A stretch of DNA of 64,000 bases from assembly GCA_965205505.1 (NCBI GenBank), contig CBDBHB010000008.1:1120001-1184000 (forward strand). The letters run 5' to 3'. The notes under the pieces were generated by a model that saw only the letters and a list, made by a program, of their open reading frames with translations, did not search any database and was not told where the DNA came from. The DNA is from Acidobacteriota bacterium (lineage in GTDB: Bacteria > Acidobacteriota > UBA890 > WLXD01). A program made the translations under genes and the position numbers. Positions 1 to 64,000 of this stretch are shown piece after piece (within the stretch, counting starts at the first letter, position 1; every line of letters begins with the position of its first letter).

Positions 1-447
1 CTTCTCGAACAGAACGAATCCGCCCACCCAAACCAGCGCCAGCCCGGTCAGGCTCGACAGAACTCCAAAGGCGATCTTGCCGTCGGCCGCGTCGTCGAAG
101 ATCGGCACCATGGCGTGAAGCGTGACGCCGCAGGCGCTCATCAACGCCGAGCCGACGAAGAACGACCACAGGAGCAGGTAGGGCAGAAACAGCCAGCCCA
201 CAGCTCGACCCAGTCGACGGGCAATCCCTTCGAGGAGTGTCTGCCCAGTCGCCAGCTGCCACCGCGTCAGCCCCTCATTGAGCAGGAACTTGAGGAACCC
301 GCCGACGACGACGGCCCAGAGCACCGCCGTCCCGAGCTGACTACCCGTGAAACTCGCGGTGGCAAGATCGCCGGCCCCGACACCCGTGGCGGCCACCAGC
401 AGCCCGGGCCCGATGACCGCAAACAAGCTCCGCCGATTCCAACTCAC
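1..447 (-). CDS. Nramp/YcsG-like membrane transporter, 5' part (runs off the window start)
   Basis: Manual translation from GTG at 447: MSWNRRSLFAVIGPGLLVAATGVGAGDLATASFTGSQLGTAVLWAVVVGGFLKFLLNEGLTRWQLATG..., the typical Nramp-like N-terminus; open to position 1; absent from the ORF track. Confidence 0.8.
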   Translation of the reverse strand, partial: MSWNRRSLFAVIGPGLLVAATGVGAGDLATASFTGSQLGTAVLWAVVVGGFLKFLLNEGLTRWQLATGQTLLEGIARRLGRAVGWLFLPYLLLWSFFVGSALMSACGVTLHAMVPIFDDAADGKIAFGVLSSLTGLALVWVGGFVLFEK

Positions 448-580
448 GGGGATCTATTCTATATAGCTTCGAGAAACTGACGGATTCTCTTCTTGGTCAG
501 ATAGAAGCCGGCTAGTGCTGCGCCCCCAACCGCCCCGAGTAGTCTGGTCGCGACATCAAGTGGTTTCCGGGCGCCTGGCC

Positions 581-1600
581 CTACCGACGTATGTGGCTGC
601 CGAAGACGCGACGCTCGACAGCCTCGACGATCTGCTGGCCGTTGGAGCTGTTGGTTCAACAGCGCGTACCCGAGGTTCTCCTCGACCCCATACATGAAGT
701 CGGCGATGAAGATCACGTTGTTGCCGCCGTGGTAGACGTACCGGCGCGACCGATCCGTCACGATGCCCAGGCCCAGCCCCCAGCTGAGCTCCCGATCGCC
801 ATCCGTCTCGACACTCACAGCAGAATTCGCGAGCGCGGAGTACGGCCCGCCGGAACGAATCTCCGAAGCCAGATGCGTCCCGAACGCGGCGAGATCTGCG
901 GCTGTCGTGTGCAGCGTCGAGCTGGAGAGCGGCACATGAAGCTCCCATTTGTCTGGGCTGCCCTCACCATCATGACCGAGTGAATGTTGCGCCGGATCTC
1001 GGTGTCGAGCAGGAAGCTGCTGCGGGCCATTCCCAGTGGCTCGAAGACCCTTTCCGTCGCCAACTCATTCAGGCTCTTACCGGTCATCTCTTCCACGATC
1101 CGCTGCAGGAGAACGTAGCCCTCGCCGGAATAGCGGTACTCGGTGCCCGGGTCGTCGACAAACTCGAGCCGGTCGCCGGGCGCAAAGAGCTCGGAGTAGC
1201 TTTCAGCGGCGAGATTCAAACGGCTGCGCCAATTGGGCAGCCCGCCGCGATGCGTCAGCAGGATCCGCGCGGTGAGGCTTGCGGCGCGCGCGTCGTGGGC
1301 GAGCTCCGGAATCTCTGGCACCAGCGCAACGAGGGGTGCGTCGAGCTCCAGCGTCCCGTCGCGCGCCAGCGAATAGACGACGTATGCGAATACCGGCTTG
1401 CTGATGGATGCGGCCTCGAACGCGGTACCCGCATCGATGGGCTCGAGGGTAGCGAGCCTCTTGGAACCGCCGACGTGCTCGTAGAGAAGACCCTCGTCGT
1501 TGAACAGGGCGAATCCGAGACCGGGCACTCCCTTCTCGACGATGAGGTCATCCAGGAACGGACCCAGCGCCTCGAACTCGACTGAAGGGCTGGGGTTCGA
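581..1600 (-). pseudogene. Serine hydrolase (beta-lactamase class C / AmpC-like), frameshifted
   Basis: SxxK (AASISKP), LLTHRGGLP and YSGEGY in ORF 815..1528; continues in another frame after ~985 (LGHDGEG...LHTTAADLAAF...WGLG...YHGGNN) and again after ~655 (TNSSNGQQIVEAVERRVFG..stop 581); no intact N-terminus. Confidence 0.75.
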
Positions 1601-1737
1601 GCACGGCGCACGAGCTCGCTGATATGCTCGAAGTACTCGTCGAACGGCACCCAGTAGTCAGGCGCGAGAATCGAGACCTTGTAACCGAAGCGATCGAGGT
1701 TGAGCGTCAGCGACGATGAGCTCGTCGTGGGTGGCCC

Positions 1738-3000
1738 TCAACGCTCGGGGTCGGTAACTCCCCCCGTTTCGACCGCCGTGGCCGCGAGCGCCTTGACCGC
1801 GAACGTCGTGCCGGCGTGCGTCAGGAAGTTCGAGGTTGTGAAGCTATTGCGTATGGATTGGGTCCACCAGTAACCCCCAGCCCGCTGGTTCGCCTTCAAC
1901 CAGCCGACACCGCGCTGGATCGCGGCGTGCGACGCCGGCACGCCGGCCTGTCGCAGGACGTACATGACGAAGCCGGTGCCGTAGCCATCACTTTCGACAG
2001 TAACCGGGGGATCGGTGTCGAGCCCCTTGCGCATACGCCATACGCCGAGCTTTCCCGAGGCCCAGCCACCGTCGTCACGCTGCAGATCGAGAAGCTCGTC
2101 GATCCAGCGTTGGCGATCGGCGTCGCTGACCAGCCCCTCGTTGACGCTGCCGGCCCACAGCAGCATGCCGCGGTTGTGGGCGAACTCGGGCGGGTTCGCG
2201 TCGATGTGGTCGCGAATCCTGCGCATCCCCTCCACGGCGGCGTCAGTGCTGGCGTAGTCGCCCGGAGCCATGCCGGTAGCGATCGCCATCAGCGTGACGG
2301 GCCACTGGCGATCGTAGAACGGCGGCCAGTTGGATACAAACCCAGTCCAGTGGCCCCCTTCGTCCTGTAGCGACCAGGCGCGGTCGAGCGCCTCCACGGT
2401 GATGTCGCTGAGCTCTTTTTCACCGGACTGGGCCTCGTTGATGGCCAGAAACGCAGACGTGCCAACGACGTCCGGCACGTCTGGGGCGGGCGCATCGTTG
2501 CCAGGCACGTCGTTGGCGCGCCAGGAGCGCACGAAACGGGCAGCCTGACTGTGTACGATCTCGAATGCACGGCGCTCGCCGAAGATCTCGGGCGGCGCCG
2601 TGAGATACAGACCGTTCGTATGGCATGTGACGCAGCCGTACTTCTCACCCCACGTCACGGCAACCCGATCGAGGAAGCTGGCGGCGCGCTCCATCGAGAA
2701 CGTGTCGGCGAGAGCGTCCTCACGCGCGTAGGGTCCTAGCTCCGCTGACGCCAGCAGCGTTGCGAGCTCCTCATTGCTCATCGACTCGGTGTCGGGGATC
2801 GCGACGTCGGCGGCCTGCTGCGCCTGGATCGGCGGATGCGACGCTGCGTTGACGGTCGCGGTCGTGCTCAGCACCGACACCGCCACCAGCAGGACAGCCG
2901 CCAGCACTCCCGCCAGTGCCAGACCCGCTCGGACCTTCGTGGGCTCGTCGCCAGGTGGTCGTAGTTCGGTCCGATCCCCGCCGTGTCGATCGTCGCCCAT
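1738..3000 (-). CDS. Exported prenyltransferase/squalene-hopene-cyclase-like single-barrel protein with CxxCH
   Basis: QW repeats LQDEGGHW, LQRDDGGW, NQRAGGYW; CVTCH; N-terminal hydrophobic segment; AGGAG before ATG 3000. Confidence 0.7.
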   Translation of the reverse strand: MGDDRHGGDRTELRPPGDEPTKVRAGLALAGVLAAVLLVAVSVLSTTATVNAASHPPIQAQQAADVAIPDTESMSNEELATLLASAELGPYAREDALADTFSMERAASFLDRVAVTWGEKYGCVTCHTNGLYLTAPPEIFGERRAFEIVHSQAARFVRSWRANDVPGNDAPAPDVPDVVGTSAFLAINEAQSGEKELSDITVEALDRAWSLQDEGGHWTGFVSNWPPFYDRQWPVTLMAIATGMAPGDYASTDAAVEGMRRIRDHIDANPPEFAHNRGMLLWAGSVNEGLVSDADRQRWIDELLDLQRDDGGWASGKLGVWRMRKGLDTDPPVTVESDGYGTGFVMYVLRQAGVPASHAAIQRGVGWLKANQRAGGYWWTQSIRNSFTTSNFLTHAGTTFAVKALAATAVETGGVTDPER

Positions 3001-3199
3001 CGTCGTTCTCCTGTCTGTGTGAGCTCGTCTTGTCGGATGCAGCAATCGCGCGCTTGGAGCTACGCCACCCTACCATGTCGGCTGCGCTAACGGCCGGACC
3101 AAGTCGGATCCCTGACGACATCTACAACCAGGGACCGACCTCGTCAGAGTGAGCCAGCTTGCGCTCAGCCCCTTCGAGGGCTTCGCACGCACGTATTGC

Positions 3200-4453
3200 T
3201 CAGAAGGTGTCCGTCTTGAGCTTGAACGTGTCGGCCAACTCCGGGCTGCGATCGTCCCCCACGACACGATGTGCCACGTAGTCGCCCATCATGATGCCGT
3301 GTTTGTAGCCGTGGCCGGAGCCGCCGCCGACGATCCAGACGTTGTCCATCTCTGGATGGCGGTCGACGATGAAGTTCTCATCGACACTGTTCTCGTATTG
3401 GCATACACGCGACTCGAGCACCGGCTGGTCCGCGAGAGCAGGGAAGGCGTGCGCCACGAACTGGCGCGCCTGCTCGATCTCCTCGGCGGTTACGACCCGC
3501 TCGTCGGTGTCCGGATCGAACGGGATGCTGTCGAAATAGGGTGCCACCTTCCAGCCGCGGCCCTCGATGCTCGGGAAACCATAGGCGCCGCGCATCCCCC
3601 ATGTCGGACAGTTGGGGTAGATGAACCGGTTGTCGTCGGTCGGCACGCCGTACCAGAAGGTGATCCGGCGCGGAGTCTGGAGCTTGTTCTTCATCACGGA
3701 GGGAAACACCTTCGGCAGCCATGGCCCGCACGCGAAGACGAACGTGTCTGCCGACACCGGCTCGCCGGTCGAGAGCTCGAGCTCCAGTAGCTTGCCTCCG
3801 GCGCGCCGCCCGGGCTTGGCCCTCGCAGTGACCAGCGTGCCGCCCTCACTCTCGAAGGCACCCGCGACGGCGAAACAGGCACGCCGTGCCATGAGCACAC
3901 CGGTGCTGGGCACAGAGAACCCGAATTCGAACTCCTGGTGGTTGAACTGAGGATAGCGCCGAGACAGCTCGTCGTGAGGCACGATTTCGTTGTCGATCCC
4001 GTGCCGATCGAGCACTTCCTTGGAGGCTCGCAGGTACTCGGACCATTGGCGCGCGAGAGTGAGCTGACCCGTACGGTAGAAGAGTGGCCGTCCACCCCAC
4101 TCCCTCTGGCGCGCTTCCCAACGGTCGAACGCCTGCACGACCCATCGGGTGTAGATCTCGCGTTCGCCATATTGGGTGCGGATCTGCCGACTCTCCCCGC
4201 CGGAGGCCGCCCTTGCGTTGCCTGCGCCATAGGCGTCGATGAGGGTGACCCGATGCCCCATCTCTCGCAGATAAAGGGCTGTCCAGCCGCCGAACGCTCC
4301 CGCCCCGATGACCGCTACGTCAGCCGTCGACGCGGCCGCCGGTCTGGACGTATGCACCGCGGTGGCCGCTGCTTGCAGCCCTTTGGTGCCGCCCAGCGCC
4401 AGCGCGCCAGCCCCGGTGAGCTTGAGGAACGTGCGTCGATCATGCCGCGACAT
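3200..4453 (-). CDS. Tat-exported FAD-dependent oxidoreductase, monomeric sarcosine oxidase/SolA-like
   Basis: RRTFLK leader; GAGAFG dinucleotide motif; ASGGESRQIR; VCQY (covalent-flavin Cys position); GGSGHGYKH. Confidence 0.85.
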   Translation of the reverse strand: MSRHDRRTFLKLTGAGALALGGTKGLQAAATAVHTSRPAAASTADVAVIGAGAFGGWTALYLREMGHRVTLIDAYGAGNARAASGGESRQIRTQYGEREIYTRWVVQAFDRWEARQREWGGRPLFYRTGQLTLARQWSEYLRASKEVLDRHGIDNEIVPHDELSRRYPQFNHQEFEFGFSVPSTGVLMARRACFAVAGAFESEGGTLVTARAKPGRRAGGKLLELELSTGEPVSADTFVFACGPWLPKVFPSVMKNKLQTPRRITFWYGVPTDDNRFIYPNCPTWGMRGAYGFPSIEGRGWKVAPYFDSIPFDPDTDERVVTAEEIEQARQFVAHAFPALADQPVLESRVCQYENSVDENFIVDRHPEMDNVWIVGGGSGHGYKHGIMMGDYVAHRVVGDDRSPELADTFKLKTDTF

Positions 4454-4530
4454 GGCCCTGCTCCAAGGTTGGTAGTGATGCCCGGCTGCTTGCAGGGCTC
4501 CCACGGCCCACAGCCAGGGGTGGTACCTGG

Positions 4531-5580
4531 CTACCTGTGCTCCTCGCTTGTCTCCTGATAGCGCGCGCCGCTCAGGGTGTGAGAGAGCGAGTAGTTCCCC
4601 TCGTGACACGCATACTCGTAGAGTTGGTCGTTGAGGCGCTCGAACGGAACCTGTCCTCCCCAGACGCTGTCGTACATCGTGAGGTCGTCGATCATGAACT
4701 TGTAAAGAATGCTTTCTTCGGCCACCCGGGTAAAGCGTTCGATGACCCTGCGATCTTCCGAGGGAGGGACACCGCGGAGCGCGTGATCGGGATTCAAGTT
4801 GGTGGTCTCGACCACCAGCGTGTCCCCTTCCCAACGACCCCACGAGTCACCGAACCAGGGACGAATGTCGTTCGGAAGCGGTGCGGGCTCACCGAGCCGG
4901 ATGATCCGGACGTCGTGCACCATCTCCGTCATGATCATCACGTGATCGGCGTTCTGCACGATCGTGTAGTTGCTGAGGTAGAAGTAGTTGGGGAGCATCG
5001 GCGGACCGGCGTTGGAACCGAACGATACGAGGCAACGGTCCTCCAGCGGCAGGAGCTCGGGATGATCGTACGGGCCGAACTCGCTCTTGAGCTCGGCAAG
5101 CACCTCGATCCGCCGGCGTCCCTCCGGCGTCAGCTCCGGCACGCGGCCATCCGCCGGAGTCGTGATCAGCGAGCTCCTGGCCACCCCATTCACGACCGCC
5201 ACGCGGTCACCGGCCTCGGTCGGCGCGGCGCCCTCGGCAGCGTCAACCCCGTCTCCAAAACGTCTCCAATAGCCATTGTCAGTCAGCACCTCCGGGCGAT
5301 GGCTGGGCGCCTGGCCCGCCTCGATTTCCGTAACCTGTTCCGGGCTGAGAACGGGCCCCAGTCCTTCCGGGCGCTGCACAGGGGTAAGCGTGGCGTTGGT
5401 CCAGTTCCCCTGGAGATCCGGGTGGCCGTGCGGCGTCCTCGGCACCTGCCACGCCGCGGCGTCGGAAGCAGCACTCTGCGCCGCCGCGGTCGACCACAGC
5501 GTCGCCGCCGACAACGAGATCACAGCAGCGGCCATGGCACATTGCCTGAGCGCCAGCGAGGTGCAGAGATTCGCCTTCAT
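4531..5580 (-). CDS. Conserved secreted hypothetical protein (PDLQGxW ... YEYACHEGN type)
   Basis: Signal-like N-terminus, VPRTPHGHPDLQGNW, GDSWGRWEGDTLVVET, YEYACHEGNY. Confidence 0.75.
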   Translation of the reverse strand: MKANLCTSLALRQCAMAAAVISLSAATLWSTAAAQSAASDAAAWQVPRTPHGHPDLQGNWTNATLTPVQRPEGLGPVLSPEQVTEIEAGQAPSHRPEVLTDNGYWRRFGDGVDAAEGAAPTEAGDRVAVVNGVARSSLITTPADGRVPELTPEGRRRIEVLAELKSEFGPYDHPELLPLEDRCLVSFGSNAGPPMLPNYFYLSNYTIVQNADHVMIMTEMVHDVRIIRLGEPAPLPNDIRPWFGDSWGRWEGDTLVVETTNLNPDHALRGVPPSEDRRVIERFTRVAEESILYKFMIDDLTMYDSVWGGQVPFERLNDQLYEYACHEGNYSLSHTLSGARYQETSEEHR

Positions 5581-5585
5581 CTTTA

Positions 5586-5734
5586 CCCGGGATTTCCCAG
5601 ATGACCCTTGTCGAATCACGCTCTTGGCTTGGCCAGTACTGGGACGCCTGGAATCGACCCCTGATCGTTGGGCTCCTCAAGGGATTCGCTGCGCAAACAA
5701 TACCACCCATCATGAGCTGTAATCCCTTGCCCTC
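5586..5734 (-). promoter_or_regulatory. ~150-nt leader element, copy 1, directly upstream of CDS 4531..5580
   Basis: Aligns by eye with 32007..32159 (shared blocks cagctcatgatggg, gcgcagcgaatcccttgaggagc, tccaggcgtcc, tcgacaagggtcatct). Confidence 0.55.
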
Positions 5735-5784
5735 GAGCGGCTACGAGGTACTGCCTCCCTGTCCGCGCAGACTGCTGCTGGGGC

Positions 5785-5832
5785 CGGGATCAAAGATCCA
5801 TCTGGGGAATCCGGGCTATTATCTGGGAGGAT
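5785..5832 (+). promoter_or_regulatory. Putative promoter/operator block shared by both sulfatase-TPR paralogs
   Basis: 45/48 identical to the reverse complement of 38739..38786; two ATCTGGG repeats and a TATTAT/TAGTAT -10-like hexamer. Confidence 0.55.
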
Positions 5833-5917
5833 TTCCATCTGCCGCATCCCGCCCACGGATGGCGGCCCGCACCGCGCGGTCGATCCCCGCGACCCGTGAC
5901 GATGGAGGCGAGTAAGG

Positions 5918-8332
5918 ATGCCGAGCTTCGAGCGCCGGCGGCGTATGCCGCGACCTGGTGCGATCGCAGCGCTCACCGCTGTCGCGTCCGTGTCCGCGAT
6001 CGTCCTGCTGACGACCGGCTGTGGCCCGGGAGCGTCTCCGAAGGCGACCCTCGACGAGCTCCGCGGCGACCGCAAGCTCAACGTCCTGCTGGTGACGCTC
6101 GACACGACGCGCGCCGATCGTATCGGCGTGTACGGCTTCGACGAGGTCGACACACCGGTCATCGATGGGCTTGCCGCCCGCGGCGTTACCTTCATGCGCG
6201 CCTACGCCTCGACGCCGCTGACGCTGCCCTCGCACACCTCGCTGTTCACCGGAACCCACCCGCCTTACCACGGGGTACGTGACAACGGCGCCCACATCGC
6301 CGCGGAAGAGCTGCAGACCCTGGCCGAGAGCTTCCAGGAGGCCGGCTACCGCACCGGCGCCTTCGTCGGAGCTTTCGTCCTCGACTCGCGCTGGGGCCTG
6401 GCCCAGGGGTTCGACCGCTACTTCGACGATTTCGAGCTGCCCAAGCAGCGATCGATCTTTCTGAGCCGCTTGCAGCGTTCCGGATCGGAGGTCATCGACA
6501 CCGCCCTGGCGTGGGCCGGAGAGGACGACACCACCCCGTTCTTCATGTGGGTGCACCTGTACGATCCGCACTCCCCGTACGATCCGCCCGAGCCCTTCAG
6601 GTCTCGATACGCCGACCGGCCGTACGTCGGTGAGATCGCCTGGACCGACTCCTTGGTCGGCAGGCTGACCTCGTGGCTGGACGACTCCGGCCGCTCCGAC
6701 GAGACCTACGTCGTGGTAGCAGCCGATCACGGCGAAAGTCTCGGTGAGCACGGCGAAAACGAGCACGGCCTGCTGCTGTACGAGTCGGCCATCCGGGTGC
6801 CGCTGATCATCGCCACGCCGTTCGACAAGCCGCAGGGCATCCAGCGCCATGAGCTGGTCTCGTTGATCGACGTCATGCCGACCGTGTTGGAGTTGACCGG
6901 GCTGGAGATCCCCGAAGAGGTACATGGCAGGAGCCTGGTACCCCTGTTTACCAACGACGCCGAGGTCGAGGGCGGGACCGACGAGCGCGTCTATGTCGAG
7001 ACCTTCTACCCGCGCCTGCATTTCGGCTGGAGCGAGCTTCAGGCGATCCTCGAGCCCACCCACAAGCTCATCATCTCGCCCGAGCCAGAGCTCTACGATC
7101 TCGTGCAGGACCCGGAGGAGCAGCAGAACCTCGCATCGCAGCGCGCCGCCACGGCAGAGGCGCTGCGCCGGGAGGTCGAGGAGCTGGTGGCGCGGCTCGA
7201 GGAGAACGGCACCCCGGCGGCCACCGCCACGCTCGACCAGGAGAGTCTCCGGCAGCTCGCCGCACTCGGGTACATCGGCGGCTATAGCGCCGACGCAAAC
7301 GATCCAGACGTCGAGCGCGCCAACCCGAGGGACAAGATCGAGATCTACAACGACCTGCTGAGGGCGCACCGGCTGATCGTCCAGAACGAGCTGGCCGAGG
7401 CCGAGGTGCTTCTGCGGGGGGTCATCGCCGAGGATGCCGGAGTGGTCGATGCGCACCAGTCGCTCGGCAACCTGCTCTTCGACCAGCTCCGCCACGACGA
7501 GGCGGTCGAGGCCTTCGAGAGCGCACTCTCTATGCGGCCCGAGGATGCGGTCCTGGTGCGCTTGCTCACCAGCACGCAGATACAGGCCGGTCGGATCGAC
7601 GAGGCCGAGAAGGTGTTGCTGGACTTCATCGACGTCCTGGAGCCGGATGCCCGGCTGTACATCAGCCTCGGGCGCATCAAGGAGACCCGGGGCTCCTACA
7701 CCGAGGCGGCGACCTATTTCAACGAGGCGGTGCGCCTCAGCGAGGATGCCCCGACGAACAACATCAGGGCCGCCGCGCACCGCGGGCTGGGGGCCGTCCA
7801 TCTGGCCGCCGGCCGGCCGCGCCTGGCGGAGGAACACCTGAACATGGCGCGCGACTTCAACGACAGCCTCGCCGATCTGCACTTCCAACGGGGGTTGCTG
7901 TTCGAGGCCAGGGGACAGCCGGACGAGGCGATCGGAGCCTACCGCCGTGAGCTCGAGAACGCTCCGCGCAACATCAGGGCCGCCTTCAAACTCAGCGTCA
8001 TCTACCGCAACCGCGGCGACCTCGTCGACGAGGAACGCTACCTGCGTCTGGCCCTCGAGATCGACCCGCAGTTCGCCAGTGGGCGCCTTTTCCTCGCCCG
8101 CATCTACCTGGTGAAGAACGAGAGCCTCGACGAGGCCGTGTCGCTCGTCGAGGGGGCGCTGGAGCAACTCGAGTCGTCGACGGCGCGTGGGGTGCCGCAA
8201 GAGAGGACCAGGCAGGACCAGGTTCTGGGCCATCTCTTGCTGGCGGATATCTACAATCGACTCGGGAGAAACGAGCTCTCCAACCAGCACGCGCGTCTTG
8301 GCATGCAGCTCCGAGACGGGACACCACGCTGA
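5918..8332 (+). CDS. Sulfatase-like (alkaline phosphatase superfamily) lipoprotein with C-terminal TPR domain, paralog 1
   Basis: LLVTLDTTRADR, STPLTLPSHTSLFTG, WVHLYDPH, ADHGESLGEHGE, ELYDL; lipobox LLTTGC; TPR helices. Confidence 0.9.
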   Translation: MPSFERRRRMPRPGAIAALTAVASVSAIVLLTTGCGPGASPKATLDELRGDRKLNVLLVTLDTTRADRIGVYGFDEVDTPVIDGLAARGVTFMRAYASTPLTLPSHTSLFTGTHPPYHGVRDNGAHIAAEELQTLAESFQEAGYRTGAFVGAFVLDSRWGLAQGFDRYFDDFELPKQRSIFLSRLQRSGSEVIDTALAWAGEDDTTPFFMWVHLYDPHSPYDPPEPFRSRYADRPYVGEIAWTDSLVGRLTSWLDDSGRSDETYVVVAADHGESLGEHGENEHGLLLYESAIRVPLIIATPFDKPQGIQRHELVSLIDVMPTVLELTGLEIPEEVHGRSLVPLFTNDAEVEGGTDERVYVETFYPRLHFGWSELQAILEPTHKLIISPEPELYDLVQDPEEQQNLASQRAATAEALRREVEELVARLEENGTPAATATLDQESLRQLAALGYIGGYSADANDPDVERANPRDKIEIYNDLLRAHRLIVQNELAEAEVLLRGVIAEDAGVVDAHQSLGNLLFDQLRHDEAVEAFESALSMRPEDAVLVRLLTSTQIQAGRIDEAEKVLLDFIDVLEPDARLYISLGRIKETRGSYTEAATYFNEAVRLSEDAPTNNIRAAAHRGLGAVHLAAGRPRLAEEHLNMARDFNDSLADLHFQRGLLFEARGQPDEAIGAYRRELENAPRNIRAAFKLSVIYRNRGDLVDEERYLRLALEIDPQFASGRLFLARIYLVKNESLDEAVSLVEGALEQLESSTARGVPQERTRQDQVLGHLLLADIYNRLGRNELSNQHARLGMQLRDGTPR

Positions 8333-8334
8333 CG

Positions 8335-9558
8335 ATGGTTGTGCGGGTCGGCCTATACGGCGTCGGCTGCTCTTTCCTGGCGGCTACGAGCCTCCTCGGC
8401 TCGACTCTGGAGACTGCTGCCTGGCTGGGGGGGATGGCTGCGCGCGTCGCAGCCGTACAGGAACCGGAGACCGCGCAGACGCCAACAGAGGAGTTCGACG
8501 CGGCGATGCAGACCGGTAAAGCGGCGATGCAGAACGGCGATTTCGAGTCGGTGCTCAGGGCGGCGACGGCGTACGAGCGCGCCCACGAGTTGCGTCCGGG
8601 GCACGTCGAGACCTGTTTGGCGCTCGGTCGCGTCTACCGCCGTCTCACCCTCCCTGACAAGACGATCGCGCTCGTTGACGATTGTCAGGCCGCGGCTGGC
8701 CGGGTCCCGAATCTCGAGCTGATGCGGGGACGTACACTGCTCCAGATGGGCAGGGGGTCGGCGGCGCGAGCCGCCTTCGAGGCGGCGACGACGGCGGGCT
8801 CCGTGGAGGCGCGCTTCGATCTCGCGTTGTTGGCGCGGGATGAGGGCGACCTCGACGTCGCGGTGGAGCAGCTCGAAGCACTGATCCGGATACGCCCGCG
8901 CCGAGCGATAGCGTACGTGCGCCTTGCCGACGTTTATATCGATCGACTCGAGATCTCGACCGCCGAAGGATTAATCCAACGTGTCCTCGAGATGCAGGTC
9001 GGCGGCGCGGCGCAGGCGCACCAGCTGCTCGGTTCCATTCGCTACAAGGCTGGCGATCTGGAGGGTGCGGTGACGCACGGGCGCGAGGCAATCAAGCTCG
9101 ACCCGGATTTCAAACTGGCCCACTACGACCTGGCGCTCGCCCTTCGCTCCAGCGGTCAGCGGGAGGAGGCCCAACGGCTGATGCAGCGCTTCCAGGAGAT
9201 CAGCAGCGCCGAAGAACAGCGCGTGCTCGAGCTGAATCGCGCCACGCAGATCGGCTTGCGGAACGCGCAGGGACTCTACTACTTCCGCCGCGGCGAGCTG
9301 GCCGTGGCGCTGGAGCTCTTCGAGGCCGCGGTCGAGTTGGCGCCCGACGATGCGTTGATCCACTTCAACATCGGCCTGTCCCGGGCAGCGCTCGATCAGC
9401 AGGAAGGTGCGATCACGGCCCTGGAGAGAGCGCGCGAGCTGCAGCCGGAGCGTGCCGAGACATACGAGGTTCTCGCCGCCGCCTACCGCGCGCTGGGCCA
9501 GTCAGCGGATGCCCAGCGCATCGACGAGCTGCGCCAGCAGCTCGAGGGACAGGACTGA
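8335..9558 (+). CDS. Tetratricopeptide repeat protein
   Basis: Repeated TPR patterns (AIKLDPDFKLAHYDLA, AVELAPDDALIHFNIG). Confidence 0.85.
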   Translation: MVVRVGLYGVGCSFLAATSLLGSTLETAAWLGGMAARVAAVQEPETAQTPTEEFDAAMQTGKAAMQNGDFESVLRAATAYERAHELRPGHVETCLALGRVYRRLTLPDKTIALVDDCQAAAGRVPNLELMRGRTLLQMGRGSAARAAFEAATTAGSVEARFDLALLARDEGDLDVAVEQLEALIRIRPRRAIAYVRLADVYIDRLEISTAEGLIQRVLEMQVGGAAQAHQLLGSIRYKAGDLEGAVTHGREAIKLDPDFKLAHYDLALALRSSGQREEAQRLMQRFQEISSAEEQRVLELNRATQIGLRNAQGLYYFRRGELAVALELFEAAVELAPDDALIHFNIGLSRAALDQQEGAITALERARELQPERAETYEVLAAAYRALGQSADAQRIDELRQQLEGQD

Positions 9559-9705
9559 CGAGCTGCGCCAGCAGCCCGAGCGTGCCGCAACGTACGCGAT
9601 TCTCGCCGCCACCTATCGTGCGCTGGTCGGGGCGGGGGATGCACAGCGCAATGGCGGGCTGCACCAGCAGCAACAAGGGCCAGCGCTGACGAGCTGCACC
9701 AGCAG
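9441..9705 (+). repeat. Degenerate ~130-bp tandem duplication of the 3' end of the TPR gene
   Basis: 9441..9574 is repeated at 9571..9705 (QPERAETYEVLAAAYRAL vs QPERAATYAILAATYRAL; ctgacgagctgc[g/a]ccagcag at 9555 and 9686). Confidence 0.8.
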
Positions 9706-9806
9706 GGTGCGGCTCAGCCAACGCTGGCCCTCGCGGTCATCGGCGATCCAGGGCCGCTCTCAGCCCTGGATCACCGGATCCCGTTTTGTCGTTGCGCGTC
9801 AGCGCA

Positions 9807-12803
9807 TTAGAAGGAGAGTCGTACTCCCAACCTGAACTGCCGCCCAGGATTCAGTGAGCCAACTGTGCGGGGCGCCCCGACGCTGGAGATTCTGCCTCCG
9901 GACGAGTCGCGGGCTACCTGGTAGGTACGGTCTCTTCGCTCGGAGACGCCGGTCGGAGACTGGCTGTTGAGCAAGTTGAATCCGTCGACCATCAGCTCAA
10001 TCCGACTACTCGCCCCCATGTCGAAGGACTTCGAGAGCCGCAGATCGAGCTGCTTGTGCGAGTCCCACGTCCTGCTGCCGACCTTCTCGATGTTGGTGTT
10101 GCCGTAGTCGGCGTTGAAGTCGGAGCGAATCCGGGAGTTCCTTTGTTGAAGGTTCCACGGTCGACCCGACGCCAGGTTCCAGTACATACCCGCAAGGATG
10201 TCTCCGGGCAGCCTGTAGTTGGCCAGTACCTTCCAGCTCCACTTCCTGCTGAAGCGCAACGGACCAGACTCCGCGAACGGGTGGCCGTTGAAGTTGGGGT
10301 TGTCCTCCTGGTCGAAACCCCTTCCCCAGATGCTCTGACCGTCGCCGTTCTCCTTCGTTCCCCGGTTGTTCTGGTAGGCAACCGAGGTGCTGAAGTTGAG
10401 GCCGGAGCCGGTGCGCCGGCGGTCCAGCAGCAACGTCACGATGTCGTGCGTTCGGGTGTAGTAGGGGCTGTTGGTGAAGGCCTGGTCAGTGAAGCCAGTG
10501 TCCTTGGCGTAGAGCGTTTGCGTCTGCCCGGTCGCCGTGCTTCCGTCCGCCAACAACGTGTCGGGGGCGGTGTATTCGAAGGCCTCGAACACATGGTCAA
10601 TCTGGTCGTCGTAGTTGAAAAAGTTGTTGTCTTCTTTGTGGATATAGTCGACACCCACGACCCAGTTGTCGACGAACTCATACTCGAAACCGATGTTGAT
10701 TACATCGGTGTGCAACGAATGCAAGTCCTCGGGGATCGGGAATTGTGGGGCGTCCAACGTCCTCAGGTACTGGGGTTGAAAAACAAAGTTTTGCAGCGCT
10801 ATCGCTTGTGCGTCGGTCAGGTTTTCGAAATCGACGTCGGCGGCGAAGAAATCGTCCGGGAGCTCCCCTTTTCCCATAAAGTACGAGGCGTAGGACTGGT
10901 AACCGAAGTCTTCGTTAAATGCGCCGCCGCTGGCTCTCGAGATGTGTCCGATGGCGACCTTCTCGAAGTAACGCCCCCAGCTGCCATGCGCGACGGCACG
11001 GCCATCGCCTGACACATCCATGGTAAATCCAATCCGTGGCGCCAAGTTGTAGTACTTCGTTTGCAGCGACGATCCCGCGGGAGCCCAGGGAGCAGTTACA
11101 CCGGTGCGCTCGCCGCCCCGTCCACAGCACCGGTCGTAACCGTTCGTCCGGTCGTAGCGCAGCCCGAGGTTGAGGGTGAAGTCGTCGCTAACGGTAACGT
11201 TATCCTGAAGAAAGGCCGAGCTGCGTACGATGTTGGCCTCGAGGCCAACGTCGTAGATATACCCGTATACGTACATGCCCGCTGTGGTCCCGGCATAGTT
11301 GTAGGTATACAGACCGCCCTCGCCGGTATAACTGCTGATCCAGCTGGACCAGCTGTCGTTGTAGTCGATACCGATCTTGGCGTCATGCGCGACGCCCAGG
11401 AAGTTGTCGACGTACTGGGTCACCGTCGCCGTGAGCTCTTTCCGGGCGTTGTCCTCGTCCTCCAAGAAGCCGCGGGTGAGCCTCCTCGACGTGTTCAAGT
11501 GATACTGGGGTACATCACAGCCGACGCTTCCTCGGCCACCTTCACACTTTATCGGGAGGCGCTCGTATGCCCCCGAATATCCTGCGAAGCGGACATCGGT
11601 GAAGGTGTTGTCGCCTAGTTGGGCTTGCCAGCTGAACAACCAGGTCGTGGTCGAGATATCGGTATCCATGCCGACGATGAGCGGCGAACCTGGTCGCTGA
11701 CTCTCATTCGTCCCTCCGCCCGGATCATGGTTGATCATCGCACCGAGCGTGTGTCTGTCGTTGACCAAGTAATCCAGCCTGCCGTGCAGGCGCCACATAT
11801 CGAGGCCTTGCTGGCCATCTTCGACGGCGATGTCACCGTCAAGCCAGATCTGGTCGGCGACCTGCGAATCGAGCTTCTGTTGACGGGCGGCGCTGGCAAA
11901 GAAGAGCATCTTGTTCCGCACAATCGGGCCACCGATAGTGGCGGAAAAATCGCGTTCGTAGGAGAATTTTCCGCGCTCGAGATCGATGATGCCGCCGGAG
12001 TTGTCGCTTCTCAGCGAGCCGTTCTGGAAGTAGAAAGAGCCGGTACCGTGAAACTCGTTGGTACCGCCCTTGGTGATCATGTTGACCATCGCGCCAGTGA
12101 AGTTGCTGTACTCGGCGCTGGCGCCGATACCGACGATCTGGATCTCGGCGATGGCATCCACGTTCGGGTTGACCCAGGTGTTACCCCAGTCGCCCTCGTT
12201 AACGTCAACGCCGTTGAGCCGGTAGCCGTTGGTTGCCGAACCCACGCGATGCGAGCTGGAGCCCTCGGAGTGGTTGCCGCCGGCGCCATAGGCTCCCTTG
12301 TCGGCGAAACCAGGGGCGAAGTTCGTCATCTCGGTGAACTCACGCGCCACCGGAACGTTTTCCAGCATCTCCGCGCTGTATGACGTCGTAAGCGAGGACG
12401 ACTCCAAGTCGATCAACGGCGTCTCGGAGATCACGGTGACGGTCTCTGAGACCCCCGCCAGCTCCAGCTCCGCAATCACGTTTGTGGTTGTGCCGACGCT
12501 CACCGGAACGTTGTAGGCCATCGACTGGAACCCGGTGAGTGCGACCGTCACGATGTACGTTCCCGGCCTGAGATTACGAAACCGGAAGGTACCCGCGAGG
12601 TCGCTTGTCACCGAGAGAGATTCCTGGATGAGGTTGTCTCCCTCGATGGTGGCGGTGGCGCCGGGCAGCCCCGCGCCATCCGCGTCGTGAACCTCTCCGG
12701 CGATAATTCCAGTGCTTCGAGCTCCCTGCGCCATCACCTGCGCGGGGAGTATGAGGAGCATCGCGACGATCGCGATGGTCAAAATACTTAACTTGGTGCG
12801 CAT
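9807..12803 (-). CDS. TonB-dependent receptor (Oar-like, N-terminal carboxypeptidase-regulatory-like domain), paralog 1
   Basis: Signal peptide, GAGLPGATATI, SAEYSNFTGAMVNMITKGGTNEFHG, FTLNLGLRYD, NLAPRIG, terminal Phe; GGAGG RBS. Confidence 0.92.
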   Translation of the reverse strand: MRTKLSILTIAIVAMLLILPAQVMAQGARSTGIIAGEVHDADGAGLPGATATIEGDNLIQESLSVTSDLAGTFRFRNLRPGTYIVTVALTGFQSMAYNVPVSVGTTTNVIAELELAGVSETVTVISETPLIDLESSSLTTSYSAEMLENVPVAREFTEMTNFAPGFADKGAYGAGGNHSEGSSSHRVGSATNGYRLNGVDVNEGDWGNTWVNPNVDAIAEIQIVGIGASAEYSNFTGAMVNMITKGGTNEFHGTGSFYFQNGSLRSDNSGGIIDLERGKFSYERDFSATIGGPIVRNKMLFFASAARQQKLDSQVADQIWLDGDIAVEDGQQGLDMWRLHGRLDYLVNDRHTLGAMINHDPGGGTNESQRPGSPLIVGMDTDISTTTWLFSWQAQLGDNTFTDVRFAGYSGAYERLPIKCEGGRGSVGCDVPQYHLNTSRRLTRGFLEDEDNARKELTATVTQYVDNFLGVAHDAKIGIDYNDSWSSWISSYTGEGGLYTYNYAGTTAGMYVYGYIYDVGLEANIVRSSAFLQDNVTVSDDFTLNLGLRYDRTNGYDRCCGRGGERTGVTAPWAPAGSSLQTKYYNLAPRIGFTMDVSGDGRAVAHGSWGRYFEKVAIGHISRASGGAFNEDFGYQSYASYFMGKGELPDDFFAADVDFENLTDAQAIALQNFVFQPQYLRTLDAPQFPIPEDLHSLHTDVINIGFEYEFVDNWVVGVDYIHKEDNNFFNYDDQIDHVFEAFEYTAPDTLLADGSTATGQTQTLYAKDTGFTDQAFTNSPYYTRTHDIVTLLLDRRRTGSGLNFSTSVAYQNNRGTKENGDGQSIWGRGFDQEDNPNFNGHPFAESGPLRFSRKWSWKVLANYRLPGDILAGMYWNLASGRPWNLQQRNSRIRSDFNADYGNTNIEKVGSRTWDSHKQLDLRLSKSFDMGASSRIELMVDGFNLLNSQSPTGVSERRDRTYQVARDSSGGRISSVGAPRTVGSLNPGRQFRLGVRLSF

Positions 12804-13069
12804 TCCACTTCCTCCTGGGGAGACACCCGTCATCCAAACGGGCAATGCTTACTTGATATACTTCAGCGCTGCAAGAACCGTGCCCATCGGCCCTTTCCGT
12901 GGCCTCGGCCGGTACCGCGCTTGCGCAAACTCAACATTCTGGCGCCAGGCCCACGTCTACTGGGCGATTCTGTCCAATTGTCCCGATCAGTCGTCGCTGG
13001 ACTGGAGGCGAACACAGCACGAGACGAGACCTGCTCTGCGGGTCCACGGCCCGTTCGGCGCCGCTGAAT

Positions 13070-13223
13070 CCAATTAATTGGGTCCGTCGCTCCAATGGTT
13101 TGGTCCCTCCGGGAATCCCGTCGACCCATTAATGGTCGAGTTGACCACATAGTGGTCTGCATTTTCCGGGCGTTAATTAGCACCACGCGGATGACGTTGT
13201 CAATAGGGTCGAGACCCATGACA
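13070..13223. promoter_or_regulatory. Cluster of palindromic operator-like sites in the divergent TBDR/amidohydrolase intergenic region
   Basis: CCAATTAATTGG 13070-13081, CCATTAATGG 13126-13135, GACCAC-ata-GTGGTC 13143-13157, TGTCA..GGGTC-ga-GACCC..TGACA 13198-13223; locally AT-rich. Confidence 0.55.
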
Positions 13224-13414
13224 CAAACTATTCACGGTGTCCTCTTCGTTTCTTGTCCTCGTATCCTTTGAATCCTCTACATCCCTCATACTTCCTTTAC
13301 GACCCCCTGGCGCCTGTGACATGGATCGCACCGTGGAGCGGCCGGCGGATCCATGCTTGAATGAGCTGCGGGGTGGCTCGCCAGGCCCACCACACTTCCA
13401 CCACGGGAGGAAGC

Positions 13415-15067
13415 GTGAAAAGGCGTGACTTCATCAAGCTCGGCGCGGCTGTCGGCGCCATCGCAGGCCGGCCAGCTACGCTGCCTGCAACCGCAAGACA
13501 GCAGCCAGGGGCCACAACCGAGACCTATCGATCGAGGGGCGGCCGCGACCTGGCCATCGTCAACGCCAAGATCGTCACGATGGAGCCCGGGGAGCCGGAA
13601 GCGGAGGCCGCCCTCGTTCGAGGTGGCCGCCTGGTCCTGGTCGGAGACAGCAACGAGGTGCGCTCGCAGGCCGGTCGCGTCCAGATCTTCGACGCCGCGG
13701 GGCGGACGGTCGTACCGGGATTCATCGATGCCCACACTCACGTGGAGGTGGCCTGCGTCGCCGAGACCTATCAAGCAAAGGTCCACACACCTCCTCTTGG
13801 CAGCCTTCGAGAGGTCATCGACGTCCTGCGCTCCACGACGGCCGAGACATCCGCGGGCGAGTGGGTGATCGCCCGCGGATCGTTCGCTCTCGAGCGGCGG
13901 GTCAGCGAGGGCCGACTGCTGACCCGGCAAGATCTCGACGCCGTTACCGAGGACCACCCCTTGATCGTGTTTTCCGGACGTCACGTGGCCATGCTGAACA
14001 CGAAAGCGATCCTCACGATGGGGCTCTGGGACCCGGACTCGACACCGCCTCGTGGAGCGATCGTTCATCGCGACGCCTCCGGCGTACCGACCGGCACCGC
14101 GACCGAGCTCTACTACTTGCTGCCCTCGTACTCGATCGAACAGGTCAAGGCCGCCATCCGAAAGCACGTCGGCCCGATGTTCGTCGCCAACGGTACGACG
14201 TCCGTCTATACCGTCCCTTACTCCACCAGCGACATCACCGCCGATCTCGAGCTACAAGCAGCCGGCGAGCTGCCGCTGCGTGTGCGCATGTACTACCACG
14301 TGCCCCACATGATCTCCCTGCAGGGTCTTCTCGATACCGGTCTGGTCTCCGGCTTCGGCGACGAGATGTTTCGGCTGGGGGGTGTAAAGCTCTTTGTCGA
14401 CGGGCTCGGCGGCAATGGTCTCGGAGACCCGCTCGAGGACTACAAGTGGACCCAGGAGGAGCTCGACGACGTAGTGTTCCAGGCTCACACGAGCGGTCTC
14501 CAGGTGCTGATGCACGTGATCACACCGGGGGCCATTCATCGGGCCGCGACCGCTGTCGAGAAAGCGCTTCGTCGTGACCCGCGACCCCATCGTCATCGGC
14601 TCGAGCACGGTGGCAGTGTCGAGACGGTCGAAGAGATGCGCTGGCTGCGCGACCTGGGGTTACGTCTGGTCGTCACCCCCAGCCGTGGACGGCCGGGACG
14701 TCGCACACCACGTTACCGAACGCTGGTGCGGGAGGGACTCGAGATCATCGGCATCACCGATACCACCGGTACCGTGCCAGGCTCCTCCGCACCGCTACCG
14801 AAGATCGCCGCGGCGATGGTATCGGTCGACGACGGCGGCGGGGCGCCCGCCGGAGAGACGCTGACCTTCGACGAGGCGCTGCGTCTGTACACGCTCTGGG
14901 CGGCACGCGGTGGTCTGGAAGAAGCCGACAAGGGCTCGATCGCCGTCGGCAAGCTGGGTGACTTCGCGGTGCTCTCTGATGACCCACGCAGCCTTGCCGG
15001 TGAGGATCTGTTCGGGGTTCAGGTGGAGGCGACGATCCTTGGCGGCGAGGTCGTGTTCGAGCGCTAG
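13415..15067 (+). CDS. Tat-exported amidohydrolase (Amidohydro_3/YtcJ-like)
   Basis: KRRDFIK leader; PGFIDAHTH; VKLFVDG; HRLEH; KGSIAVGKLGDFAVL. Confidence 0.9.
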   Translation: MKRRDFIKLGAAVGAIAGRPATLPATARQQPGATTETYRSRGGRDLAIVNAKIVTMEPGEPEAEAALVRGGRLVLVGDSNEVRSQAGRVQIFDAAGRTVVPGFIDAHTHVEVACVAETYQAKVHTPPLGSLREVIDVLRSTTAETSAGEWVIARGSFALERRVSEGRLLTRQDLDAVTEDHPLIVFSGRHVAMLNTKAILTMGLWDPDSTPPRGAIVHRDASGVPTGTATELYYLLPSYSIEQVKAAIRKHVGPMFVANGTTSVYTVPYSTSDITADLELQAAGELPLRVRMYYHVPHMISLQGLLDTGLVSGFGDEMFRLGGVKLFVDGLGGNGLGDPLEDYKWTQEELDDVVFQAHTSGLQVLMHVITPGAIHRAATAVEKALRRDPRPHRHRLEHGGSVETVEEMRWLRDLGLRLVVTPSRGRPGRRTPRYRTLVREGLEIIGITDTTGTVPGSSAPLPKIAAAMVSVDDGGGAPAGETLTFDEALRLYTLWAARGGLEEADKGSIAVGKLGDFAVLSDDPRSLAGEDLFGVQVEATILGGEVVFER

Positions 15068-15096
15068 CAGGCCGTGGGCTCACCCAGAGTTATCCG

Positions 15097-16140
15097 CTAG
15101 CGCTCACCGAAGATGCTCTTGGCTAGCATCACGTGCACCCCGAGGCTGTCGTCGACGATCTGTGTCATGCGTATATCGGCCGCCATGGCCGCCAGCCGGT
15201 TTGCTTCCACAGGCGTCATTGAGCGCGTCTCCACCAAGAAGTCGATGGCCTCCTGAACGGCGATCTCGGTAGCCTTCGTGAGGTCCGGGTCCGACCCCAT
15301 GGCGATGAAATGGGTCGGGGTCTCGGCGCGCGGCCAGCGGAGTTTCAGGTCCTTGCGGACGATCAATTGCAAGCGCCCGCGGACCGAGCTCTCCAACGCA
15401 GTGCCCCCCACCTCGCCATCACCCTGGGCGGCGTGCGAGTCTCCGACGAAGAGATTTGCGCCCTCGACAAAGACCGGAAGAAAGAGCGTTGTCCCGGCTA
15501 CCAGTTCCTTATTGTCGATGTTGCCGCCCCAGCGATCCGGGGGATTGCTGCTCACACGTCCGGCCTCGGGCGGCGGCGCCACGCCGAGGATGCCAAAGAA
15601 AGGCCGTAGGGGGATCTCGATTCCCGGTTCCAGCGGCGCGATCATGCGCTCCATATCGAAACGGATCAGCTGACTGCGAGGCTCCGTACAGTTCACTGGC
15701 AGGAAGGTCCAAGCCTCGTTGCAGGCCTGATAGCCATACGGGATCGCCAGGTCGACGTCGAGGATCCGTACCTCGAGGGCATCCCCCGGTTGCGCCCCCT
15801 CCACCCAGATCGGTCCGGTAACGATGTGACCGCCGGGGCCGCGGTCGCTCACCTCGGCGTGGATCGCCCGCAACGACGCTTGGATCTCCGAGGGCGCAGC
15901 GCCCAGACGTTCGAGATAATCGGGACCTGCGGTGATCAGGCTGTCGACATCGACGACATCACCCGACTCGACCCGCAAGACCGGCGCCAGCCGCGCATCG
16001 AAGTACCCCCATGCAACGGTCTGTGGCGTCGCCTCGAGGCGATGGACGGTTTCCGGAGCCTGAGTCGGGCGGCCACCGGCGGCGGCACCGGCCGCGCTCA
16101 TCAATACGAGCAGTGCCACGAGCGTCACCGCGATCCTCAT
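15097..16140 (-). CDS. Acetamidase/formamidase family protein with signal peptide
   Basis: GHIVTGPIWVEGAQPGD, GGNIDNKEL, GDSHAAQGDGEV. Confidence 0.9.
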   Translation of the reverse strand: MRIAVTLVALLVLMSAAGAAAGGRPTQAPETVHRLEATPQTVAWGYFDARLAPVLRVESGDVVDVDSLITAGPDYLERLGAAPSEIQASLRAIHAEVSDRGPGGHIVTGPIWVEGAQPGDALEVRILDVDLAIPYGYQACNEAWTFLPVNCTEPRSQLIRFDMERMIAPLEPGIEIPLRPFFGILGVAPPPEAGRVSSNPPDRWGGNIDNKELVAGTTLFLPVFVEGANLFVGDSHAAQGDGEVGGTALESSVRGRLQLIVRKDLKLRWPRAETPTHFIAMGSDPDLTKATEIAVQEAIDFLVETRSMTPVEANRLAAMAADIRMTQIVDDSLGVHVMLAKSIFGER

Positions 16141-16270
16141 GGGTACCCTCCGCTACTGGTCCGTCATGGTCGTTCCCCGCACGCTACAGCGATCCGAGCA
16201 GCGGTTCCAGCGACGGGTCGTCCTCCGGCTCAGCCCGGCCGGACCTGTCCGACGGTTCGGGATAGGATAA

Positions 16271-18109
16271 TTGATCCCGATTACCGGAGAATCACGGGTG
16301 CGATTATGCGATGGTGCGGGTCGACGATCCTGGCCCCGAAGCACGGCTCGGAGGCTCGCGTGCGCCGCCGTAGTCGGGTTCCTCATACCGGCACCTGAAG
16401 CGGTCCCGCAGACTGCTCAGCGTGGCGCTGCTGGCAGCGACGGCAACGGTCAGGCCATGATCCGCTTGTCCGATGCCAGCCGTGCCGCCGGGCTTCGATT
16501 CGACCACTTCGCCGGCCTCAGCGCAGAGAAGCACCTGCCGGAGATCATGGGCGGTGGCGTCGCCTGGCTGGACTACGATGTCGACGGCCACTGGGATCTG
16601 TATCTCGTCGACAGCGGAGCGCTGCCGGGTGCAGCCCCCGTACGAACGCCGCCTCCGGGAGCCGGCGCCAACGCGATGTTTCGCGCTCGCCCGGGCGGTT
16701 TCTTCGACCGCGCCGACGGCGCCCGAGTGGCGCACAGCGGGTTCGGAATGGGCGTCACCGCCGGCGACTACGACGGCGACGGATTCGTCGATCTGTTCGT
16801 TACCAATTTCGGCCCTAACGTCCTCTATCGCAACAACGGCGACGGCACCTTTGGCGACGTGACTGCGACGTTGGGTCTCGGTGACGCGCGCTGGGGCAGC
16901 AGCGCCGCCTGGGGAGATCTCGACCTCGACGGGTTCCCGGAGCTCTACGTGGCGAACTACCTCCACTACGAGGTCGCCACGGCGCGCGTCTGCGGTGATC
17001 TTCCCCGCGGGAAGCGCGGCTACTGCCCGCCTGAGCTCTACGATGGCATCACCGACGTCCTCTACCGAAACATCGGCGGTCGAGCATTCGAGGACATCAC
17101 GGTGACGGCCGGGGTCGCGAATGCCGCCGACGGCAAGGGATTGGGCGTGATCATCGCCAATACCGATGGTGATCGGCTACCCGACATCTACGTGGCCAAT
17201 GACGGCACGCGCAACTTCCTCTACGCGAACCGAGGCGCGCTGCGCTTTGAGGATCAGGGGCTGTTCTCGGGTGCCGGCCTGAGCGTGAACGGGGCTCCGC
17301 AATCGGGCATGGGGGTGGATATAGGCGACCTGGACGGCGATGGTCTTCCGGAGATCGGAGTGACGAACTTCGAGGCCCAGGCCATCAACATGTACCGTTC
17401 AACGACGCCGGGGCTGTTTCTCGACGAGACGTTTCGCTTCGGCACCGGCGAGAGGACGTGGAACACGCTCGGGTTCGGGCTCGTTTTCGTGGACCTGGAT
17501 GGTGACGGTGACCGGGACGTGGTGATCGCCAACGGGCACGTGTCCGATGCCGTCGACAACTTTGCCCAGCCCAACCAGGTTTTCGCCAACCGCCACGCCG
17601 AGCGCTGGCTGGGCGACTCGACGAGGGCCGAGGGCATGCTCCAAGAGATCAGCACGGAGGCGGGGTCGGCCCTGCAGCACGCTCGCGTCTCGCGCGCCCT
17701 CGCCCACGGGGACGCCGACGGAGATGGCTGGCCAGACCTCGTCGTGTCCAACATCGACGGCCCGATCGAGCTGCTGCGGAACATCTCCGCGCGAGGGAAT
17801 CGACGAGTGGTGCTGAGGCTGCGGGGCCGCGACGCCAATCGCGATGCCTTTGGCAGCCGTGTCATGGTTACCAGCTACCCGATCTCGAATCGGCCCTTCA
17901 AGCAATTCTTCGAGGTCACGAGTGCGACGTCCTATATCTCGCAGAGCAGCACCGACATTCACGTCGGGCTGGGAGGCGCCAGCGGCGCCGAGTTCGAGGT
18001 GGTGTGGCCCGGCGGGACGAGCGAGCCCCTAGGGTTCATCGAGGCCGGCCAGCTGGTGCTGGCGCAACAGGGCAACGGCGTGGTGGCGACACGCCGGCTA
18101 AGCCGATGA
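16271..18109 (+). CDS. CRTAC1-family FG-GAP repeat / ASPIC-UnbV protein (start uncertain)
   Basis: Many DxDxDG loops (DYDVDG, DYDGDG, DLDLDG, DLDGDG, DADGDG); NRDAFGSRV; SYISQSS; HVGLG. Confidence 0.9.
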   Translation: MIPITGESRVRLCDGAGRRSWPRSTARRLACAAVVGFLIPAPEAVPQTAQRGAAGSDGNGQAMIRLSDASRAAGLRFDHFAGLSAEKHLPEIMGGGVAWLDYDVDGHWDLYLVDSGALPGAAPVRTPPPGAGANAMFRARPGGFFDRADGARVAHSGFGMGVTAGDYDGDGFVDLFVTNFGPNVLYRNNGDGTFGDVTATLGLGDARWGSSAAWGDLDLDGFPELYVANYLHYEVATARVCGDLPRGKRGYCPPELYDGITDVLYRNIGGRAFEDITVTAGVANAADGKGLGVIIANTDGDRLPDIYVANDGTRNFLYANRGALRFEDQGLFSGAGLSVNGAPQSGMGVDIGDLDGDGLPEIGVTNFEAQAINMYRSTTPGLFLDETFRFGTGERTWNTLGFGLVFVDLDGDGDRDVVIANGHVSDAVDNFAQPNQVFANRHAERWLGDSTRAEGMLQEISTEAGSALQHARVSRALAHGDADGDGWPDLVVSNIDGPIELLRNISARGNRRVVLRLRGRDANRDAFGSRVMVTSYPISNRPFKQFFEVTSATSYISQSSTDIHVGLGGASGAEFEVVWPGGTSEPLGFIEAGQLVLAQQGNGVVATRRLSR

Positions 18110-19677
18110 TCCCTGCCGTCGGCGCGTTGATGGCAGCGATTTACGCAGTCCCCGTGACGCCCGTGCGCGTGTGCTCGTTGGCAGCCGAAGATGTCCAGGA
18201 TGGTCAGATAGCGCAGGCTCTCTCGGCTGACGAAGGTGCCGCCCGCGAGCGCTTCATCGCCGCACTCAGGCTGGCCGAGCAGGGCAGCGTCGAGGAGGCA
18301 TTGGAGGCTGCCGCCGAGGGCCTGGTGTTGGACGAGGACAACGCCAACGGGCTCAACCTCGTCGGGCAGCTCTACGAGCAACTGGGCCGCGGGGCGGAGG
18401 CCGAGGACGCCTACTTGAAAGCGTCCAACGCCGACCCCGAGTGGCCAATGCCGTACCGCAACCTGGGGAACCTCTACGTGGCGCGCGGTCAGCCAAACGA
18501 CGCCGTGGTTGCCTTTCAGCGCGCCTGGAAGCTCGATCCGGAGAGCGTCCAGCTGGCTGTCGATCTCGTCGTGGCACAGATCGGTTCTGGCGATCTGGCC
18601 GGCGCGATCGTCACCGCCGAGATCGCCGTTGAACGGGCCCCCGACGATCCTACGTTGCTCGAATTGCTCGCCCGCACCCTTGGCGCCAGTGAGCTGGTGG
18701 ATGACCATCTCCAGCGCGCGCCCGCGGCCTTCCGACGGGCGATCGCGCTCGACCCCGAGCACGCCGACCTGTGGTTGGCTCTGGGTACCACCTACGACCG
18801 GCTGGCGCTGGGCACCCAGGCCGAACAGGCCTATCGACGCGCCATCGACCTCGGTCTCGACAACGCCCAAGTGCGTTATGAGCTCGGTCAGATTCTGTCG
18901 CGTCAGAACCAGTTTGCAGCGGCGCTGGAGGAGTATGAGCGCGCCATCGTCGCGGACGCCGACGGAGATGGCTGGCCGGACCTCGCCGTGTCCAACAATG
19001 CCGACTTCGCGGCCGCCTACTACGCACGCGGCGAGGCGCTCTTCGAGCTCGGCCGCGCCGAGGAGGCTCTGGCCGACTTCGAGCACGCCATGCGGATATC
19101 GCCCGGCGACCCCGATGCGGTGCTGGCGGCAGTGCAGGTCTACATGGTGCGCGGTGACCAAGCGTCTGCAGAGCGATTGCTGAGCGAGATCGCCTCGACA
19201 GCGACCAGCAAGCGTGCCGAGATCTCCCTCGCGGTGGGCCGGCTACGCCTGCGGCAAGGGCGCGACGAGGAGGTCATCGAGGTGCTCACGTCCGTCCTGA
19301 GCACCGCTCCGCAGCTGATCGAGGCGCGTTATCTCACCGGGCAGGCGCTGCTCCGGCTCGGACGCATCGACGCGGGCCGTACGGTGCTTTCCGAGTACCA
19401 GCGCCTGCTGACGGAGGGCCACGCTCGCGGTATCGACCTGCTGCGCAACGAGGTGGTGGGTCGGTGGCAGATCTATGTGCTGCGCGGGCGCGTGTACATC
19501 TACGAAGGGCGGCTCGACCTGGCGCTCGAGCAGATCGAGTCGGCCACGGTGCTGGCGCCCGACAATCCCGATGTCTGGCAAGCGCTCGCCGAGCTGCATG
19601 ATCTGCGGAACGAGGCCGAGGCCGCCGCGGCTGCTCGCCGCCGGGCCGAGTCACTGCGCGGGTCCGGCGTTAGCTGA
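18106..19677 (+). CDS. TPR protein carrying a 14-aa FG-GAP insert
   Basis: TPR patterns throughout; ATG overlaps the upstream stop; insert DADGDGWPDLAVSN. Confidence 0.85.
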   Translation: MIPAVGALMAAIYAVPVTPVRVCSLAAEDVQDGQIAQALSADEGAARERFIAALRLAEQGSVEEALEAAAEGLVLDEDNANGLNLVGQLYEQLGRGAEAEDAYLKASNADPEWPMPYRNLGNLYVARGQPNDAVVAFQRAWKLDPESVQLAVDLVVAQIGSGDLAGAIVTAEIAVERAPDDPTLLELLARTLGASELVDDHLQRAPAAFRRAIALDPEHADLWLALGTTYDRLALGTQAEQAYRRAIDLGLDNAQVRYELGQILSRQNQFAAALEEYERAIVADADGDGWPDLAVSNNADFAAAYYARGEALFELGRAEEALADFEHAMRISPGDPDAVLAAVQVYMVRGDQASAERLLSEIASTATSKRAEISLAVGRLRLRQGRDEEVIEVLTSVLSTAPQLIEARYLTGQALLRLGRIDAGRTVLSEYQRLLTEGHARGIDLLRNEVVGRWQIYVLRGRVYIYEGRLDLALEQIESATVLAPDNPDVWQALAELHDLRNEAEAAAAARRRAESLRGSGVS

Positions 19678-19703
19678 TCCTTTGCGATCCCCGGGTTGCA
19701 GTT

Positions 19704-19850
19704 GAGGTCATCGACGCCGCCCTGGCGTGGGCCCGTGAGGACGACACGAAGGGGTTGTACCCTCGCCTCTACGGCAAGTTCCCCCGCGTATTGGGATACT
19801 AGTGCTCCTGATCATGACCTCGCTGCCGGCGCAGGTTCTGCGGCGGCGAG
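19704..19850 (+). pseudogene. Mosaic remnant: sulfatase fragment joined to D-aminoacylase fragments
   Basis: 19704..19747 matches 6488..6531 (41/44); 19748..~19805 resembles 47112.. and 19814..19844 resembles 47214..47244. Confidence 0.7.
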
Positions 19851-19894
19851 ACAACTTCATAGTGATCACAAGTTGGCTCACCGGAGCGGGTTCC

Positions 19895-21964
19895 ATGGCC
19901 AAATATCACGTTGTCCTAGCAAGGCAAGCTAGCTCCTTCGCCGCAATCATGCTGTTGGCAGGCCTTTCTTACGCCGGCGGGCAGCTCTCCCCGACCGAAA
20001 GCCAGATCCTGAGCGCTCTGGATACCGACAGGACAATCGCCCTCACCCGCCGTCTCTCGGAGGAACTCGTCAAGAACGACTCGGGTGCGGGTGCCGGCTC
20101 GGCCATCGCCGGCAGCGCCGATGAGCGCCTCTTGGCCGGCTTCATCGAAGCGGAGATGAAGCGGCTAGGTTTGGATGTTCGGCGGGAGAGCTTCCCCGTG
20201 CACGCCTATGACTACGGGGAAGTGTCGCTAATCGCCGCTGGGAAAAGGCTCCCTGCGATCACCCTGCACACCGCCGCCGGTACCTCGGGTGCAGCCGAGG
20301 GAGTGCCCTATTCGAAGGGCAACACCGCGGGCGGAGGGACACTGCGGACGAAGCTGGTAGACGCCGAGGATGGGTTTGCCTCGGACTATGCGAAGCTGGA
20401 CGAAGTGCGGGGCAAAGCGGTACTCGTGCGCCGGCCAGGATGGCCCAGCGGCTACGTGGTGATGGAAGCGGCACAGCGGGGAGCCTCCGCCATCCTGTTC
20501 TACGACTATGGCAATTACAGCGGTGACTCGCCGGAAGACGCGTTGCAGCAGATGACCCTCGCGTATCGTGACCCGATCCCTGCAGTGACGATCAGCAACC
20601 GCGATGCCGCATGGCTCAAGGAACGGCTTGCCGAGGGCGAGGTGATGATCGAGCTGGAGAACCGGGTCGATGTCGACTACGGCTTTTCCGAGAACGTCAT
20701 CGGCATGCTACGGGGCAGGGAGTTTCCGGACGAGTGGATCGTGGTCTCGGCACACCACGACCGCTGGTTCCAAGGAGCCCAGGATGACAGCGTTGGTGTG
20801 GCCGTCATGCTGGAGCTGGCCCGCGTGATCTCGGAAGGTTACCGACCGCGGCGCAGCTTCCTGTTCATTGCCTTTGGAAGCGAAGAAGTCGGAGGACTGT
20901 GGACCGAGTACGACTGGCTGGCGGGTTCCCATGCGTTCATCCGGGCGCACCCCGAAGTCACCTCGCGTCTGGCCTACGCCTACAACGTCGATGGCGCCGG
21001 GTGGTCGGGGCGTGAGGGCCGGGTGTATGCCACACTCGATCAGGTTGCCTTGCAGCGCGAATTGCTGGCGGAGCTCGATCTTCAGGATCGGGTGACGGTG
21101 CAACCGGGTGTGGCCCGATGGAACGACGCCTGGTCACTCGGAGGCGTCCGGGGCGGAGCGGTCTCATATCTCTCCTGGGAGGGTGAATACGGTCGTTACT
21201 ACCACACAGAGCACGACGTCTACCGTGCCGACGACTACACAAACCTGATCGACGACCTGCGGCTCGGAGCACTCGGCGTGCTTCGGGTCGATCAGTCGGT
21301 CGTTTTGCCAATTCGTTTCTCGGACGTCGCCGACTGGGTTTCCGGGCAACTCCGGAGCATGGAGGGAATACTCTCCGACGTTGCCGGGGGGTCGGAGCTG
21401 CTCCGCGAGGCTCAGAAGGGAGCCGACATTCTACGTACGCAGGCCGACAAAGCAGAGGCGGCCTATTCGTCGATAGGTGATGCCGCTGATGCAACGTTGC
21501 TGAACGCCTTGCTGATGAACACTCGCCACGACCTCGTTCCTTGGCTACTCAACACAGAAGAGCGCCTGCGAGGAAGCCGCTACGCGGAAGACTTCGCCGC
21601 TCTCCAGAGGGCTCGTCTTGCTGCTGCAGCAGGGGATACGGAGGCAACGGCGAGGGCACTCGAGGAGGTCAACACGATGCAGTGGGGCAAGCGGGTCTCA
21701 ACGGCGACCTACCGCGCAGAAAGACTGCTCTCGTACGAGCCGATCGGTTGGATGCGGGAGTTTGACCAGCACCCGCGTCCGGTCAGTCCGGAACTCCACG
21801 CTATCTACTCGCAGCTCAGGGAGGGCGGCGGTAGTTCACGTCTGGCCTCCAGGATCGCCAGGCTCAAGGCGCAGGCGGAGGGCTCGCTGCGCGAGGCGCT
21901 GTTCATAGTAGGCGGCAAACTCCGGGAAGCCGCAAGCAAGCTTGCCGAGGCACAGCTGCCCTGA
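19895..21964 (+). CDS. Secreted PA-domain M28 family peptidase, paralog 1
   Basis: SAHHD, GAQDDSVG, GSEE, YYHTEHD; PA domain VRGKAVLVRR. Confidence 0.88.
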   Translation: MAKYHVVLARQASSFAAIMLLAGLSYAGGQLSPTESQILSALDTDRTIALTRRLSEELVKNDSGAGAGSAIAGSADERLLAGFIEAEMKRLGLDVRRESFPVHAYDYGEVSLIAAGKRLPAITLHTAAGTSGAAEGVPYSKGNTAGGGTLRTKLVDAEDGFASDYAKLDEVRGKAVLVRRPGWPSGYVVMEAAQRGASAILFYDYGNYSGDSPEDALQQMTLAYRDPIPAVTISNRDAAWLKERLAEGEVMIELENRVDVDYGFSENVIGMLRGREFPDEWIVVSAHHDRWFQGAQDDSVGVAVMLELARVISEGYRPRRSFLFIAFGSEEVGGLWTEYDWLAGSHAFIRAHPEVTSRLAYAYNVDGAGWSGREGRVYATLDQVALQRELLAELDLQDRVTVQPGVARWNDAWSLGGVRGGAVSYLSWEGEYGRYYHTEHDVYRADDYTNLIDDLRLGALGVLRVDQSVVLPIRFSDVADWVSGQLRSMEGILSDVAGGSELLREAQKGADILRTQADKAEAAYSSIGDAADATLLNALLMNTRHDLVPWLLNTEERLRGSRYAEDFAALQRARLAAAAGDTEATARALEEVNTMQWGKRVSTATYRAERLLSYEPIGWMREFDQHPRPVSPELHAIYSQLREGGGSSRLASRIARLKAQAEGSLREALFIVGGKLREAASKLAEAQLP

Positions 21965-22057
21965 GCACTCATCCCCCAGCTTCAGGCTCTTTCTCCTACA
22001 ACCTGTACGTTCGCAGGCGCCTTCCCGCCATCCGGTCGCCTATCTGCGCGGAGAGAA

Positions 22058-23050
22058 ATGATGACCATCCCGAGAGGCAAGGGCCTGATCGCGCTGCTAC
22101 TCCTGTTCTTGGTCGCGGTGGCCGTGGTTGTGGCCGTGCCGCAGCGTTACATGATCAGGTACCAGGCCTGGGACCCCGCCGAGGCCCCGCCGCTCCTCGA
22201 CCAGGTGGACGAGGGGCCCGGAGTGCGCTGGCACGACGACTACTTCACTGTTCAAGCCCTCGATGCGCGCACCTTCGCCATTGGCGAGCCGCGCTATTAC
22301 CAGCAGAACTACAACTACCTGCTCCTGGGAACCGAGCGCGCCGTGTTGTTCGACGCCGGCCCCGGCGTTCGCGACATCCGACCGGTCGCGCAGGCGCTCA
22401 CCGATCTCCCCTTGACCTTCGTGCCTTCCCATTTCCACGTCGACCACGTAGGCAACGAGATCACCTTCGAGCACGTGGCGGTGATCGATCTTCCCTACTT
22501 GCGTGCTCGCGCGCCCGACAACCGTCTGCAGCTCACGGACCGCGAGCACGTGGGATTCCACGAGGGCATTGCCCCGCCCACTCTCGAGGTCGACGAGTGG
22601 ATCTCGGCCGGAGGCACCATGCAGCTGGGCGACCGCGCGCTGCGAGTCCTCTACACGCCCGGCCACACGGAAGACTCGATCTCGCTTCTCGACGTGGGTT
22701 CCGGCCAGCTGTTCTCAGGCGATTTCATTTATCCCGGACCGCTGTACGCGTATATGCCGAACAGCGGCATGGGCGACTACGTGCAGGCCGCTGACACGGT
22801 GCTGAGCTCCGCTCCGGCAGGCGTCCGCATCTTCGGCGCGCACCGGGGCGGGCAGCCCGGAGCGCCACGGCTGACCCTGGCCGATGTGCAGGAACTCAGA
22901 GCCGCGCTGGACGCGATACGAAGCGGAGAACTCTCGGGCGAGGGGTTCTACCCGGTCCGGTACCGGATCAACTCGCGGCTGCGCCTACTCGCGGACCCCT
23001 GGTGGTTGCAGAACTGGACGCCACGCCGCCCGTCGTTGGCAGGTCGCTGA
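22058..23050 (+). CDS. Metallo-beta-lactamase-fold hydrolase, membrane-anchored or secreted
   Basis: SHFHVDH, TPGHT, LFSGD, GAH; N-terminal hydrophobic segment. Confidence 0.88.
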   Translation: MMTIPRGKGLIALLLLFLVAVAVVVAVPQRYMIRYQAWDPAEAPPLLDQVDEGPGVRWHDDYFTVQALDARTFAIGEPRYYQQNYNYLLLGTERAVLFDAGPGVRDIRPVAQALTDLPLTFVPSHFHVDHVGNEITFEHVAVIDLPYLRARAPDNRLQLTDREHVGFHEGIAPPTLEVDEWISAGGTMQLGDRALRVLYTPGHTEDSISLLDVGSGQLFSGDFIYPGPLYAYMPNSGMGDYVQAADTVLSSAPAGVRIFGAHRGGQPGAPRLTLADVQELRAALDAIRSGELSGEGFYPVRYRINSRLRLLADPWWLQNWTPRRPSLAGR

Positions 23051-23118
23051 TGCCGCGGATCAGCGCCGGCATCCTGCTCTACCGGCGCGGCCAAGTAAGC
23101 CTGGAGGTTCTCATAGTG
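23050..23118 (+). pseudogene. N-terminal remnant of a NUDIX hydrolase, in frame with the downstream M28 peptidase
   Basis: MPRISAGILLYRRGQVSLEVLIV resembles the SAGILLYR...LEVLLVHPGGP start of a NUDIX family; TGATG coupling to the MBL gene stop. Confidence 0.55.
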
Positions 23119-23148
23119 ATCGCAAGATGGCTCACCGGAGCGGGTTCC

Positions 23149-25221
23149 ATGGTCAAGTATCACGTTGTCCTGACAAGGCAAGCTAGCTTCTTTGCCGCCA
23201 TCATGCTGTTGGCAGGCCTTTCTCAGGCCGGCGCGCAGCTCTCCTCGACCGAAAGCCAGATCCTGAGCGCTCTGGATAGCGACAGGACCATCGCCCTCAC
23301 CCGCCGTCTCTCGGAGGAGCTCGTCAAGAACGACTCGGGTGCGGGTGCCGGCTCGGCCATCGCCGGCAGCGCCGATGAGCGCCTCTTGGCCGGCTTCATC
23401 GAGGCGGAGATGACGCGGATGGGTCTGGAGGTGCGGCGCGAGAGCTTTCCCGTGCACGCCTACGACTACGGCAAAGTACTGCTGCGGGCATCGGGCAGAC
23501 AGCTGGCAGCGATCACCCAGCACTCCGGCGGCGGGACCTGGGGCACTGCCGAGCGCGTGCCGTATACGAAGGGCAACACGTCGGGTGGACAGCGGTTGCA
23601 AGCGGCCTTGCTCGATGCCGGAGAAGGCTGGGTCCATGACTACGCTGATCTGAGCGAGGTGCGCGGCAAGGCCGTGCTGGTGCGCCGTGGAGCGGATTGG
23701 CTCAACAGCCAGGTCGTGATGGAGGCGGCAGAGCAGGGAGCGTCCGCGATCTTGCTCTACGACTACGACAGCGGTGCCGAGGCTCCCCAGGACTCGATCC
23801 AGCAGATGAGCATCGTCTACCGCGACCCGATCCCGACCGTGACGATCAGCAACCGCGATGCCGCATGGCTCAAGGAGCGCCTTGCCGACGGCGAGGTGAC
23901 GATCGAGCTGGAGAACCGGGTCGATGTCGACTACGGCTTCTCGGAGAACGTCATCGGCATGATCCGGGGCACGGAGTATCCGGACGAGTGGATCGTGGTC
24001 TCGGCCCACCACGACCGCTGGTTCCAAGGAGCCCAAGATGACAGCGTCGGAGTGGCCGTCGTGCTGGAACTGGCCCGCGTCATCTCGGAGGGTTACCGGC
24101 CGCGGCGCAGCTTCTTGTTCATTACCTTTGGCAGCGAGGAAGTCGGGGGGCTGTGGACCCAGTTCGACTGGCTGGCGGGCTCCCACGCGTTCATCCGGGC
24201 GCACCCCGAGATCACGTCGCGACTGGCCTATGCCTTCAACGTCGACCTCGCTGGATGGAGGGGGCGCGAGGGCCAGGTGCGTGCCACCCTCGACCAGGTT
24301 GCCTTCCAACGTGAATTGCTGGCCGACCTCGGCCTCGACGAGCGGGTAACGGTGCGTGAGCACGTCAGCACCGGCGTCGATGCCTGGTCTTTGGGAGGGG
24401 TTCGGGGCGGAGCGGTGGCAACCCTGAGCTGGACGGGTGACGTCCCCTACAGCCGCTACTACCACACGCAGCACGATGTCTATCGAGCCGAGGACTACGC
24501 CAACCTGGAGCACGACCTGCGACACGGGGCACTCGGCGTGCTGCGGATGGACCAGGCTGTCGTCCTGCCCGTCGGCTTCTCGGAGATCGCCGACTGGGTC
24601 ACCGAACAGCTCGACAGGATCGAGCAGACGGTCTCCTCGCTCTCGACACCGACGGACCTGCTTCGCGACGCCAGACAGGCGGCAGAGCGCCTTCGCGCGC
24701 AGGCTGAAAGGCTGGCAGCGACCTCAGCGTCCGTGGAGGATGGCAATCACGCAGCGGTCGTCAACGCGCTCTTGATGAGGACCCGACACGATCTCGTTCC
24801 CTGGCTTCTGAGCACAGAAGGACGCCTGAGAGGAAGCCGTTACGCGGAAGATTTCGCTGCACTCCAGAGAGCCCGTCTCGCTGCCACGGATGAAGATACG
24901 GAGGCTGCGGCGAGCGCGCTCGAGGATGTCAACACGATGCTGTGGGGCAAGCGGGTCTCGCCCGAGACCTACCGTGCTGAGAGGCTGCTGTCCTACGAGC
25001 CGACCGGTTGGATGTGGGAGTTCGACCAGCACCCACGTCCGGTCGGTCCGGAGCTGCACACCATCTACTCGCAGCTCGGGGCGGGACGCGGCGCCGCTTC
25101 GGTCGCCGGGATCGGCAGGCTCGAGGCGCAGGCGGAGGGCTCGCTGCGTGAGGCATTGTTCATCGTCAACGGTAAGCTCCGGGAAGCTGCGAGGGCCCTT
25201 GCCGATGGTCCTCCACCGTGA
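23149..25221 (+). CDS. Secreted PA-domain M28 family peptidase, paralog 2
   Basis: Same motifs as 19895..21964, with long identical blocks. Confidence 0.88.
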   Translation: MVKYHVVLTRQASFFAAIMLLAGLSQAGAQLSSTESQILSALDSDRTIALTRRLSEELVKNDSGAGAGSAIAGSADERLLAGFIEAEMTRMGLEVRRESFPVHAYDYGKVLLRASGRQLAAITQHSGGGTWGTAERVPYTKGNTSGGQRLQAALLDAGEGWVHDYADLSEVRGKAVLVRRGADWLNSQVVMEAAEQGASAILLYDYDSGAEAPQDSIQQMSIVYRDPIPTVTISNRDAAWLKERLADGEVTIELENRVDVDYGFSENVIGMIRGTEYPDEWIVVSAHHDRWFQGAQDDSVGVAVVLELARVISEGYRPRRSFLFITFGSEEVGGLWTQFDWLAGSHAFIRAHPEITSRLAYAFNVDLAGWRGREGQVRATLDQVAFQRELLADLGLDERVTVREHVSTGVDAWSLGGVRGGAVATLSWTGDVPYSRYYHTQHDVYRAEDYANLEHDLRHGALGVLRMDQAVVLPVGFSEIADWVTEQLDRIEQTVSSLSTPTDLLRDARQAAERLRAQAERLAATSASVEDGNHAAVVNALLMRTRHDLVPWLLSTEGRLRGSRYAEDFAALQRARLAATDEDTEAAASALEDVNTMLWGKRVSPETYRAERLLSYEPTGWMWEFDQHPRPVGPELHTIYSQLGAGRGAASVAGIGRLEAQAEGSLREALFIVNGKLREAARALADGPPP

Positions 25222-25385
25222 GTACCGGCCCCTCTAATCGGAAGAGTCGGTTAGCTCCCTACTGTTAAACCGCGTCCGGTCGTGATACGCTTAAGCTAGA
25301 CTTCCGACGGCAACGAAGCCCGAATTCGGAGTACGTGGTCGGAAGCTCCTGGCACGCTCCGTTTCCCGCCGATCGAGGAGAGCCC

Positions 25386-26768
25386 ATGAGCCCCAGGAAA
25401 GGCGAGGGCAAGAAAGACGGCATGAGCCGCCGCGACTTCGCCAAGACCTCCGCTGCCGTGGGTGCCGCTGCAGTCACGCTCCCGAAAGAGCTACGTGCCG
25501 CGACGGCCTTGGGGAAAAGACGCCAGAGCTCTCCGAACGGCTGGACAGCGGGCACGACAATTCCGGCGGAATACTACGTCGACGAGCGGCAATACGTCGC
25601 GGATGAGCGTTCGCTCGCCGAGAGCCTCTGGCTCTACGTCGACCACGAAAGCCGCATCCGCGAGCCGGGCGACTACTTCGTTTTCGAGTACGGGCGCGCC
25701 GAGAGCGTCATCGTGCTACGTGACACGGCGGGAGAGGTCAGGGCGTTCTACAACGTCTGCCGGCATCGAGGATCACGTCTGTGCCGGCACGACGGCGATC
25801 CGATTCCGGGCGATCCTCGCCTGTCCGTCCGCCAACTCGGCGAGAGCGGCAGCACACCGGTGTTTCGCTGCCCGTACCACGCCTGGACCTATGACATCGA
25901 CGGCAACCTGATCTATGCCTACGGCATGCAGGACGACTTCGACCCGGTGGACAACGGCCTGGTCCCGTGTCACGTGCGAACGGCGGAGGGCAGCATCTTC
26001 GTCAGCCTGTCGCGGCAGAACGAGCCACCGGACTTCGAGTCCGCTGTCTCACAGCTACGGATCATGGGGCATTACTACGGACATGCAGGCCTGAAGATCG
26101 CCGCGCGGGAGAGCCACCCGATCCATGCCAACTGGAAGCTGGTGCTGGAGAACTTCTCGGAGTGCTATCACTGCGGGCCAACCCACAAGGGATTGACCAC
26201 GACCCACAACTACGACTACGACGCCACGCCCGAGCAGCTGGCGGCGCGCAACGCTGCGGTAGCCGAATGGCTGACACCGGCGGGCAGGATACGGCCCGAG
26301 GCCCCCGAGGGGGGGCCGCGGTTGACCGGCAACCTCAACCCCGGCTTCGTCACGGGCTCTCCCGACGGCAAGTCGGTGGCACCGCTGCTTCCCAACATCG
26401 AGCAGCCGACTCACGGCACCAACGAGGCCTACACGGGCCACTACACCGGCTACTGGCAATCCTACGACGACTATGTTGTCGCGATCCGGTTCACGCCTCG
26501 AGATGTCGAGCTCACCGAAGCTGAGATCATCTGGTTGGTGCACCCGGACGCCGTGGAGGGGAGAGACTACGATCTGGCGACCCTCAAGGCCTTCTGGCAG
26601 GTCATCCTGCAGGAAGACATCTGGGTCATCGGCAACAACCACAGGGGCATTCTCTCGGGCGCCTATCGTTCAGGCCCGTACTCTACCCACGAAAACACCA
26701 CGGCCGAGTTCATCAAGTGGTACATGGCGGAGGTCGTAACGACCGGAGAGCGTCCAGACCCGGCATAG
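25386..26768 (+). CDS. Rieske non-heme iron oxygenase alpha subunit (GbcA/choline monooxygenase-like) with Tat leader, copy 1
   Basis: SRRDFAK; NVCRHRG...CPYHAWTY; NWKLVLENFSECYHC..TH; QEDIW. Confidence 0.9.
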   Translation: MSPRKGEGKKDGMSRRDFAKTSAAVGAAAVTLPKELRAATALGKRRQSSPNGWTAGTTIPAEYYVDERQYVADERSLAESLWLYVDHESRIREPGDYFVFEYGRAESVIVLRDTAGEVRAFYNVCRHRGSRLCRHDGDPIPGDPRLSVRQLGESGSTPVFRCPYHAWTYDIDGNLIYAYGMQDDFDPVDNGLVPCHVRTAEGSIFVSLSRQNEPPDFESAVSQLRIMGHYYGHAGLKIAARESHPIHANWKLVLENFSECYHCGPTHKGLTTTHNYDYDATPEQLAARNAAVAEWLTPAGRIRPEAPEGGPRLTGNLNPGFVTGSPDGKSVAPLLPNIEQPTHGTNEAYTGHYTGYWQSYDDYVVAIRFTPRDVELTEAEIIWLVHPDAVEGRDYDLATLKAFWQVILQEDIWVIGNNHRGILSGAYRSGPYSTHENTTAEFIKWYMAEVVTTGERPDPA

Positions 26769-26817
26769 GTTGCCAGCTCCTACAGAGTTCACCGGCCGAA
26801 AGAGCTTGGAGGGCGGG

Positions 26818-28143
26818 ATGAGCAAGAACGAGGAAGCCACCACGTCGACCCGGCGTGACCTGGCGCGCAGCGCCGTTATCGGGTACACGGCCGCCGCCCT
26901 CGGGCTACCGAGGAACCTGCTTGCCCGGGCGATTCCGGATACGGGCCAGATGGGCGACGGGGAATCCGGCCCTGCGGGGTGGGTCCGAGACACAATTGGA
27001 GCCGAGTACTACACGGACGAAGCGCGCTACCTGGTCGATGAGCGCCTGGTGGCCGACCATTTCTGGCAAATGGTCGACCACGAGAGCAGGATCCCCAATG
27101 CGGGCGACTTCTTCGTGTTCGAGTACGGTCGCAGCGAGAGCATTCTGATCGTTCGCGGGCGGGACAACGAAGTGCGCGGCTTTTACAACGTGTGCCGCCA
27201 CCGCGGCTCGCGCCTGTGCCGTCACGATGCGGATCCGATCCCTGAGGATCCACGCCTGTCGGTCAAGCAGCTCGGACAGTCCGGTAGCTCACCGGTGTTC
27301 CGCTGCCCGTACCACGCCTGGACGTACGACACCGAAGGCAGCCTGATCTATGCCTATGGCATGCAGGAAGACTTCGACCCGGCGGACAACGGCCTCATCC
27401 CCTGCCACCTCCGCACGGCAGACGGCTTCATCTTCGTGAACCTGTCGCGAGAGCCGGAGCCGCCGGAGTTCGAGTCAGCGATCGAGCCCTTCCGCCGCAA
27501 GGTGGGTCAATCACACGGCACCGCAGACTTGAAGGTCGGCGAGCGCGTCTACGTCGCGATGCGCGCCAACTGGAAGCTGGCGCTGGAGAACTTCCTGGAG
27601 TGCTACCACTGCGGGCCGTCGCACGACTACCTGTGCTACGTGTTCCCGAACATCGACCTCTCGATCCCGGAATCTCAAAGGCCTGCGCGAGGGATGCCTG
27701 CGGGCTTCGTCAGCGCCACCCTCGACGGCAAGCCGGCGGCACCGTTGCTGCCCGCCTTCGAGAGCAGAACCGGCAGGAAGGTGGGAAGCGACGCGGCAAC
27801 AGGGTGGTCGACCGGGTACTGGTCTCCCAACGAAGACTACGTCTTCGCAGTTCGATTCACCCCCCGTGATGTTGACCTCACCGACGTGGAGTGCACCTGG
27901 CTCGTGCACCCGGATGCGAAGCGAGGAGTGGATTACGACCCGGAGAGGCTGAAGGAGATCTGGTTCGTCACGCTCCTGGAGGACATCTGGTTGTGCGAGA
28001 ACAACCACATTGGCATACGCTCGGGCGCCTACCGGCCCGGGCGCTACGCCACCCATGAGATTGGCCGGATATTGCCGGCTAATTTCATGCACTGGTACGT
28101 GAACGCCGTGGCGGGCAACGTCGGGCGGGTGATGGCGTACTGA
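26818..28143 (+). CDS. Rieske oxygenase alpha subunit with Tat-like leader, copy 2
   Basis: TRRDLAR; CRH...CPYH; ENFLECYHCGPSH; LEDIW. Confidence 0.9.
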   Translation: MSKNEEATTSTRRDLARSAVIGYTAAALGLPRNLLARAIPDTGQMGDGESGPAGWVRDTIGAEYYTDEARYLVDERLVADHFWQMVDHESRIPNAGDFFVFEYGRSESILIVRGRDNEVRGFYNVCRHRGSRLCRHDADPIPEDPRLSVKQLGQSGSSPVFRCPYHAWTYDTEGSLIYAYGMQEDFDPADNGLIPCHLRTADGFIFVNLSREPEPPEFESAIEPFRRKVGQSHGTADLKVGERVYVAMRANWKLALENFLECYHCGPSHDYLCYVFPNIDLSIPESQRPARGMPAGFVSATLDGKPAAPLLPAFESRTGRKVGSDAATGWSTGYWSPNEDYVFAVRFTPRDVDLTDVECTWLVHPDAKRGVDYDPERLKEIWFVTLLEDIWLCENNHIGIRSGAYRPGRYATHEIGRILPANFMHWYVNAVAGNVGRVMAY

Positions 28144-28155
28144 CGAGCTTGGAGG

Positions 28156-29544
28156 ATGGGGATGAGCAAGAAAGAGGAAGGCAACAAATCGACCCGGCGT
28201 GACTTGGCGCGTAGCGCTGTTGTCGGCTACACCGCCGCCGCCCTCGGGCTGCCAACGCACCTGCTTGCCAGGGACGTTCCGGATGTGGGCCAGATGGCCG
28301 GCGGGGAATCGGGCGCAGCAGGGTTGCGAAGAGCCACGATTGACGCCGAGTACTACACGGACGGAGAGCGCTGGGCGTTCGATGAGCGCCTGGTGGCCGA
28401 CCATTTCTGGCAAATGGTCGACCATGAGAGCAGGATTCCCGATGCGGGCGACTTCTTCGTGTTCGAGTTCGGTCGCAGCGAGAGCATCCTGATCGTGCGT
28501 GGGCGGGACAACGCAGTGCGCGGCTTCTACAACGTGTGCCGCCACCGCGGCTCGCGCCTGTGTCGTCACGACGCAGATCCGATCCCCGAGGATCCACGCC
28601 TGTCGGTCAAGCAGCTCAGCCAGTCGGGCAGCTCGCCGGTGTTCCGCTGCCCGTACCACGCCTGGACGTACGACACCGAAGGCAGCTTGATCTATGCCTA
28701 CGGCATGCAGGAGGACTTCGATCCGGCGGACAACGGCCTGATCCCCTGCCACCTCCGCACGGCAGACGGCTTCATCTTCGTGAACCTGTCGCGCGAGCCG
28801 GAACCGCCGGAGTTCGAGTCAGCGGTCGAGCCCTTCCGCCGCGATGTGGGCGGACCCCACGGGACCGCACAATTGAAGGTCGGCGAGCGAGTCTTCGTGC
28901 CGATGCACGCCAACTGGAAGCTGGCGCTGGAGAACTTCCTGGAGTGCTACCACTGCGGGCCGTCGCACGACTACCTGTGCTACGTGTACCCGGGCTCTGA
29001 CTTCACGACCGAATCCGAGAAGCAAGGGAAGGGTGGGCTGCTCAACGGATTCGTCACCGGCACAATGGACGGCAAAGCGGCGGCACCGTTGCTGCCCGCC
29101 TTTGAGGGCACCGACGCGAGGACGACGTCACGCACGTCGACCGAAACGACGTCGGGTTGGTCGACCGGATATTGGCTCGGATACGACGATCACGTCTTCG
29201 CGGTTCGATTCACCCCCCGTGATGTCGATCTCACCGACGTGGAATGCACCTGGCTCGTGCATCCGGATGCGAAGCGCGGCGTGGACTACGATCCGGAGAG
29301 GTTGAAGGAGGTGTGGCTCGTCACGCTTCTAGAAGACATCTGGTTGTGCGAGAACAACCACGCCGGCATTTGCTCTGGCGCCTACGCGCCTGGCCGCTAC
29401 GCCACTCATGAGCGTAGCCCGTCCAGATTCATACAGTGGTATATGGCCGCCGTGGCGGGTGACATCGGGCCGGCGCAGAACCCACGTCGCCGTGAGAGTC
29501 CGACTGCGCGCCTCGAGGGTCCAGAGAGTACGTTGCTGACCTGA
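28156..29544 (+). CDS. Rieske oxygenase alpha subunit with Tat-like leader, copy 3
   Basis: TRRDLAR; Rieske domain near-identical to copy 2. Confidence 0.9.
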   Translation: MGMSKKEEGNKSTRRDLARSAVVGYTAAALGLPTHLLARDVPDVGQMAGGESGAAGLRRATIDAEYYTDGERWAFDERLVADHFWQMVDHESRIPDAGDFFVFEFGRSESILIVRGRDNAVRGFYNVCRHRGSRLCRHDADPIPEDPRLSVKQLSQSGSSPVFRCPYHAWTYDTEGSLIYAYGMQEDFDPADNGLIPCHLRTADGFIFVNLSREPEPPEFESAVEPFRRDVGGPHGTAQLKVGERVFVPMHANWKLALENFLECYHCGPSHDYLCYVYPGSDFTTESEKQGKGGLLNGFVTGTMDGKAAAPLLPAFEGTDARTTSRTSTETTSGWSTGYWLGYDDHVFAVRFTPRDVDLTDVECTWLVHPDAKRGVDYDPERLKEVWLVTLLEDIWLCENNHAGICSGAYAPGRYATHERSPSRFIQWYMAAVAGDIGPAQNPRRRESPTARLEGPESTLLT

Positions 29545-29611
29545 ATCTGCGAGTTGCTGCTGCAGGCAACGACAGCCGGCAACGAGCGAGCTCCGCCTAC
29601 CCGACGTGCAT

Positions 29612-31540
29612 ATGAGAGATCGGGATCTTCAGCTGGGAATGTGCCGGGAGATCACCCGTCGCGATTTCGTCTCCGGTATCAGCGTAGCGCTGAGCGGCAG
29701 CCTGGCGCTGCCGTGGGCGCAGACGGACGCCCTGGCGAGCCCCGGGTCTTCGGGGCGGAGCCCGCAGGCCATGGCGGCCGCGTATCCACCGATCCGGACC
29801 GGCATGCGCGGCAGTCACGAAGGCTCCTACGAGGTTGCTCATCAGCTTCGAGATGGCGTGCGCTGGTACAATCCGGAGGAGACCGGTGAGCTCTACGACC
29901 TGATCGTGGTCGGTGGCGGCATCAGTGGCCTCGCATCGGCATGGTTTTTCAGAGAAGCCGTTCCCGGGGCGCGCATCCTGATTCTCGACAACCACGACGA
30001 CTTCGGCGGTCATGCCAAGCGCAACGAGTTCTGGCACGAAGGTCAGATGGAGCTGTCGCATGGCGGCACCATCTTCATCTCCAACTTACACCGGTACAGT
30101 GCGGCAGCCCAGCGCCTGATCCGCGGGATCGGCATCGACGTGAGCCGCTACTCCGAGTTCCTCGATGAGGACCTGTACAGCTCGCTCGGTATGCGCGGGT
30201 CGGTCTTCTTCGACCGCGAAACCTTCGGCACCGATCGGCTGCTGACGGGCGAAGGCAAGCCCTCCTGGCGCGAGTTTCTGGCGCACGCACCCTTGTCCGA
30301 GGCGGCCCGTGAGGACCTTGTACGACTACACGAATCGGACGTCGATTATCTGGCGCACCTCAGCTTGGAGGAGAAGGTCGAGTACCTTCAGCACACGAGC
30401 TACGAAGACTTTCTCTTGCAGGCAGTCAAGATCAGCCCGGAGGCGGTCTCCTTCCTCGAGACGTCCAACGGCTGGGCGATCGGCATCGATGCCATCTCAG
30501 CCTGGACCGGCGCCGGCAGCCGGCCCGGAACCACCGGGCTCGGATTCGGTAACAACGATGAGGGCGCCGAAACCACCGAGGAGCGGGCGTTCTTTCAGTT
30601 CCCGGATGGCAACTCTTCCGTCGCGCGCCTGCTCGTCCGGTCGCTGATCCCCGACGTCGCTCCAGGCACCACGATGGAGGATGTCGTCGCGGCCAGATTC
30701 GACTACGGCAAGCTCGATCGGGAAGACTCGCCCGTGCGCGTGCGTCTGGAGAGCACGGCGGTGCGGGTGGGCCACCGTGGCGACCCGCAGACCGCCGAAG
30801 AAGTCGAGGTCACCTACGTCCGCCACGGCCGCGCCCAACGAGTTCGCGCCGGCCGCTGTGTGCTTGCCTGCTACAACGCGGTCATTCCTCACATTTGCGA
30901 CGAGCTGCCGGATACGCAAGAGCATGCGCTATCGAACGCTCTCAAGGCGCCCCTTATCTACACCAATGTCCTGATCCGCAACTGGACCGCCTTCCAGAAG
31001 CTCGGCACGCACGAGGTGCGCTGCCCGGGCAGTTATTTCGACAATGTAAATCTGACGCCGCCGATCAGCATTGGAGGCTACCGACATGCGCGCACGCCCG
31101 ACGAGCCCACCGTGGTGCGCATGTGGCGCGCCCCCCTGGTGCCCGAGGCCCGCGGGCGGTCCGCGGCGGAGCAATGGAAGGCCGCCCGCCGGAGCCTGGT
31201 GACGACGACGTTCGAGACCTTCGAGCGCAAGATCAGGGATCAGCTCGGCCGCATACTCTCCGCCGGTGGCTTCGACCCGGCGCGCGATATCGAGGCGATC
31301 ACTGTGAACCGCTGGCCGCACGGTTATGCCTACGGCCACGATCTGGAGACCGGCCAGATCGCATGGAGGCTCGATGAGATACCGCCCGAGCGCTCTTCGT
31401 GGATCGTTGCCCGCCAGCCTGTCGGCCGCATCGCCATCGCCAACTCGGACGCGATGGCCGACGCAATGACCGAAGGTGCGATCGGCGCGGCGCATCTGGC
31501 CGTCGAGGCGCTCGTTGCCCCCGAGACAACGCCATTGTGA
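29612..31540 (+). CDS. Tat-exported FAD-dependent oxidoreductase, spermidine dehydrogenase (SpdH)-like, copy 1
   Basis: ITRRDFVSG; YPPIRTGMRGSH; VVGGGISGL; DNHDDFGGHAKRNEF; FPDGN; ITVNRWPHGYAY; IAIANSD. Confidence 0.85.
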   Translation: MRDRDLQLGMCREITRRDFVSGISVALSGSLALPWAQTDALASPGSSGRSPQAMAAAYPPIRTGMRGSHEGSYEVAHQLRDGVRWYNPEETGELYDLIVVGGGISGLASAWFFREAVPGARILILDNHDDFGGHAKRNEFWHEGQMELSHGGTIFISNLHRYSAAAQRLIRGIGIDVSRYSEFLDEDLYSSLGMRGSVFFDRETFGTDRLLTGEGKPSWREFLAHAPLSEAAREDLVRLHESDVDYLAHLSLEEKVEYLQHTSYEDFLLQAVKISPEAVSFLETSNGWAIGIDAISAWTGAGSRPGTTGLGFGNNDEGAETTEERAFFQFPDGNSSVARLLVRSLIPDVAPGTTMEDVVAARFDYGKLDREDSPVRVRLESTAVRVGHRGDPQTAEEVEVTYVRHGRAQRVRAGRCVLACYNAVIPHICDELPDTQEHALSNALKAPLIYTNVLIRNWTAFQKLGTHEVRCPGSYFDNVNLTPPISIGGYRHARTPDEPTVVRMWRAPLVPEARGRSAAEQWKAARRSLVTTTFETFERKIRDQLGRILSAGGFDPARDIEAITVNRWPHGYAYGHDLETGQIAWRLDEIPPERSSWIVARQPVGRIAIANSDAMADAMTEGAIGAAHLAVEALVAPETTPL

Positions 31541-31568
31541 TCACGGGCTGGCTCACCCCCCGCGTAGG

Positions 31569-31880
31569 CTACCGCTGGTAGACAATCTCGCCACCGAGGA
31601 TTGTGGCATCGACCCCGACGTCGAACATCTCCGCGCCCTGCAACTGCGTCGGGTCTGCCGACAGCACTGCGAAGTCCCCGAGCTTACCCACCGCAATCGA
31701 GCCCTTCTCGCGCTCCTCGAAGCCAGCGCGGGCCGCCCAGATAGTGTGCATCCGCAGGGCGTCCTCGAAGCCGAGCTCCTCGCCCGGCGGCGTGCCGCCG
31801 CCGTCCTCCGGCGAGGCCATCAACGAGGCGATTGCCCCATGGGACTGAACACCGGCACCGTGCCGGTGGCGTCCGAGATC
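31569..31880 (-). pseudogene. 3' remnant of an amidohydrolase paralogous to 13415..15067
   Basis: DATGTVP (frameshift)...EDALRMHTIWAARAGFEEREKGSIAVGKLGDFAVL...ATILGGEIVYQR; no 5' part. Confidence 0.8.
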
Positions 31881-32006
31881 GCCTACGGATCATTCCATAT
31901 CTTGGTCATGCGCTCCACCTCGTCGCTCTCATTCATGGGTAACCGTGGGCGGATCGAACCTTGTCGCGGGATCCCGGGCCGATCCTCACGCCGATCGAAC
32001 TGCCAG

Positions 32007-32159
32007 GAGGGCACGGGATTGCAGCTCATGATGGGCGGTAGCCATCGTTGGCGCAGCGAATCCCTTGAGGAGCTCAACGGTCGGTGATTGACTCCAGGCG
32101 TCCAGATACTGACCAGCCAACAAAGTGACTCGACAAGGGTCATCTTCGGAAACTCCGGG
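32007..32159 (+). promoter_or_regulatory. ~150-nt leader element, copy 2, directly upstream of CDS 32169
   Basis: Homologous to the reverse complement of 5586..5734. Confidence 0.55.
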
Positions 32160-32168
32160 AGGTAGACA

Positions 32169-33980
32169 ATGGCAGGCGGATCGATGACGGAAACCAGGCC
32201 CCGTCTGTTGATCGCTCTGCTGGCGAGCCTGAGCGTATCGGCTTGTCAGCCGTCAGCGCAGGACGCGTCGCCAGGCGATGCTGGCGGTCCTGCCGATTTG
32301 GTCTTGCGCGGCGGTAAGTTTTTTACCCTCGACGAAGCCCAGGTCTGGGCGGAAGCCGTCGCGATCCAGGACGGCAGGTTCGTCTACGTCGGCGACGACG
32401 CTGGTGTACAGAGCTTCGTTGGCCCCGATACCGATCGCCATGATCTCAGCGGCAGGCTGACGATTCCCGGTCTGGTGGATTCCCATACACACCCGGGCCT
32501 GATGGGGCGGGAGTCGGCCGGGTACATCGCCGTCCCCGTGGGTGGTGGTCCGAGAGGGAGTCTGCCCAGGCGCGGGAACAACGAGGAGGTCGTCGCCGCG
32601 GTGCAGGCGTATGCCCAGGCCAACCCGGACCTTGCCTGGATCGAGATGGGTAGCTGGTCCGGGCATGTCTACGGCAAAGCGGGCCCACACAGGAGAGATT
32701 TGGATCGCGTCGTACCGGATCGACCGGTGATGCTGGGGGACGACACCGGCCATAGCGTTTGGGTCAATTCCGTGGCGCTCGAGTTGATGGGGGTCGACAG
32801 GAACACACCCGATCCGGTACCCGGTCTTTCGATGTTCGTACGGGATGCCGATGGGGAGCCCACCGGCTGGATCAAGGAGTTCGCCGCCTGGCCCTATGCG
32901 CGGCCCATTGCTGCTGAAGTCGACGCGGAGTCCAACAAGGAAGGTATCGCCACCTTCTTGGAGTACCTGTCACGTCTCGGCGTTACCACACTCTTGGACG
33001 CTGGCAACTTCAACTACCACGATCTCACGTACTCGCTGGTGGCTGAGCTAGAGGCGGCCGGTCGTCTGCCGGTTCGCTACGAGGCCAGCTATCACATCAT
33101 CTTGCCCGATCAGGTGCCCGGTGCGATCGATGAGCTACAGCGGCTGCGGCGCGCCTACGGCGGCGAACGTCTGACGTTCAACACCATCAAGATTCACTTC
33201 GACGGCACCGACGAGCTTCGTACCGGAGCGGTGCTCGAGCCTTTCAGCGACGACCCGGGCAACCGGGGCACTACGCTGCTCGACACCGAGGAGATGAGTG
33301 ATTTCATCGTCCGGCTTCACGAAGCCAGGATCGATCTGCACTTGCACATCATGGCCGACCGGGGCGTTCGCATCGCGCTGGATGCCGTGGAGGAAGCGCA
33401 GAGGTCGATCGACGGCGACCTCTATCCGCGCGTCACCATCTGCCACCTGGACATCATCGATACGGCTGACTACCCCCGTTTCAAACAGCTGGGTGTCATT
33501 GCCAACTACACGCCTCAATGGCACGGCCTGGGAGACCGACTGCCGTTGACCGCCACTACCCTTGGCGACCGCTTCGAGAGGATGCTGCTGGTCCAGCCGT
33601 TACTGGATGACGGCGCGGTCGTGACCTTCTCCAGCGACGTGACATCGCTGCGGGGCATGGAGCGGGCCAACCCGTATCTGGGGATGCAGATCGGCCACAA
33701 CCGCCAATATCACGAACAAGGTGATGCCGCGCCGATCAGGCTGCCGATGACCGAACGCCTGGACCTGGAGGACTTGATCAAGGGATACACGTCGAGCGGC
33801 GCCTATCAGCTCCGTATGGAGGACCAGCTCGGCTCGATCGAGGTGGGCAAGCTCGCCGATCTGGTCGTGCTCGATCGGAACGTGTTCGAAGTGGACCGTT
33901 ACGAGATCCACACGGTGCGACCCGAAGCGGTCTTCATGGAGGGCGAGATCATTAGCGGAAGCTCAGATGCGTGGAGATAA
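32169..33980 (+). CDS. Amidohydrolase (Amidohydro_3/YtcJ-like) lipoprotein
   Basis: Lipobox VSAC; PGLVDSHTH; IKIHFDG; GSIEVGKLADLVVLD. Confidence 0.9.
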   Translation: MAGGSMTETRPRLLIALLASLSVSACQPSAQDASPGDAGGPADLVLRGGKFFTLDEAQVWAEAVAIQDGRFVYVGDDAGVQSFVGPDTDRHDLSGRLTIPGLVDSHTHPGLMGRESAGYIAVPVGGGPRGSLPRRGNNEEVVAAVQAYAQANPDLAWIEMGSWSGHVYGKAGPHRRDLDRVVPDRPVMLGDDTGHSVWVNSVALELMGVDRNTPDPVPGLSMFVRDADGEPTGWIKEFAAWPYARPIAAEVDAESNKEGIATFLEYLSRLGVTTLLDAGNFNYHDLTYSLVAELEAAGRLPVRYEASYHIILPDQVPGAIDELQRLRRAYGGERLTFNTIKIHFDGTDELRTGAVLEPFSDDPGNRGTTLLDTEEMSDFIVRLHEARIDLHLHIMADRGVRIALDAVEEAQRSIDGDLYPRVTICHLDIIDTADYPRFKQLGVIANYTPQWHGLGDRLPLTATTLGDRFERMLLVQPLLDDGAVVTFSSDVTSLRGMERANPYLGMQIGHNRQYHEQGDAAPIRLPMTERLDLEDLIKGYTSSGAYQLRMEDQLGSIEVGKLADLVVLDRNVFEVDRYEIHTVRPEAVFMEGEIISGSSDAWR

Positions 33981-36120
33981 TCCCGGGATGAACCGATCCA
34001 AGCTTGGCGCCGCGGCCATCGCCGCTGTTGTCGCGGTGACGGTCCTCGGCTTCGTGTTTCAGGAAGTCTCGCTGGGCGGCACCCTGCGGCGCCAGGAGAC
34101 AGCTGCCGAGGGCATCGGCAGCGTCGACGGTGCCCGCATCGCTCGGGCCGACGAGGAACCGGGGAACTGGTTCACCGGCGGCCGTACGTTCTCCGAGCAA
34201 CGGTTCTCGCCGTTGGTCCAGATCCACCAGGACAACGTAGGCGCGCTCGGCTTCGCCTGGGAATACGACCTGCGGACCAAGCGGCCGCTCGAGGCCTCGC
34301 CGGTCGTCATCGACGGTGTCCTGTACGCCAGCAGCCCCTGGGGCCGCGTTGACGCCCTGGACGCGGCGACGGGTGAGGAGCTCTGGAGCTACGATCCGCA
34401 GGTGCCCGGCAGCTGGGCTCGCAAGGCGTGTTGTGGCGTGGTCAACCGCGGCTTGGCGGCCTGGAAGGGCTCCATATACGTCGCTTCCCTCGACGGTCGG
34501 CTCGTCCGACTGGACGCCCGCACAGGTGAGCCGCTTTGGGAGCAGGATACGCTGATCGATCGGGACCGTGACTACACCATCACCAGCGCCCCTCGCGTCG
34601 TGCGGGATCGCGTCGTCATCGGCAACAGCGGCGCCGAGTACGGGGTGCGCGGCTACGTCACCGCTTACGACGTCGAGTCGGGCGAGCTGGCGTGGCGCTT
34701 CTATACCGTACCGGGCGATCCCGACCTGCCCTTCGAGCATCCCGAGATGGAGATGGCGGCGGCCACTTGGGACCCCGACTCGCTGTGGGAGTTCGGTGGC
34801 GGCGGCACCGTATGGGGCGACATGGCCTACGACCCCGAGCTGAACTTGCTGTACGTGGGAACGGGGAACGCCTCGCCTTACCCCGTGGCGACCAGGAGCC
34901 CGGCCGGCGGGGACAACCTGTTTCTCGCATCGATTCTGGCCATCAACCCGGACACGGGTCGACTCGCGTGGCACTACCAGACGACGCCTGGAGAGAATTG
35001 GGACTACACGGCGACACAGAACCTGATTCTGGCCGACCTGGATATCGATGGGCGCCAGCGAAAGGTCATCATGCAGGCGCCGAAGAACGGTTTCTTCTAT
35101 GTGATCGACCGGCGCACCGGCGAGCTGATGTCAGCGGAACCGTACGTCACAGTGAACTGGGCCAGCCACGTGGATCTCGCCACCGGCCGTCCGGTACAGG
35201 TGCCGGCTGGCGACTATGCCGATGAACCGAAGACCGTCAGCCCCTCCTGGTGGGGTGGGCACAACTGGCATCCGATGGCGTTCAGTCCGACGACGGGGCT
35301 CGTGTACGTTCCGACGATCGAGTGGCCGACCACCTTCGAGCGCGTGCCCGACCCCGTCTACAGCCCGGGCCAGCAAATCACGGGAGTCAGGACCCAGGGT
35401 GGGTCGTTTCCCTACGACGCGCCCGTAGAGGATGAGCCCCACGCCCTCAAGGCCTGGGACCCGGTGGCCAACCGCGAGGTCTGGCGCGTGAGCTACCGGT
35501 TTCCCTACAACGGCGGCGTGCTGACCACAGCCGGCAACCTGGTGTTCCAGGGGACGGTCGACGGTCGACTGAAGGCCTATGCCGCCGACAGCGGGGCAGA
35601 GTTGCTGGACATCGAGGTCGGCACCAGCATCATGGCGGCGCCGGTGGCGTACCTCGTGGACGGTATCCAGCACATTGCGGTGCTGGCCGGCTACGGCGGT
35701 GGCTCGAGCGCCCGGGCGTTCCCGGAGGGCTCGGCGGCGATCGAGCGCGGCAATGCGGGGCGCATCATCGCGTTCAAGCTCGGCGGCGGGCCAGTGCCGC
35801 TGCCGCCGGTCGTTGATCCCCGCCCCGAAATCCCGCTACCGCCTCGCCCGGACGCTTCCCCTGAAACGCTCGCGGAGGGCCAGCAGCTCTACCGCCGCTA
35901 TTGCGCCGATTGCCATCGAATCGATGACCAGCCGACGATAGCGCCCAATCTGTTGCGCATGGACGCCGCCGCTCACGACGGGTTCGAGAGAATTGTTGTC
36001 GAGGGGCTCCTCGAAGCCAACGGCATGCCCGACTTCGGCCAGGATCTCACCGCAGACGAGGTCGAGGCCATTCACGCGTTTCTTGTCGAGACTGCCCACG
36101 AGGTACGCGGCGCCGACTGA
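33967..36120 (+). CDS. Quinohemoprotein (type II PQQ-dependent) alcohol dehydrogenase with C-terminal cytochrome c
   Basis: ACCGVVNRG, GAEYGVRGY, WDYTA, QAPKNGFFYV, GGHNWHPM; C-terminal CADCH...MP. Confidence 0.92.
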   Translation: MRGDNPGMNRSKLGAAAIAAVVAVTVLGFVFQEVSLGGTLRRQETAAEGIGSVDGARIARADEEPGNWFTGGRTFSEQRFSPLVQIHQDNVGALGFAWEYDLRTKRPLEASPVVIDGVLYASSPWGRVDALDAATGEELWSYDPQVPGSWARKACCGVVNRGLAAWKGSIYVASLDGRLVRLDARTGEPLWEQDTLIDRDRDYTITSAPRVVRDRVVIGNSGAEYGVRGYVTAYDVESGELAWRFYTVPGDPDLPFEHPEMEMAAATWDPDSLWEFGGGGTVWGDMAYDPELNLLYVGTGNASPYPVATRSPAGGDNLFLASILAINPDTGRLAWHYQTTPGENWDYTATQNLILADLDIDGRQRKVIMQAPKNGFFYVIDRRTGELMSAEPYVTVNWASHVDLATGRPVQVPAGDYADEPKTVSPSWWGGHNWHPMAFSPTTGLVYVPTIEWPTTFERVPDPVYSPGQQITGVRTQGGSFPYDAPVEDEPHALKAWDPVANREVWRVSYRFPYNGGVLTTAGNLVFQGTVDGRLKAYAADSGAELLDIEVGTSIMAAPVAYLVDGIQHIAVLAGYGGGSSARAFPEGSAAIERGNAGRIIAFKLGGGPVPLPPVVDPRPEIPLPPRPDASPETLAEGQQLYRRYCADCHRIDDQPTIAPNLLRMDAAAHDGFERIVVEGLLEANGMPDFGQDLTADEVEAIHAFLVETAHEVRGAD

Positions 36121-36259
36121 GACTCCAAGCGTAGAACCTACCTCCTGAATCTCAGTGCATCATCGTGGCAAGGTCGCCGATCTGGAGTTGCCACCCATGA
36201 AGTACCCGAAACGGAGCCAAAAGAGCAGACGACGTACAAGCCAATCCGCACAACCATCG

Positions 36260-38692
36260 TCAGCGTTGTGTCCCGTCTCGGAGCTGCATCCCAAGGCGCG
36301 CGTGCTGGTTGGAGAGCTCGTTTCTGCCGAGTCGATTGTAGATATCCGCCAGCAAGAGATGCCCTAGCACCTGGTCCTGCCTGGTCACTTCTTGCGGCAC
36401 CCCGCTCGCAGTCGCCGACTCGAGTCGCTCCAGCGCCCCCTCGACGAGCGACACGGCCTCGTCGAGGCGCTCGTTCTTCACCAGGTAGATACGGGCGAGG
36501 AAAAGGCGCCCACTGGTGGACTGCGGGTCGATCTCGAGGGTCAGACGCAGGTAGCGCTCCTCCTCGACGAGGTCGCCGCGGTTGCGAAAGATGACGCTGA
36601 GGTTGAAGGCGGCCCTGCCGTTGCGCGGCGAGATCTCGAGCTCGCGGCGGTAGGCTCCGATCGCCTCGTCCGGCTGTTGCCGGGTCTGGAACAGCAAGGC
36701 ACGTTGGAAGTGCAGATCGGCGATGCTCTCGTTGAAGCCGCGCGCCAGGTTCAGGTGTTCCTCCGCCATGCTCAGGCGGTTGCTGGCCAGCTGCACGGCC
36801 CCGAGCCCGACATGCGCGGCGGCCATGATGTTGTTCGCCGGAGCATCCTCGTTGAGGCGCAACGCCTCGTTGAAATAGGTCGCCGCCTCGGTGTAGGAGC
36901 GCCTGGCCTGCTTGATGCGCCCGAGGCTGATGTACAGCCGGGCATCCTGGACCGCCCGGCGCCCCCCCGGCTCCAGGACGCCAATGAAGTCCAGCAACAC
37001 CTTCTCGGCCTCGTCCAACCGACCGGACTTCCTCTGCGTGCTGGTAAGAAAGAGCACCAGGGCCGCATCCTCGGGCCTCATAGAGAGTGCGGTCTCGAAG
37101 GCCTCGATCGCTTCGTCGTAGCGGAGCTGCTCGACGAGCAGGTTGCCGAGCGACTGGTGTGCATCGACTACTCCGGCATCCGCGGCGATGACCCCCCGCA
37201 GGAGCAGCTCGGCCTCGGCCATCTCGTCATTGACGGTCAGACGGCGGGCCCGCAGCAGGTCGTTGTAGATCTCGATCTTGTCCCTCGGGTTGGCGCGCTC
37301 GACGTCCGGGTCGTCCGCATCGGCGCTGGCGTTGCCGATGTACCCGAGTGCGGCGAGCCGCTGGAGAGTCTCCTGGTCGAGCGTGACGGTGTCCGCCGGG
37401 TTGGCGTTCTCCTCGAGCTGCGCCACCAGCTCCTCGGCCTCCCGGCGCAGCGCCTCTGCCGTGGCGGCGCGCTCCGATGCGAGGTTCTGCTGCTCCTCAG
37501 GGTCCTGCACAAGATCGTAGAGCTCCGGCTCGGGCGAGATGATGAGCTTGTGGGTGGGCTCGAGGATCGCCTGGAGCTCGCTCCAGCCGAAATGGAGGCG
37601 CGGGTAAAAAGTCTCGGCATAGATGCGCCCGTCGGGCCAGCCCTCGACTTCGGTGTTCTGGATGAACAGTGGTACAAGGCTCCTGCCATGTACCACTTCG
37701 GGGGTCTCCAGCCCGGTCAACTCCAGCACGGTCGGCATGACGTCGATCAACGAGACCAGCTCGTGGCGCTGAACGCCCCGCGGCTCGTCGAACGGCGTGG
37801 CGATGATCAGCGGCACCCGGATGGCCGACTCATACAGCAGCAGCCCGTGCTCGTTCTCCCCGTGCTCGCCAAGGCTCTCGCCGTGATCGGCTGCCACCAC
37901 CACGTAGGTGTCGTCGGACAGACCGGAGTCGTCCAGCCAGGAGGTCAGCCGGCCCACCAAGGAGTCGGTCCAGGCGATCTCACCAACGTAGGGGTCGGCG
38001 TATCGTGACCTGAAGGGTTCGGGTGGCTCGTATGGGGTATGCGGGTCGTACAGGTGAACCCACATGAAGAACGGGGTCGTGTCGTCCTCGCCGGCCCACG
38101 CCAGGGCGGTGTCGACGACCTCGGATCCTGGGCGCTGCACGCGGCTCAGAAAGATCGCTCGCTGCTTGGGCATCTCGAAGTCGTCGAAGTACCGGTCGAA
38201 CCCCTGGGCCAGGCCCCAGCGAGAGTCTAGGACGAAGGCTCCGACGAAGGCGCCGGTGCGGTAGCCGGCCTGCTGGAAGCTCTCGGCCAGGGTCTGCAGA
38301 CCTTCCGGCGCGACGTGTACGCCGTTGTCGCGCACCCCATGGTAGGGCGGGTGGGTGCCAGTGGACAGCGACGTGTGCGAGGGCAGCGTCAGCGGCGTCG
38401 AGGCGTAGGCGCGCATGAAGGTAACGCCGCGGGCGGCAAGTGCATCGATAACAGGTGTGTCGATCTCGTCGAAGCCGTACACGCCGATACGATCGGCGCG
38501 CGTCGTGTCGAGCGTCACCAGCAGGACGTTGAGCTTGCGGTCGCCGCGGAGCTCGTCGAGGTACGCCCCCGGGGACGCTCCCGAGCCACAGCCGGTCGTC
38601 AGCAGGACGATCGCGGACACGGACGCGACGGCGGTGAGCGCTGCGATCGCACCAGGCCCCGGCATACGCCGACCGCGGTCGAAGCTCGGCAT
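36260..38692 (-). CDS. Sulfatase-like lipoprotein with TPR domain, paralog 2
   Basis: Very similar to 5918..8332 over the full length; STPLTLPSH. Confidence 0.9.
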   Translation of the reverse strand: MPSFDRGRRMPGPGAIAALTAVASVSAIVLLTTGCGSGASPGAYLDELRGDRKLNVLLVTLDTTRADRIGVYGFDEIDTPVIDALAARGVTFMRAYASTPLTLPSHTSLSTGTHPPYHGVRDNGVHVAPEGLQTLAESFQQAGYRTGAFVGAFVLDSRWGLAQGFDRYFDDFEMPKQRAIFLSRVQRPGSEVVDTALAWAGEDDTTPFFMWVHLYDPHTPYEPPEPFRSRYADPYVGEIAWTDSLVGRLTSWLDDSGLSDDTYVVVAADHGESLGEHGENEHGLLLYESAIRVPLIIATPFDEPRGVQRHELVSLIDVMPTVLELTGLETPEVVHGRSLVPLFIQNTEVEGWPDGRIYAETFYPRLHFGWSELQAILEPTHKLIISPEPELYDLVQDPEEQQNLASERAATAEALRREAEELVAQLEENANPADTVTLDQETLQRLAALGYIGNASADADDPDVERANPRDKIEIYNDLLRARRLTVNDEMAEAELLLRGVIAADAGVVDAHQSLGNLLVEQLRYDEAIEAFETALSMRPEDAALVLFLTSTQRKSGRLDEAEKVLLDFIGVLEPGGRRAVQDARLYISLGRIKQARRSYTEAATYFNEALRLNEDAPANNIMAAAHVGLGAVQLASNRLSMAEEHLNLARGFNESIADLHFQRALLFQTRQQPDEAIGAYRRELEISPRNGRAAFNLSVIFRNRGDLVEEERYLRLTLEIDPQSTSGRLFLARIYLVKNERLDEAVSLVEGALERLESATASGVPQEVTRQDQVLGHLLLADIYNRLGRNELSNQHARLGMQLRDGTQR

Positions 38693-38830
38693 CCTACTCG
38701 CCTCCATCGTCAGGGGTCGGAGCCCGCAGCCTTTGGGGATCCTCCCAGATACTAGCGCGGATTCCCCAGATGGATCATTGATCCCGACCTTCGCTGCTCA
38801 GGCAGGTGCGGCGGTACGCCGACGACGACG

Positions 38831-39151
38831 GGCACTGTCAAGTTAACTGCGCTGACTCGAGATCAGGGCCGACTGCTTGGCATCGAGCTGGCCTTTCTCA
38901 GTCAGCCGCGCGGCTGCCGTCTGTCTCACCCAGGCCGCCTTCGATCAGGGGCACCGGGCGGTTCAGGAACTGCTGACCGACGTCATCCGACCCGAGTTCC
39001 AGTTATCCCTGGGCCGAACGTACCTGAGCGACGCCTCGGTTTGAGCGGTATGAGGCCGCCTGGCCGGGCGTGAAACGCCCGGCCAGGGCAAAGGACTCGA
39101 GGTTCATGGATCGCGAGTTTGGCGCCGATTTCGAGTTAACTTGACAGTGCC
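38831..39151. mobile_element. 321-bp non-autonomous element bounded by perfect 18-bp IS6-like inverted repeats
   Basis: GGCACTGTCAAGTTAACT at 38831-38848 and AGTTAACTTGACAGTGCC at 39134-39151; no transposase; no target duplication seen. Confidence 0.7.
39059..39087. terminator. Perfect 13-bp GC-rich hairpin, terminator-like
   Basis: CCTGGCCGGGCGT-gaa-ACGCCCGGCCAGG; downstream of the TBDR2 stop (minus strand, short TTT nearby) and of the captured gene tail (plus strand). Confidence 0.55.
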
Positions 39152-39168
39152 GCTCGCGTCCATTCCAA

Positions 39169-42057
39169 TCAGAAGGAGATTCGTGTCCCGAGCCTAAACT
39201 GCCGCCCGGGCAGCAGTGAGGTTGATGCCCGGGGTGACCCGACCGAGGAGCCTCCGGCCACGCGGAACGTTCGGTTGATTCGCTCGCTGACGCCGGTCGG
39301 GGAGAAGTTGTTGAGCAAGTTGAATCCGTCGACCATCAGCTCCAACCGGCCTTGCGCCCCCATATTGAAGGATTTCGACAACCGCAGATCGAGCTGATTG
39401 AGCGAGTCCCACGTCCTGCTGCCGATCTTCTCGATGTGTGTGCTGCCGTAGGGCATGTTGCGCAAAGCGGTAAGTCCCCCCGCTCGGCTGTTGTGATCTA
39501 CCTGGAGGTTCCACGGCCGACCCGACGACAGGTTCCAGTACATACCCGCAAGGATGTCTCCGGGCAGCCTGTAGTTGCCCAGTACCTTCCAGCTCCATTT
39601 CCTGCTGAAGCGCAACGGACCATCCATGGCGAACGGGTTGCCGTTGAAGTTCGGGTGGTTTGCCGCGTCGGGCCCCCACCCCCAGAGGCTCTCGCCGTCG
39701 CCATTCTCCAGCGTTCCCCTGTTGTTCTGGTAGGTGAGGGAGGTGCTGATGTTGAGACCGGAACCCGTTCGCCTTCGGTCCAGCGTCAGCGTCACGATAT
39801 CGTGCGTCCGCTTGTAGTAGTCGAGGTTGCCGAGAATGGGTTCGCGAAGGCCGTCATCTTTGGAATAGAGCGTCTGCGACGTCCCGGGCACCACGGTTCC
39901 GTCCGCTAACGTCGCGTCGGGGCTGGTGTAGTCGAAGGCCGTGTAGTTGTGCGTGATGGTGTCGATCGCCCTGATAAAGTTGCTGTCGTCTTTGTGGATG
40001 TAGTCGACCCCCACGACCCAGTCGTCGACGAACTCGTACTCGAATCCGATGTTGAAGATATCCGTGTGCATCCCCTGCACGCCTGGGGCGAGCGGAATTG
40101 TAGCGGCGTCGATCGAAACCAGGTTTTCGGGTTGGAAAACAAGCTCTTGCAGCACCAACAGTTCCGCGTCCGTCGGGTTGTTCGGGTCAGCCAACAAACC
40201 GTCAGGTATATCGAAGTAGTACGACGCGTAGGGTTGGTATGGGTCCTGGTACGCGGTGCCGCTGGCTGTAGAGACGTGTGAGATGACGCTCTTTTCGAAG
40301 TAGCGCCCCCAGCTGCCATGCGCAACGGCACGGCCATCACCGCCCAGGTCCCAGGTCCCACCAAAGCGTGGCGCCAAGTAGTTGAGCTGGTGCACCCAGG
40401 GAGCGCCGGTCGGCTTGCCGTCGAGTCTCTCGTGCCAGTTGGTCCTCTCAAAGCGCAGCCCGAGGTTGAGGGTGACGTTGTCGGTAACGGTAACGTCATC
40501 CTGAATAAAGGCTGCGGAGCTTACGGTTTGGCCCTCGAGGCCAATGTCGTAGATAGACCCGTATGTGTACGAGTAGCCATAATAGTTATAGGTAAACAGA
40601 CCCCCGAGGCCGGTATAACCAGCAATCCAGCTGGACCAACTGTCCTTGTACTGGAGACCGATCTTGGCGTCATGCGCGACGCCCAGGAAGTCGTCGACGT
40701 ATTGCGTCACCGTTCCCGAGATCTCTTTGCGGGCGTTGTCCTCGTCCTCCAGGAAGCCCCGGGTGATCCTCCTCGAGTTGTTAAACCAGTAGTCGGGTAG
40801 CTCGCAGCACACGAGCGGGAGGCGCAAGAAGTCCGCCGCATTTGATGCGAAGCGGAGATCGGTGAAGGTGTTGTCGCCCAGTTGGGATTGCCAGGACAAC
40901 AACAGGGTTATGCTGCCGTAGTCGGTATCCATGGCGACGTCGAGCGGTGAACCTGTTCGCAGGTCGCGGTTCGTCTCTCTGCCCGGATCGTTGTTGATCA
41001 TGAACCCGAACGTGTTGGTGTCGTTGAGCAAAAAATCTACCCTGCCGTGCATTGTCCATCTATCGTTACCCTGCTGGGCATCGTCGACGGCGATTCCGCC
41101 GTCAAGCCAGATCTGGTCGGCGACCACCGAATCGAGCGTCTCATTACGGCCGATGCTGCCGAAGAAGAGCAGCTTGTTGCGCACAATCGGGCCGCCGACA
41201 GTGACGGACCATTCGCGGTCGTAGGAGTACTTTCCGCGCTCGAGATCGATGATGCCGCCGGAGTTGTCGGATCTCAGAGAGCCGTTCTCGAAGTAGAAAG
41301 AGCCGCTGCCGTGAAACTCGTTGGTGCCCCCCTTGGTCACCAAGTTGATCATCGCGCCGGTGAACTCGCTGTGCTCGGCGCTGGCGCCGACACCGACAAT
41401 CTGGATCTCGGCGATCGTATCGACGTTCGGGTTGACCCAGGTGGTACCCCATTCGTTCTCGGTGATATCAACGCCGTTGAGCCGGTAGCCGTTGGTTGCC
41501 GAACCCACCCGATGCGCGCTGGTGCCCTCGGCGTGGTTGCCGCCGGCGCCATAGGCTCCCTTGTCGGCGAAGCCAGGGGCGAAGTTCGTCATGTCGGTGA
41601 AGTCACGCACCACCGGAACGTTTTCCAGCATATCCGCGCCGTATGACGTCGTAAGCGATGACGACTCGATGTCGATCAACGGCGTCTCGGAGACCACGGT
41701 TACCGTCTCTGAAACCCCCGCCAGCTCCAGCTCCGCAATCACGCTTGCGGTTGTGCCGACGCTCACCCGGACGTTGTAGGCCATCGTCTGGAACCCGGTG
41801 AGCGCGACCGTCACGATGTAACTTCCCGGCCTGAGATTACGGAACCGGAACTCACCCGCGACGTCGCTCGTCGCCGAGCGAGATGCCTCGATGAGGTTTT
41901 CTCCCTCGATGGTGGCTGTGGCACCGGGCAGCCCCGCACCATCCGCGTCCACAACCTCTCCGTCGACTATTCCGGTCAACTGGTCGCCCTGCGCCATTAC
42001 CTGGGCGGGGAGTATCAGCAACATAGCAACCGTCATGACGGCAAGCGTAGAACGCAT
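39169..42057 (-). CDS. TonB-dependent receptor (Oar-like), paralog 2
   Basis: Same architecture as 9807..12803; terminal RISF; GGAGG RBS. Confidence 0.92.
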   Translation of the reverse strand: MRSTLAVMTVAMLLILPAQVMAQGDQLTGIVDGEVVDADGAGLPGATATIEGENLIEASRSATSDVAGEFRFRNLRPGSYIVTVALTGFQTMAYNVRVSVGTTASVIAELELAGVSETVTVVSETPLIDIESSSLTTSYGADMLENVPVVRDFTDMTNFAPGFADKGAYGAGGNHAEGTSAHRVGSATNGYRLNGVDITENEWGTTWVNPNVDTIAEIQIVGVGASAEHSEFTGAMINLVTKGGTNEFHGSGSFYFENGSLRSDNSGGIIDLERGKYSYDREWSVTVGGPIVRNKLLFFGSIGRNETLDSVVADQIWLDGGIAVDDAQQGNDRWTMHGRVDFLLNDTNTFGFMINNDPGRETNRDLRTGSPLDVAMDTDYGSITLLLSWQSQLGDNTFTDLRFASNAADFLRLPLVCCELPDYWFNNSRRITRGFLEDEDNARKEISGTVTQYVDDFLGVAHDAKIGLQYKDSWSSWIAGYTGLGGLFTYNYYGYSYTYGSIYDIGLEGQTVSSAAFIQDDVTVTDNVTLNLGLRFERTNWHERLDGKPTGAPWVHQLNYLAPRFGGTWDLGGDGRAVAHGSWGRYFEKSVISHVSTASGTAYQDPYQPYASYYFDIPDGLLADPNNPTDAELLVLQELVFQPENLVSIDAATIPLAPGVQGMHTDIFNIGFEYEFVDDWVVGVDYIHKDDSNFIRAIDTITHNYTAFDYTSPDATLADGTVVPGTSQTLYSKDDGLREPILGNLDYYKRTHDIVTLTLDRRRTGSGLNISTSLTYQNNRGTLENGDGESLWGWGPDAANHPNFNGNPFAMDGPLRFSRKWSWKVLGNYRLPGDILAGMYWNLSSGRPWNLQVDHNSRAGGLTALRNMPYGSTHIEKIGSRTWDSLNQLDLRLSKSFNMGAQGRLELMVDGFNLLNNFSPTGVSERINRTFRVAGGSSVGSPRASTSLLPGRQFRLGTRISF

Positions 42058-42070
42058 TGCACCTCCTCCT

Positions 42071-42106
42071 GGGCAACGCCATCGCCCTGGGGCAACGCCA
42101 TCGCCC
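42071..42106. repeat. 17-bp direct repeat (period 19) just upstream of the TBDR2 RBS
   Basis: GGGCAACGCCATCGCCC at 42071 and 42090. Confidence 0.75.
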
Positions 42107-42429
42107 GAAATAAACGCAGCTGACCTTCTGGTGGGTAATAGCACCGCACCGACGCCGCTGTCAACGGAGTCGGGGTCCCACATCCCACGATAACCACCTG
42201 TACCTGAACGTCGGCCACGGTGGTTTCGAGGGTTGACCAACCATCAGGCTGCTGCCAACGTAGCCGGGCTCGAAGCTGCGAAGCCGACGATCAGAGCGAA
42301 CGCCCTCGGGAATCGAACGTGGGCAAGGAAGGGATCGAACCACGGCAAGGAGGCGAGGGATGATGACCTGACCCCCCAAAACGGATCCAGAGGTAATCTC
42401 ACGATCTGGGTCGAAAAGGGGAGGTCAGA

Positions 42430-42708
42430 ATGCCGACGAAGAGGCACAGCGCCGAGCAGATCGTACGCAAGCTCCGGGAGGCTGAAGTGGAGCTGGCGCA
42501 AGGCGGGACGGTCAAGGATGCCTGCCGCAAGCTAGCGATCACCGAGCACACCTACTATCGGTGGCGGCGGGAGTACGGGGGGCTGAAGGTCAACCAGGCC
42601 AGAAGGCTCAAGCAGCTGGAGAAAGAAAACGCCCGGCTCAAGAAACTGGTGGCGGAGAAAGAGCTCGACCTGTCGATCCTGAAGGAAGTCGCGGAGGGAA
42701 ACTTCTGA
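42430..42708 (+). CDS. IS3 transposase OrfA (HTH)
   Basis: [15 protein letters not shown]...[11 protein letters not shown]...[14 protein letters not shown]. Confidence 0.93.
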
Positions 42709-43589
42709 GCCCAGCTCGACGGCGCGAGGCGGTGGCGCATGTACAGGGGCGGCTGGGCGTCTCCGAGAGGCGGGCGTGCCGGGTACTGAAACAACCACGC
42801 ACGACACACAGGTACATGCCAAGAGAACCGGGCGATGAGCAGATGTTGACGGAGCGGATCGTGGATCTAGCCCGACAATACGGGCGCTACGGGTATCGGC
42901 GAGTGACGGCGTTGTTGCGTATGGAGGGCTGGTGGGTGAACCACAAACGAGTGCAGCGTATCTGGAGGCGTGAGGGGCTGAAAGTACCGACAAAGCAGCC
43001 CAAACGAGCCCGGCTGTGGCTCAGCGATGGCTCGTGCATCCGGCTGCGACCACAGCGCAAAGATCACGTCTGGGCGTATGACTTCGTCCATCACCGGACG
43101 CACGAGGGTCGGGCTATGAGGCTGCTGACGATCGTCGATGAGTACACACGAGAAAGCCTGGCGATCGACGTGGCACGGAAGCTCAACTGTGAGGACGTGC
43201 TCGAGCGGCTCGGGTGGTTGTTCGTGCACCGGGGCATACCTGAGCACATCCGGTCCGATAACGGACCGGAGTTCACCGCCGAGGCGGTTCGCGACTGGCT
43301 CGGTAGGCTCGGTGTGGGCACGCTGTTCATCGAGCCGGGCTCGCCGTGGGAGAACGGCTACGTGGAGAGCTTCAACGGCAAGCTCCGAGACGAGCTGCTC
43401 AACGGCGAGATCTTCTACACGCTCAAGGAGGCAAAGGTTCTGATCGAGAGATGGAGGCAGCAGTACAACCGCATGCGACCGCACAGCTCGTTGGGCTACC
43501 GACCACCGGCCCCGGAGGCGCTGTTGTTGAAGCCGGCTACGCTCCGCTTCGCCGGCCTCAACAACCCCTTGTCAGCACCGAGTTACTGA
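42696..43589 (+). CDS. IS3 transposase OrfB (DDE integrase core), joined to OrfA by -1 frameshift
   Basis: Slippery G-GGA-AAC at 42696-42702; [42 protein letters not shown]. Confidence 0.92.
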
Positions 43590-43623
43590 GATAAGACGTG
43601 GTACTAACCGTGGGGTCAGGTCA

Positions 43624-45735
43624 ATGAGGCTGGGTCACCACAAGACGCTCTTGGTTTATCTGGTGGTCCTCCTGGCCTGTCTCGCGGCAGCGAAGGCGTT
43701 GATGGCCCATGGCGGTGAGGCACGTCTGGTCAAGCTCATGCCATGGCAAAGGGAGCGGGTTGTGCGGGTCCTGGCGGCGGAGCGCTCCGAGCTCGGGGTG
43801 CGGGGTTCCGATCGACGCATCGAGATGACGACGATCGGCGACCGATCCTGCGTCGTGGGCCCGGTCATCGCCTTGGACGTCGACGATGACTACGCCTTCG
43901 ATATCGACGAGCCCGTTGATCTGACGCTCACCTATGTCCCGGAGCTCACGGCGCCGTTCACCGTCGGCTGGGACCAGAACGGCGGTGCAGGCGTCGGCGT
44001 CTCGGAGCGCATCGAGCCAGAGCTGGGAGGCATGTTCCGCCGCCTGACGCTGACCCTCGATCGCGCCCGCCTGGCCGGTCAGGGTATCCGACACACCGAC
44101 ATCGCGGTCGGCGGGCAGGGTGGCATCGTGCTGTGCGACGTCGAGGTCGTGCGCAGCGACAGCACCGTCGCGGCGACGGCGTTTGGCCACCTGGAGCTAA
44201 CGGTGACGGATGCAGGCTCTGGGCTCCCGATCCCGGCACGGGTGGGCGTGTACGACTCGACCGGTCGCGCGCCGCTGCCGTCGGAGCAGGCACTGCTGGT
44301 GCACCGATTCACCGACGAGGTCCGTCTCATCTGGGTCAACGGCAGAACGCTGTGGCCGTCGGACAACCGTCAGGCGTTCTATGTGAACGGCGACTACGAG
44401 ACTCGCTTGCCGGTGGGTGCCTACGAGCTGTTCCTGACGCGAGGCCCCGAATACCGTGCGGTCCGCAGCAGCTTCGAAGTTCAGGAGAACGGCATCAGCA
44501 GAGTCGCTGTCGCGATGGAACGCTACGCCGACCTGCCGGCGCGCGGCTGGTTCTCCGGCGACTCCCACGTTCACATCCAGCGGCATAAGGTCGAGGACGA
44601 GGCCGTCTGGGGGCAACTGGCGGCCGAGGACGTTCATGTCGCCAACCTGCTGGAGATGGGCAACATCGCCGGTACTCACTTCAAGCAACCCGCCTGGGGC
44701 GAGGAGGGCCATTTCGGACGCGACAGCTACATGCTGGTCTCTGGCCAGGAAGACCCGCGAACCGTGCAGCGCGGCCACACAATCCATCACAATCTCTACC
44801 GCCCGTTCCATCAGGACCCGGACTCCTACTTCCTCTACCATCGCGTCTTCGAGGAGTCGCACCGGCAGGGGGGCATTTCGGGGTACGCGCACCTCGGGCA
44901 ACTGTTCAACGGCCGGCGGGGACTCGCCTTGGATGTGCCCTTCGGCATCGTCGACTTCATCGAGGTGCTGCAGGGCGGGCGTCTGTTCAGCGACATCTGG
45001 TACAGCTTTTTGAACCTCGGCTTCAAGGTGTTGCCGGTTGCAGGCGCCGACTTCCCCTACTTCGGACCGACCCTGCCCGGCGTCGAGCGCACCTACGTCA
45101 AACTGGATGGCCCGTTCAGCGTCGACGCGTTCTACGACGCGTTCCTGCGTGGCCGCGTGTTCGTCAGCAACGGCCCGTTCCTGGAATTCACCGTCAACGG
45201 TCATGAGATCGGCGAGGAGCTACGAGTCGAGCGTGGCGCCCGGCTGCAGATCGAGGCCGAAGCCTCGCTCAACCCGGACGTCGACCAGCTCGATCGATTG
45301 GAGCTGTTGGTGCATGGCGAGGTGGTGACATCGGAGCCGGCCGACGGGCGAGACCGTGTTCGGCTGCGCACGGAGATCACTGCAGACCGCAGCATGTGGC
45401 TCGCCGTTCGAGCCCTCGGCCAGCGCCAGGAGCGTCGCGACTCGATCGTCGCTCACAGCGCCGCGACCGTCGTCATCGTCGATGACGAGCCCTTCTGGAA
45501 AGCGGAGGCCGTGCCCGAGCTGGTTGCGCTTCAGCGCGCCCAGCTGCAGGAGCTGATGACGGCGCGGATCGCGCCAGATGACGATCTGGAGCCGTGGGAG
45601 ACTCGCTACCTGTTGCTGCAACAGTGGGAGCGACAGCGCTTGCTGCTGGAGCCCAGGGTGGAAGAAGCCGACGCCCGCTACCGCGATTTGCTGGAGCGTG
45701 TCGAGGCCTCACTGCGACGCGAGGATCACCGATGA
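43624..45735 (+). CDS. CehA/McbA-family (PHP-like) metallohydrolase, secreted
   Basis: RGPEY, GWFSGDSHVH, SGQED, GYAH, AGAD, FVSNGPFL. Confidence 0.82.
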   Translation: MRLGHHKTLLVYLVVLLACLAAAKALMAHGGEARLVKLMPWQRERVVRVLAAERSELGVRGSDRRIEMTTIGDRSCVVGPVIALDVDDDYAFDIDEPVDLTLTYVPELTAPFTVGWDQNGGAGVGVSERIEPELGGMFRRLTLTLDRARLAGQGIRHTDIAVGGQGGIVLCDVEVVRSDSTVAATAFGHLELTVTDAGSGLPIPARVGVYDSTGRAPLPSEQALLVHRFTDEVRLIWVNGRTLWPSDNRQAFYVNGDYETRLPVGAYELFLTRGPEYRAVRSSFEVQENGISRVAVAMERYADLPARGWFSGDSHVHIQRHKVEDEAVWGQLAAEDVHVANLLEMGNIAGTHFKQPAWGEEGHFGRDSYMLVSGQEDPRTVQRGHTIHHNLYRPFHQDPDSYFLYHRVFEESHRQGGISGYAHLGQLFNGRRGLALDVPFGIVDFIEVLQGGRLFSDIWYSFLNLGFKVLPVAGADFPYFGPTLPGVERTYVKLDGPFSVDAFYDAFLRGRVFVSNGPFLEFTVNGHEIGEELRVERGARLQIEAEASLNPDVDQLDRLELLVHGEVVTSEPADGRDRVRLRTEITADRSMWLAVRALGQRQERRDSIVAHSAATVVIVDDEPFWKAEAVPELVALQRAQLQELMTARIAPDDDLEPWETRYLLLQQWERQRLLLEPRVEEADARYRDLLERVEASLRREDHR

Positions 45736-47465
45736 AGAAGGTCGCCATGAATCGGATTTCGGACCTGGTTCTCCGTCTCATTGTCGTCGTAGGACTTGCC
45801 GTCTCGCTGACCGTCGCCGGAACGATGACAGGTTCCGAATCCGGCGCGTTTCAGGGAGCCCAACGCTTCGACGTGCTGATCAAGGGGGGACGTGTCTTTG
45901 ATGGCAGCGGCAACCCCTGGTTCCGCGCCGACGTCGGCGTGCGAGACGGCAAGATCGCCGCGATCGGCGACCTCTCCGACGCCGACGCCGCGCGTATCAT
46001 CGACGCCGCCGGTATGGCGGTGGCCCCCGGCTTCATCGACATCCACAGCCATTCGGACGGCACTCTGCCGGTCGATGGCACGGCGCAGAGCAAGGTTCGC
46101 CAGGGGGTGACGTTGGATGTCGGCGGTGAGCGAGCGTCGGTGGCTCCACTGGCCGGCGAAGTGCTGGAGGAACGGCGGAGCAGCGCCCGAAGCCAGGGCT
46201 ACGAGCTCGACTGGACCGATCTCGACGGTTACTTCGAGCACCTGCTGCGCAAGGGCATCTCGCTCAACGTCGCCATTAAGGTGGCACCTCAGCAGATCAA
46301 GCGCATCGTCGTCGGTGGGAGCGTCGAGCAGGCTGCCACCCCCGAACAGCTGGAGCGCATGAAGCAGCTGATCGTCGAGGCGATGCACGACGGCGCCATC
46401 GGCATCGCCAGCTGGTTCCGCGGCGGCGGCTATCGCTTCGCCGAGGAAATGATCCCGATGGCGCAGGCGGCGGTAGATCATGGCGCCGTGGTCTATGAAA
46501 CGCACGTCGGCAGCGAAGGCTACCAGCTCGAGGAAGAGCTGCAGAAAGCGATCGACATCGTCGAGCAGACGGGCCTGCCGGTGAGCATTGCCCACTTCAA
46601 GATTCGCGGACGCGCCATCTGGGATCGCCTGGAGCCCGCCATCCGCATGATCGAGGCGGCTCGCCAGCGCGGCCTCGACGTTACGGCCAACCAGTACCCC
46701 TACACGGCGATGACGCAGGGTTGGTCCAACTTCTTCCCGACCTGGGCGCGAGAGGCAGAGGACCTCGAGGAGCTCCTCGGGAGCACTGCCAACCGCGGCC
46801 GGATCCGCAACGATCCTGAATGGATCCAGTACTTCGAAGAGCACGGCGGTATCGAGGGCGTCGTCCTCTGCTGTCTTCGCAACGACAGCCCAGTCAAGCA
46901 ATACGACGGCATGAGCGTGGCGGAGATCGCCGCGCAGCGTGGAGACCCGGACCCGATCAACGCCCTCTTCGAAGTCGTGATGGAAAACGGTCGCTTCCCG
47001 GGCGGCATCCACCACAACCAATCGGAGGAGAACGTTCGCCGCATCATGGCGCTCCCGTGGGTGGCGATTGCTTCCGACGGTTGGGCGGTGCGTCCCGACG
47101 GCGTTCTGGGTGAAGGGGTCGTGCACCCTCGCCTCTACGGCACCTTCCCGCGGGTGCTTGGACGATATGTGCGCGACCAGCCGCTGCTGACCTTGGCAGA
47201 CGCGATCCGTAAGATGACCTCACTGCCAGCTCAGGTTCTGCGGCTCGAGGACAGGGGCCGGCTACTCCCGGGCTATTGGGCCGATATCGTCGTCTTCGAC
47301 CCCGGAACGGTCATCGACGTAGCGACCTACGAAGAGCCGCACCAATACTCGATCGGCGTCGACTATGTGCTGGTCAACGGGGTCGTTGTCATCGACGACG
47401 GAGAGCACACTGGTGCACGGCCCGGACAACCCGTGTATGGGCCCGGAAGGCGAGCCACGCATTGA
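45732..47465 (+). CDS. N-acyl-D-amino-acid deacylase (D-aminoacylase family), secreted
   Basis: APGFIDIHSHSD, QYPYTA, IASDG, HPRLYGTFPRVLGRYVR, AIRKMTSLPA. Confidence 0.9.
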   Translation: MKKVAMNRISDLVLRLIVVVGLAVSLTVAGTMTGSESGAFQGAQRFDVLIKGGRVFDGSGNPWFRADVGVRDGKIAAIGDLSDADAARIIDAAGMAVAPGFIDIHSHSDGTLPVDGTAQSKVRQGVTLDVGGERASVAPLAGEVLEERRSSARSQGYELDWTDLDGYFEHLLRKGISLNVAIKVAPQQIKRIVVGGSVEQAATPEQLERMKQLIVEAMHDGAIGIASWFRGGGYRFAEEMIPMAQAAVDHGAVVYETHVGSEGYQLEEELQKAIDIVEQTGLPVSIAHFKIRGRAIWDRLEPAIRMIEAARQRGLDVTANQYPYTAMTQGWSNFFPTWAREAEDLEELLGSTANRGRIRNDPEWIQYFEEHGGIEGVVLCCLRNDSPVKQYDGMSVAEIAAQRGDPDPINALFEVVMENGRFPGGIHHNQSEENVRRIMALPWVAIASDGWAVRPDGVLGEGVVHPRLYGTFPRVLGRYVRDQPLLTLADAIRKMTSLPAQVLRLEDRGRLLPGYWADIVVFDPGTVIDVATYEEPHQYSIGVDYVLVNGVVVIDDGEHTGARPGQPVYGPGRRATH

Positions 47466-47577
47466 GTGATCGACGCGGCGCTGGCCACGACAAGCTCCGT
47501 TTGCCGCAGGAGCAATCCGCCGGACGCGCGGTTAACTTGACGATGTCGTGGTGAAAGCGGCGCGCTTGTGCTTGCAT

Positions 47578-47603
47578 ATAGGTATCTGAGATAGGTATCT
47601 GAG
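47578..47603 (+). repeat. Perfect 13-bp tandem repeat upstream of Rieske copy 4
   Basis: ATAGGTATCTGAG x2. Confidence 0.8.
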
Positions 47604-47625
47604 CGTCTGGTCGCAAGAGAATGGC

Positions 47626-49167
47626 ATGAGCAAGCGAGACAGCAAGAACGAGAAGAGCCCCGAGCGAAAGAAGGTCAGCCGTCGCGACTTCGCCAAGTCG
47701 TCGGTTGCGGCAGGAGCCGCAGCAGTAGCGCTTCCCAAGGCGCTGCGTGGCGAGGCATTGGCAGAGAAGGGAACGTCGGCGGGCGCAAAGGCGGCGGCAA
47801 CCGCGGGCCGAGGCCCGATCACAATGCCGCCCGAGGTAGCATACGGCGGCTTGGATTTCGACGGACGCGACGTGCTCTTGGAGGACATCCTGTCACCGCC
47901 CGGCAAAGCGCCGAACTATCCAGGAGGATGGCAGGAGGGAACCACCATTCCGGCCGAGTACTACCTCGACGAGAAGCACTGGCTCAACGAGGAGCGCTTT
48001 CTCCGCGAGCACTTCTGGTTCATGGCCGACCACGAGAGCCGTATCGCCAATCCCGGCGACTACTTCCTCTTCGAGTTCGGGCGTGGCGACAGCGTGATCA
48101 TCCTGCGCGCCAACGACGGTGCCGTGAAGGCCTACCACAACGTCTGCCGGCACCGCGGATCGCGGATTTGCCTGCACGACCAGAACCTGCCCGGCTCGGC
48201 GACGGCCGACGGCAGACCGTCGGACCCCCGGCTGTCGGTGACACAGCAGGGACCGAGCGGTAACACGGCGGTCTTTCGTTGCCCCTATCACGCCTGGACC
48301 TACGATCTGGACGGCAAGCTGATCTCGTTCCCGACGGGGATGCCGGAGGGGTTCGACGAGGACCAGCACGGCCTGCACCCGGCCCACGTGCAGATGGTCG
48401 AAGGCTTCATCTTCGTCAGCCTGGCCGACGATGAGCCATCGGGGTTCGACGAGTTCGTGGCCAATTGGCGACGAACCTCCGAGTTCTACGGGACCGCCGG
48501 CCTGAAAGTAGCGGCTCGCACGCAACACCCGACCAGGGCCAACTGGAAGCTGGCGATCGAGAACTTCGAGGAGTGCTATCACTGCGAACCAGTGCACAAG
48601 TCGTTGGTGACGGTGCAGTGGTGGCAGCAAGCGCATGTGCTGAGCGACGAGCAAGTTGCCGACATCGCCGAGGAGGTGGCGCGGCACAATCACTCGGAGC
48701 TGCAACAGCAAGGTAACCAACAGCAGAACAGCTATACGATGAACCGCCACCTGGCTCCCGGCTACGTGACCGGCAGCCTCGATGGCAAGCCGGTGGCGCC
48801 GCTCATTCTCGATGAGTGGACCCACATGCGGCGCGGCGCCACGACCGGGTTCTCGACGTCGTTCTTCGCCGCCTACGATGATCACATCGCGGTCGCCCGG
48901 TTCACCCCACGAGACATCCTGATGACCGATGTCGAGATCTTCTGGCTGGTCAAGGGCGACGCCAAGGACGACGAGGTAGATGTGGAGCGCATGATGGAGC
49001 TCTGGGACGTCACCTACCGCGAGGATCTATGGATCGTCGAGAACAACCAGCACGGCATCCGGAACAGCCGCTACAACTACGCCGGCGGGCAGCCGTACGC
49101 CCGGCGTGAAGGCGGACCCGCGGGATTCATCAAGTGGTATATGACCGAGATAGCACCCCACGCTTGA
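47626..49167 (+). CDS. Rieske oxygenase alpha subunit with Tat leader, copy 4
   Basis: SRRDFAK; NVCRHRG...CPYHAWTY; ENFEECYHCEPVH; REDLW. Confidence 0.9.
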   Translation: MSKRDSKNEKSPERKKVSRRDFAKSSVAAGAAAVALPKALRGEALAEKGTSAGAKAAATAGRGPITMPPEVAYGGLDFDGRDVLLEDILSPPGKAPNYPGGWQEGTTIPAEYYLDEKHWLNEERFLREHFWFMADHESRIANPGDYFLFEFGRGDSVIILRANDGAVKAYHNVCRHRGSRICLHDQNLPGSATADGRPSDPRLSVTQQGPSGNTAVFRCPYHAWTYDLDGKLISFPTGMPEGFDEDQHGLHPAHVQMVEGFIFVSLADDEPSGFDEFVANWRRTSEFYGTAGLKVAARTQHPTRANWKLAIENFEECYHCEPVHKSLVTVQWWQQAHVLSDEQVADIAEEVARHNHSELQQQGNQQQNSYTMNRHLAPGYVTGSLDGKPVAPLILDEWTHMRRGATTGFSTSFFAAYDDHIAVARFTPRDILMTDVEIFWLVKGDAKDDEVDVERMMELWDVTYREDLWIVENNQHGIRNSRYNYAGGQPYARREGGPAGFIKWYMTEIAPHA

Positions 49168-49177
49168 GGAGAAAGCC

Positions 49178-51139
49178 GTGACCGACCGCGACCTCGGGAT
49201 GCGCCGCGACATCACCCGACGGGATTTCGTCAACGGCGTCAGCGTTGCCATCGGCGGTGCGCTGGCGCTACCGGCCAGACTACGCGCCGCTGGCATGACG
49301 CAGGCCTACGCGCCCGAGAAGGCGGCAGGCTACTACCCGCCGGCCCGCACCGGCATGCGCGGCTCCCATCCTGGCTCGTTCGAAGCGGCGCACGCCGCCC
49401 GCGACGGGATGAGGTTTGATGGAGCCGAAGACACCGGCGAGACCTACGATCTAATCGTCGTCGGTGCCGGCCTCAGTGGTCTGGCGGCGGCGTACTTCTT
49501 CCGCAAGGCGACGGGCCCCGACGCCCGCATCCTGATCCTCGAGAACCACGACGACTTTGGCGGCCACGCCAAGCGCAACGAGTTCGAGCACGACGGCGAG
49601 GTGCTGCTGGCCACCGGCGGCACCGTCTACATGGTGCAACCGGAGCGCTACCCGTTGCCGGCGCGCGAGATGCTCGAGGACATCGGCGTCGAGCTGGATT
49701 ATCCGACCAACAACATGAATCGAGGGATGTTCAGGGACTTGGGCCTCGAGCCGGCCGTATTCTTTCACGAAGAGAGCTTCGGGGAAGACGTTCTTGTCAG
49801 CGGCAGCATAAGGCGACCCAGCGAGGAGTTCCTCGCCAAGACGCCGCTGTCTGAGACGGTGCGCCGAGACCTGCTGCGACTCTGGAACGACCGGCGCGAC
49901 TACTTGCCGGGGCTGTCGAGGACGGAGAAGATCCAGCGGCTGCAACGCACTAGCTATCGCGACTACCTGCTCGATCTCGTCAAAGTGCATCCAGACGTGC
50001 TGCCGCTGGTGGGTGGGATCTGGTGCCTGGGCGCCGATACCTCGAGCGCTTGGTTCGCTCTCTATCGTGGCCGCCCGGGGTTCGAGGGACTGGGGATTCC
50101 GATTCCGGCCGAGTCACCGGCGCTTTCCGACCACGGCAAGACCGACGTCTACTTCCCCGCCGGCAACTCCGACATCGCGCGGATGATCGTGCGTTCGCTG
50201 ATCCCGGCGGCCCTGCCGGCCGGATCGATGGCGGACATCGAGCTGCAGCGAACCGATTACTCGAAGCTCGATGCGCCGCGCTCGCCGGTGCGCCTGCGGC
50301 TCAACAGCGCCGCCGTAGGGGTACGCCATGTCGGCGAACGGGAGGTTCTGAGCTCGGACCCCCGCGAGACTGAGGTCACCTACGTGCGCGGTGGCAAAGC
50401 CTACCGGGCGCGCGGCAAGGGCTGCGTGCTGGCCTGCTACCACACCATGATCCCGCACCTGTGCCCCGAGCTTCCGAACGAACAGAAGGACGCGCTGAGC
50501 CTCGCCGCACGGGCCGTCCAGATGAACACCAACGTCCTGGTGCGCGACTGGAGGGCGTTCGAGGAGCTGGGGGTGTCCAGCATTTCGTGTCCGGGTTCGT
50601 TCTACAGCGCCATCCGCCCTCGCGCACCACACACGCTGGGGACGCACGACCCGCCGCGATCGCCGGCGGACCCGATCATCGTCTCGCTGGGGGATGGCGG
50701 AGGGGTGCTCTCCTGGGAGCCGATGGTTCGAGGTCTACGCCGCGGAGAATCGATTCCACCGGGCACCCCGGTTCGGGATCAGATGCGAATGGTGCGACAG
50801 GCGCTCTTGGAAACATCGTTCGAGGACTTCGAACGGCGGATTCGTGAGCAGATGACGCGGGTACTGGGGCCTGCAGGCTTCGACGCAGCGCGCGACATCG
50901 AGGCCATCATGGTCAACCGCTGGCCGCACGGCTACGCTCTAGCCACCAACACGCTCTTCGATCCGGAGTGGGCTCCCGGCGAGGAGCCCTGGAAAGTCGC
51001 CAGTCAGCAGTTCGGGCGGATCACGATCGCCAACACGGATGCCTCGGGGATCGATCTCACCCAGACCGCCTTCGACGAGGCACACCGCGCCGTCGGCGAG
51101 CTCCTACAGATGCGCCACGGCTGGTTCCCGCGGATCTGA
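49178..51139 (+). CDS. Tat-exported SpdH-like FAD oxidoreductase, copy 2
   Basis: ITRRDFVNG; VVGAGLSGL; ENHDDFGGHAKRNEF; VNRWPHGYA. Confidence 0.85.
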   Translation: MTDRDLGMRRDITRRDFVNGVSVAIGGALALPARLRAAGMTQAYAPEKAAGYYPPARTGMRGSHPGSFEAAHAARDGMRFDGAEDTGETYDLIVVGAGLSGLAAAYFFRKATGPDARILILENHDDFGGHAKRNEFEHDGEVLLATGGTVYMVQPERYPLPAREMLEDIGVELDYPTNNMNRGMFRDLGLEPAVFFHEESFGEDVLVSGSIRRPSEEFLAKTPLSETVRRDLLRLWNDRRDYLPGLSRTEKIQRLQRTSYRDYLLDLVKVHPDVLPLVGGIWCLGADTSSAWFALYRGRPGFEGLGIPIPAESPALSDHGKTDVYFPAGNSDIARMIVRSLIPAALPAGSMADIELQRTDYSKLDAPRSPVRLRLNSAAVGVRHVGEREVLSSDPRETEVTYVRGGKAYRARGKGCVLACYHTMIPHLCPELPNEQKDALSLAARAVQMNTNVLVRDWRAFEELGVSSISCPGSFYSAIRPRAPHTLGTHDPPRSPADPIIVSLGDGGGVLSWEPMVRGLRRGESIPPGTPVRDQMRMVRQALLETSFEDFERRIREQMTRVLGPAGFDAARDIEAIMVNRWPHGYALATNTLFDPEWAPGEEPWKVASQQFGRITIANTDASGIDLTQTAFDEAHRAVGELLQMRHGWFPRI

Positions 51140-51227
51140 GTCCCCGCGTCGGCGACAACTAGTGGTCTGTAGCAGATGATCCTGTCGATCGGCCCGCGCG
51201 CTCACGCTGCCTCCGAGACTCCGTGTA

Positions 51228-51698
51228 TTACTGCTTGTCGAAGTGGAGCTCCTGTAGGATCGAGCCGTCCGCCCTATACCACATCACCTGCATCGTTTGG
51301 CCGTCCTCCGACACCTGTCGCAAGAACATGCCGGAGAAGGTCCCATCGGCGCGCTTGCCGAGACGCAGCTCGCTGCGTTCAGACATGCGGATCATCCTCA
51401 CGAGCCCTCTCGATTCCTCGCCGGTGTCGAGGCTCTTGCCCCGGTACCACTGGCCGTCGTCGAAGGTTGCCGTGTAGGTGCTTCGCGATCGCCGGCCGTT
51501 CGCGGTGATGTCATTAATACCCGTCTCGGCGTTGTTCTCATGCTTGAGCGTGATCACCTCCAGCTCCGGAAGCGGGGAGCCGTTGGTAATGGACTTCGAT
51601 TGATCGAGCTTCCAGACCCCGTTAAAGGGATCGGTCTGGGCAGGTGCAGTCCCGACCAGCAAGAGAGACAGCGCCAGCGCTGCGATCGACGTCTTCAT
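51228..51698 (-). CDS. Small secreted hypothetical protein (DPFxGxWK, possibly a beta-barrel)
   Basis: Signal MKTSIAALALSLLLVGTAPA; DPFNGVWKLDQSKS; paralog at 55279. Confidence 0.75.
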   Translation of the reverse strand: MKTSIAALALSLLLVGTAPAQTDPFNGVWKLDQSKSITNGSPLPELEVITLKHENNAETGINDITANGRRSRSTYTATFDDGQWYRGKSLDTGEESRGLVRMIRMSERSELRLGKRADGTFSGMFLRQVSEDGQTMQVMWYRADGSILQELHFDKQ

Positions 51699-51777
51699 GG
51701 TTTTCTCCCTGTTTGTGAGTAAAGCAAGCCCGAGTCGTTGCTTGCCGCGCCGCCATCGTCGACGCCAGCTCCGGCGA

Positions 51778-52503
51778 TCAACGCTTGTTCCAGATGTCGA
51801 TGACCTCGGTATGCCCCAGCAGCGTGGCGTTGTCACCGATGTACAGCATCGCGTCCTCGGCGCGAGCCGGATCCGTCGGCACGATGGCGTCCTCGATGGC
51901 AACCGTGCGGTAGCCGAGGCTGCGGGCGGTCTGCATGGTCGGCACCACGCCGACCTCGGCGCCTACCCCGACGATGACGATGGTGGTGATTCGATTCCAC
52001 CGCAGCAGAGCATCGAGTGCAGTGGCAATGAACGCGTCCGGCCGGTACTTCCTGAGCACCCAGTCATTGGCCTCTGGCGCTATCTCCTCTGGGTTTTCCC
52101 AACCCCAGGTGCCCTCGTGGGTCGAGATCGTCGACGGTGGTCCAGTGTTGCTGGGCCTGTCGCCCGGTCGCCCATAGGTCGATCCGTCCGGATAAGAGGT
52201 CCAGCGAACATAGGCAACCCGCACGTTGTTTGCTCGCGCCGCGGCCAGTAGCTCGACCATCGGGTCCATGATGCCGGTGACGTCGATGCGGCGCCCGCTG
52301 TTGTCGAACGTTCCGCCCTCCGAGACGAAGGCGTTGAGCACTTCATGGACGAGAAGAACCGTGTGCTCGGGATCGAGGAGCACTTCGAGCTCCGGGCCCG
52401 ACGGTGCTTGGACGCTCCCGCGCGCTCCCGCCGTCGGCAGATAGCCGACCGCGACGACCAGCAAAACGAGGCTCGTCGCCCGGACTCCAAGCATGCATCC
52501 CAT
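51778..52503 (-). CDS. Secreted isochorismatase-family protein lacking the catalytic Cys, copy 1
   Basis: TVLLVHEVLNAF, GTWGWE, KYRPDAF..T.LD.LLR, GVGAEVGV; signal peptide. Confidence 0.8.
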   Translation of the reverse strand: MGCMLGVRATSLVLLVVAVGYLPTAGARGSVQAPSGPELEVLLDPEHTVLLVHEVLNAFVSEGGTFDNSGRRIDVTGIMDPMVELLAAARANNVRVAYVRWTSYPDGSTYGRPGDRPSNTGPPSTISTHEGTWGWENPEEIAPEANDWVLRKYRPDAFIATALDALLRWNRITTIVIVGVGAEVGVVPTMQTARSLGYRTVAIEDAIVPTDPARAEDAMLYIGDNATLLGHTEVIDIWNKR

Positions 52504-52856
52504 GTTTCCTTCCCTCCATCCAAAGTGTCGAAAGCCGTCGCCAGACAGCTCGCGCTGGAGCGGATCAACACCCTGCCTAACTCCGCGACGCGAAGCCACG
52601 TTGACAGGAACATCATCCTTTCAATCGCCTTTTTCAAGGGCCCGATCAGGATAGGCGCCAATGCTACTGTCAAGATGACCCGAGATCGGCCGGGAGACGG
52701 CGCGATCCTTGAACCCCGAATCGCAAGCTCAGCGGGGCTACGCGCGGTGACTGCCATTCGACAGAGTCGACTCTGTGGAAAGGCAGTCACCGCGCGTACA
52801 ATCCAGCCACGCGAATAGGAGTATGCACACGTCGCCAAGGCTCGTGGGAGGGCTCG

Positions 52857-54410
52857 ATGCGCCGAACAGTGACCCGATGCAACGTAGGTGCAACTGGCAG
52901 GTTCGCGGTAACGACGACTATCGTGGCCGTCATCGTGTCCGCAGCGGCGTGCGCGAGACCGGCCGGTACCCGACCACCGGACAATACCCAGACGACGGCG
53001 GACGATCCGCAGAATTCGTTGCTGCGATGGCCGCTTCCATCCGGCGCTGAGGTCTACGCCGACATCGACGGTCGGCGCCTCCATCAGTACGTCGTGGACC
53101 AGGCCGAGATGTCGCGGCGGTATCGAGACCAGGGGCATCCGCAGTTCTGGGGCCGGATCACCGGCACGTCCGCCGATGCGGAGAGCGCCGAGTGGCTCGC
53201 CGCCAAGTTCCGTGAGATCGGCCTCTCGGACGTGCGCATCCAACCGCTCGAGCTCGAGCCGCAGTGGATGGCGCAGTCGTGGGAGGTGTCGGTCACGGCC
53301 GGCGGCGAGACCTTCCCGCTCGAGTCTGCCCAGCCGGCCTACCGCACGTCGGCGACACCGCCCGACGGCCTCCAACTCGACGCCGTGTATGTGGGCCTCG
53401 GAAGCGAGGCCGACTTCGCCGGGCGCGACGTCCGCGGCAAGGCCGCGTTCGCCTTCGGCATGCTGGGGGTGCGGTCGGAGCGCCCACTCGCGCGAGCCGA
53501 TACTAACGGCGCCGCCGCCATCTTCGATGTTCGGATGTTGCCGGGGAACATGCGCTACCAGGCCTACCCGGCGCGAACCAGCGTCCCCACCTTTACCCTC
53601 GGAGGCGACGACGGCTATGCGGTCCGCGACCTGATCGCCGAGGCTGCGGCGGGCAAAGCGCCAAGAGTGAGGGTGGCGCTCGATGTCGAGATGGTCCCGG
53701 ATCTCGAGACGGCACTCGTCTGGGGCACGCTCCCGGGCGCCACCGACGAGACGATCTACATCATGGCGCACCGCGACGGCTGGTTCGATGCGGCCGGCGA
53801 CAACGCCTCCGGCGTTGCCTCGATGATCGGGCTGGCGGAGCACTACGCGCAGATCCCGCAGACCGGACGGCGTCGCACGATCGTCTTTCTCGGCCTGGAC
53901 GGACATCACAACTCGGGATCGGGCTCCGCGGCGGGCGGATTCTGGTTGATGGACCACCGGGAGGAGCTCTTCGTGAAGACCGCCTTGGTGATCAACTGCG
54001 AGCATCCGTCGACGGTGCAGACCACGGTCAGGCCGCGATACCTGGGGAAGGACGAGATCATTTGGTCGAATGCGTACATGCCCCAGCAGTGGTACGTCGG
54101 CGGCCCCTCGAGACCGCAGCTCGGGACGATCGCCGTCAACGCCTTTCGAGAGTTCGGGGTCAGCATGTATCTCGAGCCGAACGCCGAGCCGCCGGCCGGG
54201 GATCTCGGTTGGCGTGGCGGACCGGAGCTGTGGCGCTTCGTGCCGGGTATCGCGACGAGTGAATTCTACCATTACTTCCACACCGACGAGGAGACACCGG
54301 AGACCGTCTTGTGGACTGGTCTCGAGGCGACGACGCGGGCTTACGCGCGCATCGTCGACGAGGTGAACAAGCTCGAGCTGAGCGACTTGCAGCGGCCGGA
54401 GGAACCGTAG
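52857..54410 (+). CDS. M28 family peptidase, probable lipoprotein (start uncertain)
   Basis: MAHRDGW, AGDNASG, YFHTDEE; VSAAAC lipobox-like. Confidence 0.8.
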   Translation: MRRTVTRCNVGATGRFAVTTTIVAVIVSAAACARPAGTRPPDNTQTTADDPQNSLLRWPLPSGAEVYADIDGRRLHQYVVDQAEMSRRYRDQGHPQFWGRITGTSADAESAEWLAAKFREIGLSDVRIQPLELEPQWMAQSWEVSVTAGGETFPLESAQPAYRTSATPPDGLQLDAVYVGLGSEADFAGRDVRGKAAFAFGMLGVRSERPLARADTNGAAAIFDVRMLPGNMRYQAYPARTSVPTFTLGGDDGYAVRDLIAEAAAGKAPRVRVALDVEMVPDLETALVWGTLPGATDETIYIMAHRDGWFDAAGDNASGVASMIGLAEHYAQIPQTGRRRTIVFLGLDGHHNSGSGSAAGGFWLMDHREELFVKTALVINCEHPSTVQTTVRPRYLGKDEIIWSNAYMPQQWYVGGPSRPQLGTIAVNAFREFGVSMYLEPNAEPPAGDLGWRGGPELWRFVPGIATSEFYHYFHTDEETPETVLWTGLEATTRAYARIVDEVNKLELSDLQRPEEP

Positions 54411-54548
54411 GTTGGCGGGGGGTTGACTGTATTGCACGTGCTGTTCTTAACTGCCGTTCCGCCTTCTCGGGACGCCCGCGCATGGTGCGGTCAGCTCCAA
54501 CGACAAGATTATGCACCGACACCCAGCGCATCGAGTGGAGTACGCACC

Positions 54549-55274
54549 ATGAGACGTAGTCAGGCATTCCGGTTGTTGATGACAGGCTCGGTCGGCGTCG
54601 CTTTCGTCGGTCTCCTGTGGGTGCCGCTCGGGACGTTGTCCGCGCAGGGCGGACAGGCGCCGCTTTCACAGGTCGTCGCGCCTGAGCATACGGTGCTCCT
54701 CGTCCACGAGGTGCTCAACGCGTTCGTCTCGGAAGGCGGATCGTTCGCCGAGCGAGGCCGGGAGATCGACATCACTGGCATCATGGAACCGATGGTGAAG
54801 CTGATCGCCGCCGCCAGGGAGCAGGGCGTTCGGGTGGCCTATGTCAGATGGACTACGTATCCCGACTATTCCAACTATGGGCGGCCCGGTGAGCGTTTCG
54901 ACCCGGATGCGCCGGTAGCAACCAATGAGATGCACGAAGGCACCTGGGGATGGGAGAACCCGCCGGAGATCGCGCCCGAGCCGCTCGACTGGATCCTCCG
55001 GAAATATCGGTCCGACGCCTTTGTCGCCACCGCGTTAGATGAGCTGCTGCGCTGGAACGACATCACGACGATCGTGATCGTCGGGGTCGGTGCCGAGGTG
55101 GGAATCGTGCCGACCCTGTCGACCGCCGAAATCCTCGGTTACGACACGGTGGCCGTCGAGGACGCGATCCGACCGACCGAACCCGCTCGGCTTGCAGACG
55201 CGATGCTGTATATCAACGACCACGCCAGGGTCGTGACACACACGGAGGTAATCGACGCCTGGAGCAACCGGTGA
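54549..55274 (+). CDS. Secreted isochorismatase-family protein, copy 2
   Basis: Paralog of 51778..52503; GVGAEVGI. Confidence 0.8.
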   Translation: MRRSQAFRLLMTGSVGVAFVGLLWVPLGTLSAQGGQAPLSQVVAPEHTVLLVHEVLNAFVSEGGSFAERGREIDITGIMEPMVKLIAAAREQGVRVAYVRWTTYPDYSNYGRPGERFDPDAPVATNEMHEGTWGWENPPEIAPEPLDWILRKYRSDAFVATALDELLRWNDITTIVIVGVGAEVGIVPTLSTAEILGYDTVAVEDAIRPTEPARLADAMLYINDHARVVTHTEVIDAWSNR

Positions 55275-55278
55275 GGAC

Positions 55279-55750
55279 ATGATGAAGAGATTGGCGGGAA
55301 GCCTGGTGCTGTGTCTCGTGTTCGTCGGAACGGCCGATGCGCAGGAGGATCCCTTCACCGGATCGTGGAAGGTCGATCTGGCAAAGTCGAGCGGCGAAGG
55401 GCTGCCCGCGGCAGAGTTGGTGATCCTCGAGGTCTCCAACAACACCGAGCACGGGACGAACGACATTACCTTCACCGACGGTAGTCGGTATCGGAGCGAG
55501 TACACGGCGCCGTACAACGACGGGAAGTAGCATACGTCACGCAATCCTTGAGACCGGCGAGCTGAATCGCGGGAAGACTATGATGGTGCGGATGGACGAG
55601 CGATCGGTGCTCCGGGTCGGACAGAACGCCAACGGGAAGATGTCCAGCATGATCATGCGCCAGGTGTCAGAAGATGGGACAACCATGCGAATCGTGTGGT
55701 ACCAAGCGGATGGCAGCATCCACCAGGAGCTGCACCTGGATAAGCAATGA
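55279..55750 (+). pseudogene. Disrupted paralog of 51228..51698
   Basis: TAG at 55528-55530 where the paralog has Trp (DGQWY vs DGK*H), plus a 1-nt insertion at ~55546; homology resumes to ...RQVSEDG...QELHLDKQ stop 55750. Confidence 0.85.
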
Positions 55751-55812
55751 CACGCAGTGATCACCCTGATCGAGAGGGGACGCAGCGTCGACGTTCGAGG
55801 AGGCAAGAGGTC

Positions 55813-56265
55813 ATGAAGAGAGCGTTCTTGCTCATGGTGTCGTTGGTGGCGCTCGGTGTCGCGGTGCAGGCAGCGACTGCCTCTGCCCAGGGCCACTCAG
55901 CCCTGGAGCGCAACAAGGCGCTCGGCGAGCGTTTCCACCTGGAGGTCATCCAGGGACAGAAACTGGACCTGGTCGAAGAGCTGTTCGCCGCAGATGCTGC
56001 GATCCACAACGGGCGCCGTGAGTTCGTTGGACCCGACGGGGCCAAGCAAATCGCCGTCGGGGACGCTCAGGCGTTCCCTGGCGGCATGACGTTCGTCCAC
56101 GCGAATTCCATGGCAGAGGGAAACCTGGTGGCCTTTCGCTGGACGATGACCGCCGTCTCGGCCGATGGAGACACATCCGTCTTCGAAGGCCTCGACCTCT
56201 TACGAATAGAGAACGGTAAGATCGCAGAGCTGTGGATCGAATACCACTCCGTTGGTGGTCGCTAG
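55813..56265 (+). CDS. Secreted SnoaL-like / ester cyclase (NTF2 fold) protein
   Basis: ERNKAL, LVEELFAAD, AEGNLVAFRW, RIENGKIAELW. Confidence 0.8.
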   Translation: MKRAFLLMVSLVALGVAVQAATASAQGHSALERNKALGERFHLEVIQGQKLDLVEELFAADAAIHNGRREFVGPDGAKQIAVGDAQAFPGGMTFVHANSMAEGNLVAFRWTMTAVSADGDTSVFEGLDLLRIENGKIAELWIEYHSVGGR

Positions 56266-58588
56266 TCGGTCCTGTCGTACGAGCCGCAGAGGTCGGCACG
56301 ACATCCTCGTGCACGCTCGAACGTTGGAGCTGCAGTTAGTGCGGGAGACCGGATTGCGCTACCGGTGGTGTTTGATTGCGTTGGTGTTTCCGCTGCTCTG
56401 TGCAAACGCGGCGCCGCAAGCTCTGGATCTTGACAGGCAACTCGTCGTCGCTGCGGCGACTGACGACCTGGCCGAAGTCGAGGCTCTCATCAGTCGGGGA
56501 GCGGATGTCAACGCGGATAACGGCTTCGGTGTTACCGCCCTGTATAGCGCCGCGGACTGGGGACGGCACGAGCTCGTACGGCTGCTGCTCGAGAACGGTG
56601 CCAATCCGGACTCGAATCCGACGTCACGCGGCCGATCGCCGTGGGGCAAGACGCCGCTTCAGCTTGCCGCCGGGTCCAACACCGACGTCGCGGCGCCAGA
56701 CGCCAGGGCGGAGATCGTCAGGCTGCTGGTCGAGCACGGGGGTGGCACCGAAGGCGAGGCACTCGTTGACCTCATCCGGGCGGGCTACCTCGATGCGGTG
56801 CGGACGATCGTCGAGCGAGGCGGCGCCAACCCGTCGTATCTGAACGCGGCGCTCGGCGCGGCGCAACGCAACCAGCGTATGGAGCTGGCGGCGTTCCTGA
56901 TCGCAGCGGGCGCGGAAGAGCCGACAGCGGTGGATCGCTTCAATACAGCAGAGCGATTGGAGCGACTCGAGGGCGTCTATCGGGCTCAGACCGGCGAGAC
57001 GGTAACACTCCGGCGGGGTTTCGAGGACGGCGAGCTCATCCTCGAACGGACCGGGCGTGGCGATGTGATGCTCGTACCTGCCAATCTGACAATCCTGCGA
57101 TCCCTCGACCGCACAGCGGTCGCCGAGCTGCGCGGACGGGCCCTACCGCCTTCCGAGCTGGTGGTGTCGGAAGGAGAACGTTCCGAGGAATTCGTCTGGA
57201 TTCGCCCTGTCACCGAACGGCCGAAAGCGGCGCCGGTCGGCGACCGCGTCACAGATCGGCCGCGCGTGCCCACGCCGGAGCTCGGCGCCCGGGAGTGGTC
57301 TTCGTTCCGCGGTCCTGGCGGCTCGGGCGTCGCCGATGGGACTGACCTGCCGACCGAGTGGGACGTGGAGCAGGGGGTCAACGTCGCTTGGAAGACGCCG
57401 ATTCCGGGGCTCGGTCATTCGAGCCCGATAGTCTGGGGTAACCGGGTGTTCATCACGACCGCCGTCCCGGGCGCCGGTGAGGTCGCGACCTTCCGCGACT
57501 TCTCGGAGGTCGTGGGCTCGGGGGTCTTGGCGTTCGTCAGGGAGGACGTGCCGTATTCCTGGCGGGTCGTTGCGCTCGACAAGAACAGCGGTGAGATTCT
57601 CTGGGAGCGGGCGGCACGCGAAAGAATACCGCGCACCGCGCGCCACGTCATGGCCTCGCATGCGAATCAGACGCCGGTCACGGACGGCACGCACGTCGTG
57701 GCGTGGTTCGGGTCCGAAGGAGTCTACTGCTATGACTTCGACGGCAACCTGCTGTGGTCCAAGGACCTCGGTCCGGTCCCGTCGGGCCGCTACTTCGATC
57801 CGGGTTACGAATGGAACACGGCGAGCTCGCCCATCATCCACAAGAATCTGTTGATCCTCCAGGTGGATGGGATCGACGAAGCGTATCTCTTGGCGCTCGA
57901 TGTCGCGACGGGTACGGAGGTCTGGCGTACGGAACGCGATGAGCACCCGTCCTGGCCGACGCCCTTCATCTACGAAGGCGCCACGCGCATCGAGCTGGTC
58001 ACCGCCGCGATCAAGTTCGCGCGCGGCTACGACCCCGACACGGGCCAAGAGCTCTGGAGGCTCGGCCTCCACGGCGACTTTCCGACACCCACACCGATTG
58101 CCGGCCATGGGCTGATCTTCATCACCAGTGGGTACGGCACGGTTGAGCCGATCTACGCCATCCGTCCCGGCGCGAGCGGTGATATCACGCTGGCTGACAA
58201 CGAAGCCTCCAACGATTCGGTGGCCTGGAGCACGCGGCGTGGGGGCGCCTTCATCCCGACGCCGATCGTCTATGGAGATCTGCTGTATGTGCTTCGCGGC
58301 GGCGGCATCCTCACCGCATACCAGGCGGAGACCGGAGAGCGAATCTATCAATCGCGGATCACGCGGGGTCGCAACTACTCCGCGTCGCCCGTCGCGGCTG
58401 ATGGCAAGATCTACTTCGCCAACGAGGACGGCGAAGTGATCGTCGTCAAGGACGGTCCGGAGTTCGAACGGCTGGCGGTCAATCAGATGGGCGAGCCGCT
58501 CATGGCAACCCCGGCGATTGCCCACGGGATGATGATCTTCCGCATGCAGGAGCACGTCGTCGCGATCGGCGCTGACTCAGCTGAGTAG
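56252..58588 (+). CDS. Ankyrin repeat plus PQQ-like/BamB beta-propeller protein (start uncertain, probably further downstream)
   Basis: GADVNADNGFGVTALYSAA, GKTPLQLAA; WSSFRGP, GHSSPIVWGNRVF, YSASPVAADGKIY. Confidence 0.85.
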   Translation: MVVASRSCRTSRRGRHDILVHARTLELQLVRETGLRYRWCLIALVFPLLCANAAPQALDLDRQLVVAAATDDLAEVEALISRGADVNADNGFGVTALYSAADWGRHELVRLLLENGANPDSNPTSRGRSPWGKTPLQLAAGSNTDVAAPDARAEIVRLLVEHGGGTEGEALVDLIRAGYLDAVRTIVERGGANPSYLNAALGAAQRNQRMELAAFLIAAGAEEPTAVDRFNTAERLERLEGVYRAQTGETVTLRRGFEDGELILERTGRGDVMLVPANLTILRSLDRTAVAELRGRALPPSELVVSEGERSEEFVWIRPVTERPKAAPVGDRVTDRPRVPTPELGAREWSSFRGPGGSGVADGTDLPTEWDVEQGVNVAWKTPIPGLGHSSPIVWGNRVFITTAVPGAGEVATFRDFSEVVGSGVLAFVREDVPYSWRVVALDKNSGEILWERAARERIPRTARHVMASHANQTPVTDGTHVVAWFGSEGVYCYDFDGNLLWSKDLGPVPSGRYFDPGYEWNTASSPIIHKNLLILQVDGIDEAYLLALDVATGTEVWRTERDEHPSWPTPFIYEGATRIELVTAAIKFARGYDPDTGQELWRLGLHGDFPTPTPIAGHGLIFITSGYGTVEPIYAIRPGASGDITLADNEASNDSVAWSTRRGGAFIPTPIVYGDLLYVLRGGGILTAYQAETGERIYQSRITRGRNYSASPVAADGKIYFANEDGEVIVVKDGPEFERLAVNQMGEPLMATPAIAHGMMIFRMQEHVVAIGADSAE

Positions 58589-60997
58589 GCGTTCGCTTTT
58601 GGGGTCGCAAAGCGGCTGCTCGACGACCTGTGCGGATCGGCGCTCGCCGAGGATGCCTACCTCGAGCTCTGTGCCAGGTTCGATGTAGGCGATCGGCAAG
58701 TACGCGAAGCCGATCGACTTCTGAACGCTATGGCCATAGCCGCCCGACGCGATGTAGGCGATCGGCTTTCCGTCTGCGTAGACCGGCTCGAAGCCAAGTG
58801 CATCCGCATCATCGGCGTCGATGACGAGGCAGGTGAGCTGGCGATCGACGCCTTGCTTTTTCTGCTCGAGGAGTGCGTCGCGGCCAATGAAATCGCCCTT
58901 CTCGAAATCGACGAAACGCTCCATTCCAGCCTGGAGCGGTGTCCAGTCCGCCGACATATCCGCTCCCCAGAGCCGGTACGCCTTCTCGAGCCGCATCGAC
59001 TCGAGCGCCCGATATCCCCAATCGACGATCCCGTACTGTGCACCCTCCTTCATCAACAGATCGTAGAGGGTTCGCTGGTACTCCATGGGTGTGTGCAGCT
59101 CGTAGCCGAGCTCACCGACGAACGAGACTCGCAACGCCCTTACAGGCACCTTGTCGAAGGTCAACTGCTTGCAGCGGAAGAACCGGAACGCCTGATTGGA
59201 AATGTCCGTGGTGGTGAGCGGTTGGATGAGATCGCGTGAGCGGGGCCCCGCCACCGTCAGGGTTGTAAGGCTGCTGGTCGTGTTCACCAGGTTTACGCTG
59301 CCGTCGTCGGGCAGGTGGCGCTCGATCCACGCGTGGTCGTGGAGCTCTGTCGCAGCAGCCGAAACGATGTAGTAGTGATCCTCTGCGAGCTTGGTCACCG
59401 TTACATCGCACTCGATACCGCCTTTCGGAGTGCACATCTGCGTCAGGACGATCCGCCCGTTGTTCTTTGGAAGCCTGTTGGCGCAGAGGTAGTCGAGGAA
59501 GCTCTCGGCGCCGGGTCCTGAAACCTCGTACTTTGCAAAGCTCGACTGGTCGAGAATGCCGACGGTCGATCGAACCGCGGCGCATTCCTTGCCTACTGCG
59601 TCGTGCCAGTTTCCTCGACGAAACGAGTACTCGTCTCGCCTCGGTCCATCCGGGTCAAACCACAGCGGGCGCTCCCACCCGAATCGGGCGCCGAAGACGG
59701 CTCCCTTCGCGAGGAGTCGGTCGTACAGTGGATCCGTCTTCAAAGGTCGGCCGGCAGGGAGCTCCTCTTCGGGATAGTGAATCGCGTACTCGCGCCGATA
59801 AACCTCTAGCGCACGTTCCGAGATGTAGCGGGAGGAGGCCGCGTAGTCATCGAACCGCCGCACGTCGAGCTCCCACATGTTGTCGCTCGGCTGCCCATCG
59901 ACGATCCACTCTGCGGCGTACTTTCCAGCTCCACCACCGAAGACGATGCCAAAAATGCTGAAGCCCGCCAGGACGTGAAAGTTCGGCAGGCCCGGTACCG
60001 GACCCATGAGGCAGTGTCCGTCCGGCGTGTATCCGTCGGGCCCGTTGACGAAGGTCTGGATCGGCGCATCCGCGAACAAGGGAACCCGTTCGGCGCAGCC
60101 GGCGAGAGACTCTTCGAGACGATCGAGCGAGGGTTCGAGTAGACGGCTGTGGAAGTTCTCCGGGATTCCGTCGACCCCCCACGTCACGGTCTGGCGCTCG
60201 AAGGGACCGACGAGCAGCGCACCCGCTTCCTCTCGAACATAGAACGATGAATCGGGATCCCTCAGCACGGGCAATTCGCTCGTGAGAGCCTGCACCTCTT
60301 TGAGTGGTGTGGTGATGAGGAATTGGTGTTCGAGGGGAATAATCGGCAGCTCGAGTCCGACGAGACGACCGAGCTGTCTCGCCCACTGGCCCGCGGCGTT
60401 GACGATCACATCGGTACGGATCTCGCCCTTCGTCGTCTTCACGAGCCAGCCATCGCCATCTCGCTCGATCGCTGTTACCCCCGCGTGCTGGTGGATTTCG
60501 GCGCCCGCTGCCGTTGCTCCCCTGGCGAGCGCCTGGGTAACGCCTGCCGGATCCACATAGCCATCGGTCGGAATGTGAGCGACGGCAAGGGCATCGTCGA
60601 AGCTCGCAAGCGGGAAGAGCTCGCGAGCTTGCGCGGGAGTAATGATGTTGAACGGAATACCGAGTGTCTCAGCGATGCCCTTCCGGTTGTTGAATTCGTC
60701 GAGACGATCTTGTGTCGTGCCGATCCGAAGGCTCCCACACTGATGGAAGTCGACCGCCTGTCCGGTTTCGGCCTCGAGCCGGTTGTACAGATCGAGGCTG
60801 TACTGGAGGAGCTTCATCAAGTTCCAGCTCGAGATCATCTGCGTGCACAGACCCGCTGCGTGCCACGTCGAGCCGCTCGTCAACACGTTCTTCTCGACCA
60901 GGACGACGTCGTTCCATCCCAGCTTCGTCAGGTGATAGAGGACGCTGCAGCCCGCTACCCCTCCTCCGATGACGACGACTTGCGCTTCGCTTCGCAC
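58577..60997 (-). CDS. GcvT-family FAD/folate-dependent oxidoreductase (dimethylglycine dehydrogenase-like)
   Basis: IGGGVAG, GSTWHAAG (covalent His), GPDGYTPDG, GWERPLWF, VSFVGELGYELH, SMRLEKAY. Confidence 0.92.
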   Translation of the reverse strand: MRSEAQVVVIGGGVAGCSVLYHLTKLGWNDVVLVEKNVLTSGSTWHAAGLCTQMISSWNLMKLLQYSLDLYNRLEAETGQAVDFHQCGSLRIGTTQDRLDEFNNRKGIAETLGIPFNIITPAQARELFPLASFDDALAVAHIPTDGYVDPAGVTQALARGATAAGAEIHQHAGVTAIERDGDGWLVKTTKGEIRTDVIVNAAGQWARQLGRLVGLELPIIPLEHQFLITTPLKEVQALTSELPVLRDPDSSFYVREEAGALLVGPFERQTVTWGVDGIPENFHSRLLEPSLDRLEESLAGCAERVPLFADAPIQTFVNGPDGYTPDGHCLMGPVPGLPNFHVLAGFSIFGIVFGGGAGKYAAEWIVDGQPSDNMWELDVRRFDDYAASSRYISERALEVYRREYAIHYPEEELPAGRPLKTDPLYDRLLAKGAVFGARFGWERPLWFDPDGPRRDEYSFRRGNWHDAVGKECAAVRSTVGILDQSSFAKYEVSGPGAESFLDYLCANRLPKNNGRIVLTQMCTPKGGIECDVTVTKLAEDHYYIVSAAATELHDHAWIERHLPDDGSVNLVNTTSSLTTLTVAGPRSRDLIQPLTTTDISNQAFRFFRCKQLTFDKVPVRALRVSFVGELGYELHTPMEYQRTLYDLLMKEGAQYGIVDWGYRALESMRLEKAYRLWGADMSADWTPLQAGMERFVDFEKGDFIGRDALLEQKKQGVDRQLTCLVIDADDADALGFEPVYADGKPIAYIASGGYGHSVQKSIGFAYLPIAYIEPGTELEVGILGERRSAQVVEQPLCDPKSERLLS

Positions 60998-61082
60998 GTT
61001 CTTCTTCCTCTCTTGGGTAGCTCGCGGTGTTGTGAGTCACCAGCCGTCCATTCGGGATCGAGCCTCGCCGCAGGCCTCTACA

Positions 61083-61877
61083 TCAGGGCTTGGTCGCCCG
61101 GAAGTTGATGCCGACGGTGCCAAACTCGCTGGCGCTAGACGCCTGCGGGGCGCCGTCGAAGACTTCGGCCTTCCAGGTGATCTCGAAGTCGGTGAAACCT
61201 GCAGCAACGACCGTCGCCTCGAGCTCTGCTTCCAGCAGAGCGCCGGCGATTCAGCCGGTCCACAGATCGATCTTTTGTTTCGCTGCTTCCGGCACTTCCC
61301 GGCTTACCAAAATGTCGCCGATCTGCAGCCGACCGCCGGGGCGCAGCACGCGGAACATCTCGCCGAGGGTCTTTTGCTTGTCGGGCGTCAGGTTGAGCAC
61401 GCCGTTGGAGATCACCACGTCGGCCCAGCCGTCGGGTACCGGGATCCCCTCCATGTAGGCCTCGCGGAACTCGACGTTGCCGATGCCTGACTCCGCAGCG
61501 GCGGCCCGCGCCCTCTCGAGCATCGCCGGGGTCATGTCGATGCCCACGACCTCGCCGTCCGGAACGACCATGCGAGCAGCGACGAGCGAGTCGATACCCC
61601 CTCCTGAGCCAATGTCGACCACTCGCTCACCAGAGGCCAACTCACCCATGGCGAACGGGTTGCCGGTGCCGGCAAACGATTCGATGGCCGCTTCCGAGAC
61701 ACCTTCGAGCCACTCGTCCTGGTAGCCGACGATCTTGGTCAGGGGGCGGCCGGTGTGGAAGTGGAATCCCTTGCCGGGGTTCTCAGCCACGACCTGATAT
61801 TCGTCCTGGATGGCTTTGCGCAGGGTGTCGGTATCGACATCGATGGCTTGTGCCACCAGCGAACGGTCTGCGGTCAT
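61083..61877 (-). CDS. ArsM-like SAM-dependent methyltransferase, predicted selenoprotein (UGA at codon 209)
   Basis: VVDIGSGGGID, GIDMTPAML, DVVISNGVLNL; LWTG-UGA-IAGAL at the conserved ArsM Cys; reading frame continues 55 codons to stop 61083; hairpin after the UGA. Confidence 0.85.
61215..61250 (-). other. Putative bacterial SECIS element
   Basis: mRNA after UGA: aUCGCCggcGCUCUGCU-gga-AGCAGAGCucgaGGCGA, an 8-bp upper stem with a G-containing loop plus a lower stem. Confidence 0.75.
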
Positions 61878-62034
61878 CGGGTTTCTCCTTTTCTCGACAC
61901 GATGAGCCGCGACTTCATTCAGCAAGCCAAAAACGGCCCTGGGCTCGACTAAACTCCCGGGGACGGCCTCCTGCCGCAGCAACGTGGACAATAGCCTAGA
62001 TCAGATGCAGCAATGACTCACGGAGAGCTTTCTC

Positions 62035-62649
62035 ATGAACTGCTCTTGCCGGTCACGCGCAACGCGGCTTGCCGCGGCATCGTGCGCCCTACTTGCACTC
62101 GCCCCGCTCACACCCGCGCCACTCGAACGGCAACCGGCGCCGACCCTGGCACTCACGTTCGAGGCAGCGACTCCGGGCGATGCCGCGGCGCGCGACGAGT
62201 ACGAGGCCATCTGGGCGGAGGAAGGCCCGCGAATTGTTGACGCGATGCGTTCCTACACGGGCCTCGAGTTCCAGGAAAACGAGGACACCGTGCACGTCAT
62301 CGTGGTGGAAGAAGCCAGCTCATCGGGCTTCGGCTCCAGACCGATGAGACTCCGCTCGAGCTACCCGTCCGACACGAAACAAGCGACGCTCATCCACGAG
62401 CTCGGCCACCGTCTCCACGGACGTTTCTTTACGCGTAACGACGAAGATCATCCGACACTCTTTCTGTATCTCTACGACCTCTGGGTGGAGCTTTATGGTG
62501 AGGAGTTCGCCGACGGGCAGGTGGCCGTCGAAAGTCGGCGGCGTGGCTACTACGACTACGAATCGGCTTGGAGTGAGGCGTTGTCGATATCGATGCAGGA
62601 GCGAGCCCGCCGACTTCAGGAGAAGCTAGCCTCCAGGAGGGGCTTCTAG
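62035..62649 (+). CDS. Secreted hypothetical protein with HExxH zinc-metallopeptidase motif
   Basis: TLIHELGHRL; signal-like N-terminus. Confidence 0.7.
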   Translation: MNCSCRSRATRLAAASCALLALAPLTPAPLERQPAPTLALTFEAATPGDAAARDEYEAIWAEEGPRIVDAMRSYTGLEFQENEDTVHVIVVEEASSSGFGSRPMRLRSSYPSDTKQATLIHELGHRLHGRFFTRNDEDHPTLFLYLYDLWVELYGEEFADGQVAVESRRRGYYDYESAWSEALSISMQERARRLQEKLASRRGF

Positions 62650-62656
62650 CAGGGTG

Positions 62657-64000
62657 CTAGTGTTCGCTCAGGCGCGCCAGCGCTTGGTCGAGATGACGGC
62701 GGTACTCCTCTCGGTCCTGCGGCCGCAACCACGCGTCTCTCTGGTCCACACGACGCCAGATCTCCTGGATTACCGCCTTCAGGAACTCGGCGGATGCCCG
62801 CGACGCGTCGTTTGGCGGCGCGTCGGCAAGATACACTGGGGTCGTGTGCGCGAAGGTGTAGTTGTCACCTGAGTAGCGGGCCTTGCCGCCCCGGGCCCGT
62901 GCCGCGACCCAGCGCGCGCCACGCACCGGTATGGACTCGCGAGTTCCCAGACGATTCTGTCCTGGCGGCACGGGCACGGTGTGCGCAACGCGTCCATCGA
63001 CGATGATCTCGACCACGTCCACCGGGGCGATGGTGGCGAGGTCGACAGACACCGTGACGCGATCGCGCGCGCTGATCTCTGATCCGGGCTCGTGGCCGTC
63101 CACCTCGACGAACAGAAGCGGTCCGTTGGTGGCCACAGTGCGGCCGGCCCGGACCGCCTCGATCCAGCGACGCCAGGTGAGCGGGCCGTCCAGTCGAGCA
63201 TAGGTGCGCGCCGCTCCACCGGACGGATCGCGCCAGACGTTGGAGAAGTTATCCGTGCCCCCGGTGGCGGGCAGCCGGACGCCGACGTTGAGCATGTGGT
63301 AGTAGATCGCGGCGCTGGCCATCTCGTCCGACGCGGTGGACACCACGTCGTAGAAGTCACCGCGCCCCAGGATGGCGTGGATGGGAATGTCGGATTGAGC
63401 GGCACCTTCGGGCGTGCCGACGCTCGCGCTGTTCCCGGTGTAGGGGTGCAGGAAACCACCGATGCCGCCGAGGGCGTTGATGGCGTCCAGATACGTGAGC
63501 TTCAGGCCATCCGCGGGGTACGGGGATCCACGCGTGCCGCCGATGAGGGGCATGATGAAGTCCTCCACCCCGAGCAACGCCACGTGCCCGAAGGATCCGC
63601 GGAACTCCTGGCTATACCGCAGGATGGTGTCGTCGGTGGATCCGGAGTAGTCCTGGCCGATGAGGTCACTCCATCGACCCATGATCTTGGTTCCATCCAT
63701 GTGGATCAGATCGTTGGTCACGTGAAGATCGTCGGCCCGCAACTGATCGAAGAACTCCTGCTGGGTGAGGCCCCAGCGGCCCTCGTGCAGGTCGTGCACG
63801 TGGGTGTCGCCCGACACCCAGTCGGATCGGCGCGGGTCAGAGAGCCGCTCCATTCGGAGCTCGATTGTGGTGGTCTCGCCCGCAGCAGCCTGCACCGTGA
63901 CGTCCGCCGGAACCCACTCGAACCCGCGGATTGCCTCGACCCGCACCTCTCCGGCCGGCACGGTAACCTCGAACCGGCCGGTCGAATGGAAGTAGTGGAT
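62657..64000 (-). CDS. CehA/McbA-family metallohydrolase, 3' part (5' end outside the window)
   Basis: RGFE, WVSGDTHVH, SQEFRGSFGH, TGGTD, VATNGPLL. Confidence 0.82.
   Translation of the reverse strand: MHYFHSTGRFEVTVPAGEVRVEAIRGFEWVPADVTVQAAAGETTTIELRMERLSDPRRSDWVSGDTHVHDLHEGRWGLTQQEFFDQLRADDLHVTNDLIHMDGTKIMGRWSDLIGQDYSGSTDDTILRYSQEFRGSFGHVALLGVEDFIMPLIGGTRGSPYPADGLKLTYLDAINALGGIGGFLHPYTGNSASVGTPEGAAQSDIPIHAILGRGDFYDVVSTASDEMASAAIYYHMLNVGVRLPATGGTDNFSNVWRDPSGGAARTYARLDGPLTWRRWIEAVRAGRTVATNGPLLFVEVDGHEPGSEISARDRVTVSVDLATIAPVDVVEIIVDGRVAHTVPVPPGQNRLGTRESIPVRGARWVAARARGGKARYSGDNYTFAHTTPVYLADAPPNDASRASAEFLKAVIQEIWRRVDQRDAWLRPQDREEYRRHLDQALARLSEH

Follow-up and report, generated by a model that had tools for sequence, protein, structure and literature searches.

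A candidate periplasmic Rieske oxygenase system, possibly fed by heme proteins, in an acidobacterial genome

Two Rieske oxygenase–flavoprotein loci

The window, a 64,000-nucleotide stretch of an Acidobacteriota contig, contains two loci at which Rieske oxygenase genes precede a gene for an SpdH-like flavoprotein (Table 1). All six genes, designated R1–R4, F1 and F2, were recovered on the + strand where the initial annotation had placed them, and its observation that an SpdH-like FAD protein directly follows the last Rieske gene at both loci (F1 after R3, F2 after R4) holds. R1 and R2 are separated by 49 nt. GGAG-type ribosome sites lie upstream of R1, R2, R3 and F2, the GAGGAG site of F2 sitting inside the 3' end of R4, and the true start of R3 may be an ATG at 28162.

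Table 1. Features of the two Rieske oxygenase loci and their surroundings (window positions)
Feature	Positions	Strand	Remarks
Two M28/PA-domain peptidase paralogs flanking a metallo-beta-lactamase-fold gene	19802-25221	+	Directly upstream of R1
R1, Tat-leader Rieske oxygenase alpha subunit, 460 aa	25386-26768	+	Pfam Rieske + Ring_hydroxyl_A
R1 predicted Tat signal peptide, ~38 codons	25386-25499	+	S-R-R-D-F-A-K, Ala-rich h-region, Pro, basic c-region
R1 clade-specific insert between CxH and CxxH ligand motifs	25788-25841 (approximate)	+	34-residue spacer
R2, Tat-leader Rieske oxygenase alpha subunit, 441 aa	26818-28143	+	Pfam; leader ~26818-26931
R3, Tat-leader Rieske oxygenase alpha subunit, 462 aa	28156-29544	+	Pfam; leader ~28156-28269
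F1, Tat-leader SpdH-like FAD/heme b amine dehydrogenase, 644 aa	29606-31540	+	GTG start; ATG at 29612
Secreted amidohydrolase (Amidohydro_3)	32169-33980	+	Recurrent neighbour family
Quinohemoprotein PQQ dehydrogenase, C-terminal cytochrome c domain	33967-36120	+	Pfam PQQ + Cytochrome_CBB3
TonB-dependent-receptor-like outer membrane protein, carboxypeptidase-regulatory domain	39169-42240	-	Recurrent neighbour family
R4, Tat-leader Rieske oxygenase alpha subunit, 513 aa	47626-49167	+	Pfam; leader ~47626-47751
F2, Tat-leader SpdH-like flavocytochrome, 653 aa	49178-51139	+	10 nt past R4; NAD_binding_8

R1–R4 resemble the quaternary-amine Rieske monooxygenases

Pfam searches identified both a Rieske domain (PF00355) and a Ring_hydroxyl_A domain (PF00848, E 1e-25 to 1e-29) in R1–R4. 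In alignments of 20 and 43 sequences the Rieske ligands C125, H127, C162 and H165 (R1 numbering) are invariant, as is the iron-site histidine pair H262/H267, and E410-D411 is nearly invariant; the carboxylate ligand of this 2-His-1-carboxylate iron site was named from alignment to Stc2. The solved structures closest to R1 are Stc2 (3vca, 4qup) and 3n0q, with E ~1e-53, and the alignment begins only at residue 55. The homotrimeric quaternary-amine monooxygenases Stc2, GbcA and CntA (6y8j) have the two-domain architecture and the Rieske and iron ligands found in R1–R4, at ~30-32% identity over the aligned fold and TM 0.65-0.76. An AF2 model of R3 (pLDDT 74.9, with residues 1-60 below 50) gave 3n0q, Stc2 and CntA as top Foldseek matches. 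By sequence, R1–R4 are thus Rieske oxygenase alpha subunits nearest to Stc2, GbcA and CntA. They are not GbcA itself, since they score 218-231 bits against the GbcA equivalog model NF058607 (R1, 231), for which the cut-off is 670. The best fold matches of the Rieske protein are alpha3 enzymes, and a search of the 96% complete genome gave no match to the beta-subunit family PF00866.

The window proteins differ from this group in several respects. Stc2, GbcA and CntA have no leader and a 17-residue spacer between the two Rieske ligand motifs, and conventional relatives often have an adjacent reductase gene (20/67), whereas the window proteins carry a Tat leader and linker that together span ~40-100 residues, have spacers of 34-42 residues (34 in R1, 42 in R4) and lack a linked reductase.

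Tat-type leaders are conserved throughout one clade

The twin-arginine motifs quoted in the initial annotation for the four Rieske genes and both flavoprotein genes are present, and a start-codon check of each gene found no in-frame start before the motif that would remove it. R1–R4 share S/T-R-R-x-F/L; the R1 leader reads S-R-R-D-F-A-K and that of R2 T-R-R-D-L-A-R. Like those of F1 and F2, these leaders have the features of Tat substrates, namely the RR motif, a moderately hydrophobic h-region, a basic c-region and a small residue at -1. Motif, hydrophobic stretch, proline and basic c-region are kept in 111 of 120 listed homologs that range from 50 to 100% identity, so that the description of the leaders as conserved Tat-type signals extends to the clade as a whole. 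The consensus of the 111 leaders is K-V/L-S-R-R-D/E-F-A-K, an Ala/Gly-rich stretch (mean hydropathy 1.39), Pro and L-R-A/G. Sorted by their listed N-termini, seven of the nine homologs without a leader are N-terminally truncated calls and two (P0007, P0023) begin just before the mature domain. None of the 119 representatives of conventional 50% clusters has such a leader. By these comparisons, the leader is kept far more than chance would allow.

Profile scores for the leaders are lower. R1 reaches 17.4 bits against TAT_signal PF10518 (cut-off 22.7) and 16.6 against TIGR01409 (cut-off 16.7), no match to a curated Tat-signal model was listed for R2–R4, and PF10518 matches 12 of 43 family members at E<=0.05. 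An R1 ortholog from another genome of the genus (L002), 79% identical and with an intact frame, has lost the leader by an in-frame deletion. The genome encodes two full copies of tatC, and tatA with a tatC fragment adjoins an R-F-R-F cluster. We regard export of R1–R4 by the Tat system as very probable.

The Tat-leader Rieske genes form one monophyletic branch (SH-aLRT 100), hereafter the Tat clade. Its members always carry an insert of 17-29 residues between the two Rieske ligand motifs, with spacers of 34-46 residues compared with 16-19 in conventional relatives. Several positions within the insert are invariant in the alignments, and the insert is modelled with low confidence in R3; it is predicted to alter the surface where redox partners dock. 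The cluster ligand motifs of the clade look like ordinary oxygenase motifs. R4 falls in a deep-branching subclade with two R-F copies on contig C9, and the subclade of F2 pairs with that of R4; the R3-F1 pair is kept in four genomes. The family is common in metagenomes, each of the 120 listed clusters showing 50% identity or more.

F1 and F2 are SpdH-like flavocytochromes

F1 and F2 match the solved SpdH with E ~1e-148. For F1, the phmmer alignment to the Pseudomonas aeruginosa enzyme (SpdH/PA3713; 7d9f, 7d9i) spans residues 16-634, the whole length of the protein, including the I-T-R-R-D-F leader, and the FAD motif is kept. NAD_binding_8/DAO domains were found in F1 and F2. F1 H79 and H572 align with His54 and His562, which PMC12564564 gives as the heme b ligands of Pseudomonas SpdH, and both are invariant in 34 sequences, F2 included. 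F1 and F2 are thus clear homologs of SpdH, with both histidines for heme b retained. Their leaders align with the signal peptide of PA3713, which PMC6085387 counts among the Tat substrates confirmed by experiment. According to PMC12564564, the surface heme b of SpdH is reduced by FAD and in turn reduces external acceptors, cytochrome c among them.

F1 is one of 27 full-length SpdH-like paralogs in the genome, which argues for varied substrates; because of this number and because F2 is only 47% identical to F1, the substrates of F1 and F2 probably differ. SpdH-like proteins at least 60% identical are widespread in Gammaproteobacteria and the family is common without any Rieske gene, so SpdH-like proteins are not dedicated Rieske partners.

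Heme proteins, not reductases, recur beside Tat-clade genes

The initial annotation had recognized neither a reductase nor a beta subunit, and both observations are upheld, with no PF00175 or PF00111 match in the window and none to PF00866 in the genome. The lack of a linked conventional reductase is general: an FNR or ferredoxin reductase lies near the oxygenase gene at 0/41 Tat-clade loci compared with 20/67 conventional loci, a count made with a fused-reductase query. In the metagenome sample the corresponding figures are 0/24 and 2/56. Genome-wide, only two PF00175 matches were found, both distant from the Rieske genes and, by reading, Fpr-like and PyrK-like; two small leaderless Rieske ferredoxins are also encoded.

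Co-occurrence of a Tat-leader Rieske gene with an SpdH-like neighbour, a check suggested in the initial annotation, was observed across genomes. Of 51 Tat-clade genes, 12 have an SpdH-like gene next to them on the same strand, compared with none of 70 conventional genes, a distribution that needs at least seven changes, and as many origins of the pairing, on the Rieske tree. Metagenomic loci gave 6/24 for the Tat clade against 1/56. The linkage is therefore real, as the initial annotation proposed. Its further suggestion, that the flavoprotein is the electron donor, stays conjectural because most Tat-clade genes (39/51) have no adjacent SpdH-like gene, because the SpdH-like family is widespread without Rieske genes, and because the comparisons point to a monoheme cytochrome c family, absent from the window, as the most frequent partner.

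This cytochrome c family is the commonest neighbour of Tat-clade genes outside the window's genus; within the genus, none adjoins a Tat-Rieske gene. It is adjacent at 12 of 24 metagenomic Tat-clade loci and at 0 of 56 conventional ones (Fisher 4.5e-8, a test that ignores kinship), and at seven loci in seven assemblies outside the genus (L012, L017, L036, L020, L037, L110, L111). Four operons (L012, L111, L113, L116) combine SpdH-like, Rieske and cytochrome c genes, and many loci consist of a Rieske gene and a cytochrome c gene with no dehydrogenase in the DNA covered (for example L110, L117, L118). The same family adjoins PQQ and SpdH dehydrogenases, as would be expected of an electron acceptor, and directly follows an SpdH paralog elsewhere in the genome; it might thus lie close to Rieske genes because both belong to one periplasmic respiratory neighbourhood. 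Besides the SpdH-like and cytochrome c families, no recurrent redox neighbour was found in 43 loci.

The quinohemoprotein in the window, put forward earlier as another possible donor, is real and close to the Rieske locus, and it recurs near loci of the R3-F1 type in L001, L002 and L018. It is only one among 62 PQQ-domain matches in the genome (several per gene), so that its nearness may be due to chance.

Discussion

To our knowledge, the Rieske oxygenases characterised so far all work in the cytoplasm or in organelles and need a reductase chain linked to NAD(P)H. We propose, with a probability of roughly one half, that R1–R4 are periplasmic Rieske monooxygenases fed by periplasmic heme proteins; both the export and the direction of electron flow are inferred. 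R1–R4 would be catalytic, presumably alpha3-type, non-heme-iron enzymes forming a distinct clade of the quaternary-amine group (Stc2/GbcA/CntA), which would fold with their cofactors in the cytoplasm before export by Tat. In the periplasm they would act on nitrogen-rich compounds, probably of the amine type, beside the secreted peptidases, amidohydrolases and SpdH-like amine dehydrogenases encoded nearby. The two electrons per turnover would come from periplasmic heme proteins instead of an NAD(P)H reductase, a supply for which we see about even odds. In the window, the candidate donor is the co-operonic SpdH-like flavocytochrome b (F1, F2), and direct transfer from it is rather doubtful; alternatively, electrons might pass from F1 or F2 through the genome's unlinked monoheme cytochromes c, members of the family that adjoins Tat-Rieske genes elsewhere. 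Electrons from the oxidation of a C-N bond would in this way drive the oxygenation of another substrate, much as fungal cellobiose dehydrogenase (CDH) supplies lytic polysaccharide monooxygenases (LPMO).

Redox potentials are an open objection to heme-protein donors. The clusters of studied Rieske oxygenases are of low potential, ~-150 mV, and His/Met cytochromes c usually lie at still higher potential than the heme b of SpdH. The latter works near +0.06 V, a value converted from an onset of -0.14 V vs Ag/AgCl given in PMC12564564. We advance only tentatively the complete scheme of an NAD(P)H-free periplasmic system, in which a Tat-exported SpdH-like flavocytochrome b or a PQQ dehydrogenase would oxidise one substrate and reduce the Tat-exported Rieske protein directly or through a dedicated monoheme cytochrome c, the enlarged loop being an adaptation, in docking and in tuning of the potential, to high-potential donors.

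The linkage itself might mean only that the enzymes share a pathway. Rieske and SpdH-like enzymes would then act in sequence on the same imported amines, demethylation or hydroxylation preceding flavin-dependent C-N oxidation as with GbcAB and then DgcAB/Sox; the oxygenase would draw its electrons from a different carrier, periplasmic or in the membrane and encoded elsewhere, and the dehydrogenases and cytochrome c would feed respiration. The secreted hydrolases, TonB-type receptor and dehydrogenases do give the region the look of a catabolic locus, and both the wide occurrence of SpdH-like genes apart from Rieske genes (and the reverse) and the position of the cytochrome c family beside dehydrogenases, its expected donors, fit this explanation. 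Yet it leaves the electron source unnamed when no other redox neighbour recurs, and it does not account for the many loci that pair a Rieske gene with cytochrome c only; we regard it as unlikely, though worth keeping in mind. Electrons could also run the other way, from the Rieske/iron protein to cytochrome c, with the Rieske subunit of arsenite oxidase (AioB), which is Tat-exported, as the model in place of a reductant-consuming monooxygenase. Small cytochromes c are normally acceptors in periplasmic gene pairs, as seen with the PQQ and SpdH paralogs, and the potential gap noted above speaks against cytochrome c as the reductant of an ordinary oxygenase cluster. Retention of the full oxygenase catalytic domain and iron ligands, in a fold shared with the Stc2 and CntA monooxygenases, makes this reversal improbable, and we know of no member of the Rieske oxygenase superfamily that works as a dehydrogenase.

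R1–R4 might instead stay in the cytoplasm, the RR leader being non-working or a retained anchor, and be served by generic reductases and ferredoxins. This would suit the sub-threshold Tat-signal scores, the leaderless ortholog and the presence of an Fpr-like reductase and two Rieske ferredoxins. It seems improbable as well, given a leader that has every Tat feature, is kept across paralogs only 50% identical in the mature part and is absent from all conventional representatives; the neighbours all have signal peptides, and the h-region, with ~13 residues, falls short of the length needed to anchor a protein in the membrane. Least probable, in our estimate very remotely so, is a peroxide shunt in which periplasmic H2O2 supplies both oxygen and electrons and no protein donor is needed. 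Some Rieske oxygenases are known to turn over with peroxide, and the genes here lack a linked reductase, but SpdH is a dehydrogenase that reduces its heme rather than O2, and the enriched linkage to cytochrome c would be left unexplained.

Periplasmic heme proteins as donors to exported oxygenases would have partial parallels. The Rieske proteins of bc1/b6f and AioB likewise place a Tat-exported [2Fe-2S] domain where it exchanges electrons with periplasmic cytochromes (for bc1, export by Tat is noted in PMC6085387), but these are small high-potential carriers without an oxygenase domain, whereas the window proteins carry a full Ring_hydroxyl_A domain. The proposed logic would be that of the fungal CDH-LPMO pair, in which a secreted flavocytochrome b passes single electrons via a surface heme to a secreted oxygenase, and SpdH is likened to cellobiose dehydrogenase for direct electron transfer in PMC12564564. 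The proteins of that pair are unrelated, its oxygenase has a copper centre and the organisms are unrelated, so the likeness is one of analogy only. Our literature search found no description of a system like the one proposed, and the literature examined made no mention of a linkage between SpdH and a Rieske oxygenase.

These oxygenases carry export signals and have exported heme-containing dehydrogenases, not an NAD(P)H reductase, for neighbours. This suggests that Rieske oxygenases can be driven beyond the cytoplasm in a way not yet described. If the complete scheme is correct, the clade would be the first class of Rieske oxygenases to receive electrons from b- or c-type hemes beyond the cytoplasm, and a bacterial counterpart of CDH-LPMO. 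With an exported clade linked to periplasmic heme proteins, oxygenation would extend to substrates that never enter the cell, powered by substrate oxidation and not by nicotinamide cofactors, and ideas of how low the Rieske potential must be for O2 activation would need revision. Reductase-free oxygenase/dehydrogenase pairs could then find use in biocatalysis and in biosensors, as SpdH is already able, according to PMC12564564, to pass electrons straight to electrodes. Such a system would also account for the many genes for periplasmic oxidation in this acidobacterial genus.

Rieske oxygenase and SpdH-like genes in the window

All six genes named in the initial annotation are present as it described them, each on the forward strand. 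They comprise four genes for Rieske oxygenase alpha subunits with a Tat-type leader (R1–R4) and two (F1 and F2) for FAD/heme b proteins resembling SpdH, the spermidine dehydrogenase PA3713 of Pseudomonas aeruginosa.

Positions of the Rieske oxygenase genes, the SpdH-like genes and other features in the window
Feature	Position	Strand	Description
Peptidase paralog	19802-21964		M28/PA-domain
Peptidase paralog	23002-25221		M28/PA-domain
R1	25386-26768	+	Tat-leader Rieske oxygenase
R2	26818-28143	+	Tat-leader Rieske oxygenase; 49 nt after R1
R3	28156-29544	+	Tat-leader Rieske oxygenase; 12 nt after R2
F1	29606-31540	+	SpdH-like; starts ~60 nt past R3
Transposase gene	42561-43589		IS3-like
703-residue protein	43624-45735		No Pfam match
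R4	47626-49167	+	Tat-leader Rieske oxygenase
F2	49178-51139	+	SpdH-like; 10 nt past R4
Hydrolase-like gene	51778-52599	-	Isochorismatase family by Pfam
Hydrolase-like gene	54423-55274	+	Called a paralog of 51778-52599 from sequence

A domain search found a Rieske domain and a Ring_hydroxyl_A catalytic domain in each of R1–R4. Their top curated family is the glycine betaine monooxygenase GbcA, with scores of 218–231 bits against a cut-off of 670, and the closest solved structures are the stachydrine demethylase Stc2 and 3n0q (E ~1e-53) followed by CntA; the same three are the top fold matches of an AF2 model of R3 (pLDDT 74.9). Since R1–R4 align to these solved relatives only from about residue 55, each carries an N-terminal extension. 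In the R3 model the leader and an insert in the Rieske loop have pLDDT values below 50, and the placement of the insert relative to the cluster is unreadable. Neither the Rieske ligands nor the two iron-site histidines vary in alignments of related leader-bearing proteins (the Tat clade, defined by the leader together with a long spacer between the CxH and CxxH ligand motifs), so that the members of this clade look like working oxygenases.

F1 aligns end to end with the solved Pseudomonas SpdH, leader included (E ~1e-148). Its H79 and H572 match the two histidines which, according to the SpdH study, hold a surface heme b that passes electrons from FAD to outside acceptors including cytochrome c (PMC12564564); neither position varies among 34 family members, F2 included. 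A complex prediction for R3 (residues 55-440) and F1 (residues 55-640) returned a score of 0.00 ('no answer') and speaks neither for nor against pairing. Contigs from RNA libraries (four runs, two studies) included near-identical short pieces on R1, among them 25324-25524 over the leader, one piece that starts within R1, crosses the R1–R2 spacer and ends 17 nt inside R2, and others on R2, R3 and F1. We regard these as a weak hint of transcription, such contigs being no proof of it and gaps in their coverage carrying no meaning. A promoter and terminator scan of 25000-32300 gave matches at chance level only.

Leader and Rieske-loop insert in homologous proteins

The twin-arginine leaders noticed in the window proved to be conserved: 111 of the 120 top-ranking R1 homologs (50–100% identity) have them. 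They consist of a variable n-region, K-V/L-S-R-R-D/E-F-A-K, a 13-residue Ala/Gly-rich stretch (mean hydropathy 1.39), Pro, a basic residue and a final L-R-A/G; a variable Ala/Pro/Thr-rich linker follows, and the mature domain starts 38–91 residues past the RR motif. Inspection of the N-termini of the nine leaderless homologs showed seven truncated gene calls and two proteins starting just ahead of the mature domain. For comparison with conventional (leaderless, short-spacer) relatives, we took 150 representatives of 50%-identity clusters and tied the leader pattern to a distance rule that excludes matches inside mature domains. None of the 119 representatives with the usual spacer of 16–23 residues has a leader, compared with 9 of the 17 long-spacer representatives, the remaining eight being mostly fragments.

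The same association was seen among 121 distinct genes from the window's own genome (G000) and 108 fetched loci. The spacer is long in 51 of these, 48 of which have a leader (versus 0/70 short-spacer genes), and all 51 fall on a single branch of the tree (SH-aLRT 100). Several positions of the insert are invariant in the alignments. From this co-occurrence and the single branch, the leader and the Rieske-loop insert are, as judged from sequence, linked derived characters of one clade.

Two observations speak against it as a Tat signal. Scores from curated Tat-signal HMMs fall just short of cut-off, and an R1 ortholog in a same-genus MAG (79% identical; L002, ~2280-3543) has an intact frame but has lost its leader by an in-frame deletion. 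The gene could be in decay, or its product (P0007, seen on 12 contigs) could be a form that stays in the cytoplasm or a subunit exported together with a partner that has a leader. On the other side, the leader of PA3713, which is homologous to that of F1, appears in a list of Tat signals validated by experiment (PMC6085387), and G000 has two full-length copies of tatC.

Further irregular copies were found. A Tat-clade paralog in G000 (contig C7, 446159-447419) is split across two frames, giving two tblastn pieces, and is probably a pseudogene, since the upstream frame begins in the linker region. Another paralog (L004, ~10001-11449) has Tyr in place of the first Cys in its CxxH Rieske motif (F-R-Y-P-Y-H), reflecting either a copy without a cluster or a sequencing error. 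A Rieske-SpdH-Rieske-SpdH cluster on contig C9 of G000 is followed downstream, after ~500 bp, by tatA (71 aa) and a tatC cut short after ~131 residues (~2059125-2059777, minus strand; L109 5125-5777); the missing part of this tatC has seemingly been replaced by unrelated DNA.

Gene neighbours of the Tat clade

The initial annotation had noted the absence of a linked reductase in the window, and the same was seen at the other Tat-clade loci sampled. Using a fused FNR/ferredoxin reductase as query, we found an adjacent reductase at 20 of 67 conventional loci and at none of 41 Tat-clade loci; in an independent metagenome sample (24 Tat-clade and 56 conventional loci) the figures were 2/56 and 0/24. 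The whole of G000 (96% complete) has two PF00175 matches, Fpr-like and PyrK-like from their frames, as well as thirteen Fer2 matches and two small leaderless Rieske ferredoxins; none of these genes lies near a Tat-Rieske gene, and no beta-subunit gene was found in the genome. G000 has one conventional leaderless short-spacer paralog (C8:682919-684172).

The proposed co-occurrence of leader and SpdH-like neighbour was borne out in part. A same-strand adjoining SpdH-like gene accompanies 12 of 51 Tat-clade genes and none of 70 conventional ones, but the other 39 Tat-clade genes lack it; in the metagenome sample it was seen at 6/24 Tat-clade versus 1/56 conventional loci. The linkage is scattered on both trees, with seven changes on the Rieske tree and eight on the SpdH tree. 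The R3–F1 pair is kept in four genomes, and the R4–F2 pair occurs three times in G000. A search for longer homologs revealed no Tat-clade fusion to SpdH or cytochrome c, which is weak evidence; it gave only two conventional relatives, whose fusion partners are a reductase and a transporter-like domain, respectively.

A second recurrent neighbour comes from one family of monoheme class I cytochromes c (PF13442; members 48–86% identical). Seven assemblies, none of them from the window's genus, have a member adjoining a Tat-Rieske gene; it follows that gene on the same strand in four (L012, L017, L110, L111) and is convergent with it in three (L036, L020, L037). The family is absent from the 67 conventional loci and from same-genus loci. 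In the metagenome sample it is adjacent at 12/24 Tat-clade and 0/56 conventional loci; eight of the 24 have neither this family nor an SpdH-like gene, and in four of these eight the sequence stops no more than 420 bp from the Rieske gene. Four operons (L012, L111, L113, L116) combine SpdH-like, Rieske and cytochrome c genes. The five or six copies in G000 are all on C9, one directly 3' of an SpdH paralog (~3075004-3075567) and one directly 5' of a PQQ dehydrogenase. Within 5 kb of the Tat-Rieske genes of G000, no candidate small CxxCH protein was among the matches listed, which comprised an unrelated 241-residue ORF and a chance CxxCH within a Rieske paralog. An apparent open frame of 1455–1556 residues around the G038 Rieske gene is simply an extended frame of GC-rich sequence; the actual Rieske gene opens with its leader, and the cytochrome c that comes after it is encoded by a distinct gene. 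Divergent from the L012 operon (Polarisedimenticolia MAG) is a 656-residue cytochrome with 19 CxxCH motifs (3911-5881, minus strand).

In ~14 of 43 loci, a PQQ dehydrogenase gene is no more than a few genes away from a Rieske gene. We did not count this as enrichment, nor PQQ dehydrogenase as a specific partner, because 62 PQQ-domain matches occur in G000, with several to a gene.

A possible route for electrons

Taken together, these associations suggest a model in which Tat would export the oxygenases already folded and periplasmic heme proteins would supply their electrons. The donor would be the SpdH-like flavocytochrome b encoded downstream, acting directly or via the cytochrome c family. 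The main objection to heme-protein donors is the gap in redox potential, ordinary oxygenase Rieske clusters lying at much lower potentials than hemes of this kind. The insert, which is conserved and sits next to the Rieske cluster, is only a candidate for an adaptation to this gap.

Distribution and genomic surroundings

Close relatives (E<=1e-90) were present in 7 of 301 sampled genomes of the phylum, G000 included: all five of the window's genus, none of six from the family's other genera, and two elsewhere. The Tat clade also occurs in a Binatia MAG and a Woeseia MAG. In titles and abstract openings, our literature search found no description of an exported or Tat-dependent Rieske oxygenase.

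The two Rieske loci of the window are separated by, among other genes, the IS3-like transposase gene, and its family recurs beside Tat-Rieske loci in G000 and related genomes. A relative of the 703-residue protein adjoins a large SpdH/Rieske cluster on C9. The two M28/PA-domain peptidase paralogs just upstream of R1 have near-identical N-terminal regions, with a metallo-beta-lactamase-fold gene between them, and look like a recent tandem duplication. Just past F2, the two hydrolase-like paralogs, with signal-like hydrophobic stretches at their N-termini, flank a further M28 peptidase gene.

The periplasmic oxidoreductases of G000 are greatly expanded: besides its PQQ-domain proteins, it has 18 Tat-clade Rieske genes, of which 17 are intact and one is frameshifted, and its full-length SpdH-like genes number 27. 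In the window, the neighbours include secreted M28 peptidases, amidohydrolases, isochorismatase-like hydrolases, a TonB-type receptor and a quinohemoprotein dehydrogenase, a set that is compatible with the periplasmic breakdown of nitrogen-rich compounds.
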